A stretch of 64,000 nucleotides of DNA from Planctomycetota bacterium (GTDB taxonomy: Bacteria > Planctomycetota > MHYJ01 > JACQXL01 > JACRIJ01). Position numbers and translations under genes: made by a program. The notes beneath the pieces are model-generated. The model was not told the DNA's origin. It made no database searches and saw nothing but the letters and a program-made list of their open reading frames with translations. How positions within the stretch are numbered: the stretch's first letter is position 1; each line of letters starts with the position of its first letter. This document shows positions 1 to 64,000 of this stretch, piece after piece. The stretch is from the NCBI GenBank assembly GCA_016220095.1, contig JACRIJ010000111.1, positions 27,748-91,747 on the forward strand, given 5' to 3'.

Positions 1-269
1 TACAGAATAAGATAGAAATCATTTCCCCGCGCGACATGAGCGCTTTTGCCCTGATTAAAGGCATCACGCAGGAAACGCAGGGAATAGCATTAAAGGCGCG
101 GAAAGGCGGGTCGGGAAACACGAAGGTATACTGGTTCATTGACGGCGGATTTTACAAAGAGGCCGGTATACACGAAGACGTATTGTGGAAACCCACCATA
201 GGCGGGCACAGAATCAGTTGCGCGGACGAAACCGGATCCAGCGCCGCGGTTAATGTGGAAGTGGAATGA
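1..269 (+). CDS. 3' end of a CDS entering from upstream of the window; C-terminal domain resembles the PBP1C C-terminal (BiPBP_C) domain
   Basis: The frame is open from nt 3 with no stop before the track ORF 36..269; motif KVYWFIDGG...ISCADETG. No start codon is present in the window. Confidence 0.35.
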   Translation, partial: QNKIEIISPRDMSAFALIKGITQETQGIALKARKGGSGNTKVYWFIDGGFYKEAGIHEDVLWKPTIGGHRISCADETGSSAAVNVEVE

Positions 270-325
270 TTTCGTCCTTCGTATCCTGGTGTCTTCGTGG
301 CAGAAAATCGCCGCCGTTTCACACC
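269..325 (+). repeat. repeat family D copy D1
   Basis: atttcgtccttcgtatcctggtgtcttcgtggcagaaaatcgccgccgtttcacacc. Confidence 0.5.
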
Positions 326-333
326 ATTTAAAT

Positions 334-360
334 TGACATTTCGTGCGTTTCTTATAGAAT
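334..360 (+). promoter_or_regulatory. sigma70-like promoter TTGACA-N15-TAGAAT abutting the dus ATG (leaderless candidate)
   Basis: TTGACA at 334-339 and TATAGAAT at 353-360; ATG at 367, 6 nt after the -10 element. Confidence 0.4.
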
Positions 361-366
361 ACCGGC

Positions 367-1341
367 ATGTTGAAAATCGGTTCGGTTGAAATACAATCAA
401 ATATAGTTACCGCCCCGCTGTCAGGATGCTCGGACCTACCCTTCCGCATGATCTGCCGGGAATTGGGCGCGCGTTTCTGCTTTTTTGAAATGGTGGATGC
501 CGTTTCGCTCACGCGTAAACACATCAAGACCATTGAAATGCTTAAAACCATCCCCGAAGATTCGCCTATCGCCGCTCAACTCCTGGGCAAAGATCCTGAT
601 ATGATGCTCAACGGCGCTCAATTGATTCTTGAACACGCTAAACCAGTGCTTATTGACATCAATAGCGGATGCCCCGTAAGAAAAGTGGTAAACAGGGGCG
701 CGGGCGCTAAACTTCTTGAAAGCCCGGCCGTTCTTGTAAGTATCGTAAAAAAACTGGCTTCAGCCCTGCCTGTGCCCGTTACCGTTAAAATGCGCATCGG
801 TTATGACCAGAAATATTCCCTTGATGATACGCTGGACCTCGCAAAAGCCTGCGAAGACAGCGGCGCAGCAGCACTGTTCGTGCACGGACGTCTGGCTTCG
901 CAGAAATATTCCGGCGAAGTGAACTACGCGGCAATTAAAGCGGTTAAAAATGCCGTAAAGATTCCGGTCATCGGCTCCGGAAATATCCTGAATCCCACGC
1001 TTGCTGAAAAAATGCTGGCCGAAACCGGCTGTGACGGCGTATTGGCCGCGCGCGGCGCCCTCGGTAATCCATGGATATTCCGCGAAATAGAACATTTCTT
1101 GAAAACCGGCGTATTAATGGAAAAACCCTCCCTGTCGGAAAGGAAAACCGACCTGCTAAGGCACCTGCTGTACATTAAAACCCATAAAACCCCGAGGCGC
1201 TCCGGACACATGGGCTTGATGCGCAAGGTGGCATTATGGTACGTAACCGGTTTCCCAAACGCCGCATCCGTGCGCGGCAATATAACTAAAACCAGAAAAT
1301 ACGAAGAATTGGCTGAATTGATTGAACGAATTGGCGAATGA
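367..1341 (+). CDS. dus: tRNA-dihydrouridine synthase (DusB-like)
   Basis: 324 aa; Dus family motifs (APLSGCSDLPFRMICRELGA, TVKMRIGYD, conserved Cys in NSGCP). Confidence 0.85.
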   Translation: MLKIGSVEIQSNIVTAPLSGCSDLPFRMICRELGARFCFFEMVDAVSLTRKHIKTIEMLKTIPEDSPIAAQLLGKDPDMMLNGAQLILEHAKPVLIDINSGCPVRKVVNRGAGAKLLESPAVLVSIVKKLASALPVPVTVKMRIGYDQKYSLDDTLDLAKACEDSGAAALFVHGRLASQKYSGEVNYAAIKAVKNAVKIPVIGSGNILNPTLAEKMLAETGCDGVLAARGALGNPWIFREIEHFLKTGVLMEKPSLSERKTDLLRHLLYIKTHKTPRRSGHMGLMRKVALWYVTGFPNAASVRGNITKTRKYEELAELIERIGE

Positions 1342-1850
1342 AACAGTGGATTGAATGGAATATTTTTTAACAACAGATTAAACCGATTAAACGGATACGA
1401 AAAAGGAAAAGGGGGAAGGCGCGAAGTCACGAAGAACGACCACACCTATTAGCCGCAGCCCTTCGGTTCCTTCAGGATAAAAGAACACAGAGGACACGGA
1501 GTTATAAGACTACGCCGCTTCGCCATTGCCAAAAAAGCCGCATCGTTACTCCTCTTAGAAATCAGGGATCCGTTGTCCAAGACTTGATTGCTATTTGACC
1601 GTGCTTAGCGCGTTTAACGGCCTTTGCCCGCAAAGAACGATAAGCGACGCAAAAACAGAATACCAAGAATAACGTACACAGTGCTTGTGTTTATTTGTGT
1701 TCATTCGTGGCTGATAATCCGCTAAAATCTTCTGTGTTTTTTACCTGCCTGCGCGCACTTGCGTGCCGAAGCACTTCAGTGCGTAGGCACGAAGCCGATG
1801 CTTCGCTTCGGCAGAGGCAGGCGCGAAAGTATATTGGTTAGAAACTAATA

Positions 1851-1879
1851 TTGACTTCATACTTCATTTATGTTATATT
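1851..1879 (+). promoter_or_regulatory. sigma70 promoter TTGACT-N17-TATATT, 6 nt upstream of the ATG at 1886 (leaderless candidate)
   Basis: Consensus hexamers read directly from the sequence. Confidence 0.5.
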
Positions 1880-1885
1880 GCCGCC

Positions 1886-3823
1886 ATGAAATGGGCTTTA
1901 ATGTGCATGGTATTATGGACACTATCGGAATTTCAGGCCGTTTCCTTCGCGCAAAATAACACGGCCGATACCCCCGCCATTCCAATGGAAAAACAGCTTG
2001 GCGACATCATAAAACGGCTTGATTCCGAAGATTGGGCGGAACGTGAAAAGGCAAGCGATGATCTGCGTGAATTGCGCCAGAATAATAGCACACCTGTCAT
2101 GAAAATGCTCCGTGAATACCTGCCGCATCTGCCCGCAGAGGCAAAAGCCCGTGTCACCGCTGAAATGAATCTCGCCGTTGAAGCCGCTAAGATCAGGGAA
2201 TCTCTCGCCGTTTTTAACCTTATCATGCCGGAATTTGATATTAACAATTTCGTTATATACAATACAGGCTATTTTGAAAATTCAGCTTTCAGATATGAAT
2301 ATGTCTGGATAATAAAAGAAAATGAAAATACATTAACGTTTCTTACAACAGACATGGAAACGTCGAACTTTCCCAAATTGGTAATTTCAAGTCTTGTTAA
2401 TAGTCCGGACTACATCCATCCGGCCGACAAACCGCTCCCCGGGCAATATATCAAGACAAGTTTTCCCGAATTCGCAAAAGAAATCCTTTCTAATGCCGTA
2501 CAAAACGATTTGCAGGGTTATTCGTTTATTTTCGGAAACTGCATACAAATGTCAATGTTTGCATATTGGTCTATGCTGGCAAACGAGGAAAACACGGCCA
2601 TAAAATTTTTTGAACTTGCAAATAAATCACGTATTGCTGCAAATAACTCCGAAAGTTTTGAAGACTTATTGAACGCGTATGGAGCGATCTGCCTCAAAAT
2701 ACAAGCATTACGAGACGCATCAAACGGCGTACTGCGCGAAACTCTTGTCAAAAAATGGAATGTTATCAACAAACTGACCGGCTCTCAGGAAAGCGCAGAA
2801 ATGGTCTCTCTGTATAACCAGCTCATCGCGGAAGATGCTGAATGGATTGAACCGGAATTTCTTATGGCCTTGAACCCGGAAAAACAAGCTGAATATTGGC
2901 TGTTTAAACTTCGTGACTGCGGCAAAAGCCAATACCTGCCGAATTCCTTTCTTGACACATCTTATATTGCTGAAACGAAAGAACTGCCGGAGGAACTCCC
3001 GGCCGGCGACCCGGTTTATGAATTGCTTAAGCTGGGATGGCACGCGGTCCCATTACTCATTGACCATTTTGAAGATGAACGGCCGACAAGGCAAATAGCA
3101 AAACTTCTTTATAGAAGACTTCCTGTTCCTTCCGATTTTCTTCAGTCCGAAAACAATGAATTTCTTCTTAGTTATGCCGATTGTTGTCACATAATTTTTG
3201 AAAAAATACGGGGCAATGTCGGTCCTTTTCAGTTTATGAAAAACGGTTTCGCACAATCCTGCAAGTCATCCGCGGCAGAATGGTGGAAAAAGAACAAAAC
3301 TACAGCTCCTGCCGCATATTACCTTGGATTACTTCTGGATAAATCATCAAATTGCAATATTGGCATGTTAATAGACGGCATTCTGCGGACAGACAAAGAC
3401 AAATATCTGCCTGAATTAATGAAAATAGTACTGCGGAATGACGAGCTGAATTTCAGAAAAGATATATTCCTGCAGGCAATGGCCCCATACCTGACAAAAG
3501 AACATGTTGATTTCCTTAAACAAGCCCTGCAAAAAGAATTTGTTCCGGTTGTGATAGAAGCTTCACGGATTCTCTGGCTTAAGTTCGGATATGATGACGG
3601 CGTAAAAATTATCACGGCAAAAATGCTTGAAGAAGCCGGCGGCGGGCAACAGCTGTGGACATATTATTTCAATACAAAACCGGCCTTTGAATTGCTTGGA
3701 ATGACCAATAAAGTTTACGTACTTGACGCGCTTGCCGTCCTGTCAAGAAACAAAGATACGGCCATTCGCGATTTTGCAACACGGGCGCTTTCTGAATTCC
3801 CTGCCAAAAAATCAACTGATTAG
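1886..3823 (+). CDS. hypothetical secreted protein (645 aa)
   Basis: N-terminal signal peptide (MKWALMCMVLWTLSEFQAVSFAQ); no recognised catalytic motif. Confidence 0.5.
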   Translation: MKWALMCMVLWTLSEFQAVSFAQNNTADTPAIPMEKQLGDIIKRLDSEDWAEREKASDDLRELRQNNSTPVMKMLREYLPHLPAEAKARVTAEMNLAVEAAKIRESLAVFNLIMPEFDINNFVIYNTGYFENSAFRYEYVWIIKENENTLTFLTTDMETSNFPKLVISSLVNSPDYIHPADKPLPGQYIKTSFPEFAKEILSNAVQNDLQGYSFIFGNCIQMSMFAYWSMLANEENTAIKFFELANKSRIAANNSESFEDLLNAYGAICLKIQALRDASNGVLRETLVKKWNVINKLTGSQESAEMVSLYNQLIAEDAEWIEPEFLMALNPEKQAEYWLFKLRDCGKSQYLPNSFLDTSYIAETKELPEELPAGDPVYELLKLGWHAVPLLIDHFEDERPTRQIAKLLYRRLPVPSDFLQSENNEFLLSYADCCHIIFEKIRGNVGPFQFMKNGFAQSCKSSAAEWWKKNKTTAPAAYYLGLLLDKSSNCNIGMLIDGILRTDKDKYLPELMKIVLRNDELNFRKDIFLQAMAPYLTKEHVDFLKQALQKEFVPVVIEASRILWLKFGYDDGVKIITAKMLEEAGGGQQLWTYYFNTKPAFELLGMTNKVYVLDALAVLSRNKDTAIRDFATRALSEFPAKKSTD

Positions 3824-3876
3824 TATCTTATAGAAACTTCACAACTGACCCTCGCATTTCCCTTTCTTTCTTCTTG

Positions 3877-3905
3877 TTGACAACTTATCAGCATTTTGTT
3901 ATATT
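3877..3905 (+). promoter_or_regulatory. sigma70 promoter TTGACA-N17-TATATT upstream of the megasensor gene
   Basis: Hexamers seen in sequence; about 55 nt leader containing a 6-codon uORF (ATGGGGCAAATTTTAATATAA). Confidence 0.45.
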
Positions 3906-3960
3906 GGAATTATTCCAATAGAACAGAAAGTATTTATGGGGCAAATTTTAATATAAATCC

Positions 3961-6900
3961 ATGAAAACAGATTCTCGAAAAGCCGACAAACGGTTCCACA
4001 TCGTCGCAATGGGCGGTTCGGCGGACAGCCTTGACGCATTTAAGAGATTTTTCGCCGCTCTGCCGGCTTCAACAGGGATGGCTTTTGTCGTAATAACGCA
4101 TTTAGACCCGACACGAAAAAGCCACATGCCGGAACTGTTCAAAAACGTCACCAAAATGCGGGCAGTCCATGTCAAAGACGGCATGCCTGTATCCCCAAAT
4201 AAAATTTTTGTAATCCCTCCTAACAGGAACATGTCAATTCTCAAGGGAAAATTCAAATTGTCCGCCCCCTTATTGGTCCGGGGATTGAGGCTTCCTATTG
4301 ATTTTTTCCTTCAGAGCCTCGCAAAGGAACAGAAAGAACTCTGCGCGGGCATAATATTTTCAGGCATGGGAGAAGACGGCACCGCCGGATTGAAAGCCAT
4401 AAAAGAAAACGGCGGAATTGTTATGGCCCAGGACCCGGATTCGGCCCCCTACAACAGCATGCCCCTCAGCGCCATAGAAACCGGCCTGGTTGATTGCACG
4501 GCCCTGCCGGAAGAATTGCCGTTGAAACTGCTTGAATACGTAAAACAATCTCCCGACACATCCCTGGAAAAATCGGCCTTTCCCGAATTTCCGCCCGGCG
4601 CATTGCAAAAAATTTACGCATTTTTACAGGCAGAAACCGGCCATGATTTTTCGTCTTACAAGAAAAGCACCTTTTGCCGCCGTGTCCAGAGAAGAATAGG
4701 CGCAAGCCAGACTGGCGGGATAGCCGGATATCTAAAATTCCTGAAAAAAAATCCGCAGGAAACCAATACGCTTTTCAATGAACTACTGATAGGCGTAACC
4801 AGTTTTTTCAGGGATCCGGCATCATTCGCAGTCATGAAGGATTTGATACTGCGCATGCTGAAAAAAAATACGGCAAAAAACGAACTTCGCATCTGGATTC
4901 CAGGATGTTCAACAGGCGAAGAAGCGTACTCCATGGCAATAGTAATAAAGGAATGCCTTGACGAGTTGAAACGTCCGTCCCTTCTAAAAATACAACTGTA
5001 CGCCACGGACATCAGCCAGAACGCCATCAATATAGCCAGGCAGGGGAAATACGGCCCCGACATCGCTTCCGGCATTACGCCGGAACGGCTGAAGAAATTT
5101 TTCATAAAAAACGGCCTTGGATATGCGATAAACGGCCCTATAAGGGATATGATTATCTTCGCCGAACACAACATAATCAAGGATCCGCCGTTTATTAATC
5201 TTGATATCCTGTGCTGCAGGAACCTTTTCATTTACTTTAACGCGGATTTGCATAAGAAACTTCTGCCGCTGTTCCATTACGCCCTGAATCCGGGCGGCGT
5301 ATTGTTCCTGGGCGCCTCTGAAAGTATCGGTACATACTCCAATCTTTTTGAAACCCTGGACAATAAGTGGAAAATTTTCAGGCGTACGGGCTCTTTTTCG
5401 GACCGCGCCGTTTCATCCGCCGTTTATTCAGCGCCGCTTTCCAGAAAAGATTCCGAAACGGGAAATTCTAAAAAATCAAACGCCGCGCAGGGCAACGGTA
5501 ATTTTAACCATGTACGAAATATATGCAAAACGGGCTTCATCCCGGAAACCGTCAACCTGGACCTCGTACAAAAAACATTGCTTGAAGAATTCGCCAGTCC
5601 GGCCGTGCTTATCACGCCTTCCGGCGACATTATTTATGTAAACGGCCGAACCGGCAAATACCTCGAACCGCCCGTGGGCAAGGCAACCATGAACATCTTC
5701 GCCATGGCCCGTGAAGGATTGCGCGCCGGACTGAACAGCGCCGTACGAAAAGCCGACACGACGAAAAAAGCGGTTGTCATCCGAAATCTGAAGGTTAAAA
5801 CAAACGGCGCTTTTCAAAAGATAGCCTTGACCGTAAAACCGTTCAAAGAATCGCAGGATATGCGCGGCTTGCTGCTCGTCATATTTGCGGAAGAAACCGG
5901 CATCAAGACCGTAACGCCGAAAAAATCTAAAACCGGCAAACACCCGAAAAGAACCAATGTGGTTGAACAATTGAAAAATGAACTCGCCTTCGCAAACGAA
6001 CACCTTCAGCTTTTCAAGGAGGAAATGGATGCGTCTCAAAAGGACCTCGGCGCCTCCAACGAAGAACTCCAGGCGATGAACGAAGAATTGCAATGCACGA
6101 ACGAGGAACTGACCACGTCAAAAGAAGAATTGCTGTCCCTGAACGAAGAACTCGCGACCGTCAACGCGGAAGTGCAGGCGAAAAACGAAGAACTGCGCGA
6201 CGCCCTCCATGAAACCAAAAAAACAAAAGAACAGCAGAGGTTTGAAATACAATTGCTGGAACTTCTCGGCAAATCCAACGAAAAATCCAATTCCATCCGC
6301 GTCATTCTCAACATGTTGAAAGAACATACCGGCTTTGACGCAATCGGCATACGCCTTAAGGAAAATAATGATTTCCCGTATTTTGAAACTGCCGGATTTT
6401 CAAAAGACTTTATTGAATCCGAAAAATTTTTATGTTCATACGATGAAAAGGGCAGGATCGTATCCGACCGCGAAGGAAACCCGATTCTTGAATGCATGTG
6501 CGGAACAGTCATTTCCGGAAAAGCGGATCCGGCAAAAACTTTTTTCACGAAAAACGGAAGTTTCTGGACTAACAGCACAACAAAACTTCTCTCTGCAACC
6601 ACGGAAAAGGACCGCAACACCAGTACCCGCAACCGTTGCAATAAGGAGGGATATGAATCCGTAGCCCTCATACCCCTGCGTTCTGAAGACAGGATTATCG
6701 GCCTTCTGCAGTTGAATGACCGCAGGAAAAACATGTTTGCCAAAGGCATGATAAAGTTCTTTGAAGAAATCGGCGCCGCAATAGGAATAGCATTCGCGCG
6801 AATGCAACAGGAAAAAAGGCGCCTGGAACTGGAACAAATGCTTTTCCAGTCGCAGAAGATGGAGTCCATGGGCATATTGGCCGGCGGAATCGCCCATGAC

Positions 6901-7983
6901 TTTAACAACATACTGCTCACCATATCCGGATTCGCCGAGTTGACGCAACTCAGCCTGACAAGCGGAAAATATTCGCAGGAAGAAATCAATAAGAATATCA
7001 GGACTATCCTTTCCGCCACTGAGATGGCTAAAAATTTCATATCGCAATTGCTCGGATTCGCGCGCAAAGGCGCGTACAGCATTCAAAACATTGATTTAAA
7101 TCCTGTCATAAAGGAATCCGTTTCCCTCCTTGAAAAAGGCCTTGCATCTTCAGTACAATATGATTTTATCCTTACGCTTGATGCCGTAAAACACATAAAT
7201 GCCGATATCACGCAGATATGCCAAATTATACAAAACACGGTAATAAACGCCCGCGACTCAATGCCTCACGGCGGAAAAATAACGCTGTCAACCGAGGATG
7301 TCATGCTTGAAAACGAACAAATCGGAAAATTCAACACCATCCCGGCCGGAAAATACGTTAAATTTTCCGTAGCCGACGAAGGAACCGGCATCAGCGATGA
7401 CATTATTCAGAAAATTTTTGACCCGTTTTTCACCACCAAATCGAAAAATAAAGGCACCGGCATGGGATTGGCGGTCGTTTACGGCATCCTGAAAAACCAT
7501 AACGGATGTATAGACGTTAAAACGGCCGTCGGAAAGGGCTCAACGTTCACGATGTATTTCCCGGCCGTGGAAACCGCGGTTCAAAAGGCAGATATCAAAA
7601 ATATAGTACCGTTAAGCGGAACCGGCAGAATACTTTTTGTTGATGACGAAGAAAACATAAGAACCCTTATGGCTATCGCCCTGACAAATATGGGGTACGA
7701 AGTTACAACGGCATCTACAATTCCCGAGGCATTTGAGCTGTACAAAAACAACAGTTTTTCTCTTGTAATAACCGATCTTATATTGAAGGGTGAAAACGGC
7801 GCAGACCTTTTCCGCATGGTCAGAAACTTTGATAAAAATGCCAGAATATGCATTATGAGCGGTTACAGCGACGACAAAACCGTACAGGACCTCTTGAAGT
7901 CCGGAGCCGCGGGCTTCATAACCAAGCCGATAGCAATGGTGGAATTGAGTAAAATAATCAAGTCTGTTATAGAAAAGGTTTAG
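3961..7983 (+). CDS. CheB methylesterase-CheR methyltransferase fusion hybrid sensor histidine kinase (CheB-CheR-PAS-coiled coil-GAF-HisKA-HATPase-REC)
   Basis: 1340 aa. N-terminus has CheB catalytic motifs (MGGSADSLDA, ITHLDP, SGMGEDGTAGL...AQDPDS). CheR SAM-MTase follows (FFRDPASF, IWIPGCSTGEEAYSMAI). Then NEEL heptad repeats, a GAF domain, H-box IAHDFNNIL, G-boxes DEGTGI and GTGMGLAVV, and a C-terminal receiver (ILFVDDEEN...VITDL). Confidence 0.85.
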   Translation: MKTDSRKADKRFHIVAMGGSADSLDAFKRFFAALPASTGMAFVVITHLDPTRKSHMPELFKNVTKMRAVHVKDGMPVSPNKIFVIPPNRNMSILKGKFKLSAPLLVRGLRLPIDFFLQSLAKEQKELCAGIIFSGMGEDGTAGLKAIKENGGIVMAQDPDSAPYNSMPLSAIETGLVDCTALPEELPLKLLEYVKQSPDTSLEKSAFPEFPPGALQKIYAFLQAETGHDFSSYKKSTFCRRVQRRIGASQTGGIAGYLKFLKKNPQETNTLFNELLIGVTSFFRDPASFAVMKDLILRMLKKNTAKNELRIWIPGCSTGEEAYSMAIVIKECLDELKRPSLLKIQLYATDISQNAINIARQGKYGPDIASGITPERLKKFFIKNGLGYAINGPIRDMIIFAEHNIIKDPPFINLDILCCRNLFIYFNADLHKKLLPLFHYALNPGGVLFLGASESIGTYSNLFETLDNKWKIFRRTGSFSDRAVSSAVYSAPLSRKDSETGNSKKSNAAQGNGNFNHVRNICKTGFIPETVNLDLVQKTLLEEFASPAVLITPSGDIIYVNGRTGKYLEPPVGKATMNIFAMAREGLRAGLNSAVRKADTTKKAVVIRNLKVKTNGAFQKIALTVKPFKESQDMRGLLLVIFAEETGIKTVTPKKSKTGKHPKRTNVVEQLKNELAFANEHLQLFKEEMDASQKDLGASNEELQAMNEELQCTNEELTTSKEELLSLNEELATVNAEVQAKNEELRDALHETKKTKEQQRFEIQLLELLGKSNEKSNSIRVILNMLKEHTGFDAIGIRLKENNDFPYFETAGFSKDFIESEKFLCSYDEKGRIVSDREGNPILECMCGTVISGKADPAKTFFTKNGSFWTNSTTKLLSATTEKDRNTSTRNRCNKEGYESVALIPLRSEDRIIGLLQLNDRRKNMFAKGMIKFFEEIGAAIGIAFARMQQEKRRLELEQMLFQSQKMESMGILAGGIAHDFNNILLTISGFAELTQLSLTSGKYSQEEINKNIRTILSATEMAKNFISQLLGFARKGAYSIQNIDLNPVIKESVSLLEKGLASSVQYDFILTLDAVKHINADITQICQIIQNTVINARDSMPHGGKITLSTEDVMLENEQIGKFNTIPAGKYVKFSVADEGTGISDDIIQKIFDPFFTTKSKNKGTGMGLAVVYGILKNHNGCIDVKTAVGKGSTFTMYFPAVETAVQKADIKNIVPLSGTGRILFVDDEENIRTLMAIALTNMGYEVTTASTIPEAFELYKNNSFSLVITDLILKGENGADLFRMVRNFDKNARICIMSGYSDDKTVQDLLKSGAAGFITKPIAMVELSKIIKSVIEKV

Positions 7984-8102
7984 TGTCTTATTTCTTGAAT
8001 TTCACATAAACAGCATAGAAATTTAAGAATTAAGATTTTTTTAGAATACACAGGGGAAATCTGAAACCTTACATTTTTTTGAAATAAATCCTTCGCAATA
8101 AA

Positions 8103-8130
8103 TTGACTTTACCATTAATTTTGTTATAAT
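8103..8130 (+). promoter_or_regulatory. sigma70 promoter TTGACT-N16-TATAAT upstream of purH
   Basis: Hexamers seen in sequence. Confidence 0.5.
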
Positions 8131-8183
8131 TATTTGCTCTCAATATACGGAAGCGAGAATTTTTACAAGGGGATAGGCTTTTT

Positions 8184-9752
8184 ATGAACAAAATTCAGCG
8201 CGTTATCGCAAGCGTCACGGATAAAACCGGCCTGCCGGAATTCGCCAAAGAATTGGCGAAATTCAACCTGGAAATTATTTCCACCGGCGGCACGGCCAAA
8301 CTGCTCAGGGAGAGCGGCCTGAAAATAACCGAGGTATCGGATTATACCGGCTTCCCGGAAATGCTTGACGGCAGGATTAAAACACTGCATCCGCGCGTCT
8401 CCGGCGGCATCCTCGGCATCCGCTCAAATCCCGACCACATCATCCAGATGCAAAATCACAACATTCTGCCCATAGATATGGTCATCGTCAACCTCTACAG
8501 GTTTGAGGAAACCGTCGCTAAACCCGGCGTTACCCTTGACGAAGCCATAGAAAACATAGATATAGGCGGACCTTCCATGATTCGCGCCGCGGCTAAAAAC
8601 CATAAGTTCGTCACCGTAGTCACGTCCCCTTCCCAATACGCGTCCGTCATTGAAGAACTCAAAAAGAACAGCGGCCAGATATCAGAGGAATTCAACCTTA
8701 AATTTGCCAAACAGGCGTTCAAACTGACTTCTACTTATGATACGGCTATTGTGAATTACCTTTTCGGGCTTGACGCGCAGGACAAATTTCCGGAAACCCT
8801 TAATATACAATTGGCTAAATCCCGCGGCCTGCGCTACGGCGAAAACCCGCACCAGAAAGCGGCGTTTTATTCGCCTGTTGATATGGGCAACTTCAACCTC
8901 GCGCGCGCGGAAATAGTTTCCGAAGGCAAGGAATTGTCTTATAATAATATTCTGGATTTGGACGCTGCCATTGAAATCGCGCGGGAATTTGACAAGCCGG
9001 CCTGCATTATAATAAAACATAACAATCCATGCGGCGCAGGCTGTGCGGACAAACTGTCTGAGGCATTCGGCAAGGCGCTTTCGGGCGATCCCGTATCCGC
9101 TTTCGGCAGTGTTATAGCCGTTAATAAAACCCTTGACGCCGAAACCGCGGAACTCATGGCCGGTCCGGACAAATTCATAGAAGCCCTCGCGGCGCCGGAC
9201 TTCCAGCCAACCGCCATAGAAATACTTACCAAAAAACCCAAATGGGGCAAGAGCCTACGCCTCGTTAAAATCGGTCCGTTTGAAAAAAACGCCAAACCGC
9301 GCTATGAATTGCGCTCCGCGGGCGGCGGCGTCCTCTACCAGGCCAAAAACGATTACCTTTATGAGCCGGAAAAACTTCATACCGCCACAGTTGAACCAAC
9401 TGAAAAACAAAGACAAGATTTGTTATTCGCGTGGAAGATATGCAAACATGTAAAGTCCAACGCCATAGTGCTCGCAAAAGATGAAACTATTGTCGGCACT
9501 GGCGCCGGCCAGATGTCCCGGGTGGATTCGTCATGGATAGCAGTGCGCAAAGCCGGCGCCCGCGCAAAAGGCGCCGTACTCGCTTCAGACGCCTTCTTCC
9601 CGTTCAAGGACGCCCTGGAGGTGGCTCTGAATGCCGGTATTACGGCGGCCATCCAGCCCGGCGGTTCCGCAAGGGACGCGGAAGTCATCGCCCTCGCGAA
9701 AGAACACAATATTCCCATGCTTATTACGGGCATGAGGCACTTTAAACATTAG
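8184..9752 (+). CDS. purH: bifunctional AICAR transformylase / IMP cyclohydrolase
   Basis: 522 aa; N-terminal MGS-like IMPCH (ASVTDKTGL...STGGTAKLL) and C-terminal AICARFT domain. Confidence 0.9.
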   Translation: MNKIQRVIASVTDKTGLPEFAKELAKFNLEIISTGGTAKLLRESGLKITEVSDYTGFPEMLDGRIKTLHPRVSGGILGIRSNPDHIIQMQNHNILPIDMVIVNLYRFEETVAKPGVTLDEAIENIDIGGPSMIRAAAKNHKFVTVVTSPSQYASVIEELKKNSGQISEEFNLKFAKQAFKLTSTYDTAIVNYLFGLDAQDKFPETLNIQLAKSRGLRYGENPHQKAAFYSPVDMGNFNLARAEIVSEGKELSYNNILDLDAAIEIAREFDKPACIIIKHNNPCGAGCADKLSEAFGKALSGDPVSAFGSVIAVNKTLDAETAELMAGPDKFIEALAAPDFQPTAIEILTKKPKWGKSLRLVKIGPFEKNAKPRYELRSAGGGVLYQAKNDYLYEPEKLHTATVEPTEKQRQDLLFAWKICKHVKSNAIVLAKDETIVGTGAGQMSRVDSSWIAVRKAGARAKGAVLASDAFFPFKDALEVALNAGITAAIQPGGSARDAEVIALAKEHNIPMLITGMRHFKH

Positions 9753-9765
9753 GAGTTCTGTTTTT

Positions 9766-10848
9766 ATGAAATCATTTATCGCTTTTTCGGTTTTAACTGC
9801 CATATGCGCGATTTTCGCCGCGCCGGCCCTGACGCAGGACCTGCCGCCCGCGGAACAGCATGTTTACACTGCCCAGGAAATAGCTGAAAAACTCGTTTCA
9901 ACCGACTTTGCAGTCGTACTGAAAACCCGCGAAGAACTTGTTGCCGCAGGCGCGAAATCACTGCCCGGGCTTCTGGGGGCATTGAAGGACAAGAATTCCG
10001 ACATACGCTTTATGGCGCTTGAAGTGCTCGGCGAAATCAAAGACCCTTCGGCCGCACCCGATATAATTGCCCTTCTGGACGACAACGCAACAAGCCGGAC
10101 AAGCATTGCTTCGTCTGCCGCAAAAACCCTCGGCAAACTCGGTTACAAAGAAGCCGTTCCGAAACTCGTTGCCGCTCTTAAATCGCCTGACATTGATTTG
10201 CGCTACGAATCCATCAAAGCGCTCGGCATTATCGGCGCGCCCGAGGCAGGGGAAAAATTGGCCGATATGCTGAAAAACAAAAACGATTATAACGCAAAAA
10301 CAATGGACGGCCATTCCCAGATATGCGCCATTATAGAAGCCCTCGGAAATATCCCTCTTGACAAAAAATGCAGCATAATGAAATTGATCGGAGAACAACT
10401 CGCCAACGGCAGGACTGAAATTGAATCCGCAACTGAATTATCCGTGTCCTATTATGCCGCGCAGGCACTGAAAAAACTGACCGTTGACTATCCGCAGGAA
10501 CAGGGAACTGAAAATACGCCGGCCAATCTGCTTCCGGCCAACCCGCTGGCCGGAAACGTTGAAACCGTAAAAAAAGCCATTGACGCCTGGATAACCTGGT
10601 GGCATAGAAACCGCCCGGAAATAGAAAAGAAAAGCAAGGAAGAAAATGAACCGCCGAAACCCGAAGGCCCTATAGGCCCGCCTGCACCGCCAGCGCCGCC
10701 CAGCGAAAACAGCACTCCCGCGGCGCCTGAACAGCCGAAACAACCCGAACACCCAACCCCTCCGCAAACGCCGCAGGAACCCAAAACTCCGCCGGCACCG
10801 CCCGAACCCCCAAAGGCGCCCCCGACCCCGCCTTCCGACAAAAAATGA
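9766..10848 (+). CDS. secreted HEAT/PBS-lyase repeat protein with proline-rich C-terminal tail
   Basis: Signal peptide; repeated DxxVRxxAxxALGxIGD-like HEAT units; C-terminal 70 aa is P/E/T/K low complexity (PPAPPAPP...PPTPPSDKK). Confidence 0.6.
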   Translation: MKSFIAFSVLTAICAIFAAPALTQDLPPAEQHVYTAQEIAEKLVSTDFAVVLKTREELVAAGAKSLPGLLGALKDKNSDIRFMALEVLGEIKDPSAAPDIIALLDDNATSRTSIASSAAKTLGKLGYKEAVPKLVAALKSPDIDLRYESIKALGIIGAPEAGEKLADMLKNKNDYNAKTMDGHSQICAIIEALGNIPLDKKCSIMKLIGEQLANGRTEIESATELSVSYYAAQALKKLTVDYPQEQGTENTPANLLPANPLAGNVETVKKAIDAWITWWHRNRPEIEKKSKEENEPPKPEGPIGPPAPPAPPSENSTPAAPEQPKQPEHPTPPQTPQEPKTPPAPPEPPKAPPTPPSDKK

Positions 10849-10899
10849 GATTTTTGCCGGAATCTTCCAATCTGCAATCTTTTAACCTGTAATCGTCTT

Positions 10900-11562
10900 A
10901 TGTATTGTCTCGGCATAGAAACGTCCAGCATCATCGGCAGTGTTGCGCTGTCTGAAGATAGCCGAATTATAGACGAAATATCCTTTGAAAAAGGCCTTAT
11001 ACACGGCAGAGAACTCATACCAAACATCAAAAAAATACTTTCCAGCCGCAATTTGCCCCCGGAAAAAATCGGATTGGTCTGCGTAAGCCAGGGGCCCGGC
11101 TCTTACACGGGCCTGCGGGTAGGAATGACTACAGCGAAAATTTTTTCATATTCGCTGAAAAAACCGCTGATTGCCGTTCCCTCGCTGGACGCGCTCGTAA
11201 TGAACGCGCCTCTTGATTACGATTATGCCTGCCCTGTCATGGACGCGTGCTGGGACCAGGTATATTCCTGCGCCTACAAAAAATCCAAAAACGGCTGGCA
11301 GAAAAACGGCGAATACTCCATTTTGCCCGCTCCGGAAACAGCCGATAATATTCATAAAGGCGCCTTTGTTTTCGGCGATGCCCTGAAGAGATTCAGGGAT
11401 GTTTTTGAAAAAAAAGGCCGCTTCATAATAGGAATTGACGACGCCATCTGGTATCCCAGGGCGCGCAATATCTGCCTGAAAGGTTTTGAATATTTCAAAA
11501 ACGGCAGGCATGATGATATTTTGAAAGTTGAACCTATGTATTTAAGGCCGGCTAAATTATGA
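10900..11562 (+). CDS. tsaB: tRNA t6A biosynthesis protein TsaB (YeaZ)
   Basis: 220 aa; MYCLGIETSS...VSQGPGSYTGLRVG motif of TsaB/Kae1-like inactive paralog. Confidence 0.8.
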   Translation: MYCLGIETSSIIGSVALSEDSRIIDEISFEKGLIHGRELIPNIKKILSSRNLPPEKIGLVCVSQGPGSYTGLRVGMTTAKIFSYSLKKPLIAVPSLDALVMNAPLDYDYACPVMDACWDQVYSCAYKKSKNGWQKNGEYSILPAPETADNIHKGAFVFGDALKRFRDVFEKKGRFIIGIDDAIWYPRARNICLKGFEYFKNGRHDDILKVEPMYLRPAKL

Positions 11563-12677
11563 AAAAATACAGGGTCTGGGCGGAAGTCAGCCTGCAAAAA
11601 ACCGCTGAAAATATGCGGCGCATCAGGAATGTAATAGGCCCGAACGTGCGCATCTGCGTTGTGGTAAAGGCGGACGCATACGGACATGGCGCAGTGCCTA
11701 TCGCCAAAACCGTGCTTGAAAACGGCGCCTATATGGTCGCCGTGGGAGATTCCAATGAGGCCATAGAACTCCGCGAGGCGGGCATACTTTCCCCGGTAAT
11801 AATACTCGGCGCACTGATTGAAGAAGAGATCGGCTGGCTCGTCAGCTACGACATAATTCCCACCGTGCATTCACTGGAAATCGTCAAACGGCTTGACGAA
11901 GAGGCAAAACGGCAGAATAAGAAACACGCCGTGCATATCAAAGTGGATACCGGCATGAGCCGCCTGGGCGCGTCTCCGCAGAGGGCCGTGGAAATCGCAA
12001 AAATGATCAGCGCCTCGGAACATCTCGTGCTGGAAGGCATCTCAACGCACCTTTCATCAGGCGCATTGCAGGACCAGGAATTCAGCAATAAACAGATAGA
12101 AATTTTTTCAGGCGTAGTTGATGAAATACAGCGCCAGGGCATACAAATACCCTTCTGCCATGTAGCGAACAGCGCCGGAATATTCAAACTCCCTCATTCA
12201 TATTTCAACATGGTCAGGCCCGGCATCGCGGTTTACGGATTGTACCCCGACAAGAAAAAATCGGAAGAAACCGGGTTGGCGCCGGTGCTCGCGTTAAAAA
12301 CGCAGATCACTTTCCTCAAGGGAGTCCCCGAGGGAACGCCCGTAGGATATAACAGGACCTACACGGCGAAAAGAAACACATGGATAGCTACACTGCCTGT
12401 GGGTTATAATGACGGATATCCGCACCGGTTGTCAAATAACGCCGAGGTGCTCGTAAGAGGCCAGTTAGCGCCCGTAGTCGGCACTGTCACGATGGATTAC
12501 ACCACCGTAGATGTAGGCCATATAGAAGGCGTGGATGTCGGAGATGACGTCGTGTTGATAGGCCGCCAGGGAGACAACGAAATAAGCGTGATGCAGCTCG
12601 CCGAACGTGTCGGTACCATTCCGTATGAAATCACATGCCACCTCGGGAAACGCGTAAAACGCGTATACGTACAGTAG
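11559..12677 (+). CDS. alr: alanine racemase
   Basis: 372 aa; PLP motif VVKADAYGHG; start overlaps the tsaB stop by 4 nt. Confidence 0.85.
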   Translation: MKKYRVWAEVSLQKTAENMRRIRNVIGPNVRICVVVKADAYGHGAVPIAKTVLENGAYMVAVGDSNEAIELREAGILSPVIILGALIEEEIGWLVSYDIIPTVHSLEIVKRLDEEAKRQNKKHAVHIKVDTGMSRLGASPQRAVEIAKMISASEHLVLEGISTHLSSGALQDQEFSNKQIEIFSGVVDEIQRQGIQIPFCHVANSAGIFKLPHSYFNMVRPGIAVYGLYPDKKKSEETGLAPVLALKTQITFLKGVPEGTPVGYNRTYTAKRNTWIATLPVGYNDGYPHRLSNNAEVLVRGQLAPVVGTVTMDYTTVDVGHIEGVDVGDDVVLIGRQGDNEISVMQLAERVGTIPYEITCHLGKRVKRVYVQ

Positions 12678-12730
12678 GGTCTAAGAGGCTGGAGTCTGAC
12701 GTAGCAAGTCGGGACTCCCGACTCAGGACT

Positions 12731-12775
12731 TCGTCCCGTCCTTCATGCTTCATTTTTCATTCTCCCTTCTTCGTC
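12731..12775 (+). repeat. dispersed repeat family A copy A1 (TTCGTCCCGTCCTTCATnCTTCATTTTTCATTCTTC)
   Basis: ttcgtcccgtccttcatgcttcatttttcattctcccttcttcgtctactc; lies between the convergent alr and 12775..13314 genes and supplies the stop of the latter. Confidence 0.7.
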
Positions 12776-13314
12776 TACTCCCACGGGTCCAGTTCTTTCT
12801 GGCCTTTGCAGGTTTCTTCCTGGCCACAGTGTTCGTTGGTATAAACGTATTTTCCCATGCCGGACCTGATGACAATTTCAAGCGCCTGCCTAAGCGGCCC
12901 TGCAGGATGCCTATTTTCCAGGATATCAATATTAAGCGTTTTAGCCGCATTGTCAACCATATCGTTCAACATGGATTCAATGCCGGTCTGCGGCTTCAGG
13001 ATGTACCTGAACCAGGCAACTTTCTTCATCGCCGGCCATTTTGGAGGCCTGCTGTCAAACTTGATATTTCCTTTTACGGTTACAGGCTTGCCCGACACGC
13101 CATTATCGCAGTAGAAAAAGCTTCCGCATTTTTCGTACTTGTGAATTGACCTTTTCAAAATGCTTTTCAACGAATTCTTTATGCCCGGAAATGCCTCCTT
13201 GGCATCTGTTGCGGAAGCGCCGAATGACTGCATCGCTATGGCAACCATCCAGGAAATTTCATCAAGCATGCCTTCCGCTTTCATGCCTTCCACTTTAAGC
13301 TGGTAAACACCCAT
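12775..13314 (-). CDS. hypothetical protein (179 aa)
   Basis: Long ORF with good coding look; no recognised motif; convergent with alr. Confidence 0.4.
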   Translation of the reverse strand: MGVYQLKVEGMKAEGMLDEISWMVAIAMQSFGASATDAKEAFPGIKNSLKSILKRSIHKYEKCGSFFYCDNGVSGKPVTVKGNIKFDSRPPKWPAMKKVAWFRYILKPQTGIESMLNDMVDNAAKTLNIDILENRHPAGPLRQALEIVIRSGMGKYVYTNEHCGQEETCKGQKELDPWE

Positions 13315-13440
13315 ATTCGTACCCTTTCAAATCTTTAACCCTGTTCCCTTGGGCGTATATAATACCAAAAAAACGCCCGAAAGTCAATATGCAATAAAAA
13401 TTTATGTAAAAAAAATTTTTAATATATTTTAAAATATCGC

Positions 13441-13469
13441 TTGACTTTTGACGCCGGTATTTATATAAT
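13441..13469 (+). promoter_or_regulatory. sigma70 promoter TTGACT-N17-TATAAT upstream of the PAS-GGDEF gene
   Basis: Hexamers seen in sequence; about 60 nt leader with GAGG before the ATG. Confidence 0.5.
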
Positions 13470-13531
13470 CACTGCAGTGGGTATTCGGAAAAATCAACAT
13501 CGTTGAAAGGGATTTTTGTCGAGGTATATAT

Positions 13532-14512
13532 ATGAAATCCGTTCTTTCGGAGTATTTTATGCAAGACGCAATTTTTACGGAATTCTATAAAGCAGTTCTT
13601 AACAGCCTTTACGACGGAGTATATTTTATAGACAACACCAGAAAAATCACTTACTGGAATAAGGGCGCGGAAAGGATTACCGGATATAACCCTACTGAAA
13701 TTATAGGCACTTCATGCGCGAATAACATACTAAAGCAGATAGATAAATCCGGTATCATGGTTTGTTCAAGAAGTCTCGACAAAAATGATTCCGGATTCTG
13801 CACGGGCCAATGCCCTATCGTCAAATCCATCCAAAACAGGGAACATACCGAAAGAGAATTGTTTTTCCACCATAAGAACGGCCATAAAGTGCCGGTTCTT
13901 CTGAGAACCGCCCCGATCACGGATGCCGCCGGAAATATAATGGGCGCAACGCAGATTTTCAGCGATACTTCGGAAAAAATTTCCGCCATCCAGAGGGCGG
14001 AAGAACTGCAGAAACTGGCATATATTGACCCGCTCACCGGCGCCGGCAACAGGCGTTATACGGAAATTATCCTTCACGAAAAACTGGAGGAATTTCACAG
14101 GTACGGAATGCCATTCGGCGTGCTGTTTATTGATATAGACCACTTTAAACAGATAAACGACAGTTACGGCCACCTGGTCGGAGATGAAATGCTGAAGATG
14201 ACGACAAAAACCATGCTGAGTAATATACGCACATTTGATTTTATCGGCAGATGGGGCGGCGAGGAATTCGTGGCAATTATCCTGAATTCCAATGAAGAAA
14301 TGCTCTATTCCATAGCCAACAGGTTCAGGATGCTGACTGAAAGAACCTGCCTTACCGTTGAAAAGAAAAGTGTAAATATAACAATTTCCGTGGGCGCAAC
14401 GATTGCTAAACAGGGAGATACGATAGAATCCCTCATTCAATGGGCCGATGCGCTCATGTACCAGAGCAAGGCGCTGGGACGTAATTGCGTCACCCTGAGG
14501 AATAAACCGTGA
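13532..14512 (+). CDS. PAS domain diguanylate cyclase (GGDEF)
   Basis: 326 aa; PAS (YWNKGAERITGY), GGDEF active site RWGGEEF, I-site-like RxxD. Confidence 0.85.
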   Translation: MKSVLSEYFMQDAIFTEFYKAVLNSLYDGVYFIDNTRKITYWNKGAERITGYNPTEIIGTSCANNILKQIDKSGIMVCSRSLDKNDSGFCTGQCPIVKSIQNREHTERELFFHHKNGHKVPVLLRTAPITDAAGNIMGATQIFSDTSEKISAIQRAEELQKLAYIDPLTGAGNRRYTEIILHEKLEEFHRYGMPFGVLFIDIDHFKQINDSYGHLVGDEMLKMTTKTMLSNIRTFDFIGRWGGEEFVAIILNSNEEMLYSIANRFRMLTERTCLTVEKKSVNITISVGATIAKQGDTIESLIQWADALMYQSKALGRNCVTLRNKP

Positions 14513-14555
14513 GCAGTGGCCCGTTTAAATAGGAATCGTAATCCGGGTCCCGAAT

Positions 14556-14593
14556 GACGTCCTTCCTCTTCATTTTTCATACTTCATTCTTAG
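14556..14593 (+). repeat. repeat family A copy A2
   Basis: gacgtccttcctcttcatttttcatacttcattcttag, between convergent genes. Confidence 0.65.
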
Positions 14594-15207
14594 ACTCCGC
14601 ACACCAGCAGGAAGAATCCGGCCTTTTGCCACGCCTTCATCATAATATCGTATCCGATGGTTTTTCTGCCGTCATGCCATTCAATAACAGCACATCTGTA
14701 TTTTTCGCTGTAACCCGAAATGACAAAAAAGTGGAAAACGTCCTCACCTGCTATTGCGGGCATTTTATCCGCGGCGAGCGTATTTATTTCCAGCATGACT
14801 ATAACGGGCCGGCCGGCGTTAATATGGGCATTCAATGATTCAATCGCGCCCGCCTCCTGGCGCGCGTCAAATCCCGCCCTGCGCGCGGATAAAAGCAATT
14901 CTATGGACGGCGTACCCTTGCCTGATTTCCGGATAAATCCGTTTCTGATTTCTCCGGGAGAAGACGGTTTGCCAAGGAATGAATACATTGCCGAAAGCGC
15001 CTCCGCGGCGCAATCTCCTGACGTGTCCGATTGCGGCAGTGTTACGCCGTTAATTATATGGAAATCCGGGCCGGCGTTTTCGGGTAACGCCGCCAAATCC
15101 AATTGCAGAGAAGAACATCCAATAACGCTCAATACGAAAATGAAAAATGGAAAATGAAAAATGAATGTATTTACCCGGAATTTGTAAAGGATTTTTTTCC
15201 TGTGCAT
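14590..15207 (-). CDS. lipoprotein with peptidase C39-like (papain-fold cysteine peptidase) domain
   Basis: 205 aa; lipobox VIGC; motif SGDCAAEALSAMYSFLG typical of C39_2-like domains. The N-terminal hydrophobic core FIFHFPFFIFV is encoded by an A-like repeat (copy A3). Confidence 0.45.
   Translation of the reverse strand: MHRKKILYKFRVNTFIFHFPFFIFVLSVIGCSSLQLDLAALPENAGPDFHIINGVTLPQSDTSGDCAAEALSAMYSFLGKPSSPGEIRNGFIRKSGKGTPSIELLLSARRAGFDARQEAGAIESLNAHINAGRPVIVMLEINTLAADKMPAIAGEDVFHFFVISGYSEKYRCAVIEWHDGRKTIGYDIMMKAWQKAGFFLLVCGV
15134..15166 (-). repeat. A-like repeat copy A3 inside the coding 5' end of the C39-like gene
   Basis: cgaaaatgaaaaatggaaaatgaaaaatgaatg is the reverse complement of a CATTTTTCATTTTCC duplication; it is translated as the signal-peptide h-region. 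Confidence 0.5.
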
Positions 15208-15244
15208 TGTTAATTTGAATAAGAAATTTCCATCAGGAAATTTC

Positions 15245-15637
15245 TTATGGCCAATCGTAACCTTCCACGATATTAAGGAATATGTATATCAAGAGCGCGA
15301 TGACTACCAGCGTATATCCCGTAGGATCCGTAGTGCCGCCTATCTGGAGCTGGTTGATGTTCTGTGAAATTACGGCTATATCCTCATCAGAAAGCTGTGA
15401 CATTACCTGTTCAATCTGCGCATCGGTGTAACCGAGTCCGGATAATTTCCCCTTTAACGCGTTTAAATTCGCGGCCATATCCGCATTTGCAACCGTATCT
15501 GATGCCGCGGGTTGCGGAATCTGCACGGGATTCTGTTGCGGCTGGTCCGCAAAAATTTGCATGGGATTAATCAGGCACGTACAGAAAACCGCGGTGATAA
15601 CAATGGTATTTTTGATGAAAAACCAGACCATTTTCAT
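15245..15637 (-). CDS. small secreted protein with N-terminal signal peptide and C-terminal TM anchor (130 aa)
   Basis: Signal peptide, Q/P-rich linker, C-terminal hydrophobic segment LVVIALLIYIFLNIV; flanked by repeats A3 and B1. Confidence 0.45.
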   Translation of the reverse strand: MKMVWFFIKNTIVITAVFCTCLINPMQIFADQPQQNPVQIPQPAASDTVANADMAANLNALKGKLSGLGYTDAQIEQVMSQLSDEDIAVISQNINQLQIGGTTDPTGYTLVVIALLIYIFLNIVEGYDWP

Positions 15638-15708
15638 ATCTCCTATTTAATTTCTTATTTATTGAATTATATGAAGAACGTGAGTTTTGTCAAGGAAAAA
15701 CATTTAAC

Positions 15709-15750
15709 GCAGTAGCGAGTAGTGAGTAAGGAGTAGCGAGGGACGACGAT
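15709..15750 (-). repeat. dispersed repeat family B copy B1 (CGTCGTCCCTCGCTACTCACTACTCGCTACTG, reverse orientation)
   Basis: gcagtagcgagtagtgagtaaggagtagcgagggacgacgat. Confidence 0.7.
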
Positions 15751-15836
15751 AAAAGGCGAAAGAAAAAGAGAAAATTTGAATTACAACCGCTTCCTCTTCC
15801 CGCAAATTTTACGGAGTAAAAATTTGTAAAAAATAC

Positions 15837-15864
15837 TTGACAATTCCCTGAAATATGATATAAT
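15837..15864 (+). promoter_or_regulatory. sigma70 promoter TTGACA-N16-TATAAT, 9 nt upstream of the arsR ATG (near-leaderless)
   Basis: Hexamers seen in sequence. Confidence 0.5.
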
Positions 15865-15873
15865 TCTACTGTT

Positions 15874-16209
15874 ATGGAACTATCAAACTACGTTAAGATA
15901 TTTAAAGCTTTATCAAACGAACAGCGGCTAAAGATTTTTCTCATGATTCATAAAGGCTGTTGTGAATCAAAGGATAAAGGAAGTTCGGAATTCCTGATAG
16001 AAGACAAAGGCTGTTGCCCTGTAGCAGGAGTTCTTGAGAAGGCCTTTACCAAGGTATGCGGATGCATGAAACTTTCAAAGTCAACGATCTCGCATCATTT
16101 TAAGGAACTCCAAAACGCGGGACTTATCACCTGCGAGCGGGACGGACAAATGTACCGTTGCAAGGTCAATGAAGAAGCGGCCGGTTTTATAAAAGATTTT
16201 CTGAAATAA
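15874..16209 (+). CDS. ArsR/SmtB family metalloregulator with Cys-rich insert
   Basis: 111 aa; wHTH (LSKSTISHHFKELQNAGLI). The alpha3 site is CGC where the family usually has CVC. Extra insert GCCESKDKGSSEFLIEDKGCCP carries two CC pairs. Confidence 0.8.
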   Translation: MELSNYVKIFKALSNEQRLKIFLMIHKGCCESKDKGSSEFLIEDKGCCPVAGVLEKAFTKVCGCMKLSKSTISHHFKELQNAGLITCERDGQMYRCKVNEEAAGFIKDFLK

Positions 16210-16269
16210 TTTTTTTGTCTTAATTGTTCGATAGTATCAAAACAATAGAATGAAAGGAGGTGATAACGT

Positions 16270-16440
16270 ATGTTCAATTGTTGCGACAAGGACGGCAAGT
16301 CCATTTGCGAACAGCTTGATTGCAAGGTAAAAGAAACCCCGAAAGGCATTCAGGTTGAGATAACCGCAAAAGACCCTTCCAAGACGGAGTCGCTGAAGGC
16401 ATTGGCAAAGGCCCTTCATGACTTCTGCGGATGCGCGTAG
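16270..16440 (+). CDS. small Cys-rich protein (56 aa), not in ORF track; putative metal-binding partner of the ArsR regulator
   Basis: Strong RBS AAAGGAGG 7 nt before the ATG. MFNCCDKDGKSICEQLDCKVKETPKGIQVEITAKDPSKTESLKALAKALHDFCGCA has 6 Cys as CC/CxC motifs mirroring the regulator insert. Followed by a hairpin terminator. Confidence 0.55.
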   Translation: MFNCCDKDGKSICEQLDCKVKETPKGIQVEITAKDPSKTESLKALAKALHDFCGCA

Positions 16441-16451
16441 GTACTACGATG

Positions 16452-16483
16452 TCGGGAAGTGGGCCCGCTTCCCGATATTTTAA
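16452..16483 (+). terminator. rho-independent terminator after the small Cys-rich ORF
   Basis: tcgggaag-tgggcccg-cttcccga stem-loop followed by tattttaat. Confidence 0.5.
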
Positions 16484-16685
16484 TCCTACATCATTTAACA
16501 GCCGCGTAATTAACAGGGACTGACGACGACTCTTGCCGACAGGGACTCTGAGAGACCTTGATGAGACACGAACGAAATGGAAAATCGAGAATGGAGCACC
16601 AAAAATCCCGCAATGCGGGATTTTTGGTGAGTGTGAGTATTGAGTACTTAGTAGTTAGGCGCCAATTTTGCGCAAGCGCAAAATT

Positions 16686-17040
16686 GGTGGAGGCGGGGGG
16701 AATTGAACCCCCGTCCCGAGACACTTCAGCAGGAGCTTCTACGCTTGTAGCCGGTAATTTGCTCTCGCGCCCGGGCCCCCTTCCGGCAAGGTGCCAGTCC
16801 GCCAGCTTAACTTTGAGTTTCGCCCCTCAGGCGTTTAGCAAACCCTCAGGGCTATCCCGCAGTGATACGTCGCCATGCTCCCGCGGGAGGGGAACACGAC
16901 AACGTTACAGCTTAATTACGCTGCAAATGCATACGCATTGTCTGCGTTTATATTTTTGCCAGGTGTTTTACGGGGCCTCCTGACAACCCCGAAGCGCCGC
17001 TTTCTGCCTCAATCTGTCCGGTCGAATCCAGTTCGCCCCC
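16686..17040 (-). ncRNA. ssrA: tmRNA (ssrA), one-piece form
   Basis: Minus-strand 5' end GGGGGCGAACTGGATTCGAC and 3' end GGACGGGGGTTCAATTCCCCCCGCCTCCACCA. Acceptor stem has a G3:U70 wobble (AlaRS identity element). Tag ORF GCA GAC AAT GCG TAT GCA TTT GCA GCG TAA reads ADNAYAFAA*. Adjacent to smpB. Confidence 0.9.
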
Positions 17041-17114
17041 TCTTACAGCCGCTTACGAACGCAGTGAGTTAGCGGCTGTTAGATCCTGAGCATTGCGAAG
17101 GACTCACAATGCCT

Positions 17115-17143
17115 ATTATACCAATATATAATTGAATTGTCAA
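17115..17143 (-). promoter_or_regulatory. perfect-consensus sigma70 promoter TTGACA-N17-TATAAT for ssrA (minus strand); predicts an approx 68-nt 5' leader removed by RNase P
   Basis: The reverse complement of 17115-17143 reads TTGACAattcaattatatattggTATAAT. Confidence 0.55.
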
Positions 17144-17187
17144 ATATGAATTAAAACCCTGCTTTGTGATTTCATTCTCGTTGTATC

Positions 17188-17232
17188 ATCCGTCGTCCCT
17201 CTGTACTCGCTACCGGCTACTCGCTACTTCGT
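17188..17232 (+). repeat. repeat family B copy B2 abutting the smpB stop
   Basis: atccgtcgtccctctgtactcgctaccggctactcgctacttcg. Confidence 0.65.
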
Positions 17233-17693
17233 TAAATGTTCTTCCCTCTCATCGCCATTCTGATATGTTTATCAGATTCTTTCTTTTTCATATCCGCGCG
17301 CTTGTCGTAGAGTTTTTTGCCTCTCGCGACGGCAAATTCAATTTTCGCAAGGCCTTTTTTGAAATACAGCGCTAAAGGCACGAGTGTCTTGCCTTCCTCG
17401 GCGGTTTTGCCAAGCAGGCGGTGTATCTCGCTCTTGTGCAGGAGCACCTTGCGCGGCCTCTTGGGTTCGTGATTGGCAAAATTGCTCGCCTGCGCATACA
17501 AAGCAATCTCCATATTGTAAATAAACACCTCTCCATTGCTTACCCTGAGATAACCTTCGGTTATGCTGGCATTGCCGTCGCGGATGGATTTCACTTCGGT
17601 TCCGCGCAAGGACAGGCCGCCTTCGTATTTTTCAAGGATTTCGTAATTGGCAAAGGCCTTTTTGTTTTTAACAACGATTTTTATGGCATCCAT
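17232..17693 (-). CDS. smpB: SsrA-binding protein SmpB
   Basis: 153 aa; conserved SmpB sequence (KKAFANYEI...GTEVKSIR...). Immediately upstream of tmRNA on the same strand. Confidence 0.9.
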   Translation of the reverse strand: MDAIKIVVKNKKAFANYEILEKYEGGLSLRGTEVKSIRDGNASITEGYLRVSNGEVFIYNMEIALYAQASNFANHEPKRPRKVLLHKSEIHRLLGKTAEEGKTLVPLALYFKKGLAKIEFAVARGKKLYDKRADMKKKESDKHIRMAMRGKNI

Positions 17694-17810
17694 ATTGGAT
17701 TTTAATTCCTAAAGCAATACAGAGAACGACGACGATTATAAACAGGAACTTGACGAGACTTTTAAGAGACACCTTACGAGGATGATAGTGTACAAGAATG
17801 ACAGGTGATA

Positions 17811-17892
17811 GTACGTCCGTGACCCGTTTTCCGTGGCCCGTAACCCGTTTACACGGGAACCGGGAAACGGGCAACGGGAACCGGACAATGTC
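17811..17892. repeat. repeat family C copy C1 (GC-rich hairpin element built of CCCGTTTCCC/GGGAAACGGG motifs)
   Basis: gtgacccgttttccgtggcccgtaacccgtttacacgggaaccgggaaacgggcaacgggaaccgg; internal inverted repeats. Confidence 0.7.
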
Positions 17893-17925
17893 CTTCATTC
17901 TTCATTTTTCATACTTCATGCTTCG
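17890..17925 (+). repeat. repeat family A copy A4, fused to C1, ending at the stop codon of the truncated lipoprotein paralog
   Basis: gtccttcattcttcatttttcatacttcatgcttcg. Confidence 0.7.
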
Positions 17926-17928
17926 TAA

Positions 17929-18446
17929 TCAACGCCGGACGTCGAGTTTTTGGCCGGGGCCGCTGTCAGAAGCCGAGCGTATTATATATTGCTCCTGCGA
18001 ATTGGGGTCAAAACCTTCCTTAAAATCTGAAAACATGATAGTGTAATTGCCGTTTGCATCCGTTTTAATCGGGCCTGCCACGGGGTCCGAAAAATCGGTA
18101 TCATCAACGGTATAAACATACAAATCCGATTCAGGCACGTTGACAATCTTAAAATTATCAATTTTCTCAAACGATTTATCGTCAGGCGCGGACTGTGGTT
18201 TTGTCAGGCCGGAACTCGTATAAAATACATTGCCGCTGACGAAAGCCATATCATCGCTGTCACTGGTTTCTGCTGGTTTCGGGGCCGGGGATGATTCCGG
18301 GGCCGAAGACGAAGCCTGAGAAGAGTTGCTTTCTCTTATTGCTGTTGAAGAAGCGCCGCCTCCTCCGCCGCAGGCGGGAAGAACAGCCAATCCTGTAAGC
18401 ACTGCGGCAACTAAAACAAGGCGTGCTATTAAATTATTTTGAAACA
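17929..18446 (-). CDS. truncated paralog (5' remnant, about 172 aa) of the giant lipoprotein family: signal/lipobox plus carboxypeptidase-regulatory-like domain only
   Basis: MFQNNLIARL...LPACGGGGG lipobox; AFVSGNVFYTSSGLTKPQ...DLYVYTVDDTDFSDPVAGPIKTDANGNYTI is collinear with residues about 1-160 of the two giant genes (about 75% nt identity). GGAGG RBS 9 nt before the ATG at 18446. The ORF stops exactly at the junction with repeats A4/C1. Confidence 0.6.
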
Positions 18447-18497
18447 TGCTGAAAAAACCTCCATGATAAATGTAATTTAACAACCGCAAAGCGCGAT

Positions 18498-21400
18498 TTA
18501 TTTGGCTATAAATACGCCAAACACATCGCCGCCTATGAATTCACCGCCTGTTGACATGTCTATTGTCATTCCAGTATTAAGTATCACAAAGAACTTGCCA
18601 CCGGCATAGCCGCCCATGGTGCCAAGTTGCATGCCGGCATCCGTATTAACAGAAACTTCCGTGCCAACAAGCGTCCCGGACATGCTTACATATTGACCGT
18701 ATACATTCCAATCCGCAGTGGTGCTGAAACCGTCTACGGTCAAATCCGTCCAGACAACAAAGAAATCAGTTCCATCAGAGGCGGCTGTAGGCAGGAATTG
18801 CTCGCCAGGATCAGCGTTAATCACTATGCCGGATCCGACCAAAGAACCGTTTTTATCAACTATCTGGCCATAGACGTCCCATTCGCCTGAATTCAAGCCG
18901 CCAACCTCGTCTGTCCAGATAACAAGATATTTTGCATTGGTTGAATCATAACAAACGGAAACCTCGTTATCGCTGAGATACGTATTTGCATTAATGGATA
19001 TTTCCGCGCCAAGCGTGCCTGTCGGCGAAACAAAACGGCCTTTTATTTCATAGTCATTGGTATCGTCGCACCATACTACAAAGAAATCAGTCCCGTCAAA
19101 GGCAACGCACTTGAAACCGAAATCAGCGTAACCTGTGCTGATGGCAAATTCACTGCCTACAATGCCCGCAGTGCTGACAAGTTTTCCGTAAGCCTTGCTT
19201 TCACCGGTAGAAGAATTAACCTCTTTGAAATACACGACAAGGTAATTGCCGCCGCCGTAAGCGACATCACCCAATTCATCCGTGTTGGAGCTTATCGCCG
19301 CAATATCTATAGTCGCACCACTGAGTCCGGTGCCGTCTTTTTTAATGAACTGCCCTTTAATCGTATCAACCGGATATGTGGCATCATCCGCCCACACCAT
19401 AAGGTAATAGGCGCCGTCATACGCTACGGTAGGAACGCCGCCTGCGCCGGCTGTGAATATTCTTGTGCCGGTTAAAGCGCCGGTTGCCGATACCAATTGC
19501 GCGTTTGCGGCATTGTTGTTTGCGTCATTGCCTTCTATGGCAACAAGATAATTAGTGCCGTCAAACGCGGCACTGACAGCCATTTCCTGTGCTGACATGG
19601 TTGCGATAGCCGTTCCAGCTGGCGCCGGGCCTGGCCCCGGCCCCGGGCCTGTAACGGGGCCTGTTGAGAACGGGTCCGGCGGCATAAATGCCCATCCGCT
19701 CGTCATGCCTGTCGTAGTCAATACCCATGCAAATTCAAAATCCATGCCCACGCCGTCTTCGGTATGGAATACCCTCAACAGGTACGCCCTTTCGGTATCT
19801 GCCGGATCGGTCAGGGCATCACCGGTTCGTATAAGGTATATGGACGGCTTATCGTAGCCGCCGGTTGCCGTGAATATATCTCCTGTTATGACAGTTGTTA
19901 TTGTCATTAAAGTCCCCTTGCTCGCGTAGAAATCAATCGTAAATCCGGCGTCATAGGACGCGTAGATGTTATCGTTCTTGAAAGTTTTTTTGGCGTCCAC
20001 GGGCAGTGCCGCGTCAAGGGCTAATATATCAAGCTTGTATATTTTAAGGTTCGTGTTGCTGCCGTTCGGAACGAACACCAGTTTATTAAGCGAATTGGAC
20101 GTAACCAGCGCATCCCAACCGGAGAATTCAGCCGTCCCGGCAAATTCCGTATTTTCAATATCGTATCCGAAATTGAAATAAGTGTTGTTATCCAGCCACA
20201 CGTACGGGAAGAACATCGGTTTCCATTCGCCTACAAAGAACGGCCATTGAGGATTGGCAGGGTCAAATACCGCGCCCGGATCATATCCCCAGTGCAATAC
20301 AAAATCAATCTTGCCGTTTCCGTTGGTATCTTCCCTCTGGCCGTCGCCATTGGTATCCGTATCCTCACCGTCATGGTTCATCCACGAAGTAAACGGGTCC
20401 GCCCAGAAATACCATACGAAAGTATCGGCCGTTCCGTTACTGTCATAATCATAAGCAAACTTTACAAAATAACCCTTCCACAGCCCGTCAGGGTTGTTCA
20501 CGCTGTCAAATGTCAATGTCAACATGCCGTTGGCATCGGTTGTAACACTGCTGATAAAATTGGCGGAATCTGATGTAGAATTATGCGTTGATGCCCATGC
20601 GTCCTGACCGTTATCATAATACAGTTCCATTGATTCAGAAGCCAACGGACCTGAATCGGCTTTGAAATGCTGGGTAAGGGTCAATTGCCAGTTTGAAGGC
20701 AGTTGTTCAAATTGCTGGTTGTTTTCCGGATTCCACCAGGAATCAAACTGCAGGCTTGACAGGATAGTTTCAAGGTTTTCATTGAATGTCAGGTTTTCAT
20801 AATCGCCTGCATAGGCGCTGAACCCGTCCATAAGGCCGCTGAATATGGACTTTAACACCTGTTCGCTTGCTATGGGAGAAATTTCTTTCAGGTTTTCCCA
20901 ATATTCGCGGATTTCCTGTTTATTGTCCGGATTTTGATACATCCATCCGCCGCCGAAACTATTGGCGGCTGAAGGATCTATGACCCTCTGGCCGACAATG
21001 CGCATCACAAAAATAACGAATGCCGACCTGAAATCCAGAACCGTACTGTCGGCAAATGTCTGCCCGTAGAGTTGAGGCGACACGCCCGCGTAAATAACGC
21101 TCTTGTACCTTTCTTCCATGGAGGTCCACATCGGAGTGGAATAAATGAGTTCGCCGGCCTTGTTAAAAAAACCATCGCCGTCAATAACCGTGCCGTCCTG
21201 GCTCATATACGGACTGAAAACCGCTTCATAATATGCGTTTGTATCGGCATAGAGCCCGTCCAGTACGGCCTTATTCGCGAGAAATTCCAATGCGAAATCG
21301 GCAATATTGATGTAATTTGATATTTGTTCAAGAGACATTTCAACGAATTCGCCGCTTGTTGACGGAAGGGTTATATCAAACATCTCTGCTATTTCAGCGT

Positions 21401-22778
21401 CTGTGATAGCCGCGGAATCGAAAATATCCGTATTCGTACCCGAATCCCAGCTCCAATTCCACCGCCATTCAAATTCGGCTTTTGTAAGGACTTTCAAATC
21501 TGACAGGGTGCAGGAAAGCGTATTGTAATTATCAGCGATATATTCCACCAGCGCATACGAAAAAGTATCCATATGTTCCATAATGTCTCTGAGCCGGAAC
21601 TTCCTGTCCTTATTGAATGTATAGGTCGTAAAATCCCTGCCGAACATATCTTTATCCTGGAGTTTTACGCCGGATTCATCAACGAAACCGTCGCTATTGG
21701 CGTCCGCAAAAACATCCTTAATGTTGATGAGATATACGTTCGGATTAAAGGAAAGCTGTTTTGCCGTATCCGTAGTTATCGGCTCGGGATTGCTGATCCC
21801 GGGAAAATTTTCCGCCGTGAGTTCCATCAATGTTCCGTCCGCTTTCCTGAAAAAATCAGGCTCAATGTACGTATAACATTCTTCATTGCTGTTTTCTCTG
21901 GCAACAGTAAAACCAAGCATTGTAATGATATTAATAAGAGCAACGAGTTTCTTTTCAGCCGCAACGCCCTCTTTGAATATTTCGTCTGCCGCGGCGCCGT
22001 CAAGCATGGTGGATGCGGTAGAAATTTCCACCGATCCCGCGGCTCCGGATTTGGTCGTATCAAAAGACGATGTGTAATCGTCATAGAAATAGGATTCATC
22101 CACGGTCAGGTCGCCGGTTGCAAGCTGTGCGGTAACTTCTTTGACTATTGAGGAAACGATTTCCACAAGACTCGCCCACAGCGCCGGATTGATATCAACC
22201 AGGCCGAATTCGTTGAAGATCTCCTGTATCTTGGTAAGAATGGTCTGTACGACGATTTCAGTGACCGGGTCAACGCCTACGACAGGCGCGCCATTCGCGT
22301 CTTTATCAAGGGCGGCATCGTTCATATCAAGCAGGCGTCTGAGGCCAAGCTTCTGCCCGTTGCCCCTCGTAAAGGCCGCGCGGATTACGTATTGCTGTTG
22401 CGAATTTGGGTCAAAACCGGCCTTGAAATCGGAAAGTTTAATGGTATAACTGCCGTTTGCATCCGTCTTAATCGGACCTGCTACGGGGTCTGAAAAATCG
22501 GAATCGTCAATAGTATACACATAGACATCCGCGTCAGGTACGTTGACGAGGTCGGAATTATTGATTTTCAGGAGCGTCTTGCCGTCAGGTGTGGTTTGCG
22601 GTTTGGTCAGGCCGGAACTCGGATAAGAAACGTTGCCGCTGACGAATGCCGTGTCACTGCCGCCGGGGGGGTTAGTCGTACTGCCGCCGCCTCCTCCGCC
22701 ACAGGCAGGCAACAGAGACAATCCTGCAATTATAATTGCAAACAAGACACCCCGCGTTATTGAATTAATTTGAAACAT
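18498..22778 (-). CDS. giant surface lipoprotein paralog 1 (about 1426 aa): lipobox, Gly-rich linker, CarboxypepD_reg-like domain, large novel central region with DxDxNGDG calcium-binding-like motif, PG linker, 7 tandem approx 50-aa beta-propeller-like repeats
   Basis: Start refined to ATG 22778 (MFQINS; GGAGG RBS; the track start 22793 is an in-frame upstream ATG within the RBS). LLPACGGGGGG; DTDTNGDGQREDTNGNGKIDF; GPVTGPGPGPGPAPAG. C-terminal repeats follow the pattern [AF]DGxx[YF][LF]VVWxD...VYGQxV...G...G. Confidence 0.75.
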   Translation of the reverse strand: MFQINSITRGVLFAIIIAGLSLLPACGGGGGGSTTNPPGGSDTAFVSGNVSYPSSGLTKPQTTPDGKTLLKINNSDLVNVPDADVYVYTIDDSDFSDPVAGPIKTDANGSYTIKLSDFKAGFDPNSQQQYVIRAAFTRGNGQKLGLRRLLDMNDAALDKDANGAPVVGVDPVTEIVVQTILTKIQEIFNEFGLVDINPALWASLVEIVSSIVKEVTAQLATGDLTVDESYFYDDYTSSFDTTKSGAAGSVEISTASTMLDGAAADEIFKEGVAAEKKLVALINIITMLGFTVARENSNEECYTYIEPDFFRKADGTLMELTAENFPGISNPEPITTDTAKQLSFNPNVYLINIKDVFADANSDGFVDESGVKLQDKDMFGRDFTTYTFNKDRKFRLRDIMEHMDTFSYALVEYIADNYNTLSCTLSDLKVLTKAEFEWRWNWSWDSGTNTDIFDSAAITDAEIAEMFDITLPSTSGEFVEMSLEQISNYINIADFALEFLANKAVLDGLYADTNAYYEAVFSPYMSQDGTVIDGDGFFNKAGELIYSTPMWTSMEERYKSVIYAGVSPQLYGQTFADSTVLDFRSAFVIFVMRIVGQRVIDPSAANSFGGGWMYQNPDNKQEIREYWENLKEISPIASEQVLKSIFSGLMDGFSAYAGDYENLTFNENLETILSSLQFDSWWNPENNQQFEQLPSNWQLTLTQHFKADSGPLASESMELYYDNGQDAWASTHNSTSDSANFISSVTTDANGMLTLTFDSVNNPDGLWKGYFVKFAYDYDSNGTADTFVWYFWADPFTSWMNHDGEDTDTNGDGQREDTNGNGKIDFVLHWGYDPGAVFDPANPQWPFFVGEWKPMFFPYVWLDNNTYFNFGYDIENTEFAGTAEFSGWDALVTSNSLNKLVFVPNGSNTNLKIYKLDILALDAALPVDAKKTFKNDNIYASYDAGFTIDFYASKGTLMTITTVITGDIFTATGGYDKPSIYLIRTGDALTDPADTERAYLLRVFHTEDGVGMDFEFAWVLTTTGMTSGWAFMPPDPFSTGPVTGPGPGPGPAPAGTAIATMSAQEMAVSAAFDGTNYLVAIEGNDANNNAANAQLVSATGALTGTRIFTAGAGGVPTVAYDGAYYLMVWADDATYPVDTIKGQFIKKDGTGLSGATIDIAAISSNTDELGDVAYGGGNYLVVYFKEVNSSTGESKAYGKLVSTAGIVGSEFAISTGYADFGFKCVAFDGTDFFVVWCDDTNDYEIKGRFVSPTGTLGAEISINANTYLSDNEVSVCYDSTNAKYLVIWTDEVGGLNSGEWDVYGQIVDKNGSLVGSGIVINADPGEQFLPTAASDGTDFFVVWTDLTVDGFSTTADWNVYGQYVSMSGTLVGTEVSVNTDAGMQLGTMGGYAGGKFFVILNTGMTIDMSTGGEFIGGDVFGVFIAK

Positions 22779-22890
22779 ACCAGAAACCTCCATAAGTATA
22801 TTTTTTCTGAATTTGCATTATACCCAAAAAAACAGAATATGTCAAATTTTTCGCACGAATTAAGAGGTGTATTTGTTATTCCTTTCCTCA

Positions 22891-22977
22891 TTCGTCGTCC
22901 CTATATGTTCGCTACTACGCCACTCTTCCTTCTTCGTTTTCCCTTCTTCCTCCTTCGTAAAAAAAGAGGAGGCCTGC
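22891..22977 (+). repeat. repeat family B copy B3 plus C/T-rich extension, in the intergenic region between the giant paralogs
   Basis: ttcgtcgtccctatatgttcgctactacgcc...; followed by a gaggaggc/gcctcctc hairpin at 22966-23000. Confidence 0.6.
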
Positions 22978-23030
22978 ATTACGCAAGCCTCCTCGTAAAT
23001 TTTCAAAATCACAGTCGCATCGCCGTTCGT

Positions 23031-23068
23031 CGTCCCTAACTGCTCACTGCTATCTACTCGGCCCTCGC
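23031..23068 (+). repeat. repeat family B copy B4 abutting the stop of giant paralog 2
   Basis: cgttcgtcgtccctaactgctcactgctatctactcgg. Confidence 0.6.
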
Positions 23069-26000
23069 CTATGGCGCCGTAAAGTAAATCAGCCTGGACA
23101 GCTGTGTGCCGTAAATCGTCCTGTAGTATATGCCCACCCTGTATTTTTGTCCGGACACCAGGGTGGCTCCGGTCGGATTGACGGACATCGCCGTATACGG
23201 GTCAAGGTCATAAGCGCCCCATAGCGTATTGCCCTGGAAAACCCAGGACGAATCCAGCTGGTCAAACATAACGTACACTGTTTCAAACATCAAATTCGGA
23301 TTGTTGACGTTTTGAGGCGTGCCCGGCAGGATAATGCTGGGGTTCCAGGAAATCTGCGTCAGGTTATTTGACATGTCAACCTGCAGATTGGTTCCGGTAT
23401 TTGTCGGGCTTGTTCCGTCATGTATGGGGAACGCGGGCACTTCGTTTATCTTTACGGTTTTCTCCACTATTGTGTTATCCGTCAGTGTGAATTTCACCTT
23501 AAAATTGGCTCCTAACACAGGAGGCGTGGTGCCTTTATCAACAAAAATTCCCCACGGCTGGCCCGCCGTGCCGGCGTTCAGGGTTGCTACCAGATTGTTC
23601 GCAAGATTAAACACTTCAACCTTGCTGACCGTAGACGGGTCATAGGCCTCGCCGGAGAAGAACAATCCGTATGTCTGGCTGATGGTGCTTCCGCCGTTAT
23701 TGTTTGACGCGAACATTACGGTTTCAACCTTACCGGAATAAAACATTGTAGAAGGCGCCGTCTGGGTCGCGAGTTTGCCGTCGTTATTCACGTCATAAGC
23801 GGCCAATTCCAAGGTCGTTGCCAAAAATCCCTTCCATTCAATGCTTCTGACTTCGCCGATGCCGGGGGCATACCACGTTTCCATCGTATCTGTCTGTAAA
23901 TTTGCGTCCGTTATTGACAACGTAATATGCAGACAACCGGCAAAATGCCCTGCCGGAACGTCAACGTCTTCAGTGCCGTAAACCGTTACCTCAAAGGATA
24001 ATGTCTCCGCGTCATTTTGCAGAAGCGTTGTGCCTGAATTGTCGTAAATATCCATATTCGTAGTTCCTGAGACCGTATCAAACACATTAGACGACGCAGG
24101 CAATAGCGTAATCGGCGTATCAAATATCTGAAGTCCGCCGCCATCGGCAAATCCGTATAGCATGAGGGCGCCCGTGGCGGAATCATAACCGTAATAGTCA
24201 CTGAACTCATAATTGGCGGAATCGGCATTGCCTGTATATTTTTCGGTCGTGTAACCGATGCCGTTAGGCAGGGTTACGGCGGAATTCAATACCTTTTCCG
24301 TTCTGAATTCTTCGGATACTACCTTGTTCTTCAAATCGCCGAAGAAATAGAATTCGCCGTATTCGCGGTCAATATATGTCCGCGTGCCGGAGAACGTACT
24401 GCCGGACGGGTAATACGTTGAAGCAAGGTATCCGCCCGAAGGAGGAGGAACATAGCCGCCCGGGCCGCCGGTGCCGCCGCCCGCGGGTTCAAACGGATTC
24501 GGCGGTATATTGGTCCAGTTATTTGTCTCCGTGCCGTTTACTGCCGTAAATATAGTCGCGAATTCAAAATCAAATCCCATATCATCCGCCTTGAATACGC
24601 GGAGCAGGTACGCCCTTTCGGTATTGAACATGGGCGAATCGCCAGTGCGTATCAGATATATGGACGGGGACATATATTCGCCGGTGTTGGAGAACGTATC
24701 GCCTTCTATGGCCAGATTGGAAGCGTCAGTTCCTTTGCTTGCGTAGAAATCAATGGTAAATCCGGCGTCAAACGCAGCGTATATGTTGTTTCCGGTAAAC
24801 GTCTGTTTCGGATTTGTACCAAGCGCGGCATCCAAATCGGCGGCATTAAGCTTATAAACCGTCACGCCGTTCGTATTATTGGGCACCATAACCAGTTTAT
24901 TCTGAGAATTTGCCATCACAAGAATATCATAGTTGTTATTATACTGGGTCACGTCCGTATTCATGAACGGGGTACCTTCAATATCGTAACCGAAATTGAC
25001 GTAGTTATTCACCGGCACCCAGGCATACGGGAACATCATAGGCTTCCATTCGCCCACATAGAACGGCCACTGCGGATTGGCCGGGTCAAACGGCTTATCC
25101 TTGTCAAATCCCCAATGGCTGATGTAATCAATATAACCGTTGCCGTCAACGTCATCCCTGACGCCGTCGCCGTTGTTGTCATAATCTTCGCCGTCGTGAT
25201 TCACCCAGTCATTGTACATGTCGGCCCAGAAGTACCATACGAACGTTTCATCCGTTCCGTTCGCGCCGACATCAAAGGTAAACTTCACAAAGTATCCCTT
25301 GAAGAAATCAAGAAGCGGGCCTTTCGCATTGTCAAATTCAAGCGTAAGCATGCCGTTTTCGTCTGTGGTAACCGATGAAATGAAATTCGCCACATCGCTG
25401 GTGGAATTATGCGTGCTCGCCCACGCGTCCTGCCCCATGTCATAATAGAGTTCCATGCTGTAAGACGCAAGCGGTCCGACGTCTGATTTAAAGTTCTGGG
25501 TTAAGGTGAGCTTTGTATTGTCAGGCAGTTGTTCAAAATTATTATGCTCCATGTCCTTATTCCACCAAGTATCAAACTGCATGCTTTCCAACAGCGTCTG
25601 CGTATTCGTATCAAACGCAAGGTTTTCATAATCGCCGGTATATGAGGCGCCGAATATGTCAGGGAATAGCTGAACCAGTATTTCCTTGATAACGGTCGTA
25701 TCGTCTGTCGGAGACGGCCACATGAAGTTCTGATTGTTGGGCTCAATGTTTTTATCGGGCATATCAGTTCTCTGATACAATAACCCGCCCGCAAAACCGT
25801 CTAACGGGTCAATCACGTGTATTCCGGTAAGACGCAGAACTATCAGCACAAACGCGGACCTGAAATCAAGCGCCGTATCGTCGGTAAATGTCTGCCCGTA
25901 TAACTGCTGTGAAATGCCGGAGTAAACCGTGCCTTTTATTTTTTCCTCTTCAGAATTCCACATCGGCGTGGTCTTGACTATCTCTTTGGCCTTTTCAAAG

Positions 26001-27652
26001 AACCCGTCGCCGTCAACAATGGTTCCATTGGAATCAAAGAACTGTTTGAAATTGTCCTGGAAGAAGGCATCTTTATTCGCATACAGTCCGTCCAATACGG
26101 CTTTATTGGCCGCGTATTCTATGGCAAAACCGGTAAATTCAAAATAACGGGAATCCTGGCTTAGAATTTCTTCTACATAATCCACCGCAGTAGGCGGAAG
26201 GGTTATGGCGAAAAGTTCGTCCACGTCTCCGGCCGCGAACGGAATTGTCGGGCCGTCCACCCACATGTTCTGAGCCTCGTCAAAATATCCGTCCTGGCGC
26301 CACTGGAAACTGCCTGCAATGGTCTGCTTTACGGTGGCAATATCAGTGCTGAGAAAGATATAATTAGCGGCCGTAAACGCTATCATTTCGTACATCAGGG
26401 CGCCCATGTCTTTAAAGTTTTCGCGAAGCCGGAATTTCTTGTCGGCGTTAAACGTGTATGCGGTAACGTCCCTGCCGAAGAAATCCTTTCCCTGCACTTT
26501 AACTCCGGAGTCGTCAACAAATCCATCCTGGTTCGTATCCGTAAAAATATCATTCGGGGCCAGGACGTATATATTGGGATTGAACGGAAGCTGTTTGTCA
26601 ACGTCCGTTGTTATGGGTTCAGGTATGCTCATGCCCGGGAAATTCTCCGCGGTCACTTCCATCAGGGTGCCGTCCGGTTTCCTGAAAAAATCCGGTTCAA
26701 CGTACGCGTAGCATTTTTCGTTGCTGTTTTCCAGCGTCACCGTAAAACCGAGCATGCAGAGAACGTTAATGAGGGAAACGATTTTCTTTTCGTCAGGAAC
26801 GCCCTCTTTGAATATCTCGTCAGCCGCGGCGCCGTCAAGGAGCATGGACGCCGTGGATACCTCAACGGTATCAGACGCGCCGGACTTGGTCGTATCCATG
26901 GAACTGGTATAATCATCGTAGAAATAGCTTTCATCCACGGTCAGATCGCTGTTTTCAAGCTGTGCCGTCAATTCCTGCACAATAGAAGTAACGATATTCA
27001 CGAGACTCTGCCACAACGCGGGATCTATGCTTACAATGCCGAATTCGTTGAAGATTTCCTGGATTTTAGTAAGAATCGTCTGAACGACTATCTCGGTAAT
27101 CGGGTCAACACTTATTACCGGATTGCCGTCGGCGTCCTTCGTAATTGATGCGTCGTTCAGGTCCATGAAACACCTTAACCCTATCTTCTGGCCGCCTGCA
27201 TTGTTAAATGACGCGCGGAGAACGTATGATGTCTGCGAAGCAGAGTCAAAACCCGCGATAAAATCGGATTCGTCTACCGTGTAATTGCCGTTCGCGTCGG
27301 TTGTAATCGGACCTGCGACCGGATTAGAGAAATCCGTATCGTCAATGGTGTACAAATATACCTCGGCGCCGGCTACCGCAACAAGGTCTGAATTATTGAT
27401 CTTGAGCAGATTCTTGCCGCCTGCCGGATTCTGGGGCTTGGTTAAACCGGTGCTGGGATATGAGACGTTGCCTGAAACAAAGGCAACATCCGTACCGCCG
27501 CCGGTAGTGCCGCCACCCGTGGTGCCGCCGCCGGTCGTGCCGCCGTCAGTTGAACTGCCGCCACCACCGCCGCCACAGCCGAATAACAGCGCTATGCTCG
27601 TAAGCACCGTTATGAAGACAAGTAATCTTACATTGGATTTTTGGTAAAACAT
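23069..27652 (-). CDS. giant surface lipoprotein paralog 2 (about 1527 aa): same N-terminal approx 1000-aa module as paralog 1 but a different C-terminal approx 500-aa head
   Basis: Start refined to ATG 27652 (MFYQKSN; AAGGAG RBS; the track start is an upstream TTG). LLFGCGGGGGGSS followed by (GGTT)x3 from a 12-nt tandem repeat. Collinear with paralog 1 through ...ERAYLLRVF..., then unrelated sequence after the G/P linker (AGGGTGGPGGYVPPPSGGY). Confidence 0.75.
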   Translation of the reverse strand: MFYQKSNVRLLVFITVLTSIALLFGCGGGGGGSSTDGGTTGGGTTGGGTTGGGTDVAFVSGNVSYPSTGLTKPQNPAGGKNLLKINNSDLVAVAGAEVYLYTIDDTDFSNPVAGPITTDANGNYTVDESDFIAGFDSASQTSYVLRASFNNAGGQKIGLRCFMDLNDASITKDADGNPVISVDPITEIVVQTILTKIQEIFNEFGIVSIDPALWQSLVNIVTSIVQELTAQLENSDLTVDESYFYDDYTSSMDTTKSGASDTVEVSTASMLLDGAAADEIFKEGVPDEKKIVSLINVLCMLGFTVTLENSNEKCYAYVEPDFFRKPDGTLMEVTAENFPGMSIPEPITTDVDKQLPFNPNIYVLAPNDIFTDTNQDGFVDDSGVKVQGKDFFGRDVTAYTFNADKKFRLRENFKDMGALMYEMIAFTAANYIFLSTDIATVKQTIAGSFQWRQDGYFDEAQNMWVDGPTIPFAAGDVDELFAITLPPTAVDYVEEILSQDSRYFEFTGFAIEYAANKAVLDGLYANKDAFFQDNFKQFFDSNGTIVDGDGFFEKAKEIVKTTPMWNSEEEKIKGTVYSGISQQLYGQTFTDDTALDFRSAFVLIVLRLTGIHVIDPLDGFAGGLLYQRTDMPDKNIEPNNQNFMWPSPTDDTTVIKEILVQLFPDIFGASYTGDYENLAFDTNTQTLLESMQFDTWWNKDMEHNNFEQLPDNTKLTLTQNFKSDVGPLASYSMELYYDMGQDAWASTHNSTSDVANFISSVTTDENGMLTLEFDNAKGPLLDFFKGYFVKFTFDVGANGTDETFVWYFWADMYNDWVNHDGEDYDNNGDGVRDDVDGNGYIDYISHWGFDKDKPFDPANPQWPFYVGEWKPMMFPYAWVPVNNYVNFGYDIEGTPFMNTDVTQYNNNYDILVMANSQNKLVMVPNNTNGVTVYKLNAADLDAALGTNPKQTFTGNNIYAAFDAGFTIDFYASKGTDASNLAIEGDTFSNTGEYMSPSIYLIRTGDSPMFNTERAYLLRVFKADDMGFDFEFATIFTAVNGTETNNWTNIPPNPFEPAGGGTGGPGGYVPPPSGGYLASTYYPSGSTFSGTRTYIDREYGEFYFFGDLKNKVVSEEFRTEKVLNSAVTLPNGIGYTTEKYTGNADSANYEFSDYYGYDSATGALMLYGFADGGGLQIFDTPITLLPASSNVFDTVSGTTNMDIYDNSGTTLLQNDAETLSFEVTVYGTEDVDVPAGHFAGCLHITLSITDANLQTDTMETWYAPGIGEVRSIEWKGFLATTLELAAYDVNNDGKLATQTAPSTMFYSGKVETVMFASNNNGGSTISQTYGLFFSGEAYDPSTVSKVEVFNLANNLVATLNAGTAGQPWGIFVDKGTTPPVLGANFKVKFTLTDNTIVEKTVKINEVPAFPIHDGTSPTNTGTNLQVDMSNNLTQISWNPSIILPGTPQNVNNPNLMFETVYVMFDQLDSSWVFQGNTLWGAYDLDPYTAMSVNPTGATLVSGQKYRVGIYYRTIYGTQLSRLIYFTAP

Positions 27653-27762
27653 AAACAAACTCCTTATTTGAATTGACTGTTTTATTTTTTGTTATATGCC
27701 TAATTATACCCTGAAAAACGCTAAAAGTCAAATGAAACGGAAAAAAATTGGACTTCGGACGG

Positions 27763-27803
27763 CATGCGTCCCTCGCTACTGACTTATGGCTACTTGCTAC
27801 TGG
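27763..27803 (+). repeat. repeat family B copy B5
   Basis: gcatgcgtccctcgctactgacttatggctacttgctactgg; directly followed by A5. Confidence 0.65.
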
Positions 27804-27830
27804 TATTCATTTTTCATTCTTCTTCCTTGA
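27804..27830 (+). repeat. repeat family A copy A5 (overlaps the 3' end of the GGDEF gene)
   Basis: tattcatttttcattcttcttccttg. Confidence 0.6.
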
Positions 27831-28775
27831 TACGGCGGCGGCTATTTGGTTCTTGCCCTTCTTCTTGGCGCGGTACATAGCCTTATCCGCGGCATCAAAG
27901 AGCTCCTGCGCATTTCCGGCATCGTCCGAATACGTTGCCACGCCTATGGAAGCCGTTATTACTACATGCAATTCGTGGTCTTCCTTGAGAAACCTTTTAT
28001 GGTCAATCTCTTCTCTTATGCGGTCCGCCACCACTATGGCCATTTCCTTGGGCGAATCCGGCAGAAGTATGGCAAATTCGTCCCCGCCGTAACGGGCAAC
28101 GATATCCTGGTCCCGCAAGTTGTTTTTTATCGTAAATGCCACCTGCCTCAGTATAACGTCCCCAAACAGGTGTCCGAAATTGTCGTTGTAGTTCTTGAAA
28201 TTATCAACGTCCAGCATGAGAATAGACAGTTTTTTGCCGTCCCTGCCGGCCTGCGCGACCATTTCCTTCAATTTGTCCTGAAAAAACCTGTGGTTATACA
28301 CGCCCGTAAGGCTGTCTATATTGACGAATACGGTTATGCGGTCCATGGCGTCTTCGCTCAAAAGCCGTACGTTCTGGATAAGTTTCAGATGATTGCTCAG
28401 GTAGTCCAGCGCCGCTACGCGTACGCCGACGTTGCGCCCGAGTTTTTCGCTCAGGAAATATTTATGCTTGATTATCCCGCGCCAGATCTCCCTGGCCTTG
28501 ACCGTATCAAAACGCTGATAAGTAATGGTAAACAGCAGATCCGAAAAAAAATCCTCGCCGCCGGCGAGATTCTGGAGTTTTTTCTCAAAATCCTCCGCTG
28601 ATAAACCTTCGGCCTGCGCGTCGCCCGCAAGAATATCTATGATATTGATGCCGTTGTCTTCGTGTTCCTGGATCATTTTAACAATGTCAAGGTCCTCGGC
28701 AACGGCAAGGTCCGGCTGGAAAACGCTTGGCCCCGAAGGCCGGGGATCTCTTTTTTCTAAAAATTCTTTTGACAT
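27807..28775 (-). CDS. diguanylate cyclase (GGDEF) with uncharacterised N-terminal domain
   Basis: 322 aa; RYGGDEFAILL active site; LTGVYNHRFF. Confidence 0.8.
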   Translation of the reverse strand: MSKEFLEKRDPRPSGPSVFQPDLAVAEDLDIVKMIQEHEDNGINIIDILAGDAQAEGLSAEDFEKKLQNLAGGEDFFSDLLFTITYQRFDTVKAREIWRGIIKHKYFLSEKLGRNVGVRVAALDYLSNHLKLIQNVRLLSEDAMDRITVFVNIDSLTGVYNHRFFQDKLKEMVAQAGRDGKKLSILMLDVDNFKNYNDNFGHLFGDVILRQVAFTIKNNLRDQDIVARYGGDEFAILLPDSPKEMAIVVADRIREEIDHKRFLKEDHELHVVITASIGVATYSDDAGNAQELFDAADKAMYRAKKKGKNQIAAAVSRKKNEK

Positions 28776-28827
28776 ATTTGTATAAGAATATTCTTTTACT
28801 TAAAAAAAGTCAACAGGAAATTCATAC

Positions 28828-28849
28828 GAAGGATGAAGAAGGAAGGACG
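28828..28849 (-). repeat. repeat family A copy A6 (short, reverse)
   Basis: gaaggatgaagaaggaaggacg; adjacent to C2. Confidence 0.5.
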
Positions 28850-28945
28850 TTTTCCGGTTCCCGTTGCCCATTTCCCGGTTCCCGTTTAAACGGGCCATGT
28901 ACCGGTACTGATGCATGGCGGGCCACGGGAAACGGATCACGGCTC
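28846..28945. repeat. repeat family C copy C2 (reverse complement of C1 with a 26-bp palindromic insertion)
   Basis: ggacgttttccggttcccgttgcccatttcccggttcccgtttaaacggg...ggccacgggaaacggatcacgg; insertion ccatgtaccggtactgatgcatggcg. Confidence 0.7.
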
Positions 28946-29062
28946 CTGCCTTCCATATACCATAGTACTTTCATATATTATATAGACGTTGTTATTTCGC
29001 ATTTTATTGACTTTTTAGGGGGTTTTTGTTACGATTCTTATGGACTTATAGGAGTTATTTGA

Positions 29063-29941
29063 ATGCAAAAATTTTATTTCCTTGATAAATACGCCAAAAC
29101 TCTGCTGATTGTTTGCGTGGCTGTTGCGATAATCGCAGGATTGTTCCTGTTTTCGCCGTACGGCGCGGCCCAGCAAACCGCTACTTACGTAGGAAGCGGC
29201 GACTGCGAGATGTGCCATGAAGACCTGCGCACAAAAATAAAAGACACCTCGCATGAGGCAATCTTTGACAAGGATTTGTTCCCTGAAGAAGATAAGCACG
29301 GATGCGAGGCCTGCCACGGCCCGGGTTCCAACCATGTCCAGGGCCAGGGCGAAGACAACAAGGCGCTTAAAAAAGACATTCACAGCCCGGTCAAGGTAAA
29401 TGCCGCGCTTACTACGGAAAAGTGCGTCAAATGCCATGAAATCCAGCCTGCGAAATGGCAGAACAAAGGCCATTTCACCGATAAAACCGGCTGTATCTCC
29501 TGCCATAAAATCCACATAAAAGACCCGAAAAAGGATTTCATGATACCGCAGGACAGCAAGCTCTGCGCGACCTGCCACCAGAAACAAATTACGGCATTTA
29601 ATAAGAGCAAACACAGTAAAGAGATGACCAAAAACATTGAATGCTTTAACTGCCATAATCCGCACGTGCCCCTGGAAGAACAGAAAATCACGGCTTGCGT
29701 AAAATGCCATGCCGACAAAAAAGGGCCTTTCCTCCACCCGCACGGAGCTGTTGAAAAAAGAGGATGCGGCGGATGCCATAATCCGCATGTGCTTGAAGTT
29801 AAAAAAGAAGACCTGCCGGTCAAGGACCTTATCCCGAACCTCTGTACGAATTGCCATAAAACGCCGCATTTTCCCAAGGGTTGTATAATGTGCCATCAGA
29901 AGCCGCATGGCTCCAATGTGGATGAATTTTTATTAAGGTAA
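29063..29941 (+). CDS. membrane-anchored decaheme c-type cytochrome
   Basis: 292 aa; N-terminal TM anchor; 10 CxxCH motifs (CEMCH, CEACH, CVKCH, CISCH, CATCH, CFNCH, CVKCH, CGGCH, CTNCH, CIMCH). Confidence 0.85.
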   Translation: MQKFYFLDKYAKTLLIVCVAVAIIAGLFLFSPYGAAQQTATYVGSGDCEMCHEDLRTKIKDTSHEAIFDKDLFPEEDKHGCEACHGPGSNHVQGQGEDNKALKKDIHSPVKVNAALTTEKCVKCHEIQPAKWQNKGHFTDKTGCISCHKIHIKDPKKDFMIPQDSKLCATCHQKQITAFNKSKHSKEMTKNIECFNCHNPHVPLEEQKITACVKCHADKKGPFLHPHGAVEKRGCGGCHNPHVLEVKKEDLPVKDLIPNLCTNCHKTPHFPKGCIMCHQKPHGSNVDEFLLR

Positions 29942-29948
29942 GTTTTGT

Positions 29949-31244
29949 ATGTGCATAAAAAAAATACGTAACGGTTTGATTCTAACCGTGTCTGTCGGTC
30001 TGCTCGCTTTTCTGGCTTCAAGCATCTTTTCGGATGAATCCGACCAGCCGAAATATATCGGCAGTGACGATTGCGAGATGTGCCATGATACCATGAAGAC
30101 GGATATCGCCAAAGGCGTGCATGCGTTTATATTTGACAGCAAGGATACGCCGGAAATATACGGGTGCGAGGCCTGCCACGGCCCCGGCGAAAAACACGTG
30201 CAAGGCCAGGGTGAAGACAACGCAGACCTTAAAAAAATAATGATCAATCCCGCCAAGGCAACCGCGGACGTCAGTTCCGCCCAGTGCATGAAATGCCATA
30301 AGGATTTTTTTGACGAACAGGATTGGCTTAACGGCAGGCATATTAAGAATAATATCGGGTGCCCGAAATGCCATAAGATACATGCCTATGACCCCAAAAA
30401 GGACCCCATCAAGGAAGGATATAAGTTCTGCCTCAAAGAATGCCATGACGCGCAGGAAAAGGAATTCGCTAATTCCAAGGCGAAATTCGGGCATAAGATT
30501 CCCAAGGTCGCGAACTGCCTGAGCTGCCACTCCCCGCATTCCAGAATCAACCTGAATACCTCGCGGGAGGCCTGCGTAAAATGCCACGCGGATAAAAAAG
30601 GCCCGTTCAAGTTCAATCACGGCAACGGCCGCATACAGGAATGCACGGTATGCCATTATCCGCACGTCATGGACGAACCTAAAATGCTGAAAAGGAAGGT
30701 GTCGCTTGACCTGATGTACGAAGAGCCGAAGATGGACGACAAAAAGAAAAAGGACCAGGAAAAAAAGGACAAAGATAAACATAAAGAAGGCGAACTTTCC
30801 GAAAGGGACGTAATTACATTCTGCCTGCAATGCCATACACAACACAAGACGGACAATTGCCTCGGATGCCACCAACAGCCCCTGCACGTAGAGCCTCCGA
30901 AACAGGGCATGTGCCAGAGATGCCACGCGGGACACGGTTTTGCAGGATGCCCGACCTGCCACGGCAACCCGCATCCGAACGGCGTTACGCCGCGGGATTG
31001 CAGTAAATGCCACCAGCCGCATACCACGAAAAGCTGTCTGGATTGCCATCCTTTCATGCACGGGTCAAACGATTCAAGGCGATTCTTTGAGCCGACAGTA
31101 TCAATAAAAATTCCGGGCGACGACCTGACGCCGAAACCGCAGTTAGTCAGCAAGAGAAAACAACCGACAGGCGGCACCGGAGGCGCAGGAAGCGGTTCCG
31201 ATAGCAACAAGCCAGAAGGGCCGGGAACGTCAAGCGGCAAATGA
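29949..31244 (+). CDS. 14-heme c-type cytochrome (13 CxxCH plus one CxxxCH), paralogous to the upstream decaheme over the N-terminal approx 200 aa
   Basis: 431 aa; signal peptide; shared CEMCH...CEACHGPG..HVQGQGEDN block; CLKECH variant site; K/D-rich linker (KKKKDQEKKDKDKHKEG) before a C-terminal 6-heme module; G/S-rich tail. Confidence 0.85.
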   Translation: MCIKKIRNGLILTVSVGLLAFLASSIFSDESDQPKYIGSDDCEMCHDTMKTDIAKGVHAFIFDSKDTPEIYGCEACHGPGEKHVQGQGEDNADLKKIMINPAKATADVSSAQCMKCHKDFFDEQDWLNGRHIKNNIGCPKCHKIHAYDPKKDPIKEGYKFCLKECHDAQEKEFANSKAKFGHKIPKVANCLSCHSPHSRINLNTSREACVKCHADKKGPFKFNHGNGRIQECTVCHYPHVMDEPKMLKRKVSLDLMYEEPKMDDKKKKDQEKKDKDKHKEGELSERDVITFCLQCHTQHKTDNCLGCHQQPLHVEPPKQGMCQRCHAGHGFAGCPTCHGNPHPNGVTPRDCSKCHQPHTTKSCLDCHPFMHGSNDSRRFFEPTVSIKIPGDDLTPKPQLVSKRKQPTGGTGGAGSGSDSNKPEGPGTSSGK

Positions 31245-31495
31245 CGAACGATATCAGTGGCCAGCTGCCAGTGATGAATTAATAATAACGCAATTTGAAA
31301 TTTGAGATTTGAAATCTGATAACGGTATCCGCATGCAACGGCCAGCAATCGGCCGTCAGCAGAACGAAGTATAACCTGGAATAAAATTCCTCAGCATACA
31401 TATCACATCCGGCAGACCCGCCTAACCACTCCCCACTCCTTCGGAGTTGACCGTTTGCATTGAACAACGCTTGAACCACATTGAACTATGCCGTT

Positions 31496-32584
31496 CTATT
31501 TCAACCTGAACGTTCCCGCGGTTTTTTCAAAGATTTCGCTGTATTTGTCAAAATTGCCGTACTTCGCGGCGCCGCTTATCATATATGCCTTTCCGTTTCT
31601 TTCTACCACATACATCATCAGCGTAATCTTGTCTTCGCCGAATCCGTAAGGATATTTAATCCACCTCGCATCCATGCCGCCGATGCTCGTCTTGCCGGAT
31701 GTCACCTCTTCAGGGCTGTCCGAAAGACTGCCGCAGGAATCAATGTTCGCCTGGACATATTCGTCAAACGCCATGCCTTCCGGCATGTATTCGGTTATTA
31801 TCGTAATGTTCTCGCTGAAGGTGTCGCCGTCGCCTTCGGAGGGGCTTATTCCCACCATCTCGGCCCCTGAAGAATCCTCCTCCACCTCCCACCCGTCGGG
31901 AAATTGAATCGTATAGTCTTTTTCAACCGGCGCTACGGGTTCGTCCCCGTACAAATCAAAAGAACTGTCCAATGTAAATGTCATCGCGATTTCTTCAAAT
32001 TGCGCCGCAAATCCGTCAAACGACCCCGGCGTAGCCGAACAAATAATGGAATATCCCACGCCATCCGCGAATAACACGTACATTATCCCCTTAATCTCGA
32101 TTCCTTCTATTGTAAAAGTATAGATAAGCCATTTGGCCGGGTATTCTGAGATCTCAGTGTCCCCTTCCGAAACCGCCTGGAAGTTCTGCGACTGCGCGGC
32201 TATCTCATCTTTCAGCGCCGGCAGGAATTCTTCAAGTGTAACCTCTTCAGACATGTAAACAGCCGTTACACTGACATTTTCCCTGTATCTGTCAGCATTG
32301 TTTTCAAGCGGGCTTAAAGCCTGTACCGCCACGTCACCGGTGGCTTCCGTCTGTTCCCAGCCTTCTGGAAATTCAATGGAAAAACCGAATTCCGCGTCGT
32401 AATAATAGCCGTCTTCAAGCGAATCACCGGCAATTTCCGGCTGTTCCGGCGTCTCCGGCGTTAGAACTTCTTCGGGCGCCGGCGGAGGCGGAGGGGCTGA
32501 AGCCTGCGAGGCGCATGAAGCCAGACCCGCCACTGCTCCTGAAATAATAACCGCCCATATCAATTTTTTCGGCATATGAAACAT
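31496..32584 (-). CDS. lipoprotein with two tandem approx 150-aa repeated domains (PsbP/DUF1795-like guess)
   Basis: 362 aa; lipobox LASC; P-rich linker; internal duplication (EFGFSIEFPEGWE... / YTIQFPDGWEVEED...). Confidence 0.5.
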   Translation of the reverse strand: MFHMPKKLIWAVIISGAVAGLASCASQASAPPPPPAPEEVLTPETPEQPEIAGDSLEDGYYYDAEFGFSIEFPEGWEQTEATGDVAVQALSPLENNADRYRENVSVTAVYMSEEVTLEEFLPALKDEIAAQSQNFQAVSEGDTEISEYPAKWLIYTFTIEGIEIKGIMYVLFADGVGYSIICSATPGSFDGFAAQFEEIAMTFTLDSSFDLYGDEPVAPVEKDYTIQFPDGWEVEEDSSGAEMVGISPSEGDGDTFSENITIITEYMPEGMAFDEYVQANIDSCGSLSDSPEEVTSGKTSIGGMDARWIKYPYGFGEDKITLMMYVVERNGKAYMISGAAKYGNFDKYSEIFEKTAGTFRLK

Positions 32585-32642
32585 GTAAATTCTCCTTTAA
32601 TAGATTTAACGAATTACGATTGTTTTCTAATTTCTGTGAGAG

Positions 32643-32664
32643 GGCGAATAGCCATTCGCCCCTA
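32643..32664. repeat. palindrome family F copy F1 (GGGCGAATGGCCATTCGCCC-like hairpin, terminator-like)
   Basis: gggcgaatagccattcgccc between the MFS stop and the next gene. Confidence 0.6.
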
Positions 32665-32666
32665 CT

Positions 32667-32705
32667 CATTTTCGTCCCGTCCTTCATTCTTCCTTCTTCA
32701 TACTC
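32667..32705 (+). repeat. repeat family A copy A7, overlapping the last codons and stop of the MFS gene
   Basis: cattttcgtcccgtccttcattcttccttcttcatactc; its reverse complement encodes ...SMKKEE*. Confidence 0.7.
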
Positions 32706-33928
32706 TCTTTCACGAACGTCATCATTATAACCGCCGTTACCGTTAATGCAAGGGAAACCGCGAATGGAACTGCCACGTTGTATTTGTCCCACAGCCTGCC
32801 TGCCATGAACGACGCCGGCAACGCGCATAATCCCACGCACATCTGGTAAAATCCCAGGCCGCTCGCCCTGTATTCCGCCGGCACCACTTCGGATACGAAT
32901 GCCTTCTGCACCGGGTCCAGCGCACCTTTATGCAGGCCATACAATATGAAAACAATCACTACCGTCCAAAACCCGGCTCCGTTCACCGACAGATCGCCGT
33001 TCTTCGGCCTGAAAAATACCATAACGACGCATAACAAAATCCAGAACAGGAACCCTATCTGCAAAACCGTTTTCCGGCCTATCTTGTCAGCCAGCTTCCC
33101 GAACGGAAACGACGCTATTGACGCCATGGCCGTAAACGCCAGATAAAGCAGGATTATCGATTCGGTCGCAAACCCGGCCTCCTTCGCATACATCAGCAGG
33201 AACGAATAGCTGAACGCACCGAGCGAGAAAAAAACGCTCAGTGCAAGAAAGAATTTGAAATTCGCGTCAAGATGCCTGTATCTCAAGCCTTTAAAAACTT
33301 TTGTTTCCGACGGCCTATCCTCCCTGACAAACGCCAGTATCATTACCACGCCTATAACGGACGGTATCGCGGCTATCCAGAACAGGTGTTGAAACCCTAT
33401 CTTCGTGCCTACGCCGAAATACTTCACCATTAACAGGCAAATTATAATTCCGCATACGGCGCCGAGATTATCCATCGCGCGAAGGAAACCGAAATTCCTT
33501 CCGCGGTTTTCCTGTGTTGAAACGTCAGCTATCATCGCGTCGCGCGGGGCCCCGCGCATCTTGCCCGCACGGTCAAGGATGCGGAACGGTATCAGATACT
33601 GCCATACCGCGGCAACCGCGTAGCCGACTCGCGATAAGGCGGCAAACATGTATCCAAGCCAGATGAAAAATTTGCGCTTCCTTATGCGGTCGGAAATATA
33701 TCCGGATACGGCCTGGGAAACCGACACTATCGCATCTCCAAGACCGTCAAGAAACCCGAGCCACGTCATGTCAGCGCCGAGACTCTTTACGAAAAGCGGC
33801 CAGATGGGATAAATCATGTCCGAGCCCATGTCGTTCAAGAACGACGCCAGGCCGAAGGTTCTTACGGTACGTTTGGAGTTGTTTCCGGAATTGCCCATAT
33901 TAGATGGCGGTGTTATTGATTCATTCAT
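32684..33928 (-). CDS. MFS transporter
   Basis: 414 aa; 12 predicted TM segments; MFS motif GxLaDRxGrkxxl-like (GKLADKIGRKTVL). Confidence 0.8.
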   Translation of the reverse strand: MNESITPPSNMGNSGNNSKRTVRTFGLASFLNDMGSDMIYPIWPLFVKSLGADMTWLGFLDGLGDAIVSVSQAVSGYISDRIRKRKFFIWLGYMFAALSRVGYAVAAVWQYLIPFRILDRAGKMRGAPRDAMIADVSTQENRGRNFGFLRAMDNLGAVCGIIICLLMVKYFGVGTKIGFQHLFWIAAIPSVIGVVMILAFVREDRPSETKVFKGLRYRHLDANFKFFLALSVFFSLGAFSYSFLLMYAKEAGFATESIILLYLAFTAMASIASFPFGKLADKIGRKTVLQIGFLFWILLCVVMVFFRPKNGDLSVNGAGFWTVVIVFILYGLHKGALDPVQKAFVSEVVPAEYRASGLGFYQMCVGLCALPASFMAGRLWDKYNVAVPFAVSLALTVTAVIMMTFVKESMKKEE

Positions 33929-33969
33929 GTTTTATTCCAAATGCAACATGGCTACAACCACTACGATTT

Positions 33970-34008
33970 TTGCCACGAAGGCACGAAAGAGTTACGAAAG
34001 AAACGCCG
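33970..34008 (-). repeat. repeat family D copy D4 (TTCGTGCCTTCGTGGCAAA-like, reverse)
   Basis: ttgccacgaaggcacgaaagagttacgaaagaaacgcc. Confidence 0.5.
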
Positions 34009-34070
34009 AAATGATTACCTTAAAAATCTCCTGATTTCGTCATGCGTACCGGCAATTGTGAATTCAAATC

Positions 34071-34322
34071 TCATAGTCCTGACAAATGCCTTTTTGCCTG
34101 TTTTGTCGTTAAGAATGATTTTCCTTTTTCACCGGACAATTCCGCTATTTTATTCCATTCGTCTGTGGAAAAAACAGATTCGGCTTCCTTTTCATCCAAG
34201 AATTTTTCCACGGCCTTGGAAATAATCCAGGATTTTGTGCGTTCCGCCTTTTCGCAGAATTCATTCACTCTTTCAAGAAGATTCTTGTCCAGTGTTGTTG
34301 AAATATGTATATAGTTTCTCAT
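34071..34322 (-). CDS. ribbon-helix-helix (CopG-like) DNA-binding protein
   Basis: 83 aa; N-terminal beta-strand IHISTTLDKNLLERV followed by two helices; 7 nt downstream of purSL. Confidence 0.55.
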   Translation of the reverse strand: MRNYIHISTTLDKNLLERVNEFCEKAERTKSWIISKAVEKFLDEKEAESVFSTDEWNKIAELSGEKGKSFLTTKQAKRHLSGL

Positions 34323-34329
34323 ATATTAC

Positions 34330-37185
34330 CTACCATTTCAATGGTTTTTGCCATGCGTCTTTTAATTCCTTTAATCCGGCATCAACGACGGTTTTGCCGT
34401 CCAGCCCGTTGATTTTCAAGCTGTCTTTTTTGGTTGTCCTGCCTATGTTGCCTACAGGAAGGCCTTTGAAAAATTTCTCAAACATCTTCGCCTTTTCCGG
34501 CGCTACTTCCACTATAAACCTTCCATTGCTTTCGCTGAACAGTATTTCATCGTTCCTGTTCGTACCTTCAACCGGAACTGCCTTCAAATCAATCTGCGCG
34601 CCGAGCCCGCCGGCAAATGCCATCTCCGCTATTGCCACTCCCAGCCCGCCTTCGCTTGCATCATGACAGCTGAGCGCCAGCCCTTCGCCAATCGCGCGCG
34701 ATAATTTTTCCATAACGTCTTTATTAAGACGCGCATCCACCTGCGGAACGTTGTTTCCAATACAGCCATTCAACGCGTAGTAATGCGAACCGCCGAGTTC
34801 CGACCTGGTCATGCCGATTATATATATGAAAGAACCCTCTTTTTTCAAGTCCATGCTTATCGCCTTATCCACGTCCGGCATCACGCATATCGCCGAAATC
34901 AAAAGCGACGGGGGTATTGCGATGGTGCCTTTTTCCGTTGCAAATTCGTTATTCAGGCTGTCCTTGCCGGAGATGAACGGTGTGCAGTAAATTTTCGCGA
35001 TGTCATAACATGCCTGCGATGCCCTTACAAGGCCGCCGAGGCGGTCGGGCTTATTTGTATTGCCCCATGAAAAATTATCCAGCAGAGCGGTCTTTTCAAG
35101 ATTACCGCCCGCGGCTATCACGTTGCGAAGCGCCTCGTCTATGGAAGACGCCGCCATCCAGTACGGGTCTATATCTCCGAATTTCGGGCTCATGCCGTTT
35201 GCCACGATTATGCCCTTTCTGGAACCCAAAACCGGCCTGACTATGCAGGCGTCCGACGGGCCGTATTCGGGGCCGGCCAGGGATTTCATTACGCTCCTTG
35301 CCTGGACTTCGTGGTCATATTGGCGTATTATCCATTCCTTACTGCATATATTATAGGAAGAAAGCAAATTTTTCAGCACGCTGTTATAATTCTTTTGCAA
35401 AGCAATTTTCGGCTCGCTGAACTTCAACGGTTCCCAGACCGCCTTTCTTGACGATTTCGGAACGCCCTTATGCAGGAAGAGCATATCAATATCCGCGACC
35501 TTATTGCCCTGATAATGCAAGACAAGCCGTTTGGTATCCGTAAATTTTCCCAATACGGTAGCCTCTACGTTTTCTTCGTTAAAAATCTGCATTATGGCGT
35601 CAAGTTTTTCCGGAGGCACGGAAATGACCATTCTTTCCTGAGCTTCGGATATCCAGATTTCGGTATAAGAAAGCCCTTCGTATTTCAGAGGCACTTTTGA
35701 GAGTTCCACTTCGGCGCCGAGTTCCTCGCCCATTTCGCCGATTGCCGAAGACAGGCCGCCCGCGCCGCAATCAGTTATGCACGTGTAAAGCCCTTTGTCG
35801 CGCGCCTGCAGGATGGTATCAAGAACTTTTTTTTCCATTATGGCATTGCCTATCTGTACGGCGCCGCTTGAAACGGTTTCAGATTCGTGCGTAAGTTCCA
35901 CAGAAGAAAAAGTCGCGCCGTGTATGCCGTCGCGTCCGGTGCGGCCGCCTGCTACGACAATCAAATCGCCCGCGCGCGAAGCCTTATTAATCTTGTCTTT
36001 CGGCATTACGCCGACGGTGCCGCAATACACGAGAGGATTGCCAGTATAACGTTCGTCAAAGAATACCGCGCCGTTGCACGTAGGTATGCCCATGCGGTTG
36101 CCGTAATCGCGCACGCCGGCAACCACGCCTTTGAGCACGCGTTTGGGGTGCAAAGCGCCTTTGGGGACTTTTTTGTATTCCATATCCGGCAGACCTACGC
36201 AAAAGACGTCCGTATTCATAATAGGTTTTGCGCCCATGCCGCAGCCGAGTATATCCCTGATAACGCCGCCGATACCGGTGCCTGCGCCGCCGTACGGATC
36301 TATGGCGGACGGATGATTGTGCGTTTCAACCTTGAAACAAACAGCGGTATTTTCATCAAATTCAATCACGCCTGCGTTATCCGTAAATACCGACAGGCAC
36401 CAGGGTTTATTGAGTTCCTGCGTAACCTTCATTATAGTGCCTTTAAGCAGGTTCTGGATAGGCGCGCCGTTAAAATCAATATTGCCGGCAAATGTTTTAT
36501 GTTTGCAATGTTCCGACCAGGTCTGTGCGATGGTTTCAAGTTCCGCGTCAGTCGGGTTCCTGTCAAGCGATATAAAATAATTTTGAACGGTCTTCAATTC
36601 TTCAAGATTAAGCGAAAGCGTATATTGTTTATTGAACTCAAGCAATTGTTCGTCTGACGCGCCGAGAAGAGGGACGGTTACAAGCCTGAATTTATACGGT
36701 TTTGATTTAGGAAGTTCTTTGAATTCCTTTTGTCCGAAAAAGAAGTCATCCACGGCCTCATTAGCGAGCGATTTTTTTACGAGGGTTTCAAGGTTTTTGC
36801 TGGAAATCTTACCGGTGACGAGGTATTTCCTGCCGGACTTGACGGCATAGGCCTTCATCCCAAGTTCGGCAATGCCTTTAAGGGCGCTGGCTTCCACGGG
36901 GTCCATGACGCCGGGCTTGCGGAAAATGGAAACCGCATGCGTGGATTTACCGGGATTGCTAAGCGGCCTGTTAACGGAATAAACTTCGGTGACCTTGTCA
37001 ATGAGAAGTTCCTCGGCAACGGTTTTAATCTGAGACTCCGCAATGTCCGCGTCAATAAGGTACAGCCGGAAGGCCTGTACGCGGGAGATGCCTTTAATGT
37101 TAAGGTCATGCGCGTTAAGGATGACGTCATTTCCCGACGGGTCGGGATATTCTTTTTTGTTGGCGATTTCAATGTACCAGAGCAT
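34330..37185 (-). CDS. purL: phosphoribosylformylglycinamidine synthase PurL with N-terminal PurS-like extension (PurSL fusion)
   Basis: 951 aa; PurS-like N-terminus; AIR-synthase-related domains with DxGxGGxxxD-type motifs (HNHPSAIDPYGGAGTGIGGVIRD). Confidence 0.85.
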   Translation of the reverse strand: MLWYIEIANKKEYPDPSGNDVILNAHDLNIKGISRVQAFRLYLIDADIAESQIKTVAEELLIDKVTEVYSVNRPLSNPGKSTHAVSIFRKPGVMDPVEASALKGIAELGMKAYAVKSGRKYLVTGKISSKNLETLVKKSLANEAVDDFFFGQKEFKELPKSKPYKFRLVTVPLLGASDEQLLEFNKQYTLSLNLEELKTVQNYFISLDRNPTDAELETIAQTWSEHCKHKTFAGNIDFNGAPIQNLLKGTIMKVTQELNKPWCLSVFTDNAGVIEFDENTAVCFKVETHNHPSAIDPYGGAGTGIGGVIRDILGCGMGAKPIMNTDVFCVGLPDMEYKKVPKGALHPKRVLKGVVAGVRDYGNRMGIPTCNGAVFFDERYTGNPLVYCGTVGVMPKDKINKASRAGDLIVVAGGRTGRDGIHGATFSSVELTHESETVSSGAVQIGNAIMEKKVLDTILQARDKGLYTCITDCGAGGLSSAIGEMGEELGAEVELSKVPLKYEGLSYTEIWISEAQERMVISVPPEKLDAIMQIFNEENVEATVLGKFTDTKRLVLHYQGNKVADIDMLFLHKGVPKSSRKAVWEPLKFSEPKIALQKNYNSVLKNLLSSYNICSKEWIIRQYDHEVQARSVMKSLAGPEYGPSDACIVRPVLGSRKGIIVANGMSPKFGDIDPYWMAASSIDEALRNVIAAGGNLEKTALLDNFSWGNTNKPDRLGGLVRASQACYDIAKIYCTPFISGKDSLNNEFATEKGTIAIPPSLLISAICVMPDVDKAISMDLKKEGSFIYIIGMTRSELGGSHYYALNGCIGNNVPQVDARLNKDVMEKLSRAIGEGLALSCHDASEGGLGVAIAEMAFAGGLGAQIDLKAVPVEGTNRNDEILFSESNGRFIVEVAPEKAKMFEKFFKGLPVGNIGRTTKKDSLKINGLDGKTVVDAGLKELKDAWQKPLKW

Positions 37186-37195
37186 AAAGTGGATT

Positions 37196-37345
37196 CCAAG
37201 ATTAAAGATTACAAGATTGGAAGATTACGCACTTCCAAAGATTCTAAGATTACAAGATTGAGAAGATTACAAGATTACGAAGATTCTAAGATTCGGAAGA
37301 TTACGAAATTCCAACTAATCTTCCCAATCTTCGTAATCTTTTAAT
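37196..37345. repeat. tandem array E1: about 13 direct AAGATTNC(G) octamer/nonamer units followed by about 5 inverted AATCTTNN units (hairpin-forming)
   Basis: aagattaaagattacaagattggaagattacg...gaagattacgaaattccaactaatcttcccaatcttcgtaatcttttaatcttcctaatcttgcaatc. Confidence 0.75.
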
Positions 37346-37541
37346 CTTCCTAATCTTGCAATCATATTATTATATAAAAAGTTATGATTTGGTCAAAGGA
37401 AATGCATTTATAACACGTAACCCGTCAGTGACCGGGCAAACACGGAAAATTAACTCTTGCTTTTGGATTTGTTTTTTACTATAATGCCCGGCCTGCGTAA
37501 TAAAGCAGTACGGCATAGCCGCAACCTATAACGCGAAAATG

Positions 37542-37577
37542 AAAAATGAAGAAGGAAGAATGAAGGACGAATCTACG
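37542..37577 (-). repeat. repeat family A copy A8 (reverse)
   Basis: cgcgaaaatgaaaaatgaagaaggaagaatgaaggacgaatctacg. Confidence 0.7.
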
Positions 37578-37607
37578 AAACGAAATTTGCCACGAATAAA
37601 CAATTTA

Positions 37608-37657
37608 CAGTAGCGAGTAGTGAGTAGCGAGGGACGGAACGACGAACGACTACGCCG
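37608..37657 (-). repeat. repeat family B copy B6 (reverse), adjacent to A8
   Basis: cagtagcgagtagtgagtagcgagggacggaacgacgaacgactacgcc. Confidence 0.7.
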
Positions 37658-37914
37658 ATTAGCCACAGAGACCACAGAGTACACAGAGATTGACGACAAT
37701 TTTTAAGCGCGTACAAAAGTCAATGGCTGTATTGCCTGTAAACTGTCATCAAACGCTCGTCTTCAGCTTTGACGAGGAGATGGCCAGCTTGACAAAGTCG
37801 TCGTAGCTCTCTGAGTCCTCTGTGCCTCTGTGGCTAAATCCGTATCGTCGTTTCGTTATTCAGTCGTTTAATCTTCTGCGCAAAACACGCGGAAGTTGCG
37901 TAATTAGACTCTAA

Positions 37915-46790: not shown

Positions 46791-47543
46791 TTATAAAGCA
46801 TTTAATAACCGCAGATAATCCCTCATTGATTCATACACCATAGCCGAAATAAGATTAATAAAAGGCGCATCAGTTTGGGGAGCAGTCTGCGTTTTCTTAA
46901 TCGCGTTAATATTGTCATTTCGCAAAATCGGAGGAATAATAGCTATCACATAGCCACACTGCAAAAGAGCCAGATTCATTAACAACCGCGCCGTTCGGCC
47001 ATTGCCGTCCACAAACGGATGAATCGCGACCAGCTCCTTGTGTAATATCGCGGCAAATTCCACCGGATGGAGTTTTTTTCTCATCCCGGGTATTTTTGAA
47101 ACAAATTCTTTCATCAGTCTGGGAATTCTTGCCGGCGCCGGCGGCACAAATTCCGTCCCGGTGATAATCACCTTCACCTTCCGGTAATGCCCGGCATTTG
47201 CCTCGTCAATCCGATAATAAAACAGCCGGTGCAGTTCCATAATATCCTTTTCGACGATTTCCTTATTAGTGGCCAACCGATACAGTAAATCGTATGCCTC
47301 GCTATGGCCTATTGCTTCATAGTGGTCCTTTATGGGTTTTCCGCCGATGGTAATGCCGTCCTCCAGGACGATTTTGGTTTCGGTTTCGGTCAAGGAATTT
47401 CCCTCCAGGGCATTGCTGGAGTAGGTCAAACCGATACGATAGTATTCCTTTAGTTGTTTTAGCGTATGTTTATCAAACGGCCTGCGTTTATCCGTTTTTT
47501 TCTTCAGTTCATCTATTTCTTTTATTTTGTTTTCGTATGTCAT
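46791..47543 (-). CDS. fic: Fic family protein (AMPylator) with canonical motif
   Basis: 250 aa; HPFVDGNGRTARLL. Confidence 0.85.
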   Translation of the reverse strand: MTYENKIKEIDELKKKTDKRRPFDKHTLKQLKEYYRIGLTYSSNALEGNSLTETETKIVLEDGITIGGKPIKDHYEAIGHSEAYDLLYRLATNKEIVEKDIMELHRLFYYRIDEANAGHYRKVKVIITGTEFVPPAPARIPRLMKEFVSKIPGMRKKLHPVEFAAILHKELVAIHPFVDGNGRTARLLMNLALLQCGYVIAIIPPILRNDNINAIKKTQTAPQTDAPFINLISAMVYESMRDYLRLLNAL

Positions 47544-47955
47544 TTTTTACTCCTTTCCATGTATTATCAGCTCTTTTTTTTAAGGTCGCTAATTGCAACC
47601 TTAAAGCGGACATCTGCATGAATCAAGTCTGATTTGGAGACGTCAAAATGCCGTCTCAAAACATAAATATAACAATAATAAGGATAAATAACAAATAAAA
47701 ATATTCATTCAAAGCGTTGCAGGGTTGCAGGGACAGGACACTCAGACTGTGTCATAATTGCTAAAAATGCCATTTTTGCGAAAATATTGCAAGCATTTAT
47801 GCTGGTTTGCGGGCGGTGAAAATGTTAAAAACCTAATTGTGACACGGTCTGGACGCCCTGTCCCTGCAAAATGCTAAATGTAATTTTAAAAATGTTTGCT
47901 TTAACCGTCTTTTATGCTAAAATCTTTACTGCATCTGTTTTAAGGAATTTTACTT

Positions 47956-48468
47956 ATGGACCTGAAAAAATACATCCGCGACATACCGGATTTTCCGAAA
48001 AAGGGTATCGTCTTCAAGGACATTACGCCGCTCCTGTCCAATCCCGGGGCATTTGAATTTGCCGCAAAAAAAATTGCCGGCAAATACAGGAATTCTAAAA
48101 TAGCCGGCGTGGTGGGAATTGAATCGCGCGGTTTTATCATAGGGAGCGTCGTCGCCTGCCTTCTCGGCGCCGGATTCATACCCGTCCGCAAGAAAGGCAA
48201 ATTGCCTTACAAAACAAGGTGTGCGTCTTACGGCCTTGAATACGGCACGGACAGCATAGAAATCCACGAAGACGCCGTTAAAAAAGGCAAAAACTATTTG
48301 TTGGTTGACGACCTTCTCGCCACAGGCGGCACTATGGCCGCGTGCTGCGGACTCGTGGAATGCCTGGGCGGCAAGGTGCTCGCGTGCCAGTTCGTCATCG
48401 AATTATCATTCCTTAAAGGCCGGGATAAATTGAAGAACTATAAAACGAATTCATTGATAATATATTAG
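47956..48468 (+). CDS. apt: adenine phosphoribosyltransferase
   Basis: 170 aa; PRPP motif LLVDDLLATGGT; conserved APRT N-terminus. Confidence 0.9.
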   Translation: MDLKKYIRDIPDFPKKGIVFKDITPLLSNPGAFEFAAKKIAGKYRNSKIAGVVGIESRGFIIGSVVACLLGAGFIPVRKKGKLPYKTRCASYGLEYGTDSIEIHEDAVKKGKNYLLVDDLLATGGTMAACCGLVECLGGKVLACQFVIELSFLKGRDKLKNYKTNSLIIY

Positions 48469-48535
48469 TGGCCGGCAGTCGGTGATCGTGCAGTCGCAGG
48501 TTGAGGCCTGCGGTTAGTGAATAGTTAATAAAACT

Positions 48536-49039
48536 ATGTCTAAAGAATCAACGCTCAAAAAAATTAAGGACGATATCGCCCGCGGTGATCTCGGAAAGGC
48601 GCGCGACAGACTGCACGGCCTGATTCATGCATATCCCGACGACCCCAAGTTGCGAATACTGCTTGGTGAAATCTATCATAATTTACAATTCCCCGCAATG
48701 GCCGGAAGGTATTGGTATCTTGAAGAAAACAAAACCCCTGAAATGCAATCCGCCTGCGAGGCATTTGAGAAAGACCGCGGCATGGACCCGTTTCGTATAC
48801 TGGCCGCATTGCAATTCCGCGGTGATTATAAATGCCTGAATGAATTTGCCAGGACAAAAATCCACGCCCTTGAAAATGAAAGTTCAAAGAAACATATACG
48901 TGCGTCTGAACTTAAACCAGCCGGAAAACCGTCAAAACGAAAGAAGATTGTTGTGCCGGACTGGGCAAGTTCGGGATGTATGATATTGATTATTGTTATT
49001 TTGCTCCTGGCCATAATCGGTTTTATTTCGCTGTTCTGA
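48536..49039 (+). CDS. hypothetical tail-anchored membrane protein (TPR-like N-terminus, C-terminal TM)
   Basis: 167 aa; C-terminal CMILIIVILLLAIIGFISLF. Confidence 0.4.
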   Translation: MSKESTLKKIKDDIARGDLGKARDRLHGLIHAYPDDPKLRILLGEIYHNLQFPAMAGRYWYLEENKTPEMQSACEAFEKDRGMDPFRILAALQFRGDYKCLNEFARTKIHALENESSKKHIRASELKPAGKPSKRKKIVVPDWASSGCMILIIVILLLAIIGFISLF

Positions 49040-49235
49040 ACGACGTATGAACTAAAGAAACAGAAGCAGGAAATCCTCAAAATCTAAAAGTAATTCCTCA
49101 AGGCTCGCCCGCGCTACGCCTACAAGTTTCAATGCGGTCTTTTTGGAAGTGCCTGAAGCCATACAGCCCTCGACGATATTTGTGAGTCCTTGTATGTTTG
49201 TGATTTAGAAATGCAACAACTTTGTCGCAAAAGAT

Positions 49236-50003
49236 TCATTTAATGTATCTCTTCATTTCGTCTATACATTTCTTACAAAACGGCTTGCCGCTTTTCAATC
49301 TGTCTTCAGATAATTTTTCCCAAGCATCAGGAACCCTGCCCCCCTGCCTCATAACGCATTCCTGATCGCAATGGTCTTTATATAATACTGAACTGTTGGA
49401 TTGGTCTGACAATGCATCAATGCCATTTCTTCCAGATGCGGCTAAAAAAACATGCCCTAATTCGTGCATAACAAGCGTTTTTATGCATTCTTCTTGCTTT
49501 TGAGAATCAGACAATCCCCGAAACCTTTTAACTGAAAGAACCACGCCGATATCTGGAAAGCTATCACCTATTACGAAGTTATACCAAGCACCGTCATCGC
49601 GTTTACTCGTAAGATCTTTATCAATAATCATTACAACAAAATGTAAAAGGTTTTTTGTTAGCGGTGATTTCCGATAAAGTTTCAGCAGATCATCGTCATA
49701 AATCTGGCATCCATTGGCAGTTTTTACTTGTGCTTCAGCAAGATACCAATCTATACTTTCATGTTCGCCTGAACCCTGATTCCAACATCCAAGGTCATTA
49801 ATCTGAATTTCTTTTTCAAGACCGATGATTTTTAAAATGGTTTTTACCCCGCTCATGACCGCACTGTGTTCATTTTTTGTCACGCTGGCGGAATTCATTA
49901 TGAATACTGGTTTTCTTATTTGCATATAAAATTGTTTTCCACGCGCATTATACGCGATTCTGACCGGTACTTCCTTCTTCATTTTCCCTCGTATCTTCTT
50001 CAA
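49236..50003 (-). CDS. putative zinc metallopeptidase, archaemetzincin-like (HExxH plus Cys motifs)
   Basis: 255 aa; LVMHELGHVFLAASG...DHCDQECVM...CKKC resembles the archaemetzincin pattern HExxHxxG...CxxxxCxM...CxxC (spacings differ). Confidence 0.45.
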   Translation of the reverse strand: MKKIRGKMKKEVPVRIAYNARGKQFYMQIRKPVFIMNSASVTKNEHSAVMSGVKTILKIIGLEKEIQINDLGCWNQGSGEHESIDWYLAEAQVKTANGCQIYDDDLLKLYRKSPLTKNLLHFVVMIIDKDLTSKRDDGAWYNFVIGDSFPDIGVVLSVKRFRGLSDSQKQEECIKTLVMHELGHVFLAASGRNGIDALSDQSNSSVLYKDHCDQECVMRQGGRVPDAWEKLSEDRLKSGKPFCKKCIDEMKRYIK

Positions 50004-50454
50004 TTATTGACAGATATTCCTTCCAGCTTATTTCCCCATCCAAGAAGGCCTTTTTAAAGCCGGTTATGTCGGCGGCCTCTTTTTCGCATTCCGGCGAACA
50101 AAACGGGCTGTTCGGCCTTACCGGCGCCTTTACACAAATAGCACAATAAAGTATCATATTATTATTATCGGTATTTGTTTCCCCATAAAATACAAAAAAA
50201 CAAAGGTGTTTCTGCCTTACCTCTGCAATCGGCTTGTTTCCTCGCTGGGCGCAATAAAATTTATTTTCATACGAGAAATACGGGGATTTGCCATAACTAA
50301 ACACCATATTTAACAATTCAAGACTATTGTTAAGTATAAAACATGACGATATTGTTATTATGGAAATCTCGCGCGAAAGGAATTTCCTTATTAAACAAAA
50401 ATATGCATTTATTAAATACCGCCATAACGACCAAGAAAACGTATTAGCAGGCAT
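49948..50454 (-). CDS. hypothetical protein with C-terminal Cys4 zinc-ribbon-like motif, overlapping the metallopeptidase gene by 56 nt
   Basis: CAICVKAPVRPNSPFCSPEC; true start probably internal (MVFSYGK...). Confidence 0.3.
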   Translation of the reverse strand: MPANTFSWSLWRYLINAYFCLIRKFLSREISIITISSCFILNNSLELLNMVFSYGKSPYFSYENKFYCAQRGNKPIAEVRQKHLCFFVFYGETNTDNNNMILYCAICVKAPVRPNSPFCSPECEKEAADITGFKKAFLDGEISWKEYLSIIEEDTRENEEGSTGQNRV

Positions 50455-50548
50455 TTGTCTTGTATTCGTAATAGATTGTTCGTCAACAGTTCTTCGTGTC
50501 TTCTCCCTTTTCCTTAGTTAATATTTATGTAAGTGATCCCGCGCAGGG

Positions 50549-50577
50549 AGTGCCTTCGTGGCAAAGAAATAAAAAGT
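50549..50577 (+). repeat. repeat family D copy D3
   Basis: gtgccttcgtggcaaagaaataaaaag. Confidence 0.45.
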
Positions 50578-50578
50578 A

Positions 50579-51712
50579 ATGGACATAAATCTATTCAAAA
50601 ACACAACTGCCGGCCGGTTGGCCAAGGCGCCTGAAGGTTATTTCGCCTTCATACCGGCCCCTTTGCCGCCGGAATTCAAATGGTCTGCCGGAATGGGTTC
50701 GCTGATATCCCAGGCGTCTTACGCATTCGGACAGCTTGCCGCCACTGCCGAACACCTGCCCGAATGCAAACTCTTAGTCCCGGCTTTTCTCAGGCGCGAG
50801 GCCGTTTTCTCCTGCAAAATCAAAGGACGCCTGACTTCCATGTCAGACCTTTTTCTGTGTGAAACCACAGGCATGGAAATCTACAAAGACGTCAAGGAAT
50901 CCGTCAGTTATACGCAGGCCCTTGAACAAGGCCGCGCCATTTCCATGGAAAAAGGATTCAATTTTCAACTCCTGCGCGAACTGCATAAAACGCTTTCGCA
51001 AGATGCCGCCGCGATAATAAATCCCGGCGAATTCCGCGGCAAACAGACCTGGACCGGCCTGCCGGCAAGTACTATTGACGCCGCATCCTACGTGCCTCCG
51101 CCCGCGGATGAACTCAAAACCGCTATGGCGCAATTTGAAGATTTTCTTACCTCGGAAAAATCCATGCCCGCCCTTATCAAGGCCGCTTTTCTTCTCTACC
51201 AGCTTGAAGCCGTCAGGCCTTTTGCCGCAAGAAACGGAAAATTGGCGAGGATCTTCATAGTGCTTTTCCTTTCCAACGCCGCCGGGCTCCCGTCTCCGCT
51301 CTTTGGCATCAGCCCTTTTCTGGCGAAATACCGCGACGAATACCAATCCGCATTTCTGAACGCGTGCAGGCAGGGCGCGTGGCAGACGTGGGTGGAATTC
51401 TTCCTCCGCGCCGCATCAGACCAGGCGCAGAACGCCGTTCAGCGCGCGCATTCCTTATTGGCTCTGCGCCGGGATATGTTGAAAAAAATCGCTGACGCGC
51501 CGCCTACGACGGAAAAATTGCTGGATTTTCTTTTCGCAAGGCCGGTCATCAACGTTAATTCCGCCGCGCAGGCGCTGGACCTGACGTTTCCCGCGATAAG
51601 CAAGGCCATGCGCGGGCTTGAAACCGCCGGCATCATCGCGGAATTCACCGGCAATAAACGCAATAAGATCTATGCCGCCGAGGATATTTTAAAATTGCTG
51701 GAAAAAGAATAA
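50579..51712 (+). CDS. Fic-family protein (Fic_N + Fic + C-terminal wHTH architecture) with degenerate active-site motif
   Basis: 377 aa; the motif position reads RPFAARNGKLAR instead of HPFxDGNGRxxR (H, D, G and R all substituted). Confidence 0.6.
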   Translation: MDINLFKNTTAGRLAKAPEGYFAFIPAPLPPEFKWSAGMGSLISQASYAFGQLAATAEHLPECKLLVPAFLRREAVFSCKIKGRLTSMSDLFLCETTGMEIYKDVKESVSYTQALEQGRAISMEKGFNFQLLRELHKTLSQDAAAIINPGEFRGKQTWTGLPASTIDAASYVPPPADELKTAMAQFEDFLTSEKSMPALIKAAFLLYQLEAVRPFAARNGKLARIFIVLFLSNAAGLPSPLFGISPFLAKYRDEYQSAFLNACRQGAWQTWVEFFLRAASDQAQNAVQRAHSLLALRRDMLKKIADAPPTTEKLLDFLFARPVINVNSAAQALDLTFPAISKAMRGLETAGIIAEFTGNKRNKIYAAEDILKLLEKE

Positions 51713-51807
51713 TACTATTCTTAAGAATTCCGCCAAAAATATGCGCATCATTTTAACAAATTGCTTAAAAAGTTGTACTCCGACGAATTCATCCGCCTAA
51801 ATATTTC

Positions 51808-51836
51808 TTGACAATCTATACACTTTCGTATAGAAT
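51808..51836 (+). promoter_or_regulatory. sigma70 promoter TTGACA-N17-TAGAAT, 6 nt upstream of the ATG at 51843 (leaderless candidate)
   Basis: Hexamers seen in sequence; the same TATAGAAT extended -10 as at dus. Confidence 0.45.
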
Positions 51837-51842
51837 GTCAGG

Positions 51843-53096
51843 ATGAATCTGGACCGCAGTATTTATAATTCTGTTATCGGCAGTATCGGCCGCAGGGAAA
51901 TCGGCATTATCGTAGGCCCGCGGCAGGTCGGTAAAACCACCCTTCTTAAGGAAATCGCCGGTTATTGCAAAAATAACCGCATTGCCTTTAAATACTACAA
52001 TCTGGAAATGCCTGCGGATGCGGGCTTTTTCGCGAGAACGCCGGCAAACATACTGGCGGACCTTACCCGGAATAAAAACGTCGTGCTTATAGACGAATTC
52101 CATTACCTGCCCAACGCGACAAAATTATTCAAGGCCATATATGACGGTTATCCGGATGTAAAGGTTTTTGCTTCCGGTTCGTCGGCCATTGAAATGCATA
52201 AGCACCTGAAAGAAAGCCTCGCGGGCAGAAGGCATTTATTCAGGATGTTTCCTCTCTCATTCTGGGAATGGCTGCCCTGCAGAACAACGTCCCTGAAAAA
52301 ACCCGAATCGTTTGATTCGGAATTCAGCGCTCAAACCCATGAAAAACTGAAAACGTTTCTTGATGAATTTGTTATTTTCGGGGGAATGCCGGGGCTTGTG
52401 CACGAAAAAAGCAGGGATTTCCAGAAACGGTTGCTTTTGGATTTAGTCGCAACTTACATGCAAAAGGACATTAAGGCCTTATTGCGTGAGGAAGACATCC
52501 TTTCGTTCAACAGGATGCTCGCTCTTCTCGCGTCACAAGAGGGAAACCTATTAAGCGAGAATAACGTTTCAAACAGCCTGAATTATTCCCTTCGCCAGGT
52601 AAGAAATGACCTTGCCATTCTTGACCAGACTTTTTTGCTGAACATCCTGAAGCCGTTCCATGCGAACCGCGGCAGGGAATTGAAACAAACCAATAAGACA
52701 TATTTTTTTGATTCCGGCATACGCAATGCCATACTCCAGGACTTCAGGATTCCCGGCAACAGGCCCGACAAAGGCGCTCTTATGGAAGCTTTCGTGCTCC
52801 AGGAAATACAGAAACACATGCGGGTTACCCAGGAACTTTTTTATTGGCGCACAAGGGAAAAAAACGAGGTTGATTTCATATTAGTACAGGACAGGACGCC
52901 TGTACCCGTTGAAGTAAAATCCCAAATTTCAGCCGGAGAGATTCCCGGCGGAATAAAACAATTTTTTGCCAACTATAAGGAAAGCCGTTTGGCAGTGGTG
53001 CTGAACGATTCCATCAGGGCGCTTGTGAAATACGAAGGACGCAAAATATTATTCGCGCCGCATTATTACGCGGCGCTGATTCCGGAATTGTTTTAA
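51843..53096 (+). CDS. AAA+ ATPase of the AAA_14/DUF4143 family
   Basis: 417 aa; Walker A GPRQVGKTT; Walker B LIDEF; C-terminal DUF4143-like region. Confidence 0.75.
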   Translation: MNLDRSIYNSVIGSIGRREIGIIVGPRQVGKTTLLKEIAGYCKNNRIAFKYYNLEMPADAGFFARTPANILADLTRNKNVVLIDEFHYLPNATKLFKAIYDGYPDVKVFASGSSAIEMHKHLKESLAGRRHLFRMFPLSFWEWLPCRTTSLKKPESFDSEFSAQTHEKLKTFLDEFVIFGGMPGLVHEKSRDFQKRLLLDLVATYMQKDIKALLREEDILSFNRMLALLASQEGNLLSENNVSNSLNYSLRQVRNDLAILDQTFLLNILKPFHANRGRELKQTNKTYFFDSGIRNAILQDFRIPGNRPDKGALMEAFVLQEIQKHMRVTQELFYWRTREKNEVDFILVQDRTPVPVEVKSQISAGEIPGGIKQFFANYKESRLAVVLNDSIRALVKYEGRKILFAPHYYAALIPELF

Positions 53097-53117
53097 TTTT
53101 TGAAAGGCAGTATTTGT

Positions 53118-54176
53118 ATGGAACTGCAGAAAATGCGGAAAAAAATCGATCTTATTGACTACGAGATGCTCAAGCTTCTCAACCAGCGTATGGAATACGT
53201 CCTGCGACTGAAGAAACTGAAAAGCTCGGTCACCGACACTGACCGCGAGCTTGAGGTATTCCAGCACATACGCAGGTTTTCCCAGCATCTTATCAAACCG
53301 GAATTTTCCGAAAAAATTTTCAGGGAAATCATAAAAGAAAGCAAACGCCTTCAGGAACAGGACATCAAGGTCGTCGGATTCCAGGGCGAACACGGGGCTT
53401 ACAGCGAGGTCGCGGCGCTCTCGTACGAGCCGGCCCTCGTGCCTATTCCGTGCGTTGATTTCGTTGACGTATTTGAAGGCGTCAAGAACAACCAGCTTGA
53501 TTACGGCATCGTGCCCGTGGAGAATTCCCTTGAAGGCGCTGTCGCGCAGGTAAACGACCTGCTGATTGAAACCGACCTCAAGATTACGGGCGAAATCAGC
53601 ATCCCCATCCACCACCACCTGCTTGCCATAAAGGAAACGGATTACCGCGACATACGCGTGGTATATTCCCATCCCCAGGCGCTCGCGCAATGCCACGGTT
53701 TTATTTCACGCAACAAACTTGACCCGAGGCCGTTCTACGATACCGCGGGCGCGGCCAAAATGCTCGCCGCCAAAGGCGCGCGGTCTATCGCGGCCATTTC
53801 CAGCGCGTTATGCGCCGAACTATACAACCTTGACATCATCAAGGAAAACATTGAAGACCACGAATCAAACAAAACGAGATTCCTCGTTTTATCCGCCGAA
53901 CCCTCAAAGGCCGCCGGCAACAAGTGTTCCATGATATTCCAGACCCGGCACGAGGCAGGCGCCTTGTTCAGGGTCTTAAGGATTTTCTCCGATGCGGACA
54001 TAAATCTTACCCGGATAGAATCCCGGCCGGTACGCAAAGAACCCGGCCAGTACGCGTTCCTCCTTGATTTCCTCGGTTCCGATACCGACGCGAAAATACG
54101 CGGGGCGCTTGAAAAGGTTAAAAAAGAAACCGCCATGTTCAAATTCATGGGCTGTTACAAGGAGGCCGTGAAATGA
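53118..54176 (+). CDS. pheA: bifunctional chorismate mutase / prephenate dehydratase
   Basis: CM domain (MELQKMRKKIDLIDYEMLKLLNQR), PDT domain, C-terminal ACT domain; start refined from the upstream TTG to ATG 53118. Confidence 0.85.
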   Translation: MELQKMRKKIDLIDYEMLKLLNQRMEYVLRLKKLKSSVTDTDRELEVFQHIRRFSQHLIKPEFSEKIFREIIKESKRLQEQDIKVVGFQGEHGAYSEVAALSYEPALVPIPCVDFVDVFEGVKNNQLDYGIVPVENSLEGAVAQVNDLLIETDLKITGEISIPIHHHLLAIKETDYRDIRVVYSHPQALAQCHGFISRNKLDPRPFYDTAGAAKMLAAKGARSIAAISSALCAELYNLDIIKENIEDHESNKTRFLVLSAEPSKAAGNKCSMIFQTRHEAGALFRVLRIFSDADINLTRIESRPVRKEPGQYAFLLDFLGSDTDAKIRGALEKVKKETAMFKFMGCYKEAVK

Positions 54177-54961
54177 AAATCGCCATAACAGGCGCCGGCC
54201 ACATGGGCTCATGGCTTGCGAAAGAATTGTCTGCCGGCAATTCCATTGCCATTTATGATACCGATACAGCCAAAGCCGCTTCGGCCGCGGCCGGCATAAA
54301 GAATTGCCGTTCGTTTGATGGAATTTCAGGATTAAAGGAATTCGCTCCCGAAATGTTCATAAACACCGCGAGCCTGCAGAATACCGTTGCCGCGTATAAA
54401 GAGTCGGAAAAATTCCTCCCGAAGGATTGCGTCTTGTGCGATGTGGCTTCAGTCAAAAACGGACTGCCTGAATATTACACCGGATGCGGATTCAGATTTG
54501 TTTCCTTTCATCCGATGTTCGGCCCGACCTTCGCGGACATGAACGCATTAAAAGAAGAAAACGTTGTGCTTATAAGGGAATCCGATGAAACTGCCGCGGA
54601 ATTTTTCAGGGCGTTCTTTAAGCGGCTCGGCCTTCGCATATTTGAATATTCCTTCGCGGAACATGACCGGATGATGGCGTATTCGCTGACGATACCGTTC
54701 GTATCTTCGCTTGTATTTGCGGCATGCGTGGACGCCACGGCAGTGCCTGGAACCACGTTCTCACGGCATATAAATATAGCCCGCGGCCTGCTTTCCGAAG
54801 ACGACCATCTGCTGGCGGAAATCCTGTTCAACCCGAATTCGTTGGAAAAAATAGAAAAAATAACGTCCAGGCTTGAATACCTGAAGCATATAATAAAAGG
54901 TAGGGATTCGGAAGAGATAACGAAGTTTTTTAATAAATTACGGAACAATGTAACCGCATAA
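54173..54961 (+). CDS. tyrA: prephenate dehydrogenase
   Basis: 262 aa; Rossmann motif MKIAITGAGHMG; ATGA overlap with pheA. Confidence 0.8.
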   Translation: MKIAITGAGHMGSWLAKELSAGNSIAIYDTDTAKAASAAAGIKNCRSFDGISGLKEFAPEMFINTASLQNTVAAYKESEKFLPKDCVLCDVASVKNGLPEYYTGCGFRFVSFHPMFGPTFADMNALKEENVVLIRESDETAAEFFRAFFKRLGLRIFEYSFAEHDRMMAYSLTIPFVSSLVFAACVDATAVPGTTFSRHINIARGLLSEDDHLLAEILFNPNSLEKIEKITSRLEYLKHIIKGRDSEEITKFFNKLRNNVTA

Positions 54962-55193
54962 CTTTTTGCCACAGAGCCCACAAAGGACTCAAAGAGCGGC
55001 GACTTCGGAAAGCTGACGATATGCCCGTCAAAGCATAGGATGTGTATTTGATGACAGTCTGCGATCGTAAAACTATCGGCGTTTGTGCGCGCTCAAGAAA
55101 TATCGTTTCTCTTTCTGTGGCTGCGTCAGCCGTGTAATCGTAATCCGCTTAATCTGTTAAATCTGTTGTTAAAAAGGAATATGTTAAATCTTT

Positions 55194-56009
55194 ATGAAAA
55201 ACATAAAACTCGTTGCCCTTAGCGGCAGTAAAAGAACTATCGTAAAAGTTGACGGCGTTAAAATCGGCGAAGGTTTTACCGTAATTGCCGGGCCGTGCAG
55301 TGTTGAAAGCGAAGAGCAGACCCTTGAAACCGCGCGCGCGGTCAAAAAAGCCGGCGCCGACATGTTCCGCGGAGGGGCTTTTAAGCCGCGCACGTCTCCT
55401 TATGCCTTCCAGGGCCTGGGCTTAAAGGCCCTTAAGATCCTTGAAAAGGCCAAGAAGGAAACCGGCATGCCCATAGTTACCGAAGTGCTTGACACGCGCG
55501 ACGTGTCCTGGGTATGCGAATACGCGGACATACTGCAGATAGGCGCGAGGAACATGCAGAATTTTTCCCTCCTCAAGGAAGCGGGAAAATCCAACAAAAC
55601 GGTACTGCTCAAACGTGGCATGCATTCCACCATAGAAGAATGGCTCAACTGCGCGGAATACATTTTAAATGAAGGCAATCCGAACGTCATACTTTGCGAA
55701 AGGGGCATACGCACGTTTGAAACCTACACGAGAAACACGCTTGATTTAAGCGCGATACCGGCGGTCAAGGAATTGACGCATTTGCCGGTGATAGTTGACC
55801 CGTCGCATGCCGTAGGAAAGGTAAGCCTTATAGAACCGATGTGCCTCGCCGCCGTTGCCGCAGGCGCGGACGGATTGATTATAGAAGTCCACAGAAACCC
55901 GACCGAGGCGCTCAGCGATAAGGAACAGGCGCTCAATCCCAGACAATTCTCTGATATAATGAAAAAAACGCGGGCGTTATACAAATACGTTACCGAGTTA
56001 AGGGGTTAA
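55194..56009 (+). CDS. aroF: 3-deoxy-7-phosphoheptulonate (DAHP) synthase, class I beta (KDO8PS-like)
   Basis: 271 aa; [19 protein letters not shown] and IIEVH motifs. Confidence 0.85.
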
Positions 56010-56022
56010 AGGGTTTGAATTA

Positions 56023-56044
56023 GGGGCGAATGGCCATTCGCCCT
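56023..56044. repeat. palindrome family F copy F2 (GGGCGAATGGCCATTCGCCC, terminator-like) after the DAHP synthase gene
   Basis: Perfect 10+10 palindrome followed by a T-rich stretch. Confidence 0.6.
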
Positions 56045-56133
56045 TACTGCTTATTTAACTGCCTGTAAATATCTTGCATTCCGTCCTGTTTTTTGCTATA
56101 GTACAGCCAAACGTGTTATGGAGGTTTCTCTTT

Positions 56134-57744
56134 ATGAGACCGGATATGTGTAAGTATTTGTTTTTAATTTTGTTCATCGCCGTGTCATGCCTGCTCGCGT
56201 CTGCCGGCGATATTATTGACGACGCGTCAAACGATTTCAGAAAGTTCTCCAAAGAAGGAGACTCCGCCAAGGCTAAAGCCGCTATAACCATGATAGCGCG
56301 CGCCAATAACCTGAAGGCCGCAAAGGCGCTCCTTAAGATTGTGCTGGAGGTCCCGAAGGAGAACGACGAACTCTACTGGGCCGCGCTCAACGGCATCGCG
56401 GCCGTGGACAATGCCGAGGCCGGCCAGGAAATCATCACCTTCCTGTCCAAGAACATGAAAAAACCCATAGCCGTTGACCTGGTATTCATCCTGAAATCAA
56501 ATCCCAATGACAAAATGATTCCCGTCATGGAAACCGTACTTAAGGACGGCACCGCGGAGATGAAAGAACTCGCCGTAGATTACATCAGCTCCGTGGAATC
56601 CGACAAAGCCGCGCTTTCGCTTATCAATGCCCTCGGCATACTGGGCGCTAATGACGCAACCATAAAAAGCCGCATAGTCAAAATCCTTGAGAGCCGCTCG
56701 GGCGAAACATTCGGGGAAAATATTGCGGCATGGAAACAGTGGTTGGATGAAAACAAGGATTCCGGAGGCGCCGCGGCCGCCGGCGCGCCCGCGCCTAAAG
56801 CCGCTGATACGGCAAAAGACATGCTGGATTCGGTAAGAAAATCCGAAGTGGAAAATATCGGCAAAGGCTCGGGTGAAATTATCGTTATTGACGGCAAATG
56901 CGTCTGCGGCCAGGACCATAGCTTTGATCATATACAGGAAACCCTTAAACAACTCGGCATTCCGCATACCGTAGTAAGCAGGCCGGATTTCGATGCGGAT
57001 TCGTACCGGATGGACGACAAGGTGGCCATCATTTTTAACTGCAACATGTATAAGGACCACTGCATATGCCCTACCTGCAAGCCCAGCGCGGATAAGAATA
57101 TGCGCCTGTATACCTGCACGGGCTGTGACATACACGACAAAAGAAATAATAAATTCAGCGATAAGACAATAGAAAAAATCCGTAATTATGTCGCCAACGG
57201 CGGATATATTTTTACTGAAGACTGGGAGCTTGAAGAAGTGCTGGAAAGAGCCTTCCCGGAATACGTCGGGCATACGGCGTATTTAAGCGAACAACAGGTT
57301 AAAATCCTTCCTGAAAAAGGCGCGGCCGCGCACCCGTATTTGAAAGGCGTATTTGAAAGGCCCGTCAAGGCCGTCCAGGGAGGCGACGCAGGCAAGACAA
57401 TGGTGGAAAAACCCCAGTTGAAGGTGGGCGACGGCGAATGGAAAATAGACCAGGACAGCCCGAATTTAGTCGTCAAAAAAGCCGGCGACGTAGCCGTCCT
57501 TATGGTCAGCCCTGAACTTAAAAAAATAGACGCCGAGGCGGACAGCGTGGCAGTAACATTCCGTTATACCGGTAAGAAAAAAGCCGCCGTCGCATCGGGC
57601 GGAGGCGCCAAACCGGAAGGCGGCAGTGTGCTCCACGTTCTAAGCCATTTCGGCAAACAGAAAAGCAAAACCGACGCGTTCGCTCTGCAATACCTCCTGC
57701 TGAATTTCCTCGCGGATGCAAATCAGGCCTTTAAAAACCGGTAA
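56134..57744 (+). CDS. secreted HEAT-repeat protein with Cys-rich C-terminal domain
   Basis: Start refined to MRPDMCKYLF (GGAGG RBS, signal peptide); HEAT-like repeats; CVCGQDH...CICPTCKP...CTGCD cluster. Confidence 0.5.
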   Translation: MRPDMCKYLFLILFIAVSCLLASAGDIIDDASNDFRKFSKEGDSAKAKAAITMIARANNLKAAKALLKIVLEVPKENDELYWAALNGIAAVDNAEAGQEIITFLSKNMKKPIAVDLVFILKSNPNDKMIPVMETVLKDGTAEMKELAVDYISSVESDKAALSLINALGILGANDATIKSRIVKILESRSGETFGENIAAWKQWLDENKDSGGAAAAGAPAPKAADTAKDMLDSVRKSEVENIGKGSGEIIVIDGKCVCGQDHSFDHIQETLKQLGIPHTVVSRPDFDADSYRMDDKVAIIFNCNMYKDHCICPTCKPSADKNMRLYTCTGCDIHDKRNNKFSDKTIEKIRNYVANGGYIFTEDWELEEVLERAFPEYVGHTAYLSEQQVKILPEKGAAAHPYLKGVFERPVKAVQGGDAGKTMVEKPQLKVGDGEWKIDQDSPNLVVKKAGDVAVLMVSPELKKIDAEADSVAVTFRYTGKKKAAVASGGGAKPEGGSVLHVLSHFGKQKSKTDAFALQYLLLNFLADANQAFKNR

Positions 57745-57869
57745 TGAAACCAATGATTTGCATGCCAGTATTTCCGTAGGGGCGAACCTGTGCGTCCGCC
57801 CCTTAAAACCATCAGAAAACTCAGGCCCGAATCCCATCCGTGCCCCCATGCCCATCATCATTAAAAATA

Positions 57870-57898
57870 TTGACTTTTTTTGAAAAATTTGTATACTT
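57870..57898 (+). promoter_or_regulatory. sigma70 promoter TTGACT-N17-TATACT upstream of abiEi
   Basis: Hexamers seen in sequence. Confidence 0.4.
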
Positions 57899-57944
57899 TA
57901 TAGATGTAGTCATAATATGACTATTATTTATAAGGATAGGGCCT

Positions 57945-58580
57945 ATGAATAGGCTTACAGAACATTTTTTTAAAACGTCTGTTTGGATTTTTAATCAAAC
58001 TGACGTAAAAATGGCCATCAACGGTTCTCGTTTCAGCCGGCACGGACTTATCAAGCGTGCGATTGCGAACGGCGAGATCTTAAAGATTCGCCGGGGGCTT
58101 TACTGTCTTGCGCCTGCATATCAGAAAAAACCTGTCGGCATTTATGGCATTTCCGAATATATTTACGGGCCCAGCTATATCAGTTTTGAAACCGCGCTCA
58201 GCTACCACGGCTGGATTCCCGAATCGGTTTATGTTTGTACATGCGCAAGTTACCGCAATTCAAAGGAATTCAAAACGCCTTTAGGAATTTTCAGTTATAA
58301 TCATGTGCCCCAGAAGGCATTTTATGCGGACGTTGAACGATGTGTTGGCAGTAACGGAAACGTTTATTTTATGGCATCCGCCGTCAAGGCTATGGCGGAT
58401 TATGTTTATGTTCGCAAACCCGGCTGGACGAACATCCATGATGCCGCAAAAAGCCTTCGCATCGAGTCAATTGATTTGCATTCTGTAAATGCTCAGCAAT
58501 TAAGCGCTCTAACAGAAAATTACAATAATGGCAGAGTAAAGCATTTTCTCAATAATTGGAAGGGGGCTCTAAAATCATGA
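57945..58580 (+). CDS. abiEi: AbiEi-family antitoxin/transcriptional regulator (type IV TA)
   Basis: 211 aa; N-terminal wHTH; GILKIRRGLYCL-type motif; overlaps the downstream nucleotidyltransferase gene by 25 nt. Confidence 0.6.
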   Translation: MNRLTEHFFKTSVWIFNQTDVKMAINGSRFSRHGLIKRAIANGEILKIRRGLYCLAPAYQKKPVGIYGISEYIYGPSYISFETALSYHGWIPESVYVCTCASYRNSKEFKTPLGIFSYNHVPQKAFYADVERCVGSNGNVYFMASAVKAMADYVYVRKPGWTNIHDAAKSLRIESIDLHSVNAQQLSALTENYNNGRVKHFLNNWKGALKS

Positions 58581-59434
58581 ACGTACAAATAATACAGCAA
58601 AGACTGCTGTCGTATAACTGCAAAACAGAAATCGATGAACAACATGCAATACGCGAGATTACGCAAGATGTGGTTCTCGCGGCATTAGGGCGCAGTGATT
58701 TTTTCCAGCATGCTTTATTTCACGGCGGCACCTGTCTTCGGATATTTTACGGATTGAACCGGTTTTCGGAAGACATGGATTTCATTCTTCAAGAGCCTGA
58801 CAAGGAATTCAGCTTTGAAAACTGCATTAATCCGCTCAAAGACGAACTGTCCGCCTACGGATATAACGCGGATATTACCGACCGCAGTACTGCCGGCGCG
58901 GCGGTCAAAAAGGCGTTTCTGAAAGATGAATTAATAGGAAAAGTAATTGAATTCCAATATCAAAACCAGACCGGTCCGATGAACAAAATCCGCATCAAGC
59001 TTGAGGTGGACACAAACCCGCCGATTGGAAGCGGCAGTGAACTGAAATACGTTGATTTTCCGTTTGTTTCATCAGTTGCCGTGCAAGACAGGCCCAGCCT
59101 GTTTGCAGGCAAACTCCATGCCTTGCTTTGCAGAGAATATGCAAAGGGCCGCGATTGGTATGATTTTATATGGTATACAGGACGGGATATTGATATTAAT
59201 TATACGTTCTTGACTTCAGCAATCGCGCAAATGGGTCCATGGAAAAATCAAGGCATTCAAGTCAATGAAACATGGCTTGTTGGAGAACTTGAAAAAAAAA
59301 TACTTTCACTCAACTGGGGGCAGGTTGCCGATGATGTGCGGCGCTTTATCCCCATTAACGAACAGCAGTCGCTTGGCCTCTGGGACAAAGAACTGTTTTT
59401 ACAGCAGTTGGCCAAGTTACGAAAGTTCGTGTAA
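58556..59434 (+). CDS. abiEii: AbiEii/DUF1814 nucleotidyltransferase toxin
   Basis: 292 aa; HALFHGGTCLRIFYGLNRFSEDMDF matches the DUF1814 N-terminal NTase motif. Confidence 0.7.
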   Translation: MEGGSKIMNVQIIQQRLLSYNCKTEIDEQHAIREITQDVVLAALGRSDFFQHALFHGGTCLRIFYGLNRFSEDMDFILQEPDKEFSFENCINPLKDELSAYGYNADITDRSTAGAAVKKAFLKDELIGKVIEFQYQNQTGPMNKIRIKLEVDTNPPIGSGSELKYVDFPFVSSVAVQDRPSLFAGKLHALLCREYAKGRDWYDFIWYTGRDIDINYTFLTSAIAQMGPWKNQGIQVNETWLVGELEKKILSLNWGQVADDVRRFIPINEQQSLGLWDKELFLQQLAKLRKFV

Positions 59435-59455
59435 GAGCGGTTTTGCCCCGCCCCT

Positions 59456-60397
59456 TCATGCTTCGTCATGCTGGTGCGGTTCAAATACCGCGTGATGGCC
59501 GTCGCGGTCCTTAAGCACCTTTATCATGCACGCGCCCGTAATGATGCTGAACGCGAACATATACGCCCAGACGATCATGTATATTATGGCGGCCAGGGAA
59601 CCGTAAACCAATTCATACCTCACCGTGCCGCGCGACAGGTAAAATGAAAATGCCAACTTTATGCCTTCCCACAGCAGTGTGCCCGTAATTGCGCCGGCAA
59701 GGGCGTACAGCGGCCTCGGTTTGATCCTCGGCACTATCCTGTACAAGGCGTAAAACAGCGCGAGAGACGTGGCCAGCGCGAACGCGTACGGCAGTATTTT
59801 TTCCATGAAGGTCCTTTGTATGCCGTCAACTATCGGCAAGGCGGACATGTGGGCGCCGATATAACTCGCGGCCATCTCCCAGAACATGGAAACCACGACA
59901 AGAATTACGATTATCGCCAGGATGTACATCGTATCCAGCAGGCGGTGTATGAAATCCTTGTGTTTCTGGATGTCCATTATTTTTTCCAGGGCAAAATTCA
60001 GGGCGAAAATTATATTTTTGGAAATCCATAAAAGCGCCGCGATACCTATCAAGCCGAGGGCATTCTTGTTTTTTATGGCGAAATCCAGGGCCTTTCTTAT
60101 GGAATCGTCCATTACAGGTATATTCTGGTCAAGGAGTTTCAGGAAATGCACCCGGGCCTCAAAATCCGAACCGAAAACAAAACCTATGATGGATACGCAC
60201 ACCAATATGACGGGAATAATGGAAAGCACCATGAAATACGCGATGGATGCCGCGAGATAAGACCCGTTGTGCACGGAGTAAGTCTTATACAGGTCAATAC
60301 AGAATGCCCATGTTTTTTTGATTGCAGGAGTCATTGCAATATGGTATAAAGGTTTCAGCATTTTGCAATAAAAATGTTGACATTTCAGAATTTGCAA
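59456..60397 (-). CDS. yihY: YihY/BrkB family inner-membrane protein
   Basis: 313 aa; 6 TM segments; SLAASIAYFMVLSIIP... motif of the YihY/RNase BN-like family. Confidence 0.8.
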   Translation of the reverse strand: MQILKCQHFYCKMLKPLYHIAMTPAIKKTWAFCIDLYKTYSVHNGSYLAASIAYFMVLSIIPVILVCVSIIGFVFGSDFEARVHFLKLLDQNIPVMDDSIRKALDFAIKNKNALGLIGIAALLWISKNIIFALNFALEKIMDIQKHKDFIHRLLDTMYILAIIVILVVVSMFWEMAASYIGAHMSALPIVDGIQRTFMEKILPYAFALATSLALFYALYRIVPRIKPRPLYALAGAITGTLLWEGIKLAFSFYLSRGTVRYELVYGSLAAIIYMIVWAYMFAFSIITGACMIKVLKDRDGHHAVFEPHQHDEA

Positions 60398-60435
60398 AGT
60401 ATAATATGCGCAGTAAAAAATTCAGGAGATATTTT

Positions 60436-60789
60436 ATGTACCGAATTCCAGGAGTAAAAGTTAATTTTGCTGTTTTGTTATTTTTGTGCTGTTCGCTTTT
60501 ATTCTTAACCCTATGCGGCAAACCGGACGGGCCGTCTTCATCGGCTTCAAACACTACATCCGCTACTCCGCCCCAATCCCCCCTTGCGGACAATAAGCCG
60601 CATCTTCTGAACGAACTCTTCACCGCTCTCAAAGATCCTGTAATCTCAGTGCTGGAAATAGACGCCAATAACGACGGTTCAAAAGACATACTCCTGACTA
60701 CTGCTGGAAACGAAATATACGCGCTCGTAAACCAAAATGGCGGAACCTATATTGCCAAAACATTGCTTTCCAATCAATCAATCTCCTGA
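60436..60789 (+). CDS. FG-GAP repeat lipoprotein, N-terminal part (terminates in frame 1 at 60789 just after a (CAAT)3 tract)
   Basis: AGGAGA RBS; MYRIPGVKVNFAVLLFLCCSLLFLTLCGKPDG with lipobox LTLC; FG-GAP motif EIDANNDGSKDILL. Confidence 0.5.
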   Translation: MYRIPGVKVNFAVLLFLCCSLLFLTLCGKPDGPSSSASNTTSATPPQSPLADNKPHLLNELFTALKDPVISVLEIDANNDGSKDILLTTAGNEIYALVNQNGGTYIAKTLLSNQSIS

Positions 60790-62050
60790 GAGTATAAATA
60801 CTGCAAGCAAAAACAATTCGCCTGCTCAGTGGAAATTGAACAAGGATGCCGCGGATAACAGCCCGCCCGCGCATGAACCTATCCTCATTTCGACGGAAAC
60901 CGCGGATATAAATAACGACGGATACGATGATATAATACTTGCCTATGCCGGTACGGAAAATGCGCCCTTGAAAATCCTCTGCGGCAATAGTATTGGCATG
61001 TACGACGACCTGTCAACCGCCCTGCTTCCTTCTCTTGACATACCGGCTCCGATAATGGCTAAATCGGCAGATGTGAATTCCGACGGCCTTGCGGACATCA
61101 TAATCACTTCTTTTGGCAAAACGAAAGTTGACCCTTATGACGTAAAGGCCATAGACCCGAGAAAAAATTACGTGCTTATCAATTCCGGTACCGGCGCATT
61201 TACGGATGAAACCGTAAATCTATTCGGTGAAGATTTCGCCTATACAGCAGGAATAGACGTTCAGATAGCAGATTTTAACGGCGATGGACAGAATGAGCTT
61301 GTTTTGATAAAACCCGATGGCAATCTGCTGTATGAAAACGTTGACGGCAAATTCTTATCGTCATCATATTACGAAACTGTCACGCCTCAGCCGATTCAAA
61401 ACCGGACGATAACCGTTGATGCAGATAACAACGGCAGTCAGGATACCATAGCAATTGCCAATGGAGCCCCCGTAATTATATATGACGCTCCCAATGCCCT
61501 TCAAAAACCAGCCGGACTCCAAACTCAAGACTCAGGACTCCAGACCTCGTATATTTCGCCGTTTCAATACAAGATTTCCGGCAAAGGCTCAAACAGAGCC
61601 AGAACATGGGCTTCCTGGTACGGCCCGGAAACAGCCGGCCCAGTAGGAAGTTATGATAATGAATCAGGTAAAATATGGCTTTATACAAGCACGCTTGCCG
61701 GGTATAGTTACACGTCGCCGTTAAGAATCGGATTTGAAGTGTTACAAACCGGGCCGGTGAATTTTACCGCGCAATCAAATGATTATACGGCCTATGATTT
61801 TCATAACGTAGATGCCGGAACAGTGTCAACGGTGAATATTGTACAGCAAGACAACTGCGTAACAAACGAAGACCTGTTAAATAACGCACGTGTTAAGATA
61901 TACGGCCCGGACCAGGTAGAAACAAGAGAAAGGTTTACGATAAACGTACTTGGGCAGACGATAAATCCGATTTACAGCCTTGGTAATAACGTATATTCTG
62001 TGGAATTTTACGAAAACGACGTATTATTATATAGAAAAGGATTCAATTGA
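60737..62050 (+). CDS. FG-GAP/VCBS repeat protein, probable continuation of the upstream lipoprotein in the +1 frame
   Basis: Repeated DxNxDGxxDIII units (DINNDGYDDIIL, DVNSDGLADIII, DFNGDGQNELVL); overlaps the previous ORF by 53 nt with no independent RBS. Confidence 0.5.
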   Translation: MAEPILPKHCFPINQSPESINTASKNNSPAQWKLNKDAADNSPPAHEPILISTETADINNDGYDDIILAYAGTENAPLKILCGNSIGMYDDLSTALLPSLDIPAPIMAKSADVNSDGLADIIITSFGKTKVDPYDVKAIDPRKNYVLINSGTGAFTDETVNLFGEDFAYTAGIDVQIADFNGDGQNELVLIKPDGNLLYENVDGKFLSSSYYETVTPQPIQNRTITVDADNNGSQDTIAIANGAPVIIYDAPNALQKPAGLQTQDSGLQTSYISPFQYKISGKGSNRARTWASWYGPETAGPVGSYDNESGKIWLYTSTLAGYSYTSPLRIGFEVLQTGPVNFTAQSNDYTAYDFHNVDAGTVSTVNIVQQDNCVTNEDLLNNARVKIYGPDQVETRERFTINVLGQTINPIYSLGNNVYSVEFYENDVLLYRKGFN

Positions 62051-62079
62051 GGCGAAGAGCATATGTAACTAAAGACAGT

Positions 62080-62232
62080 TATCGTCCGCTCTCGTGTCTT
62101 CGTGTCTTCGTGGCAAAAACAGTAAAAGCCGTCGTTTTCCGTGTGTTCCGTGGTTAATAGCATGCGTTTGGTATCGGCGCCAAGCATAAAACCACGTTTT
62201 TTAACCACGGAAAACACAGAAAACACGGAAGA
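62080..62232. repeat. repeat family D copy D2: CGTGTCTTCGTGGC direct repeats plus a 25-bp inverted-repeat hairpin element
   Basis: cgtgtcttcgtgtcttcgtggcaaaa...cgttttccgtgtgttccgtggttaa...ttaaccacggaaaacacagaaaacacggaag. Confidence 0.65.
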
Positions 62233-62320
62233 TGTTAAAATAGATTACGTGTGACGTGAAGAGACAGGCCTTCCCTCCTGCGCCACTGGCTTCGGATAGT
62301 TGAATAACAAAGGAGGTTAT

Positions 62321-62443
62321 ATGCTGAAACCAAAAATTATTTTTGCAATCTTAGCTGTATTTGCAATCGTGAGCGTCTGCTATTTAGCTTTTTCGTCAAA
62401 ACATAAGCAAAATATAGCTCACCTGCCAAAAAGGACTGGATAA
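62321..62443 (+). CDS. candidate small membrane protein (40 aa), not in ORF track
   Basis: AAGGAGG RBS 4 nt before the ATG; MLKPKIIFAILAVFAIVSVCYLAFSSKHKQNIAHLPKRTG has one TM helix. Confidence 0.3.
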   Translation: MLKPKIIFAILAVFAIVSVCYLAFSSKHKQNIAHLPKRTG

Positions 62444-62470
62444 CAAGCATAAAGTAAAAGGATAAAAAAA

Positions 62471-63694
62471 ATGGCAAGAAAATTATTTTTTGTGTTCGTT
62501 GTTTTGGGCAGTGCGGCTGTAATAACCATGCTGTATAGAAGAACGCATGTCCAGCCAGACACATGCCAATATTGTTTGCCTTTTGATATTGTAAAACAAA
62601 TTGCTGTAACTGCAGACAAATCAAATCCCATATATGTCAGTAAATTTCAAACAGATTATTTTAATTACGTTCCGGCAACTGCGAAAAAAAAGACGATTGA
62701 TCTGTATTCGGCTTCGCTTGTTTATGGAAGCTTTATAGCAATTAATGGAACTTTTGAATTGATTGCTTCTTTAAACCTTAAACCGCCCGGACTTAAACAT
62801 ATTTCACATTTAGAGAAAATCTCAGATTCGCCATCAAGCTGGCTTAATATTTCAAAAGACGCAAATTTGTCATTGGAAACGCTTCTGCCAGAACCCAACA
62901 AAAATGACCCCGTGATTGTAATTATTATCGGCCATTATCCGAATTCATCCCTTCTTGAAAGCACGTTGATAGGACCGATAAAACCAGAAGCAATAAAAGA
63001 AGTAAGTCTTGTTGTAGATTTTCTTTTGCAAAAAGATTTCAACGGAATTCCATACGATGAAGCGCAGAAAATGCTTAGTGCCCGGGAATATTGGAAGGTT
63101 TTCATCGGACTTGCACGAATTAAAACAATGGGGAAAATCACTTCCGCCGATTATTTTTCAGCACTCCGGAATTTACCGCCGACATGCAGTATGGACATAA
63201 CGGATGAACTTTTTAAAGAAGTAACTGTTAATACTAACGTAAAAAATGAACTTACCGCAACGCTTATTTCTTTTATTAAAACCGCCACTCCGGCTCAACA
63301 GGAACCGGTTTTAAGTGAAATCAATAAATTACTGTCAGCCGAAATACGTAATCCCGCTCTTTCCCTTGATCAACTTTACGCGAAATATAATCCTAATGAA
63401 AACGATTACGATTATGAAACAAAAATCCGTGAGCTGGAAGATTTCTTAAAATGGGACAAATACGATTACGGAAAACAACATTATACTTCAAAAGAAAAAG
63501 AACTGCTTGCCGAAGTGAAAAAAGTAATCGGTGCTGAAAAATGGAAATGGAATATTGGAAACTGCCTGGAACCGAAAAAAGAATTATCCGATACGCTTAA
63601 CAAATTGATTACACAGCATGCCGAAAATAAAGAATACGAGAATGTCACAATACAATACAAACAATTAAAAGTCCTGCTCAATAAAACGAAATGA
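62471..63694 (+). CDS. hypothetical protein with N-terminal TM anchor (407 aa)
   Basis: ORF only; N-terminal hydrophobic helix; no motif recognised. Confidence 0.45.
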   Translation: MARKLFFVFVVLGSAAVITMLYRRTHVQPDTCQYCLPFDIVKQIAVTADKSNPIYVSKFQTDYFNYVPATAKKKTIDLYSASLVYGSFIAINGTFELIASLNLKPPGLKHISHLEKISDSPSSWLNISKDANLSLETLLPEPNKNDPVIVIIIGHYPNSSLLESTLIGPIKPEAIKEVSLVVDFLLQKDFNGIPYDEAQKMLSAREYWKVFIGLARIKTMGKITSADYFSALRNLPPTCSMDITDELFKEVTVNTNVKNELTATLISFIKTATPAQQEPVLSEINKLLSAEIRNPALSLDQLYAKYNPNENDYDYETKIRELEDFLKWDKYDYGKQHYTSKEKELLAEVKKVIGAEKWKWNIGNCLEPKKELSDTLNKLITQHAENKEYENVTIQYKQLKVLLNKTK

Positions 63695-63721
63695 ATATTT
63701 TTTTCTAAACACAAATGGCCG

Positions 63722-64000
63722 TTATAACTTTTTCAATTTCTCTATAATCTCATTTATCACCCAATCCGGCGTTGACGCGCCGGCGGTTACGCCGACCTTT
63801 TTGAATTTCTTCAGCTTTTTCACATCCAGATGTTTGGCGGTTTCCGCGTAATACGTTGGCACGCCGGTGGATTCGCTTATCTGGACAAGGCGCTTCGTAT
63901 TCGCGGAACTCGCGCCGCCTACGACTATCATGGCATCAACCTCTTTGGCCAGCTCCAGCACTTCTTTTTGCCTGTTCGTCGCGGACCTGCAGATGGAATT
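63722..64000 (-). CDS. ispH: 4-hydroxy-3-methylbut-2-enyl diphosphate reductase IspH (C-terminal part; N-terminus beyond window end)
   Basis: MIVVGGASSANTKRL...GVTAGASTPDWVINEII matches the IspH/LytB C-terminal region; the ORF runs to the window edge. Confidence 0.8.
   Translation of the reverse strand, partial: NSICRSATNRQKEVLELAKEVDAMIVVGGASSANTKRLVQISESTGVPTYYAETAKHLDVKKLKKFKKVGVTAGASTPDWVINEIIEKLKKL

Follow-up and report, generated by a model that had tools for sequence, protein, structure and literature searches.

A gene for a repressor of the ArsR/SmtB family and, exactly 60 nt downstream of it, a gene for a 56-residue cysteine-rich protein form a conserved pair in the window, i.e. the whole 64-kb stretch of DNA analysed. 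The first-pass annotation had described the two as a sensor and effector pair; the coordinates and features it gave (15874-16209 and 16270-16440) agree with ours, and its interpretation as a whole is partly supported. In our reading, to which we give a probability of about 0.5, the cassette encodes a sensor of thiophilic metalloids that regulates its own synthesis, together with a small vicinal-dithiol binding protein. The ligand is probably As(III), and Sb(III), Hg(II) and Cd(II) are also possible. As relatives of the pair adjoin arsenic-detoxification genes, the cassette probably represents a new combination of sensor and binder for toxic elements resembling arsenite.

The regulator and the small cysteine-rich protein

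The arsR gene (15874..16209, + strand; ATG at 15874, TAA at 16207-16209) encodes a 111-residue winged-helix protein, MBI5361138.1. It matched the Pfam family PF01022 (HTH_5) with 28.4 bits against a cut-off of 22, and reached 51.6 bits against a cut-off of 55 with the NCBIfam model NF033788, where an insert splits the match into two stretches. The model has helices at residues 3-13, 16-27, 57-65, 69-81 and 100-110 and strands at 85-90 and 93-98, i.e. the winged helix-turn-helix order a1-a2-a3-a4-b1-b2-a5, and the protein belongs to the ArsR/SmtB family.

The insert spans approximately residues 28-56, between helix 2 and helix 3, and its residues 32-55 are predicted to be disordered based on pLDDT. 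The two CC pairs and the CGC site attributed earlier to the regulator were located as C29-C30, C47-C48 and C62-G-C64, and further cysteines are found at positions 87 and 96. Among 83 homologues C62 and C96 were conserved in 100 %, C87 in 95 %, C48 in 94 %, C64 in 90 %, C47 in 87 %, C29 in 76 % and C30 in 59 %, six cysteines being kept at 87 % or above. C62 and C64 align with the ELCVCDL position of canonical ArsRs. The three-cysteine CVCxxC helix-3 site of the R773 type was not found, the motif here being C62-x-C64 with Leu or another non-cysteine residue at the third position, and the other conserved cysteines are carried by the insert and the wing.

PDB sequences matching the regulator included HlyU, CzrA and ArsR (8e-9 to 1e-5). 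By sequence, HlyU and YgaV-type ArsRs are among the nearest relatives of solved structure, and their clade includes thiol and persulfide sensors. It is conceivable on these grounds that the pair is a thiol or redox stress module, in which ArsR would sense oxidation or persulfidation (through a disulfide, reactive sulfur or an electrophile) and the small protein would be a sacrificial thiol buffer or a redox relay; the hosts being anaerobes would also suit such a module. We regard this as unlikely. In BigR/SqrR-type sensors a C-terminal cysteine of helix 5 pairs with a cysteine of helix 2, whereas the present ArsR lacks the helix-5 cysteine and has none beyond residue 96. Moreover, both proteins carry vicinal CC pairs, whose disulfides are strained and which are more characteristic of soft-metal sites.

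The small gene (16270..16440, + strand; ATG at 16270, TAG at 16438-16440) had been called unannotated, which is correct for the track of ORFs of at least 60 residues, but the public record holds the ORF as MBI5361139.1, a 'hypothetical protein' from a Planctomycetes MAG. All members of the family are annotated as 'hypothetical'. Its six cysteines, a number also given earlier, are C4, C5, C13, C18, C53 and C55. An N-terminal CC, C13 and C18 are combined with a beta-hairpin (residues 16-33), a helix (36-53) and a C-terminal CGC, and in the AF2 model (pLDDT 80) the hairpin and helix have cysteine clusters at both ends. Six cysteines in 56 residues is below the content of classical metallothioneins, an observation that speaks against the metalloid reading.

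The first-pass annotation had let the small ORF stand or fall with conservation at the amino-acid level, and such conservation is present. The homologue search recovered 59 clusters (90 % identity level) with 64-89 % identity, and 32 clusters at the 50 % level. Differences per site at the first, second and third codon positions were 0.26, 0.19 and 0.51, and pN/pS was 0.31; the gene is under purifying selection at the protein level. The relatives contain from 5 to 9 cysteines, and the distant ones do not keep C13 and C18, a further point against the metalloid reading. A second type of small protein, encoded in Nitrospirota in the same slot after arsR, is homologous to the first (hhalign 95 %, E = 2.4e-8). 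Types 1-3 have in common a beta-hairpin core and vicinal-cysteine termini, to which type 1 adds the helix, and in the relatives P0083 and P0070 the same core is repeated between Cys/His-rich linkers.

No known family was recognised in the small protein, in agreement with the earlier view that it is not a recognisable metallothionein. Pfam and NCBIfam gave no family at E ≤ 1, including PF02069 (SmtA/BmtA) and the other metallothionein families, and for the type-2 and type-3 proteins NCBIfam gave none at E ≤ 0.01. The best PDB sequence profile had an E value of 1.1 (dynein light chain) and the best PDB fold in Foldseek 0.59, with none below 0.5. ArsD (PF06953) was rejected, as there was no Pfam match and the model is a beta-beta-alpha structure of 56 residues compared to the thioredoxin-like fold of approximately 120 residues. 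TusA (PF01206) was likewise rejected, with no match and a sequence that lacks CPxP; the summed TusA scores of the repeat proteins P0070 and P0083 (23.8 and 28.0 bits, respectively, against 28.6) contain no single stretch that passes, and are a weak lead. Two 484-residue cluster mates (P0213 and P0215) proved unrelated by sequence and are a clustering artefact.

The small protein had also been thought to mirror the insert of the regulator. This was not borne out, as profile-profile comparison gave probabilities of 0.7 and 3.3 % for homology, and the similarity amounts to vicinal cysteine pairs on both. Within the supposedly mirrored motifs the cysteine positions are conserved family-wide, but the DK-G-S residues are specific to this window.

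Promoter, predicted operators and RNA elements

The cassette is preceded by a sigma-70-type promoter (15837..15864, + strand) consisting of TTGACA, 16 nt and TG-n-TATAAT, in which 12 of 12 positions match the consensus. Because the -10 element ends 9 nt before the ATG of arsR, the arsR mRNA would be leaderless or nearly so. The geometry is conserved: TTGACn ends 29-32 nt ahead of the start codon in 69 of 85 related loci, and a Shine-Dalgarno-like 4-mer upstream of arsR was present in only one of the 85.

A predicted autoregulatory ArsR site, the inverted repeat O1 (TTCTA-N6-TGGAAC-N2-TCAAA; 15864..15887, + strand), lies at arsR's own promoter, where it overlaps the -10 element, the transcription start and approximately the first 5-6 codons of arsR, including the start codon. 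Nowhere else in the 64 kb is the family pattern matched exactly (expected 0.04). A predicted second site of the same architecture, O2 (TTCGA-N6-CAAAAC-N2-TAGAA; 16227..16250, + strand), is located between arsR and the small gene, so that the small cysteine-rich protein has both a gene for a metal-sensing-type repressor and a conserved predicted operator directly upstream. The O2 family consensus, ATAGTTCGATnGTTnTCGAACAATAnAA, was anchored in 76 intergenic regions; the site of the window differs from the pattern by one mismatch and matches on both strands. A weight matrix built from the intergenic O2 sites alone scored the O1 position above the 99th percentile of control windows in 71 of the 85 loci. 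The O2 palindrome was 87.9 % paired and its covariation was no better than that of shuffles, and we therefore read O2 as a DNA site, conserved in sequence as a protein site would be.

A consensus scan gave no promoter for the small gene alone, a point against the main reading. The TAGAAT within O2 is unlikely to act as one, because transcription would then start inside the Shine-Dalgarno sequence. O2 may serve in looping, as a roadblock or as a cryptic promoter. The strong ribosome-binding site ascribed to the small gene is present as AAAGGAGG at 16253-16260, within the Shine-Dalgarno sequence AAAGGAGGTGA (16253..16263, + strand), whose GGAGG core stops 9 nt short of the ATG; a GGAGG-like motif occurs in 69 of the 85 related intergenic regions. 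A run of seven T (16210..16216, + strand) directly follows the arsR stop codon and is kept in nearly all related loci (62-85 intergenic regions aligned). Pairing of this run with the Shine-Dalgarno sequence was considered and gained no significant support, with p about 0.10 for cognate versus non-cognate flank duplexes and a duplex of only -3.5 kcal/mol in the window itself. RNAalifold found no consensus structure in the intergenic region, and Rfam found no riboswitch or other RNA except tmRNA. Downstream of the small gene, a GC-rich stem-loop (16448..16479, + strand; core 16453-16474) is followed by a weak T tract. The earlier claim that the gene has its own terminator is favoured by the stability of this element (-28.5 kcal/mol, z = -5.7) and by its conservation, 15 of 16 consensus pairs in 20 loci having compensatory changes, but it escaped the scan for consensus terminators. 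The stem-loop travels with type-1 small genes.

These elements suggest how a self-contained two-gene stress cassette could work. In the state with free thiols the repressor would bind O1 and O2 and keep both genes low, its occupancy of O1 covering the -10 element and the start codon of the leaderless arsR mRNA and its occupancy of O2 falling just upstream of the ribosome-binding site of the small gene. A thiophilic metalloid would be bound by the conserved cysteines of ArsR, namely C62-x-C64 of helix 3, where classical ArsRs have their CVC site, the vicinal pair C47-C48 on the flexible insert, and possibly C87 and C96 of the wing. Binding would release the repressor, and the presumably co-transcribed 56-residue protein would be made. 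With cysteine clusters at the ends of its hairpin-helix core, this protein may bind the metalloid and act as a cytoplasmic buffer, or hand it over as a metallochaperone.

Distribution and gene neighbourhoods

The arsR/small-gene module recurs in several phyla, with a spacer of approximately 60 nt and unrelated flanks, and the co-occurrence anticipated earlier was confirmed: an ArsR gene was present about 60-80 nt upstream of every small-protein homologue looked up, whatever the flanks. The regulator subfamily comprises 1188 clusters at 90 % identity, from uncultured anaerobic lineages including Omnitrophota, Planctomycetota, Nitrospirota, Elusimicrobia and Nitrospinota, and all genomes with family members are uncultured MAGs. 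The regulator-bearing lineages are mostly from groundwater and sediment, in which mobilisation of arsenic and methylation of mercury presumably take place.

Starting from the regulator, about 84 non-redundant loci were surveyed (80 species-representative and 4 metagenome loci). As the next ORF after arsR, approximately 30 loci have a type-1 small gene, approximately 30 a type-2 gene and 2 a third variant. In about 15-20 of the 80 loci the regulator has no small protein and stands directly ahead of ArsM, GshA or HgcA, from which it follows that it works without the small protein.

A small protein so regularly paired with ArsR might be its regulatory partner, not an effector, i.e. a co-sensor, an anti-repressor or a chaperone loading or unloading metalloid on the cysteine loop of ArsR; ArsD, too, was first described as a second regulator. 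The pairing is near-obligate irrespective of further effectors, in the window no other gene stands out as regulated, both proteins carry vicinal cysteine pairs on flexible segments, and the fixed spacing together with the operator could couple their stoichiometry. The loci with the regulator alone speak against such a role, as does the lack of a sequence relationship between the two proteins, and we consider it slightly less likely even than the redox module.

The arsenite methyltransferase ArsM was the most frequent enzyme partner of the regulator; in 17 of the 80 loci its gene has the strand of arsR and lies no more than about 1.1 kb downstream of it (342-349 bits with NF008823, cut-off 263). 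ACR3 was found near arsR in 4 loci, three of which have it 1.6-4.2 kb upstream and the fourth 2.3 kb downstream, the assignment being family-scored in L014 only (TIGR00832, 405 bits). In 4 loci, of which only L082 was scored, arsR is followed by the glutamate-cysteine ligase GshA and a GshB-like ATP-grasp ligase, and in one (L077, 415 bits), which has the same O2 operator, by HgcA. The arsenic association was strongest at the type-2 loci of Nitrospirota, and the type-1 loci with arsenic genes were only L014 and L054 (ACR3) and L042 (ArsM-like, 157 bits), a distribution that counts against the metalloid reading of the type-1 pair. These neighbours strengthen the metal(loid) role that had been proposed. 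Some loci also have AhpD-like CxxC proteins, TusA/DsrE-like proteins and Rrf2 regulators. The GshA, AhpD-like and TusA/DsrE-like neighbours fit a general thiol or sulfur stress equally well, which counts against the metalloid reading, and together with the GshB-like ligase and Rrf2 they could be claimed for the redox module; however, ArsM as the commonest enzyme partner, with ACR3 and HgcA besides, is metal(loid)-specific.

A metallothionein-like pair for Zn(II), Cd(II) or Cu(I), a functional analogue of SmtB/SmtA unrelated to arsenic, would also combine an ArsR-family sensor with a cysteine-rich protein of about 56 residues. The helix-3 CxC with extra cysteines resembles the alpha3N site of CadC, and the ArsR2 of P. 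mercurii has been discussed as a possible Zn, Cd or Pb sensor (10.1101/2022.10.17.512643). Such a pair is nevertheless improbable, as ArsM, ACR3 and HgcA indicate metalloids or Hg, no CPx-ATPase, CDF or ZIP transporter was present among the annotated recurrent neighbour families (part of the clusters being annotated), and the small protein lacks SmtA-type His ligands and any Pfam metallothionein match.

Returning to the metalloid sensor and binder, no further operator match and no homologue of ArsM, ACR3, GshA or RND proteins was found in the 64-kb window, and the small protein would therefore be the only local output. A more far-reaching proposal, which we put forward tentatively and hold to be the less probable one, is that the proteins of about 55 residues (types 1-3) are an unrecognised, widespread prokaryotic class of metalloid-binding proteins ('arsenic metallothionein or chaperone'). 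These proteins would form the main output of a new ArsR subfamily whose As(III) sensing relies on a flexible cysteine-bearing loop and whose design is dual-operator and leaderless, with two operator half-sites lying within codons 1-6 of the regulator gene itself.

If true, this would establish small metalloid-binding proteins of a new family, and with them a new design of the sensory site in ArsR repressors. The predicted operator could serve to trace an arsenic-responsive regulon directly in metagenomes, as the same regulator and operator precede ArsM, GshA with the GshB-like ligase, and HgcA, and have ACR3 in the vicinity. The findings could also help to explain the control of arsenic methylation and of hgcAB expression. 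The compact promoter-operator-sensor unit and the 56-residue binder are candidate parts for biosensors or sequestration, and the small protein is an example of how proteins of less than 60 residues escape function prediction.

Comparison with known systems

The pair is best read as functionally similar to SmtB/SmtA or ArsR/ArsD, with a small protein homologous to neither SmtA nor ArsD. Like the cyanobacterial SmtB/SmtA (also BxmR/BmtA and AzuR/NmtA), it combines an ArsR/SmtB repressor with a cysteine-rich cytoplasmic protein of about 55 residues and has an inverted-repeat operator beside the small gene; the repressor is autoregulated, as predicted for the present cassette. SmtA is not homologous to the present protein, which has no match to PF02069 or other Pfam families, and which is predicted to have a folded hairpin-helix core with fewer cysteines and vicinal CC pairs in place of a Cys/His Zn4 cluster. 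The SmtB and SmtA genes are divergent, whereas the present ones are co-directional and probably co-transcribed from the leaderless promoter. The genomic associations here point to arsenic and not to zinc.

The likeness to ArsR/ArsD is that an ArsR responding to As(III) is followed by a small soluble protein whose vicinal cysteine pairs bind As(III), both roles being putative in the present case. The arrangement of C4-C5, C13 and C18 resembles Cys12-Cys13-Cys18 of ArsD. ArsD, however, has about 120 residues, folds like thioredoxin and has the ArsA ATPase as its partner, whereas the present protein has 56 residues, a beta-beta-alpha structure and no PF06953 match, and no ArsA was recognised among the annotated recurrent neighbour clusters of the pair.

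In the antimonite operon AntR/AntC/AntA of Comamonas testosteroni JL40 an ArsR-family metalloid sensor is likewise combined with a small metallochaperone that sequesters the metalloid (PMC12641948). Compared by its description, AntC delivers Sb(III) to a P-type ATPase from the same operon, whereas the present cassette has no ATPase. The hgcAB-linked ArsR of Pseudodesulfovibrio mercurii ND132 responds to arsenic (bioRxiv 10.1101/2022.10.17.512643). As described, this ArsR2, F0JBE8, resembles the present regulator in being an atypical multi-cysteine ArsR, with a CxC after helix 2 and a wing cysteine, encoded upstream of hgcA; the description gives four or five cysteines and mentions no cysteine-rich insert or small partner.

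CgArsR and AfArsR are comparable in the arrangement of cysteines, as their convergently evolved As(III) S3 sites use vicinal cysteine pairs outside the classical helix-3 CVCxxC motif. The present regulator resembles them in having such pairs outside the helix-3 motif and differs in that its extra pairs are carried by a disordered insert of 25-30 residues between helices 2 and 3, a location that is, to our knowledge, new to ArsR proteins.

The arsR-small gene module

The arsR ORF (15874-16209, + strand) encodes a 111-aa protein that scored 28.4 bits against PF01022/HTH_5 (cut-off 22) and 51.6 bits against NCBIfam NF033788, slightly below the cut-off of 55. After a 60-nt spacer it is followed by a small ORF (16270-16440, +) encoding 56 aa, MFNCCDKDGKSICEQLDCKVKETPKGIQVEITAKDPSKTESLKALAKALHDFCGCA, with the RBS AAAGGAGG (16253-16260, +) 9 nt before its ATG and a 3' stem-loop (16448-16479, +; -28.5 kcal/mol, z = -5.7), a layout which agrees with that described in the first-pass annotation. 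A tmRNA gene (16685-17040, -; Rfam RF00023, 169 bits; tag peptide ADNAYAFAA) directly downstream of the cassette and an smpB-like ORF (17232-17693, -), assigned from sequence, are on the opposite strand, and the pair is therefore not within a longer operon. Further minus-strand ORFs encode 186 aa (17929-18489) and 1431 aa (18498-22793), and these have in common a paralogous N-terminal module (a lipoprotein-like Cys, a Gly run, then 'AFVSGNV.Y.SSGLTKPQ..PD...'); a 1529-aa ORF (23069-27658, -) is just downstream. In public records both proteins of the pair are identical to MBI5361138.1 and MBI5361139.1 (Planctomycetes MAG, 113,552-bp contig). The small ORF had been called unannotated, but MBI5361139.1 is recorded as 'hypothetical protein'.

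In contig look-ups, all four diverged small-protein genes had a 106-117-aa ArsR ~60-80 nt upstream, with different flanking genes in each case. The two genes form a module. That the small protein is a regulatory partner of ArsR is an unlikely reading. The regulator subfamily (1188 clusters) is far larger than the small-protein family. Scanning a single genome for each species gave 80 loci, all in MAGs, from Omnitrophota, Planctomycetia, Nitrospirota/Thermodesulfovibrionia, Elusimicrobia, Firestonebacteria, Desantisbacteria, Nitrospinaceae, Rokubacteria, Bdellovibrionales, Bacteroidales, Spirochaetota and SAR324, among others. Together with 4 metagenome loci, ~84 non-redundant loci were available, and the first ORF after arsR was the window-type small protein (type 1) in ~30, a second type (MEKECCNVKVTETEDGLRIEIKGEG..NCC..CCGSGK; type 2) in ~30 and a third variant in 2. 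The hairpin core is homologous between types 1 and 2 (hhalign probability 95 %, E = 2.4e-8); the 119 type 2 clusters are all named 'hypothetical' and none has a Pfam domain. Five Nitrospinaceae loci have arsR, then a 153-aa protein, then type 1. The 153-aa protein is Cys-free with a signal-peptide-like N-terminus, and in these loci (L076, L081, L086, L087, L089) arsR is not leaderless but carries an SD in a 20-30-nt leader, and the operator is upstream of the leader. In a Nitrospiraceae locus (L032:502-660) the slot is taken by another protein, of 53 aa, which has two CxxC pairs and a weak DnaJ zinc-finger-like match and is followed by ArsM.

Promoter, predicted operators and 3' hairpin

The arsR promoter (15837-15864, +) matches the consensus at 12/12 positions and the ATG is 9 nt after the -10. 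A TTGACn element ends 29-32 nt upstream of the start codon in 69/85 loci, and an SD-like 4-mer precedes it in just one of the 85; by this geometry and the rarity of the SD, arsR is leaderless or nearly so. A second perfect 12/12 sigma-70 promoter (15666-15693, -) faces a 130-aa ORF (15245-15637, -), so that two divergent consensus promoters lie in the 230 bp upstream of arsR.

Between the genes the order is strikingly conserved (76 sites): stop codon, T7-8, ~9 variable nt, ATAGTTCGATnGTTnTCGAACAATAnAA, GAAAGGAGGTGA. This contains the predicted operator O2 (16227-16250, +), and the same architecture, TTC(G/T)A-N6-T(C/G)GAAC-N2-T(A/C)nAA, recurs as the predicted operator O1 (TATTCTATnATTATGGAACTATCGAAC; 15864-15887, +) over the arsR -10 and start codon, where codons 1-6 (MELSNY) contain two half-sites. 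O1 is the sole exact match to the degenerate pattern in the window and O2 has one mismatch, with 0.04 matches expected per 64 kb. With a PWM trained on O2 sites only, the O1 position scored above the 99th percentile of control windows in 71/85 loci. The O2 palindrome is 87.9 % paired, covariation in it did not exceed that of shuffles, and RNAalifold gave no consensus fold of the arsR-small gene spacer. O1 and O2 therefore read as candidate protein-binding DNA sites, fitting one ArsR dimer or two. A promoter scan did not find a promoter of the small gene's own, and the gene would be co-transcribed with arsR; O2 could act by looping or cooperativity with O1, ~360 bp away, or as a roadblock.

The T7-8 run starts 0-3 nt past the arsR stop codon in the window (16210-16216) and ~75 related loci, i.e. 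in almost all. A role as an anti-SD unmasked by the terminating ribosome was not supported, as locus-specific complementarity was not significant (p ~0.10); U-run/purine-run pairing was generic, and the duplex in the window is weak (-3.5 kcal/mol). The 3' hairpin (CCGGGAGGTGGGCCCGCCTCCCGG) is unusually sequence-conserved in ~17 type 1 loci of several phyla (after the small gene in L001, L006, L008, L010-L012, L027, L054, L055, L062, L064-L066, L073 and L075), and 15 of its 16 pairs have compensatory changes. A U-tract is often missing after it, as would rarely be seen with a simple terminator, and the hairpin may be a U-tract-independent terminator or stabiliser travelling with the cassette.

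The small protein

The small ORF is a real gene. A word-indexed search found 59 homologous clusters (64-89 % identity, nearly all 55-58 aa), and HMMER, run exhaustively against 1.84 billion representatives, gave 32 at the 50 % level. Across 14 orthologues aligned without gaps, codon positions 1/2/3 showed 0.26/0.19/0.51 differences per site and pN/pS was 0.31, and conservation is thus not at the nucleotide level only. Across the family the conserved features are an N-terminal CC, C53 with C55 (or a terminal CC) and the ETxxGxxhxh...KD core motif; conservation of C13 and C18 is limited to closer relatives. In the AlphaFold2 model (41 sequences; mean pLDDT 80), residues 9-14 form a short helix, 16-23 and 26-33 a beta-hairpin and 36-53 a long helix. 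Confidence is lowest at the Cys-bearing termini, with pLDDT below 50 for residues 1-4 and a mean of 68 for the final block. Best E values were 0.59 for Foldseek against the PDB and 1.1 for a profile search of PDB sequences.

The protein had no Pfam or NCBIfam match at E<=1, in line with the initial view that it is not a recognisable metallothionein, and it failed every runnable membership test for the metallothionein, ArsD and TusA families. A Zn/Cd/Cu metallothionein analogue is quite improbable. The proposed mirroring of the regulator insert by the small protein's motifs did not survive sequence comparison of the two.

Two distant relatives, P0070 (293 aa) and P0083 (232 aa), carry the hairpin-helix core four times in tandem between Cys/His/Gly-rich linkers and gave sub-threshold scores only against the TusA profile; P0070 has an apparent N-terminal signal peptide and is thus probably secreted. 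In P0060 (105 aa) the ArsR N-terminal half (through 'FTKVC') is fused in frame to small-protein residues 14-56, the product of natural deletion or else of misassembly. P0213 and P0215, 484-aa proteins sharing a 90 %-identity cluster with the 56-aa protein, are unrelated in sequence, and their grouping with it is apparently a clustering artefact of the collection.

Sensor cysteines and proposed function

The ArsR model has the canonical topology, with pLDDT <50 at residues 32-55; the insert is a predicted flexible loop joining helix 2 to helix 3. In a profile alignment to solved ArsR-family proteins 'KVCxCM' takes the position of the canonical 'ELCVCDL', so that C62/C64 correspond to the classical helix-3 pair; the third classical helix-3 Cys is absent. 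Among 83 homologues C62 and C96 are conserved in 100 %, C87 in 95 %, C48 in 94 %, C64 in 90 %, C47 in 87 %, C29 in 76 % and C30 in 59 %. The conserved set consists of the CxC, the two wing Cys and, of the CC pairs, the second; the first CC pair is dispensable. In CgArsR, AfArsR and ArsD, vicinal Cys pairs at non-classical positions supply As(III) ligands; we know of no description of a site borne by a disordered a2-a3 insert.

Elsewhere, this regulator and intergenic element stand before several recognisable genes, either past the small gene or in loci outside the groups above. An arsenite methyltransferase gene (342-349 bits on NF008823, cut-off 263) lies within ~1.1 kb downstream on the same strand in 17 loci, and HgcA (415 bits) follows arsR in one. 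ACR3 is near arsR in four, among them the type 1 loci L014 (405 bits on TIGR00832) and L054; in L054 it is 2.3 kb downstream, in the other three 1.6-4.2 kb upstream. Eight loci have an RND HAE3 transporter nearby. In four loci arsR is followed by glutamate-cysteine ligase and a GshB-like ATP-grasp ligase (family scoring covered the L082 pair; TIGR01434, 436 bits). A thiol or reactive-sulfur stress module, which these ligases would suit, seems unlikely beside the arsenic genes, though less so than the other alternatives. In P. mercurii ND132 an ArsR upstream of hgcAB was reported to be arsenic-responsive (bioRxiv 10.1101/2022.10.17.512643). Mainly because of this and the neighbouring genes elsewhere, we propose that the signal is a thiophilic metalloid, most likely As(III).

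We give about an even chance (roughly 0.5) to a metalloid-responsive, autoregulated cassette, whose sole local output would be the small vicinal-dithiol protein, buffering or chaperoning the metalloid. The sensor/effector reading of the pair is supported; every functional step beyond the genomics is one we infer. The module itself is real, conserved and uncharacterised, comprising a new ArsR subfamily and a new small-protein family; it is widespread, cleanly delimited, experimentally tractable and linked to how arsenic methylation and hgcA are controlled. In outline its logic has precedents, in that it works like SmtB/SmtA, ArsR/ArsD or AntR/AntC.

Follow-up and report, generated by a model that had tools for sequence, protein, structure and literature searches.

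An apparent relic of a giant lipoprotein gene and the heptamer modules at gene ends in a Planctomycetota genome

Intergenic heptamers that carry stops in all frames, so that ORFs must end at them, are known as TAACTGA repeats from Beggiatoaceae, cyanobacteria, and Bacteroidetes (MacGregor 2015, PMC4679880). Here, we describe a short gene that ends at a heptamer module, designated A4, in a 64,000-nt stretch of a Planctomycetota genome; this stretch at its full length is called the window. The A modules of the window share with the TAACTGA repeats the tandem 7-nt intergenic unit, the three-frame stops, and the overlap of some copies with the upstream stop codon. They differ in being degenerate members of a set with several unit types (ATGAAGA, GTAGCGA, CCCGTTN, AAGATTNN, and CACGAAG), in ending in a shared ..GGACG(A/G).. 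motif, and in combining with hairpins into composites. TAACTGA repeats lie just before start codons, whereas the modules here are mainly found just after stop codons. Judged from the sequence, the A modules act like TAACTGA repeats at ORF ends but are a different family. Cyanobacterial STRR heptamers are a further comparison for the heptamer modules.

Two other classes of known objects are relevant. The composite of an A module and a C hairpin (A+C) resembles REP/BIME and MITE elements, being an imperfect palindrome of ~110 nt that is intergenic, multicopy, present in either orientation, and disruptive to short-read assemblies. Unlike those elements, it has no terminal inverted repeats with sharp borders, no target-site duplication, and no GTAG/CGTC-type tag; only two close copies are present in 64 kb, and Rfam gives no match. 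The short gene itself is comparable to truncated paralogs and pseudogene relics. Like them, it matches only the 5′ part of the neighboring full-length paralogs, shows accelerated protein change at similar synonymous change, and has no promoter of its own. Unlike them, its frame, ribosome-binding site (RBS), and putative signal peptide are intact at ~0.9 synonymous substitutions per site from full1, the nearest relative.

The short ORF and its giant paralogs

The locus consists of the following minus-strand features.

23069..27658, minus strand: full2, full-length paralog, 1529 aa as ORF; outgroup to full1 and the remnant
22794..23068, minus strand: intergenic region between full2 and full1, with the complete 3′/5′ layout on display
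18498..22793, minus strand: full1, full-length paralog, 1431 aa as ORF; nearest relative of the remnant
18448..18497, minus strand: spacer of 50 nt that separates the remnant ATG from the full1 stop
17929..18447, minus strand: remnant ORF, 172 aa plus stop, HZA48_11240 (locus tags HZA48_112xx, Planctomycetes MAG, contig of 113,552 bp)
17232..17693, minus strand: smpB, next gene downstream of the remnant; a B module (17191-17231) directly follows its stop
16685..17040, minus strand: tmRNA, the sole Rfam match in the window

In the direction of transcription, the order is full2, 275 nt of intergenic DNA, full1, the spacer, the remnant, 235 nt of repeats, smpB, and tmRNA. NCBI starts full1 at 22778 (1426 aa) and annotates the remnant as a hypothetical protein with a normal CDS. 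Codons 1-172 of the remnant align to both giants from the RBS onward at the nucleotide and protein levels, and the ATG from which the 172 aa are counted aligns with the start of the paralogs. The encoded protein comprises a putative signal peptide that includes Cys26 (..LAVLPAC), a Ser/Pro-rich stretch of 24 residues that is inserted in comparison with full1, an N-terminal domain of ~105 aa, and the end QKLDVRR. By eye, the putative lipobox within MFQNNLIARLVLVAAVLTGLAVLPAC reads L-P-A-C, in which Pro at position −2 is outside the classical pattern [LVI][ASTVI][GAS]C, and that of full2 reads L-F-G-C. The spacer contains GGAGG at 18458-18462, 10 nt upstream of the remnant ATG, and resembles the full1 5′UTR over its last ~20-35 nt only. 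A Pfam search with the three putative lipoproteins gave no family match; the only hit was a subthreshold DUF3108-like match in the C terminus of full2. Elsewhere in the window, a 1340-aa ORF (3961..7983) contains seven to eight tandem 21-nt repeats (AACGAAGAACTSNNNNNNATG..) at 6037-6216 that encode a heptad-like NEEL repeat.

The nucleotide-level alignment of the three N-terminal regions places the breakpoint at the end of the remnant frame. The remnant ends with ...GPGQKLDVRR and the stop TGA (17931-17929), where full1 continues with QKLGLRRLLDMND and full2 with QKIGLRCFMDLND, and nucleotide similarity to the paralogs is gone after CGGCGT, directly at the TGA. Over 148 ungapped codons, the remnant is 72.7% identical to full1 and 58.6% identical to full2; the repeat-family (D1) alignment gives 75% and 60%, respectively. 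The value of about 75% assigned to both full genes in the initial annotation is thus valid for full1 and too high for full2. When the 238 nt past the remnant stop were locally aligned with both full genes, nothing was found but another A module. The first 45 nt after the stop are no closer to the continuing full1 sequence than shuffles are (p = 0.2), and residual in-frame homology past the stop (LLDMND in full1) was rejected as not significant. A tblastn search of the window with full1 and full2 detected no additional part of the family.

A profile built from the three N termini was searched against 1.84 billion representative proteins and returned 20 matches. Those longer than 1200 aa span 1299-1808 aa and carry the domain at the N terminus, except for two that match internal repeats only. 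The only short strong match is P0006 (190 aa; sediment metagenome OBOI01005173.1, L003 284-2419), and the other short matches are weak. An ORF of at least 509 aa begins 37 nt after P0006 and aligns to residues 194-709 of a full-length member (E = 1e-116); P0006 is therefore an interrupted large gene. Its split is either an independent interruption near the same protein region or a sequencing error. With all long domain carriers at 1299-1808 aa and the 190-aa match split, the initial proposal that the remnant is the N-terminal fragment of a third paralog holds.

The rates of change distinguish the remnant from full1. Between the two, dS is 0.93 and dN/dS is 0.24, and dN to the outgroup is 0.396 for the remnant and 0.296 for full1. 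When changes were polarized with full2 and its ortholog from another strain as outgroups, 18 residue changes in the domain fell on the remnant branch versus 2 on the full1 branch since their split (binomial p = 4e-4), with 22 versus 18 changes at third codon positions. The remnant protein has therefore evolved ~9 times faster than full1 in the shared domain. In a simulation, the chance that the frame stays open at 10-15% neutral divergence was 16-29%, which is weak evidence either way. On these sequence grounds, the remnant is a relaxed relic rather than a conserved small paralog, its constraint being relaxed though not demonstrably absent. Since the frame is still open, an RBS and signal peptide are kept, and luck alone would leave a frame open with a chance of only 16-29% at that divergence, some function as a small lipoprotein is possible.

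A different origin would make the remnant a gene in its own right: only the 5′UTR and the first ~172 codons would ever have been copied behind full1, and the product would be a working small lipoprotein with the N-terminal domain. The intact ORF, the GGAGG in front of the ATG, the signal peptide with its Cys, the pairwise dN/dS below 1, the annotation as a normal CDS, and a stop-module 3′ layout identical to that of bona fide genes agree with such a partial duplication. However, no family of stand-alone small homologs exists among the 1.84 billion representative proteins, and the protein change is strongly accelerated relative to full1. A dispersed copy that landed exactly between a stop and a module would also require two precise junctions. 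A structure model of the full1 N terminus built from five sequences is too poor to locate a domain border (pLDDT 45.5); this low-confidence model hints that the cut, at position 126, may leave a predicted strand (E120-129) ~3 residues short, which also speaks against a cleanly copied domain. We regard a partial duplication as rather unlikely.

The transcription signals of the locus are unevenly distributed. The promoter of full1 is a perfect TTGACA-17-TATAAT (12/12) at 22817-22845, and full2 has an intrinsic terminator with a 13-bp stem. On the minus strand, the scan of the region found no promoter-like site in the spacer ahead of the remnant or in the DNA separating the remnant from smpB, and no terminator after full1 or after the remnant. 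The remnant is probably still made from the full1 transcript, and it may still be expressed as a small lipoprotein. The 235 nt in front of smpB contain no sigma-70-like site on its own strand, and no terminator precedes the gene (17694-17810); smpB may depend on read-through from the full1 promoter. The tmRNA gene behind it has a perfect TTGACA-17-TATAAT promoter (17115-17143) and encodes the tag peptide ADNAYAFAA.

The A4/C1 composite at the stop codon

The sequence behind the remnant stop and its second copy in the window consist of the following parts.

17890..17928, minus strand: A4 module, TT plus the five degenerate heptamers ACGAAGC, ATGAAGT, ATGAAAA, ATGAAGA, and ATGAAGG plus AC
17811..17889, minus strand: C1, long imperfect hairpin of CCCGTTN/NAACGGG heptamers
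17793..17805, minus strand: inverted partial A unit CCTGTCATTCTTG, predicted to pair with the 3′ units of A4
28825..28945, plus strand: second A+C composite, in opposite orientation and not beside a stop codon

The distance from the breakpoint to the first A heptamer is 5 nt (TGA plus TT), and the heptamers plus AC occupy 17926-17890. Counted from the own stop of the gene at offset 0, TGA recurs at offsets 13, 20, 27, and 34, by which three frames are covered. The lag-7 self-identity of A4 is 0.57, compared with a background 95th percentile of 0.44. In the predicted fold, CCTGTCATTCTTG closes A4/C1 into a hairpin of ~110 nt, and the 146-nt A4/C1 region has a predicted folding energy of −56.3 kcal/mol (z = −4.5). 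C1 lacks a T-run and is therefore not an intrinsic terminator; the terminator scan likewise makes no minus-strand call at C1.

A 33-nt core of C occurs exactly twice in the window, at 17853-17885 (minus strand) and 28853-28885 (plus strand), with 0 occurrences expected. The second composite, whose loop contains a palindromic insert of 21 nt, shares 89% identity with A4/C1 over 70 nt. At both copies, no sharp element border and no target-site duplication were found, the borders fading into variable A units, and the Rfam search of the window gave no match for A4+C1 at the gathering score. The identification of A4+C1 as a MITE or mobile palindromic element was rejected given only two copies of this similarity, fading borders, and no duplication of the flanks. 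Degenerate C-like half elements (..TTTAAACGGGCCAC.., ..GGGAAACGGGCCACGGGTCACG..) are present after the A modules behind two other genes (14513-14557 and 43640-43680), so the order of A then C is recurrent and not special to the remnant.

The junction between the remnant and A4 is present in two assemblies. In the Logan contig L007 (SRR12113407), full1 is followed by the remnant with an identical stop and by 70 nt of A4/C1 that agree with the MAG at every base, and the junction is thus not a scaffolding artifact. The third copy does end at the A4/C1 boundary as first described, with the A4 heptamers 2 nt past the stop and C1 fused to them. A contig jump between repeat copies could in principle have joined a full-length third gene to the smpB region, and the Logan contigs of the same sample do break inside the C hairpin (L007 ends with ...TTTCCCGGT and L005 starts with GGCCACGGAAAACGG), so that the link across the middle of C1 is provided by the MAG assembly alone. 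Nevertheless, the independent assembly shows the same gene/A4 junction and the same first arm of C1, differences between the C copies make the path distinguishable, and the protein collection, including the Logan contigs of that sample, holds no orphan C-terminal fragment of a third copy. An assembly artifact is extremely improbable.

Homologs of the remnant and full1 were sought in a collection of 5.8 billion proteins, in which the only matches came from the source sample or the MAG itself. A search of JGI metagenomes with the domain alignment and a C-core DNA pattern gave no match. In a GTDB scan with the N-terminal alignment, the generic CGGGGG lipobox pattern dominated; the single match was an irrelevant signal peptide, and the source genome itself was missed. 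None of these collections yielded a relative with an intact third copy or with a matching short gene. Orthologs of full2 are assembled in other Logan samples (P0004, P0146, and P0145), and the divergence of full1 and full2 long predates the split of the strains that carry them. The full1-remnant block may be absent from these relatives; equally possible is that their fragmentary assemblies break at modules.

Modules at gene ends in the window and in related strains

Stop-adjacent modules were found at the following positions, and modules of other type or units were found at the same intergenic positions in related strains.

12730-12777, 14558-14592, 17191-17231, 23028-23068, and 27776-27830 of the window: stop-adjacent modules
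32671-32705, 38476-38596, 39018-39058, and 43744-43786 of the window, and 7797-7835 of contig L009: stop-adjacent modules, continued
1-232 and 4820-4978 of L001, 1-123 and 4723-4833 of L008, 1-55 and 518-600 of L010: modules at the same intergenic positions, other type or units

A comparison of the 3′ ends showed that a module starts 0-5 nt past the stop codon, or overlaps it, in 10 of the 18 minus-strand genes. A modules are at the gene ends 12775, 14590, 17929, 27807, 32684, 39038, and 43784; B modules, (GTAGCGA)n, follow full2 and smpB, and a (AAGATTNN)n array follows the gene end 38597. Lag-7/8 periodicity counted from the stop exceeds the 95th background percentile in 11 of 48 genes, 10 of which are among the 18 on the minus strand. 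Window-wide, no spacer DNA is left between the stops and the adjoining modules. The modules are purine-rich on the sense strand of the gene and end with ..GGACG(GGACGAA/ACGAACG). The usual layout is stop, module, terminator, module, and promoter. The region between full2 and full1 is an example: the stop is followed by a B module (23028-23068), an intrinsic terminator (22966-22994), an A module beginning with TTACGAAG (22925-22961), a B-like piece, and the promoter. On another contig, the stop of a distant paralog (P0005) is likewise followed immediately by a module and then by a terminator.

The genes adjoining modules are complete. Their Pfam domains extend over positions 2-161 of 161 for GGDEF, to 111 of 111 for the receiver domain, and to the model ends for MFS. 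In three intact genes, the A module supplies the last 5-7 codons together with the TGA (27807-27830, 32684-32705, and 39038-39060): the GGDEF gene ends with ..SRKKNEK, the MFS gene with ..SMKKEE, and a 147-aa ORF with ..KMNNEK, and the Pfam domains are complete before the module. As 7 is not a multiple of 3, three TGA-bearing heptamers stop every frame, and any ORF that meets an A module ends there.

Several further features of the repeats were observed. One candidate exception to the position of A modules at gene ends or between genes is an antisense copy at 15135-15165, in the 5′ part of a C39-peptidase-like lipoprotein ORF (14590..15207, minus strand), where it encodes FIFHFPFFIF of a putative signal peptide. 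Either the repeat would have been recruited into the coding sequence, or the true start would be further downstream. Stop-adjacent modules are found at 10 of the 18 minus-strand genes versus 2 of the 30 plus-strand genes. The purine-rich strand is on the minus strand in 8 of 11 good A copies, and 15 of the 16 4-kb windows have a negative GC skew on the plus strand, so that the orientation of the modules may be tied to the replication strand and not to transcription. Two long arrays of 8-nt units (AAGATTAC/AAGATTCT...) at 37186-37370 and 38476-38596, 1.2 kb apart and in opposite orientation, form an inverted pair (41 nt at 88%) and bracket a small gene (37915..38475). A separate family of small palindromes, GGGGCGAATGGCCATTCGCCCC and variants, lies just after genes at ~32640-32662, ~56023-56043, and ~57783-57812 and looks like a REP-like or terminator-like hairpin.

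The modules of related strains were compared at the same intergenic positions. In three strains with full2 orthologs of ~87% identity and above, the 3′ flank of full2 has a B-type module directly at the stop, with a different series of units in each. The flank upstream of the promoter is occupied by a B, C-like, or CACGAAG-type module according to the strain. Conservation in the L010 strain (SmpB 93% identical) extends to the end of the smpB coding sequence and to the tmRNA promoter. The ~80 nt that separate the two form a regular B module here, of which the L010 strain shows only a loose likeness. The L010 contig begins 55 nt upstream of smpB, within a different module. The Logan contigs of all strains end inside modules. 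On these comparisons, the modules persist in place but turn over faster than the remnant has diverged from full1, and much faster than the genes and promoters around them. With turnover this fast, the A4/C1 seen today may be younger than the truncation and is no reliable record of it.

These results bear on the claim in the initial annotation that the junction is direct evidence for the remodeling of genes by the repeats. We do not uphold it, since 10 of the 18 minus-strand genes end in the same way, those with complete GGDEF, receiver, and MFS domains among them, A modules stop all frames, and the units turn over. As modules abut the stops of many intact genes, exact abutment is not a signature of the cutting event.

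History of the remnant

We propose that a lineage-restricted giant lipoprotein gene gained a third tandem copy long ago, that this copy later lost its tail and survives only as its 5′ end, the remnant, and that A4/C1 is the ordinary 3′ flank of what is left; we assign this reading a probability of about one half. A full1-like copy starting at about the 5′UTR would have been placed directly behind full1, and the ~3.8 kb after codon 172 would subsequently have been lost by one or more deletions. For example, the dead tail may have been eroded by deletion down to the next constrained element, which would produce the stop-then-module layout. What was left would have kept the RBS, the start, the signal peptide with its Cys, and one N-terminal domain, with no promoter of its own. 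From the family architecture only, we infer the earlier full-length state. By reasoning alone, a single-event tandem duplication was rejected: no such scheme fits the observed order, with the N-terminal fragment behind a full copy, which makes two events the minimum.

The truncation may instead have been driven by the repeats. An A module, or A+C, would have landed at codon ~173, where it provided or enforced a stop, and recombination with the 3′ A module of the gene itself would then have deleted the rest, or direct recombination between A modules would have removed the 3′ part. Homology ends only 5 nt from the first A heptamer, a precision that would be a coincidence under a single random deletion and leaves room for a repeat-linked mechanism. 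The sequence TTACGAAG opens both A4 and the A module that follows the full2 terminator; these two modules agree at 78% over 36 nt and enclose the full1-remnant block as direct repeats. The 89% identity of the second A+C composite suggests recent copying or conversion, A modules provide the last codons and stop of three other genes, and stop-rich heptamers are described as tolerated at ORF ends or able to split proteins (PMC4679880). On the other hand, the A modules counted in the window lie at gene ends or between genes and none in a gene body, A4/C1 shows neither a target-site duplication nor a sharp border, and the adjacency is fully expected without a causal role. The modules also change faster than the remnant has aged, which makes A4/C1 undatable to the event. 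Full2 has an A-like string, ATTACGAAGGACG, 31 nt beyond the breakpoint, which was rejected as an A4-specific leftover: it matches every A module equally and is absent from full1, the closer relative. Repeat-driven truncation is possible but doubtful.

The fragment might also be a silent donor cassette, kept as a source of variant N termini for recombination into giant surface lipoproteins. It is a partial copy beside expressed paralogs of a probable surface protein, and its residue changes are concentrated in the domain. However, there is a single cassette only, with its own RBS, start, and signal peptide, and no stretch of near identity indicates a conversion tract: by eye, the best-conserved block (~89% over 56 nt) is a motif kept in all paralogs. 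Such a role is very improbable.

Under the loss of the tail from a third tandem copy, the remnant itself is an ordinary gene relic, and the repeat landscape around it is the unusual part. Many gene ends in this Planctomycetes lineage carry modules that stop all frames, and a gene that ends at a repeat is therefore not the same as a gene ended by a repeat. Should an intact third copy, or a third copy with an internal module, come to light in related genomes, the locus could serve as a dated case of surface-protein repertoires being reshaped by modules and tandem paralogs. A bolder view, which we consider unlikely, is that the heptamer modules work as a system that actively seeks out or builds the 3′ ends of genes, in which A(+C) would have stopped the third paralog at codon ~173 and recombination with the neighboring A module would have excised the 3.8 kb; if this is true, the remnant would be a case, caught in the act, of modules making new, shorter genes. 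The module system, with its stop adjacency, strand bias, and fast turnover of units, is a more interesting object than the remnant.

Follow-up and report, generated by a model that had tools for sequence, protein, structure and literature searches.

The three tandem paralogues described here probably represent a rare family of cell-envelope lipoproteins that has not been described before and has expanded in a planctomycete MAG, with the C-terminal head of one member, paralogue B, having been replaced once. The paralogues, A, B and C, lie directly upstream of smpB and ssrA in the window, which is the whole stretch of 64,000 nucleotides that was analysed (Table 1). All three are on the minus strand. 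As had been read from the sequence alone, they are co-directional, two being full-length and one a short copy, and the proposed design of a constant lipid anchor plus body carrying non-homologous C-terminal modules was borne out as well. The family is real, rare and uncharacterised, and as a type of system it is ordinary. No description of it was found in a literature search. At least five copies are held by the MAG: A, B, C, HZA48_00485 and HZA48_13105.

Table 1 Features of the paralogue block, in coordinates of the window
Feature	Coordinates	Strand	Details
Promoter-like site 5' of A	27703..27731	-	TTGACT, 17 nt, TATAAT; 11/12 matches
Paralogue A (HZA48_11250)	23069..27652	-	1527 aa
N-terminal part of A			Signal peptide and lipobox-like LFGC (Cys26), then Gly/Thr-rich tether with 15-nt tandem repeat
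Order in A after the tether			Shared body (residues 55-1056), Gly/Pro linker, A-type head (residues 1057-1527)
Shared body of A, residues 55-1056	24485..27490	-	
A-type head	23069..24484	-	Gly/Pro linker, DUF3108-like barrel, beta-rich extension
Intrinsic-terminator-like hairpin after A	22966..22994	-	13 pairs, then T7
Promoter-like site 5' of B	22817..22845	-	TTGACA, 17 nt, TATAAT; 12/12 matches
Paralogue B (HZA48_11245)	18498..22778	-	1426 aa; signal peptide, LPAC (Cys26), body (residues 42-1039), PGPGPGPAP linker, propeller head
Shared body of B, residues 42-1039	19662..22655	-	
DTDTNGDGQREDTNGNGKIDF double loop within B body	20301-20363		
B-type head, residues ~1054-1426	18498..19619	-	
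Short copy C	17929..18447	-	172 aa

A and B have separate, fixed promoter-like sites, and their transcription units are set apart by the terminator-like hairpin. Copy C starts 51 nt past the stop codon of B with no terminator in between. It carries a separate GGAGG ribosome-binding site, an LPAC signal peptide and a unique Ser/Pro-rich tether, but contains only the first beta-sandwich of the body. Its closest relative is B (71% aa, 78% nt; omega 0.16 at dS ~1), and C is probably the 5' truncated piece of a third copy, co-transcribed with B. Two candidates for independent stand-alone N-terminal lipoproteins, P0133 and P0147, were rejected, as each proved to be the 5' portion of a giant gene that is broken up, by an in-frame TAA in L086/L087 and by a gene split in L088; they therefore give no support to C as a conserved short form. 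The family is linked to smpB only incidentally: among 80 smpB loci of other genomes, all at 55% SmpB identity or less, no family member was present.

In A, B and C alike, the h-region is hydrophobic and Cys26 stands directly before GGGGG. Measured against the lipobox criterion for bacterial lipoproteins (Lgt/LspA substrates), [LVI][ASTVI][GAS]C after a hydrophobic h-region, the sequences are lipobox-like: LFGC in A and LPAC in B and C. The non-canonical Pro at lipobox position -2 is found in B, C, P0004 and P0128, and canonical lipoboxes such as LILGC, LAAGC and IAVGC occupy the same position in relatives. Lipidation, localisation and ligand binding of the family proteins are predicted properties.

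A and B are 58% identical across ~1060 aa. In A the body opens with a transthyretin/CnaB-like beta-sandwich and continues through a helical segment into the alpha/beta core. The distal part that follows is rich in beta-structure and has EF-hand-like DxDxNG loops at two places, residues 823 and 834. The carboxypeptidase-regulatory-like beta-sandwich of the sequence-only reading was recovered as a fold, namely a seven-stranded prealbumin-like sandwich in the N-terminal domain, but not as a profile: neither Pfam CarboxypepD_reg (PF13620) nor a related profile matched A, B or C, and CarboxypepD_reg-type matches in the relatives P0134 and P0135 were weak or sub-threshold. The assertion that the central region belongs to no well-characterised family agreed with HMM and fold searches, in which the shared body had no match in Pfam, NCBIfam, PHROG or PDB. 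Only 26 proteins among 1.84 billion representative proteins matched the body. A third search for homologues, run with a profile of 16 sequences on candidates from a limited word index, returned the same four proteins only, and scans of genome and metagenome contigs with the body alignment found no close relatives. Fold searches recognised only transthyretin/CnaB-like beta-sandwiches and left the ~400-residue alpha/beta core without a match, partly because the AlphaFold2 model of the B body is of moderate quality (pLDDT 69, pTM 0.50; confident at ~1-140 and 230-640 of the modelled piece).

The core (profile positions ~355-640) is the best conserved part of the body. Proteins of 1480-3339 aa from Desulfobacterales and Thalassocella share only this core and the N-terminal sandwich/helical segment (profile ~1-255); one carrier of this wider superfamily, Thalassocella blandensis (TDB9533_01892), is cultivable. 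Certain Glu, Trp, Asn and Gly residues of the core are invariant across phyla. Because of these invariant residues and a fold without assignment, the core could be catalytic instead of a spacer. It is conceivable, though unlikely, that the core has enzymatic activity, for instance as a hydrolase that processes glycans or peptides, and that the family consists of anchored extracytoplasmic enzymes whose heads target them to substrates. The conservation of the core and its sharing with the larger proteins favour this reading, as does the common use of beta-propeller and barrel modules as carbohydrate-binding appendages. However, no known catalytic motif, HExxH included, was found in the core, sequence and fold searches of Pfam, NCBIfam and PDB gave no match, and the genomic neighbours of family genes are not conserved and indicate no pathway.

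In three loci (L003, L089, L092), a POTRA-Omp85 gene (410-421 aa, single POTRA match) lies directly 3' of the giant gene. This pairing hints at surface export of the giant lipoproteins. The link rests on two distant lineages, because other relatives have no Omp85 neighbour and a tblastn search of the 64-kb window with the Omp85 proteins of both relatives gave no match (best E = 3.7). A further reading, to which we give a rather low probability, extends this observation: the core would have a new fold and an activity or binding function peculiar to it, and the giant lipoproteins would form, with the single-POTRA Omp85, an unrecognised export/display system for surface lipoproteins. The C-terminal module (barrel, propeller or, as found in P0139, cytochrome c) would then be its exchangeable working end.

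A and B diverge directly after a conserved PPxDPF motif and the Gly/Pro linker. The complete divergence noted there from the sequence alone was upheld, with an hhalign probability of 0.15% that the two heads are related. The AlphaFold2 model of the B head is a seven-bladed beta-propeller of ~28 strands (pLDDT 94.9, pTM 0.94), and its best Foldseek matches are seven-bladed propellers (TM 0.56-0.69, E about 1e-7). Neither B nor its head alone matched a Pfam family at E up to 1, and thus no WD40, Kelch, FG-GAP, NHL or YncE-like profile; NCBIfam gave insignificant matches only, far under the cut-offs (best E 0.055). The propeller module is present in >465 proteins, mostly secreted, from other phyla, and the B head is 35-50% identical to propellers of hundreds of unrelated proteins. 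By sequence it is nearest to unnamed proteins from Nitrospirota, Burkholderiales, Desulfuromonadales and Phycisphaerales.

The A head contains a DUF3108-like barrel at about residues 1085-1300, followed by a ~230-aa beta-rich C-terminal extension that is common only to the orthologue P0003. Its match to Pfam DUF3108_like (PF21347) at residues 1214-1272 (21.5 bits, E = 2.4e-4) missed the gathering cut-off of 27 bits. Although sub-threshold alone, the A head is likely related to DUF3108_like, because the homologous P0126 head, which it matches at E = 9e-16, scores 29.4 bits; it is homologous to the P0004 head as well. Apart from A, a DUF3108-like head was securely assigned in six relatives (P0003, P0004/P0125, P0126, P0129 and P0130), and P0128/P0131 match it weakly, whereas the propeller occurs in B alone among family members. 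The earlier statement that nothing in this module is recognisably described is valid for the body and not for the heads, that of B being a widespread unnamed propeller and that of A being related to a Pfam family.

Because the DUF3108-like head is common to other relatives and the propeller is confined to B, B represents a single domain replacement and not a cassette system. The exchangeable distal modules and variable adhesin logic suggested at first were thus not supported. An active head-exchange system, similar to variable adhesins or receptor-binding proteins, would use the body as a display scaffold on which recurrent recombination swaps heads, with C as a by-product. Non-homologous heads with a break exactly at a conserved motif and flexible linker, tandem genes including a truncated copy, and C-terminal regions that differ widely at the superfamily level (the proteins of 1480-3339 aa) would suit such a system, as would a pair of inverted repeats bracketing the block. 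These 70-nt repeats, which enclose C, B, A and a GGDEF gene, were rejected as possible ends of a mobile element or sites of inversion; related copies and a second motif elsewhere in the window mark them as dispersed REP-like elements. Only one swap was seen, and there were no silent head cassettes, no invertible promoter and no recombinase gene among the neighbouring genes scanned. The truncated copy is a 5' piece and not a 3' one. For either head, no tblastn match was found among 50,697 phage records and no match in PHROG. Furthermore, the orthologue pair A/P0003 has omega values of 0.086 in the body and 0.115 in the head, indicating purifying selection on both, and the DNA identity between A and B (about 70%) with saturated dS indicates that these paralogues are old. 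Active head exchange is accordingly judged improbable.

The domain content largely refutes a polymorphic-toxin-like locus following CDI, Rhs or lipoprotein-toxin logic, in which a constant N-terminal delivery region would carry variable C-terminal effectors beside an orphan fragment. Its likeness to CdiA and Rhs loci lies in the conserved PPxDPF directly before the C-terminal difference, the tandem paralogues with a fragment downstream, and the Omp85/TpsB-like gene beside some relatives, with a faint ShlB match. Nevertheless, neither C-terminal module, the propeller of 370 aa or the DUF3108-like barrel, is a toxin fold, no small immunity-like gene lies 3' of either head (C comes next after B, and the terminator and the promoter of B come after A), the fragment is N-terminal and no C-terminal cassette, the heads are conserved between orthologues under purifying selection, and the window contains no TpsB or Omp85. 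Plain duplication with C-termini diverged past recognition, which tandem paralogues of old divergence might suggest and which the sequence-only reading had named as its refutation, is itself refuted by the identity of the B head to propellers of unrelated proteins and its propeller fold, by the homology of the A head to DUF3108-like heads of other paralogues, and by the head-versus-head profile probability.

Under the preferred reading of a rare lipoprotein family with one head replacement, the members share a common order: a signal peptide with a lipobox-like Cys, a Gly-rich flexible tether, the transthyretin/CnaB-like beta-sandwich, the helical segment, the family-defining alpha/beta core, an acidic beta-rich region with EF-hand-like calcium loops, a Gly/Pro hinge and the C-terminal module. 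The ancestral module would have been the DUF3108-like beta-barrel. A and B probably arose by tandem duplication, after which the barrel of B would have been swapped for the seven-bladed propeller at the hinge following PPxDPF. Hundreds of secreted proteins from other phyla contain this propeller. C would be a 5' truncated third copy. The direction from barrel to propeller is suggested by parsimony over few sequences. The proteins may serve as lipid-anchored extracytoplasmic scaffolds that keep a ligand-binding module off the membrane, with different binding partners for A and B, and in some relatives the dedicated single-POTRA Omp85 may help placement in or across the outer membrane.

If this holds, the locus would offer a clean natural example of a huge envelope-anchored protein gaining a new binding specificity by replacement of a whole C-terminal domain at a hinge, with a widely circulating nameless propeller. 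Two units are worth a family definition: the very rare body of ~1000 residues, with a core that has no solved-structure match, and the common propeller. The small Omp85 gene that recurs beside the giant gene in distant relatives is a lead on the lipoprotein route to the outer membrane or surface in Planctomycetota and other phyla. The work has no bearing on any long-standing open question.

Among known systems, phase-variable lipoprotein families (e.g. Mycoplasma Vlp/Vsa) are characterised by a recombinase, an invertible promoter or highly similar 5' ends. The present family is not of this type, because A and B have fixed promoters of their own, the 5' ends of the copies are 60-78% identical at the DNA level and the scanned neighbours include no recombinase. 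Features of alpha-2-macroglobulin-like lipoproteins were also sought: A and B had no A2M or MG Pfam match, their few Cys residues stand in LRCFM, VLCML, EKCYA and AGCLH contexts and not in the CxEQ of a thioester, and Foldseek matches to ECAM had probabilities of <=0.13. The giant gene with an adjacent POTRA-Omp85 gene recalls the substrate-transporter pairs of TpsA/TpsB two-partner secretion, but the two genes stand in the opposite order to that of many tpsBA operons, the putative substrate is a predicted lipoprotein lacking a TPS domain, and the Omp85 has a single POTRA match. Modular build is shared with stalk-and-head proteins on transthyretin/CnaB-type sandwiches, such as Gram-positive shaft pilins, MSCRAMM B-repeats and Bacteroidota surface glycan-binding lipoproteins. 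Unlike these, the body here is mostly the alpha/beta core and helical segments without a structural relative, not Ig-like repeats; neither an LPXTG nor an isopeptide motif is present, and by sequence the proteins belong to none of those families. The B head has its fold in common with YncE (3vgz), the CylK propeller (7roo) and hydrazine synthase beta (5c2v_B), whereas sequence identity to them is <=14% and no Pfam propeller family applies. The heads of A, P0004, P0126 and P0129 match the profile region of DUF3108/DUF3108_like (PF11306/PF21347; YmcC-fold beta-barrel, PDB 3FZX), a family of outer-membrane-associated beta-barrel proteins of unknown function (PMC4364669). Known DUF3108 proteins are stand-alone and ~250 aa long, whereas the barrel of the present family serves as C-terminal module in a ~1500-aa protein, and A alone scores below the Pfam cut-off.

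Three ORFs of one shared direction lie upstream of smpB and ssrA, and their lengths agree with the public gene calls HZA48_11250 (paralogue A), HZA48_11245 (paralogue B) and one 172-aa entry (the short copy C), as the sequence-only reading had described for a tandem pair with a short third copy. The source organism is a metagenome-assembled 'Planctomycetes bacterium', whose SmpB shared at most 55% identity with any SmpB in the 185,579 species genomes compared, indicating that no close relative has been sampled. Among sigma-70-like sites of the region's minus strand, the top three were located upstream of B (12/12), ssrA (12/12) and A (11/12), and the best terminator, a 13-pair stem followed by T7, lay after A; A and B are thus independent transcription units. 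No terminator was found in the 51-nt gap between B and C, and C is probably carried on B's transcript.

Features of the giant-lipoprotein region and of related loci (window positions unless a locus or protein is named)
Feature	Position	Strand	Remark
A	ORF 23069-27658, ATG 27652 behind AAGGAG	minus	1527 aa
Tandem 15-nt repeat in A	27492-27581		residues ~25-54
B	ORF 18498-22793, ATG 22778 behind GGAGG	minus	1426 aa
B head	18498-19619	minus	GC3 0.487
C	ORF 17929-18489, ATG 18447 behind GGAGG	minus	172 aa; GC3 0.445 (17929-18447)
smpB	17232-17693	minus	Pfam SmpB, E = 1.4e-54
tmRNA gene (ssrA)	16685-17040	minus	
Small single-POTRA Omp85 gene	L003 11087-12352; L089 4930-6162; L092 3937-5202		directly after giant gene
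REP-like element	17817-17913; 28825-28942 (inverted); partial 43654-43678		~100-125 nt
AGTAGCGAGGGACGACG motif	15732; 17191; 23028; 27764; 37623		longer similarity 33-45 nt
GGDEF diguanylate cyclase genes	27807-28775; 13532-14512	minus; plus	flank the region
Small predicted lipoprotein, peptidase C39-like domain	14590-15207	minus	just past ssrA
Unannotated secreted protein	15245-15637	minus	adjoins the C39-like lipoprotein gene
CheB methylesterase, CheR methyltransferase, histidine kinase and receiver fusion	3961-7983	plus	1340 aa
Multihaem cytochrome gene	29949-31244		2.3 kb upstream of A
Interrupted giant genes	L086 about 850-895; L087; L088 10001-15603		
Alternative-complex-III-like operon	L088 206-8545		adjoins superfamily member
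Cytochrome c domain	P0139 residues 3258-3326		C-terminal end of 3339 aa

A and B shared 58% identity across ~1060 residues, in line with the ~1000-aa stalk proposed earlier. In 50-residue blocks, identity was 62-82% at residues 50-400, fell to 34-50% near residues 400-500 and 600-700, and stood at 46-74% up to ~residue 1050, with noise beyond. A conserved (I/M)PP(N/D)PF closes this body in both proteins and is followed by GGGTGGPGGYVPPPSGG in A and GPVTGPGPGPGPAPAG in B. Body composition is acidic (Asp 9-10%, Arg 1.5-2%), and two adjacent EF-hand/dockerin-like loops are present, matching the calcium-binding-like loop noted earlier; at 1.6-2.3% Trp the body is not Trp-rich, contrary to the earlier description. 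The claim that it belongs to no recognisable family held, with no family in Pfam, NCBIfam or PHROG and no relative among PDB sequences. A four-sequence body profile, run exhaustively with HMMER over 1.84 billion representatives, matched just 26 proteins. These fell into four groups: the window's own proteins, the pair P0004/P0125 (~26% identity over the whole length), six full-length-like relatives (P0126-P0131; 1434-1808 aa, ~20% identity) and thirteen proteins of 1480-3339 aa in which only profile positions ~1-255 and 355-640 are shared. Nearly all matches begin with a signal peptide and C-GGGGG, and the wider superfamily extends to Desulfobacterales and to a cultured gammaproteobacterium, Thalassocella blandensis. 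Since P0004 and P0128 bear HZA48 locus tags, the family has expanded to at least five copies in the source genome; P0131 came from the same sample. Giant proteins with lipobox-like N-termini make up this family, which is rare and has not been described before; their parts run from tether through sandwich, helices, novel core and Ca-loop region to hinge and head. The conserved core may have an enzymatic role; no HExxH motif occurs in the body.

The complete divergence claimed for the heads was borne out by profile-profile comparison (probability 0.15% between the A and B types), and a plain duplication is contradicted. The B head, for which Pfam has no model, aligned end to end at 35-50% identity with more than 465 homologues, which belong to proteins from Nitrospirota, Burkholderiales, Desulfuromonadales, Phycisphaerales and WOR-3 with additional FN3, TSP3, T9SS sorting-tail, dockerin or Ig-like domains; 88 of the 114 complete homologues had a signal-peptide-like N-terminus in a rough hydrophobicity test. 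Its structure model, built from a 78-sequence alignment, was all-beta (pLDDT 94.9, pTM 0.94), and the best PDB matches were the seven-bladed propellers CylK, YncE and hydrazine synthase beta (TM 0.56-0.69, identity at most 14%). The A head scored 21.5 bits against Pfam DUF3108_like, below the threshold of 27, and shares homology with the C-terminal parts of P0004, P0126 (E = 9e-16) and P0129, of which the P0126 head clears that threshold (29.4 bits). The P0130 head is tied to this type through P0129, and the P0128 and P0131 tails match it weakly (E = 0.0018) with the signature motifs aligned. DUF3108 proteins have been described as outer-membrane-associated barrels with the YmcC fold (PMC4364669). 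Hence the assertion that nothing here is recognisably described stands for the novel body and goes too far for the heads, that of B being a common module and that of A related to a known DUF. Among body-family members the propeller occurs only in B; the simplest history would have a DUF3108-like barrel as ancestral and one domain replacement at the hinge in B. GC3 was clearly lower in the B head and in C than in A (0.58-0.59) and in ten other window genes (0.588 +/- 0.032); for the B head this weakly suggests a foreign origin.

The duplications are old, as dS between A and B was saturated and DNA identity was only ~70% (A/B) and 78% (C/B). Between A and its 86% identical orthologue P0003 from another sample, omega was 0.086 for the body and 0.115 for the head (dS ~0.8), indicating purifying selection on both; nothing pointed to diversifying selection in the head. 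The exchangeable distal modules of the sequence-only reading give way to one old replacement of a domain, within a paralogue family that has expanded, rather than an exchange system; a cassette-type variable adhesin system is contradicted, as is a polymorphic toxin locus.

C aligned to B residues 49-155 (71% identity), with homology ending at its stop codon, and no further remnant was found in the 235 bp between C and smpB. Omega against B was 0.16 (dS ~1), and C, whose ribosome-binding site, signal peptide and lipobox-like Cys are all intact, is either a small lipoprotein still expressed or was truncated recently. Two candidate stand-alone counterparts proved to be interrupted giant genes, leaving no independent one. 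In two assemblies (L086/L087) the DPxTExxxQ motif has an in-frame TAA where the conserved Gln codon would stand, and the L088 gene is divided into ORFs of 238 and 1615 aa; pseudogenes, sequencing errors or recoding could explain these interruptions. The tether of C is Ser/Pro-rich and unique, whereas that of A is (GGTTG)n, encoded by the tandem repeat right after the lipobox Cys, so its length could vary by slippage.

Gene neighbours of the relatives were not conserved overall, and the adjacency to smpB is incidental. One partner recurred in distant relatives: a POTRA-Omp85 gene (410-421 aa) lay directly 3' of the giant gene in L003 (P0126), L089 (P0129) and L092, the latter two syntenic, and the two Omp85 proteins were orthologous (36% identity, E = 3e-76); the 64-kb window encodes no such partner. 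In L089, and apparently L092, mlaE, mlaF and mlaD genes follow the Omp85 gene, and three HtrA-like trypsin-PDZ genes lie upstream in L003. The cytochrome co-occurrences listed for P0139, L088 and the window may reflect coincidence or a redox connection.

Two dispersed intergenic repeats were also observed. The GC-rich REP-like element contains a palindrome (CCGGTTCCCGTTGCCCGTTTCCCGGTTCCCG ... CGGGCCACGGAAAACGGGTCACGG), and purine-rich GAAGNATGAAG words stand ahead of the element; its core motif occurred 7 times (0.09 expected by chance), and its two full copies, 89% complementary over 70 nt, enclose the three lipoprotein genes together with the GGDEF gene immediately upstream of A. The AGTAGCGAGGGACGACG motif occurred 5 times (0.12 expected), with three copies just past the stop codons of smpB, A and that GGDEF gene.

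Overall, the earlier observation was confirmed in almost every detail and its interpretation partly supported. The duplications are old, A and B have separate promoters, selection is purifying, and a presumably ancestral barrel head was replaced once by a widely circulating propeller. The giant proteins are putatively lipid-anchored and extracytoplasmic, with the body holding a putative binding module off the membrane, in which case A and B would recognise different partners; in some lineages a dedicated Omp85 may help with insertion or surface exposure. These giant lipoproteins are new as a family and ordinary as a kind of system.

Follow-up and report, generated by a model that had tools for sequence, protein, structure and literature searches.

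Gene organization of the locus

Two complete ORFs, cytA and cytB, are separated by 7 nt on the plus strand and span positions 29063-31244, where the original prediction had placed two adjacent paralogous multiheme cytochromes (Table 1). The window, that is, the whole stretch of DNA analysed, comprises 64 kb. Inspection extended to some 80 kb surrounding the locus, only a part of the 113.5-kb contig; the DNA derives from a groundwater Planctomycetota MAG. The assembly is the one that contains HZA48_11260/11265, and the locus also occurs in the source-groundwater runs SRR12113407 and SRR22388139. An SD-like TAGGAG lies 8 nt ahead of the cytA ATG and an SD-like AAGG lies 10 nt 5' of the cytB start, while a consensus scan recovered a promoter-like site 28 nt 5' of the cytA start. 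The pair recurs in L002, an independent assembly in which its coding DNA is 89% identical at the nucleotide level, whereas the approximately 80 nt before the cytA ATG are almost identical. The 7-nt gap with its SD-like site, together with the conserved promoter stretch, supports the co-transcription of cytA and cytB, with the promoter-like site as a putative promoter.

Upstream, a gene for a diguanylate cyclase is oriented divergently from cytA across a 287-bp spacer, as had been predicted, and is regarded as neighbourhood context only. A riboswitch or regulatory RNA joining this gene to the cytochromes was rejected: a whole-window Rfam scan at the gathering threshold returned only tmRNA, and a permissive scan of 28650-29150 gave no credible c-di-GMP or other riboswitch in the spacer. 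The spacer does contain a structured 115-nt palindrome with a predicted hairpin of -59.7 kcal/mol (z -3.85). It has an inverted copy (70 nt, 89%) at 17844-17913 and is missing upstream of cytA in L002, so that it was rejected as a part of the cytochrome unit and is probably a dispersed REP/MITE-like element lying outside it. The gene 3' of cytB is convergent and encodes a PsbP-like lipoprotein. None of the neighbouring genes (GGDEF, PsbP-like lipoprotein, MFS transporter and purL) points to a respiratory substrate, and short Logan contigs at the two ends of the window carry A2M/PBP1C/Dus and IspH/HEAT genes.

Table 1. Features of the cytochrome locus and of other parts of the window
Feature	Position	Strand	Remarks
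Diguanylate cyclase (GGDEF)	27807-28775	-	PF00990 E 3.7e-51, TIGR00254; GGDEF and RxxD motifs intact
Palindromic REP/MITE-like element	28825-28945		GGDEF-cytA spacer
Promoter-like site (putative)	29007-29035	+	TTGACT-17-TACGAT with TG extension
cytA (ORF A)	29063-29941	+	292 aa; NCBI MBI5361145.1, annotated hypothetical
Predicted export signal of CytA	29063-29173	+	residues 1-37; basic n-region, 18-19-residue hydrophobic core, SPYGAA before QQ
cytB (ORF B)	29949-31244	+	431 aa; NCBI MBI5361146.1, annotated hypothetical
Predicted export signal of CytB	29949-30020	+	residues 1-24; KKIR, hydrophobic core, ASS before IF
CLKECH, Cx3CH form of heme motif 5 in CytB	30429-30446	+	putative heme attachment
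Charged insertion in CytB	30669-30812	+	residues 241-288, between hemes 8 and 9; 13 K, 8 D, 7 E
Six-heme C-terminal stretch of CytB	30813-31076	+	three tandem di-heme units
Low-complexity C-terminal tail of CytB	31077-31241	+	55 residues, G/S/T/P/K-rich, predicted disordered (pLDDT 35-39)
Porin-like ORF	39711-40748		aromatic C-terminus
Porin-like ORF	45486-46682		aromatic C-terminus; in ArsR/NapH-like cluster, 14 kb away

Heme motifs and export signals

CytA contains ten CxxCH motifs (residues 48, 81, 121, 144, 168, 194, 212, 235, 261 and 274) and CytB thirteen, to which CLKECH at residue 161, the fifth site, adds a fourteenth heme motif. The densities of one motif per 29 aa in CytA and one per 31 aa in CytB agree with the ten and fourteen hemes at about one per 30 aa of the original prediction. 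In the six-frame translation of the window, 23 of the 26 CxxCH fall within the two ORFs and three elsewhere, a distribution far from chance. All cysteines belong to heme motifs save one per signal peptide, and the non-motif histidines (13 for ten hemes in CytA, 15 for 14 in CytB) would be enough for bis-His ligation.

The N-terminus of CytA had been read as a membrane anchor. Judged from its hydrophobic core and the residues that follow, it is more probably an ordinary, cleaved Sec signal peptide: the Kyte-Doolittle maximum (2.78) lies at residues 13-31 and there is no second hydrophobic segment. CytB likewise has a sole hydrophobic segment at the N-terminus (maximum 2.19 at residues 9-27). 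Plausible AxA-type cleavage sites, read from the sequence with the -3/-1 rule, fall between GAA and Q in CytA and between ASS and I in CytB. Neither protein has a lipobox or a lipobox Cys after the hydrophobic core, and the only non-motif Cys of CytB, residue 2, is a Tyr in the L002 relative.

Affiliation with the MtrA/DmsE superfamily

Both proteins match the TIGR03508 profile over nearly its full length, CytA with 140.3 bits (E 7.6e-41, profile positions 1-257 of 258) and CytB with 138.8 bits (E 2.2e-40, positions 1-250 of 258). These scores stay below the curated cut-off of 192.2 bits, so that any function could be transferred from MtrA by superfamily resemblance only. The profile of the GSU2203 family (NF041028) is likewise matched over its full length, with scores below its cut-off of 325 bits (CytA 138.1, CytB 129.7). 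In the PDB, sequence and fold comparisons alike gave a single significant match for either protein, MtrA of the Shewanella baltica MtrCAB complex (6R2Q chain A), with sequence E-values of 5e-22 for CytA and 3.5e-23 for CytB. The AlphaFold2 model of CytA (pLDDT 75.7) aligned with this chain in Foldseek over 286 columns (E 2.7e-9, TM 0.54/0.58). The model of CytB (pLDDT 67) reached 80-94 in the N-terminal half and less than 55 in the C-terminal third; with this third unmodelled, it aligned over 225 columns (E 2.5e-6, target-normalised TM 0.51), and its geometry in the C-terminal part was discarded because the confidence was too low. As the models contain no hemes, this represents moderate agreement with the MtrA fold. 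Across 121-122 homologues, little or no variation occurs in the columns of the ten motifs and of the distal His; CytA has all ten family motifs, and motifs 1-10 of CytB align as well, with motif 5 in the Cx3CH form. Judged from profiles, alignments and predicted folds, CytA and CytB belong to the MtrA/DmsE/MtoA superfamily as divergent members, which bears out the predicted membership of an electron-conduit family.

The pair shares with MtrA, MtoA, PioA and DmsE the same order of ten CxxCH, almost equally spaced up to heme 8, the signatures CEACHGPG, ADKKGPF and HGSN, a conserved distal His for each heme, a predicted N-terminal export signal and a density of one heme per roughly 30 aa. Unlike MtrA, however, the proteins score about 140 bits (below 192), have at most 35% identity to any family member, and have lost the heme 9-10 loop, with 13 residues between the motifs compared with about 35 in MtrA. 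CytB further departs from MtrA in having 14 hemes, Cx3CH as its fifth motif, a charged insertion of 37 aa and a tail of 55 aa, and the two genes form a tandem with no adjoining mtrB/pioB-type gene.

Other multiheme families fit less well. The NapC/NirT/CymA/NrfH quinol dehydrogenases, tetraheme proteins anchored in the membrane by their N-terminus, differ from both proteins in heme number and spacing (no PF03264 match; TIGR03153 22.6 bits, cut-off 134). The outer-surface decaheme lipoproteins OmcA/MtrC (match to TIGR03507 16.2 bits, cut-off 209) have a lipobox, about 650-700 aa and a four-domain staggered-cross fold, whereas CytA and CytB have 292 and 431 aa and no lipobox. The two proteins could also be electron-donor subunits of a periplasmic multiheme enzyme, in the manner of NrfB, of an HAO/ONR partner or of DmsE serving a DMSO-type reductase. 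Residues 73-154 of CytB give a partial, borderline match to the NrfB-like Pfam family PF22678 (27.5 bits, cut-off 27), weak fold matches link CytA to Escherichia coli NrfB (2ozy, E 0.18) and CytB to NrfH (E 0.4), and multiheme families are known to share modules (bioRxiv 10.1101/2025.05.29.656830). Nevertheless, PF22678 does not match CytA, the full-length collinear match of the pair is to MtrA/DmsE rather than to the pentaheme NrfB, neither protein has a CxxCK or other catalytic-heme signature, and no nrfA-like gene lies in the 64-kb window, nor does a catalytic gene of the HAO, ONR, molybdopterin or any other kind. We therefore consider a role as enzyme subunits improbable. Orthology to such a subunit was what the original prediction had named as evidence against a conduit; neither this orthology nor an enzyme gene nearby was found, so that the conduit interpretation stands on this point.

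Architecture of CytB, duplication and selection

CytA and CytB are collinear across eight heme sites, so that the predicted collinearity holds, with a count of eight rather than about seven. The predicted K/D-rich linker of CytB is present as a K/D/E-rich insertion of 37 aa between hemes 8 and 9, which is missing in CytA and in all other aligned homologues and lies in a region partly predicted to be helical (residues 264-279 in the AlphaFold2 model). Beyond it, the original prediction had seen an added 6-heme C-terminal module. On motif spacing and alignment, this part of CytB is a triplicated terminal di-heme unit and not a foreign module: the stretch consists of three copies of CxxCH-x2-H-x4-CxxCH-x3-H (motif spacing 12/18/12/17/12), whose unit-to-unit alignments score z 4.7-7.9 compared with shuffles, and CytA has a single such unit, with spacing 13. 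The last unit of CytB bears the HGSN signature of family heme 10, and the four extra motifs sit between family motifs 9 and 10. Since this last unit is homologous to hemes 9-10 of CytA, the true gain amounts to four hemes.

The hexaheme stretch was rejected as a known domain because, among 1.84 billion representatives, it matched only six proteins, namely the own cluster of CytB and giant repeat multihemes. In these giant PF09699 cytochromes built from doubled-CXXCH units (for example P0153 and P0154) the repeat CxxCH-x2-H-x3-4-CxxCH-xPH resembles the di-heme unit of CytB, but they are 640-1470 aa long, bind hemes by the dozen and lack an MtrA core, and the likeness is confined to the short repeat, with E-values of 1e-6 to 1e-15 arising through many repeated stretches.

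The identity between CytA and CytB is 37-42%, while no other sequence in 5.8 billion clusters exceeds 35%, and all 100 NJ bootstraps group the two as a clade. They are thus paralogues, as predicted, and as mutual closest relatives they indicate a lineage-specific tandem duplication. A search for close relatives in the GTDB representatives found only a single unrelated 38% fragment match.

The usual partner gene of the family is absent, as detailed below, and both scores fall under the family cut-off, as might be expected if the pair were a decaying mtrAB remnant whose genes persist without function after the loss of the porin. However, all parts of the pair are under strong purifying selection. 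Relative to the 89%-identical L002 genes, dN/dS is 0.075 for cytA and 0.044 for cytB, and the smallest values belong to the parts of CytB that are new (charged insertion 0.021, six-heme stretch 0.018, tail 0.008). Both ORFs are intact, every heme motif and conserved distal His is kept, and the promoter/RBS stretch is conserved. The dN/dS result in particular makes decay a highly improbable explanation.

Absence of a linked porin gene

Among the homologous loci examined, a large MtrB/PioB-type gene is located directly downstream in 48 out of 48 (six of six looked up individually and 42 of 42 evaluable metagenome loci). The downstream ORFs encode non-heme proteins of 600-920 aa, many of which end in RYAF, RYSF or TYLW, and PF11854 was confirmed in two of them. 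At the present locus, searches with PF11854 and six porins from homologous loci found no MtrB/PioB-type ORF, either within the window or on the short contigs that extend it. The operon lacks a quinol dehydrogenase and a beta-barrel partner, as the original prediction had noted, and none was found among the large ORFs of the window either. With no exception among the 48 loci, the absence of an adjacent porin gene is exceptional for the MtrA family. Without a pore gene next to the pair, the locus is best seen as an electron conduit of known type in an unusual form, and not as a novel type of system. Literature searches on GSU2203 and on porin-less MtrA homologues in Planctomycetes returned nothing specific. 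The original prediction had also pointed to porin-like outer-membrane proteins elsewhere in the window. Two such ORFs do exist, far from the pair, but they resemble neither MtrB/PioB nor any porin taken from a homologous locus, which leaves a partner role without support, and they were rejected as candidates.

A barrel of the MtrB/PioB kind could still be encoded elsewhere in the genome, with CytA and/or CytB threading into it and crossing the outer membrane. This might serve the reduction of Fe(III), Mn(IV) or humic substances, or the oxidation of Fe(II), and CytB might protrude from the barrel with its four additional hemes and its tail, taking the part of an MtrC-like surface cytochrome. 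Every characterised member of the family functions with a barrel in this way (PMC7198977), and all 48 homologous loci are organised for it. MtrA-like proteins with 17-26 hemes exist, and their looked-up loci (three of three) adjoin porin-like ORFs; in addition, the inspected DNA is only part of the contig of a MAG, so that a porin or quinol dehydrogenase could lie in another part of the genome. On the other hand, no MtrB/PioB-like ORF was found in the 64 kb and its extensions, and the linkage that would be broken here is otherwise invariant. The C-terminal half of MtrA is in tight contact with MtrB (Edwards et al. 2020, PMC7198977), and it is in this barrel-contacting half that the changes fall: CytA lacks the heme 9-10 loop of its homologues, CytB has two extra di-heme units at that position, and CytB also has the 37-aa charged insertion between hemes 8 and 9. 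Taken together, we regard a barrel encoded in trans as a real but lesser possibility.

Proposed function and implications

The best explanation as a whole, which we hold with about even confidence, is that the pair forms a Sec-exported operon of bis-His heme wires that arose by tandem duplication, leans towards independence from a porin and acts as a periplasmic relay. After the lineage-specific duplication, CytA would have retained ten hemes, while CytB would have been lengthened to fourteen by tripling the terminal di-heme unit and would have gained the Cx3CH at heme 5, the conserved charged insertion and the conserved disordered tail. With hemes attached in the periplasm, each protein would form a roughly linear chain of close-packed hemes along which electrons could hop. 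Scaled from the dimensions given for MtrA (Edwards et al. 2020, PMC7198977), the chains would measure about 80 Å in CytA and about 110 Å in CytB. Co-translated, the two would most likely work jointly in the periplasm, relaying and storing electrons; on one side they would be linked to a quinol dehydrogenase of the inner membrane, on the other to an electron acceptor or donor located at the outer membrane or beyond it. Compared with an unlinked MtrB-type barrel, a porin-independent periplasmic role appears slightly more likely, because the adjacent porin gene of every relative checked is missing here and because CytB carries bulky insertions in the C-terminal half, the part of MtrA that sits tightly inside MtrB.

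The periplasm of Planctomycetota is often enlarged. CytA and CytB might join end to end as a 24-heme heterodimer wire of about 190 Å that crosses the periplasm alone, without an MtrB sheath; in that case, the di-heme units, charged helix and conserved tail of CytB would have evolved to lengthen, dock or tether the wire. We consider this specific arrangement unlikely. Long-wire multiheme proteins with very few amino acids per heme and an elongated chain have been proposed to bridge the periplasm wholly or in large part and to store charge (PMC5566968, PMC10734462). The pair resembles them in its very low aa-to-heme ratio and in the 24 hemes that the two proteins would offer together, but those wires are single polypeptides that are not MtrA-like, and their genes lie beside those of a porin and an extracellular cytochrome.

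MtrA-type cytochromes serve as the reference model for how electrons cross the outer membrane in bacteria, and they are treated, and sought in metagenomes, as obligate partners of MtrB-type barrels. If a selected and co-expressed pair truly lacks a linked barrel, the heme-wire module would be usable in another setting, and the pair would exemplify how a natural wire grows two hemes at a time, which may be useful for the engineering of bio-electronic wires. The locus also adds candidate electron conduits in non-anammox groundwater Planctomycetota. Should the porin be encoded elsewhere, the finding would shrink to an odd gene arrangement together with a 14-heme MtrA variant.

Variation in heme motifs

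The CLKECH site of CytB, predicted as its fifth heme site, aligns with CATCH of CytA and with motif 5 of 122 family members, a column without variation, from which it differs by a one-residue insertion. It is real as a sequence feature: it is identical in the independent assembly (P0001/L002), in a gene under strong purifying selection. The original prediction had called Cx3CH a rarer variant; such variants are in fact already described for the MtrA family, although at heme 1 and not at heme 5. In one branch of the family, Soares et al. reported Cx3CH at heme 1 together with a distal Cys and an MtrB homologue kept in the operon, and the family as a whole has gained and lost heme motifs and has variable heme numbers (bioRxiv 10.1101/2025.05.29.656830). 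CytB shares with that branch the one-residue widening of a heme motif in an otherwise MtrA-like decaheme, but its variant lies at heme 5, it has no Cys to serve as distal ligand, and no MtrB homologue accompanies it. Heme 5 would thus be a second, independent position in the MtrA family that tolerates Cx3CH. One homologue of the pair (P0100) has CIEQCH at motif 1, the same heme position as in the branch of Soares et al.

Gene organization and heme inventory

Two complete open reading frames, cytA and cytB, encode a decaheme cytochrome (A) and its 14-heme paralogue (B), respectively, on a 113.5-kb contig of a MAG labelled "Planctomycetes bacterium", and exact-sequence look-up returned both products as "hypothetical protein". 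A scripted motif count found 10 CxxCH motifs in A, and 13 in B plus one CLKECH at residue 161, the fifth site; the positions, heme numbers and single CX3CH site of the original prediction all agree with this, as does its GGDEF neighbour on the other strand, which was recovered by its Pfam profile. Across the 64-kb window in six-frame translation, only three other CxxCH motifs occurred. Except for one cysteine per protein, located in the N-terminal hydrophobic segment, all cysteines belong to heme motifs; the earlier description of the N-terminus of A as a membrane anchor was judged to need correcting. The non-motif histidines (13 in A and 15 in B) would be sufficient for bis-His ligation of all hemes.

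Features of the window
Feature	Position	Strand	Remarks
cytA (ORF A)	29063-29941	+	complete, 292 aa; MBI5361145.1; HZA48_11260
cytB (ORF B)	29949-31244	+	complete, 431 aa; MBI5361146.1; HZA48_11265
GGDEF diguanylate cyclase	27807-28775	minus, opposite cytA	upstream of cytA; PF00990, E 4e-51
CheB-CheR-histidine kinase-receiver fusion	3961-7983		1340 aa
tmRNA beside smpB	16685-17040 and 17232-17693	minus	Rfam RF00023, 169 bits
Two giant paralogous lipoproteins and a 186-aa N-terminal fragment copy	17929-18489, 18498-22793, 23069-27658	minus	lipobox LPACGGGGG
ArsR/SmtB regulator, NapH/MauN-like membrane polyferredoxin and 398-aa porin-like OMP	44228-46682		cluster
Two Fic/DOC-family genes and AbiEii-type toxin	46791-47543, 50579-51712, 57945-59434		among aromatic amino-acid biosynthesis genes
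Dispersed repeat CGTCCTTCATTCTTCATTTTTCATT	12730-12784, 17882-17936, 32671-32711, 39018-39058, 43744-43798 and others	both orientations	intergenic

The cytB start lies 7 nt past the cytA stop and is preceded by AAGG, so co-transcription and co-translation of the two genes are very probable. The 80 nt upstream of the cytA start codon, which contain a promoter-like TTGACT-17-TACGAT and a Shine-Dalgarno sequence (TAGGAG), are almost unchanged in L002, a locus of an independent Logan assembly (SRR22388139) in which the A+B pair recurs at 89% nucleotide identity. The region downstream of cytB holds a convergent gene for a PsbP/DcrB-like lipoprotein, an MFS transporter gene and purL. A comparison of the window with L002 gave a dN/dS of 0.075 (A) and 0.044 (B), which argues against the disfavoured reading of the pair as pseudogenes; inside B, the values were 0.080 (core), 0.021 (charged insertion), 0.018 (six-heme stretch) and 0.008 (tail). 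The heme-motif residues and conserved distal histidines showed no differences, and the single histidine change was H225F in A, beside the invariant H227.

Relationship to MtrA and DmsE

The DmsE-family decaheme profile TIGR03508 aligned with A and B over positions 1-257 and 1-250 of its 258, respectively (E about 1e-40), at about 140 bits versus a curated cut-off of 192, and NF041028 (GSU2203 family) scored about 130-138 bits versus a cut-off of 325. Among all PDB sequences, the sole meaningful match was 6r2q_A (E 5e-22 for A and 3.5e-23 for B), a chain that the Foldseek description and PMC7198977 assign to MtrA, from the MtrCAB complex of Shewanella baltica, the molecule name in the file being a mislabel. 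AlphaFold2 models built with 121-122-sequence alignments reached a pLDDT of 75.7 for A and 67 for B (80-94 in the N-terminal half, <55 in the C-terminal third). In Foldseek searches of the PDB, MtrA was the only significant fold match for either model (A, E 2.7e-9, TM 0.54/0.58 over 286 columns; B, E 2.5e-6), and NrfB, NrfH and octaheme reductases appeared at E >0.1 only. A and B clearly share the DmsE/MtrA fold and heme scaffold, and the electron conduit proposed in the original prediction is thereby borne out as a family resemblance at the profile, PDB-sequence and fold levels. They nevertheless depart from the DmsE/MtrA family proper in two respects, scoring below the curated cut-off and having no barrel gene next to them. 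The gene context speaks against A and B being subunits of an enzyme, and this reading is disfavoured.

Tandem duplication and the anatomy of B

In a search of 5.8 billion protein clusters, the hits for A and for B as query fell into three tiers: the near-identical cluster of the query itself (91-94% identity), its paralogue (37-42%) and ordinary decahemes (≤35%). A, B and their orthologues formed one clade in a neighbour-joining tree of 70 sequences (100/100 bootstraps). The two proteins, already suspected to be paralogues, are thus each other's closest relatives, which indicates that they arose by tandem duplication within the lineage. The heme sites had been thought collinear over about the first seven; the shared order held, and the alignment remains collinear up to heme 8. 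Motif 5 of B has gained one residue (CATCH-type to CLKECH), and a K/D/E-rich insertion of 37 residues, part of it helical in the AlphaFold2 model, separates hemes 8 and 9 (13 K, 8 D and 7 E in a 50-residue window).

In the C-terminal part of B, a compact di-heme unit with the pattern CxxCH-x2-H-x4-CxxCH-x3-H occurs three times in tandem, and A has it once; motif spacings are 12/18/12/17/12 in B versus 13 in A, and pairwise alignments of the units gave z 4.7-7.9 versus shuffles. The terminal HGSN signature of the family sits in the last unit, so B has a net gain of four hemes, placed between 9 and 10. The extra hemes of B are, as judged from these alignments, a triplicated di-heme unit rather than the foreign six-heme C-terminal module that had been proposed. 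A 55-residue low-complexity tail follows. Exactly ten motifs were found in 102 of the 120 best B homologues and 17, 18, 22 or 26 in a few, and the 13+1 pattern was restricted to B's own cluster. When the six-heme stretch was the sole query against 1.84 billion representatives, six proteins were returned: the cluster of B itself and five giant repeat multihemes with a similar doubled-CXXCH unit.

The variant site at heme 5

CLKECH is identical in both assemblies, and thus cannot be put down to sequencing error or to decay. Motif 5 of B retains its aligned distal histidine (H182), and ligation is therefore expected to be of the ordinary His/His type. The Ccm system of E. coli matures engineered CX3CH and CX4CH sites, and cytochromes c3 naturally carry CX4CH; heme attachment at CLKECH without a dedicated lyase is therefore plausible by analogy. 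Variant motifs are sporadic among the homologues in the hit list (CIEQCH at heme 1 in P0100; Cx4CH at heme 10 in P0020 and P0080). Heme motifs have been gained and lost in the MtrA family, one branch of which has Cx3CH at heme 1 and a distal cysteine (preprint, 2025; 10.1101/2025.05.29.656830), whereas B has its variant at heme 5, without a spare cysteine.

Absence of a linked porin

In all six individually inspected homologous loci (Thermotomaculum P0007, P0004, P0005, 22-heme P0003, 18-heme P0029 and P0057), a 626-890-aa protein is encoded directly after the MtrA-like gene; two of the six matched PF11854 (MtrB_PioB), and several had an aromatic OMP C-terminal signature. Among 80 further metagenome loci, all 42 with enough downstream sequence to judge had a 600-920-aa heme-free open frame immediately 3' of the MtrA-like gene (one apparently frameshifted), usually ending in ..RYAF, ..RYSF or ..TYLW, and a second multiheme gene in this position was found in none of the metagenome loci. 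In two loci with extended upstream MtrA-like genes (L008, 22 hemes; L010, 18 hemes), the downstream protein (3392-6064 and 10085-12448, respectively) begins with a multiheme segment (8 and 3 CxxCH) that is fused to a long heme-free C-terminal part, which matches PF11854 in L008; the L010 protein lacks this match and is linked by its aromatic C-terminus and by a phmmer match to the L008 protein (E 4e-12).

In the window, the porin position is taken by cytochrome B, followed by the convergent gene. None of the large window ORFs tested matched PF11854, and the six homologous-locus porins, searched against 293 frames (≥80 aa) drawn from the window, from L002 and from two short extension contigs, gave only cytochrome-domain matches to A and B. 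A quinol dehydrogenase, NapC/CymA-type or other, was likewise not detected in the window, in line with the original prediction that neither partner is nearby. The porin-like ORFs at 39711-40748 and 45486-46682, mentioned there as existing elsewhere, are unrelated to MtrB/PioB and to the homologous-locus porins, and the second belongs to the ArsR/NapH-like ferredoxin cluster. The absent linked porin is the main oddity of the locus, as seen with partial access to the genome.

Possible function of the pair

MtrA is a chain of ten bis-His hemes (~80 × 30 × 35 Å, gaps ≤8 Å; Edwards et al. 2020, PMC7198977), in which heme 1 extends about 20 Å into the periplasm and takes electrons from soluble cytochromes, and the C-terminal half is hydrogen-bonded inside the 26-strand MtrB, whose outer aperture of ~15 Å keeps MtrA from escaping (PMC7198977). 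By homology, A and B would be exported, heme-loaded and conduct along a linear heme chain, which in B may be about 40% longer by scaling from MtrA. Compared with MtrA, the heme 9-10 loop is deleted in the A/B clade, and the charged insertion, four extra hemes and tail of B all fall in the part gripped by MtrB. Combined with the loss of the linked porin, these changes modestly favour a co-expressed pair that serves, independently of any porin, as a relay or capacitor in the periplasm. The main alternative is an ordinary porin-cytochrome conduit, with the barrel encoded elsewhere in the incompletely sampled genome and the extension of B serving as a built-in surface module. Long multihemes that span the periplasm are known from PCC3 systems, although these retain a porin (PMC5566968; PMC10734462). 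The MtrA-like heme wire is the known part; the porin-unlinked tandem pair, the 14-heme copy, lengthened by di-heme triplication, and Cx3CH at heme 5 are new, and the arrangement is so far known from one Planctomycetota lineage.

Other features of the window

A palindromic REP/MITE-like element occurs at 28825-28945 and 17844-17913 as inverted copies (70 nt, 89% complementary), situated about 170-240 nt 5' of cytA and smpB and oriented alike with respect to these genes. A long hairpin is predicted for the copy between the GGDEF gene and cytA (-59.7 kcal/mol, z -3.85), and the element is absent 5' of cytA in the 89%-identical L002. The short repeat CGTCCTTCATTCTTCATTTTTCATT and its complement are dispersed over at least eight intergenic sites, and other simple tandem motifs, of the AAGATTAC type, are present near 37200-37370. 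At the gathering threshold, tmRNA was the only Rfam family in the whole window. The giant lipoproteins, 1431 and 1529 aa long and encoded directly upstream of the GGDEF gene, differ in their C-terminal third and matched no Pfam or NCBIfam family. The NapH/MauN-like polyferredoxin scored 74 bits with TIGR02163 versus a cut-off of 213; its 398-aa OMP neighbour ends in ..TARF and is unrelated in sequence to MtrB/PioB, and the cluster may represent a small module for redox reactions or transport. The AbiEii-type toxin gene is preceded by an unannotated gene for a 211-aa partner, and together with the Fic/DOC genes may form a small defence or toxin-antitoxin island. The CheB-CheR fusion gene contains a 21-nt periodic DNA repeat (6037-6216) encoding a heptad-like 'NEEL' coiled-coil stretch.
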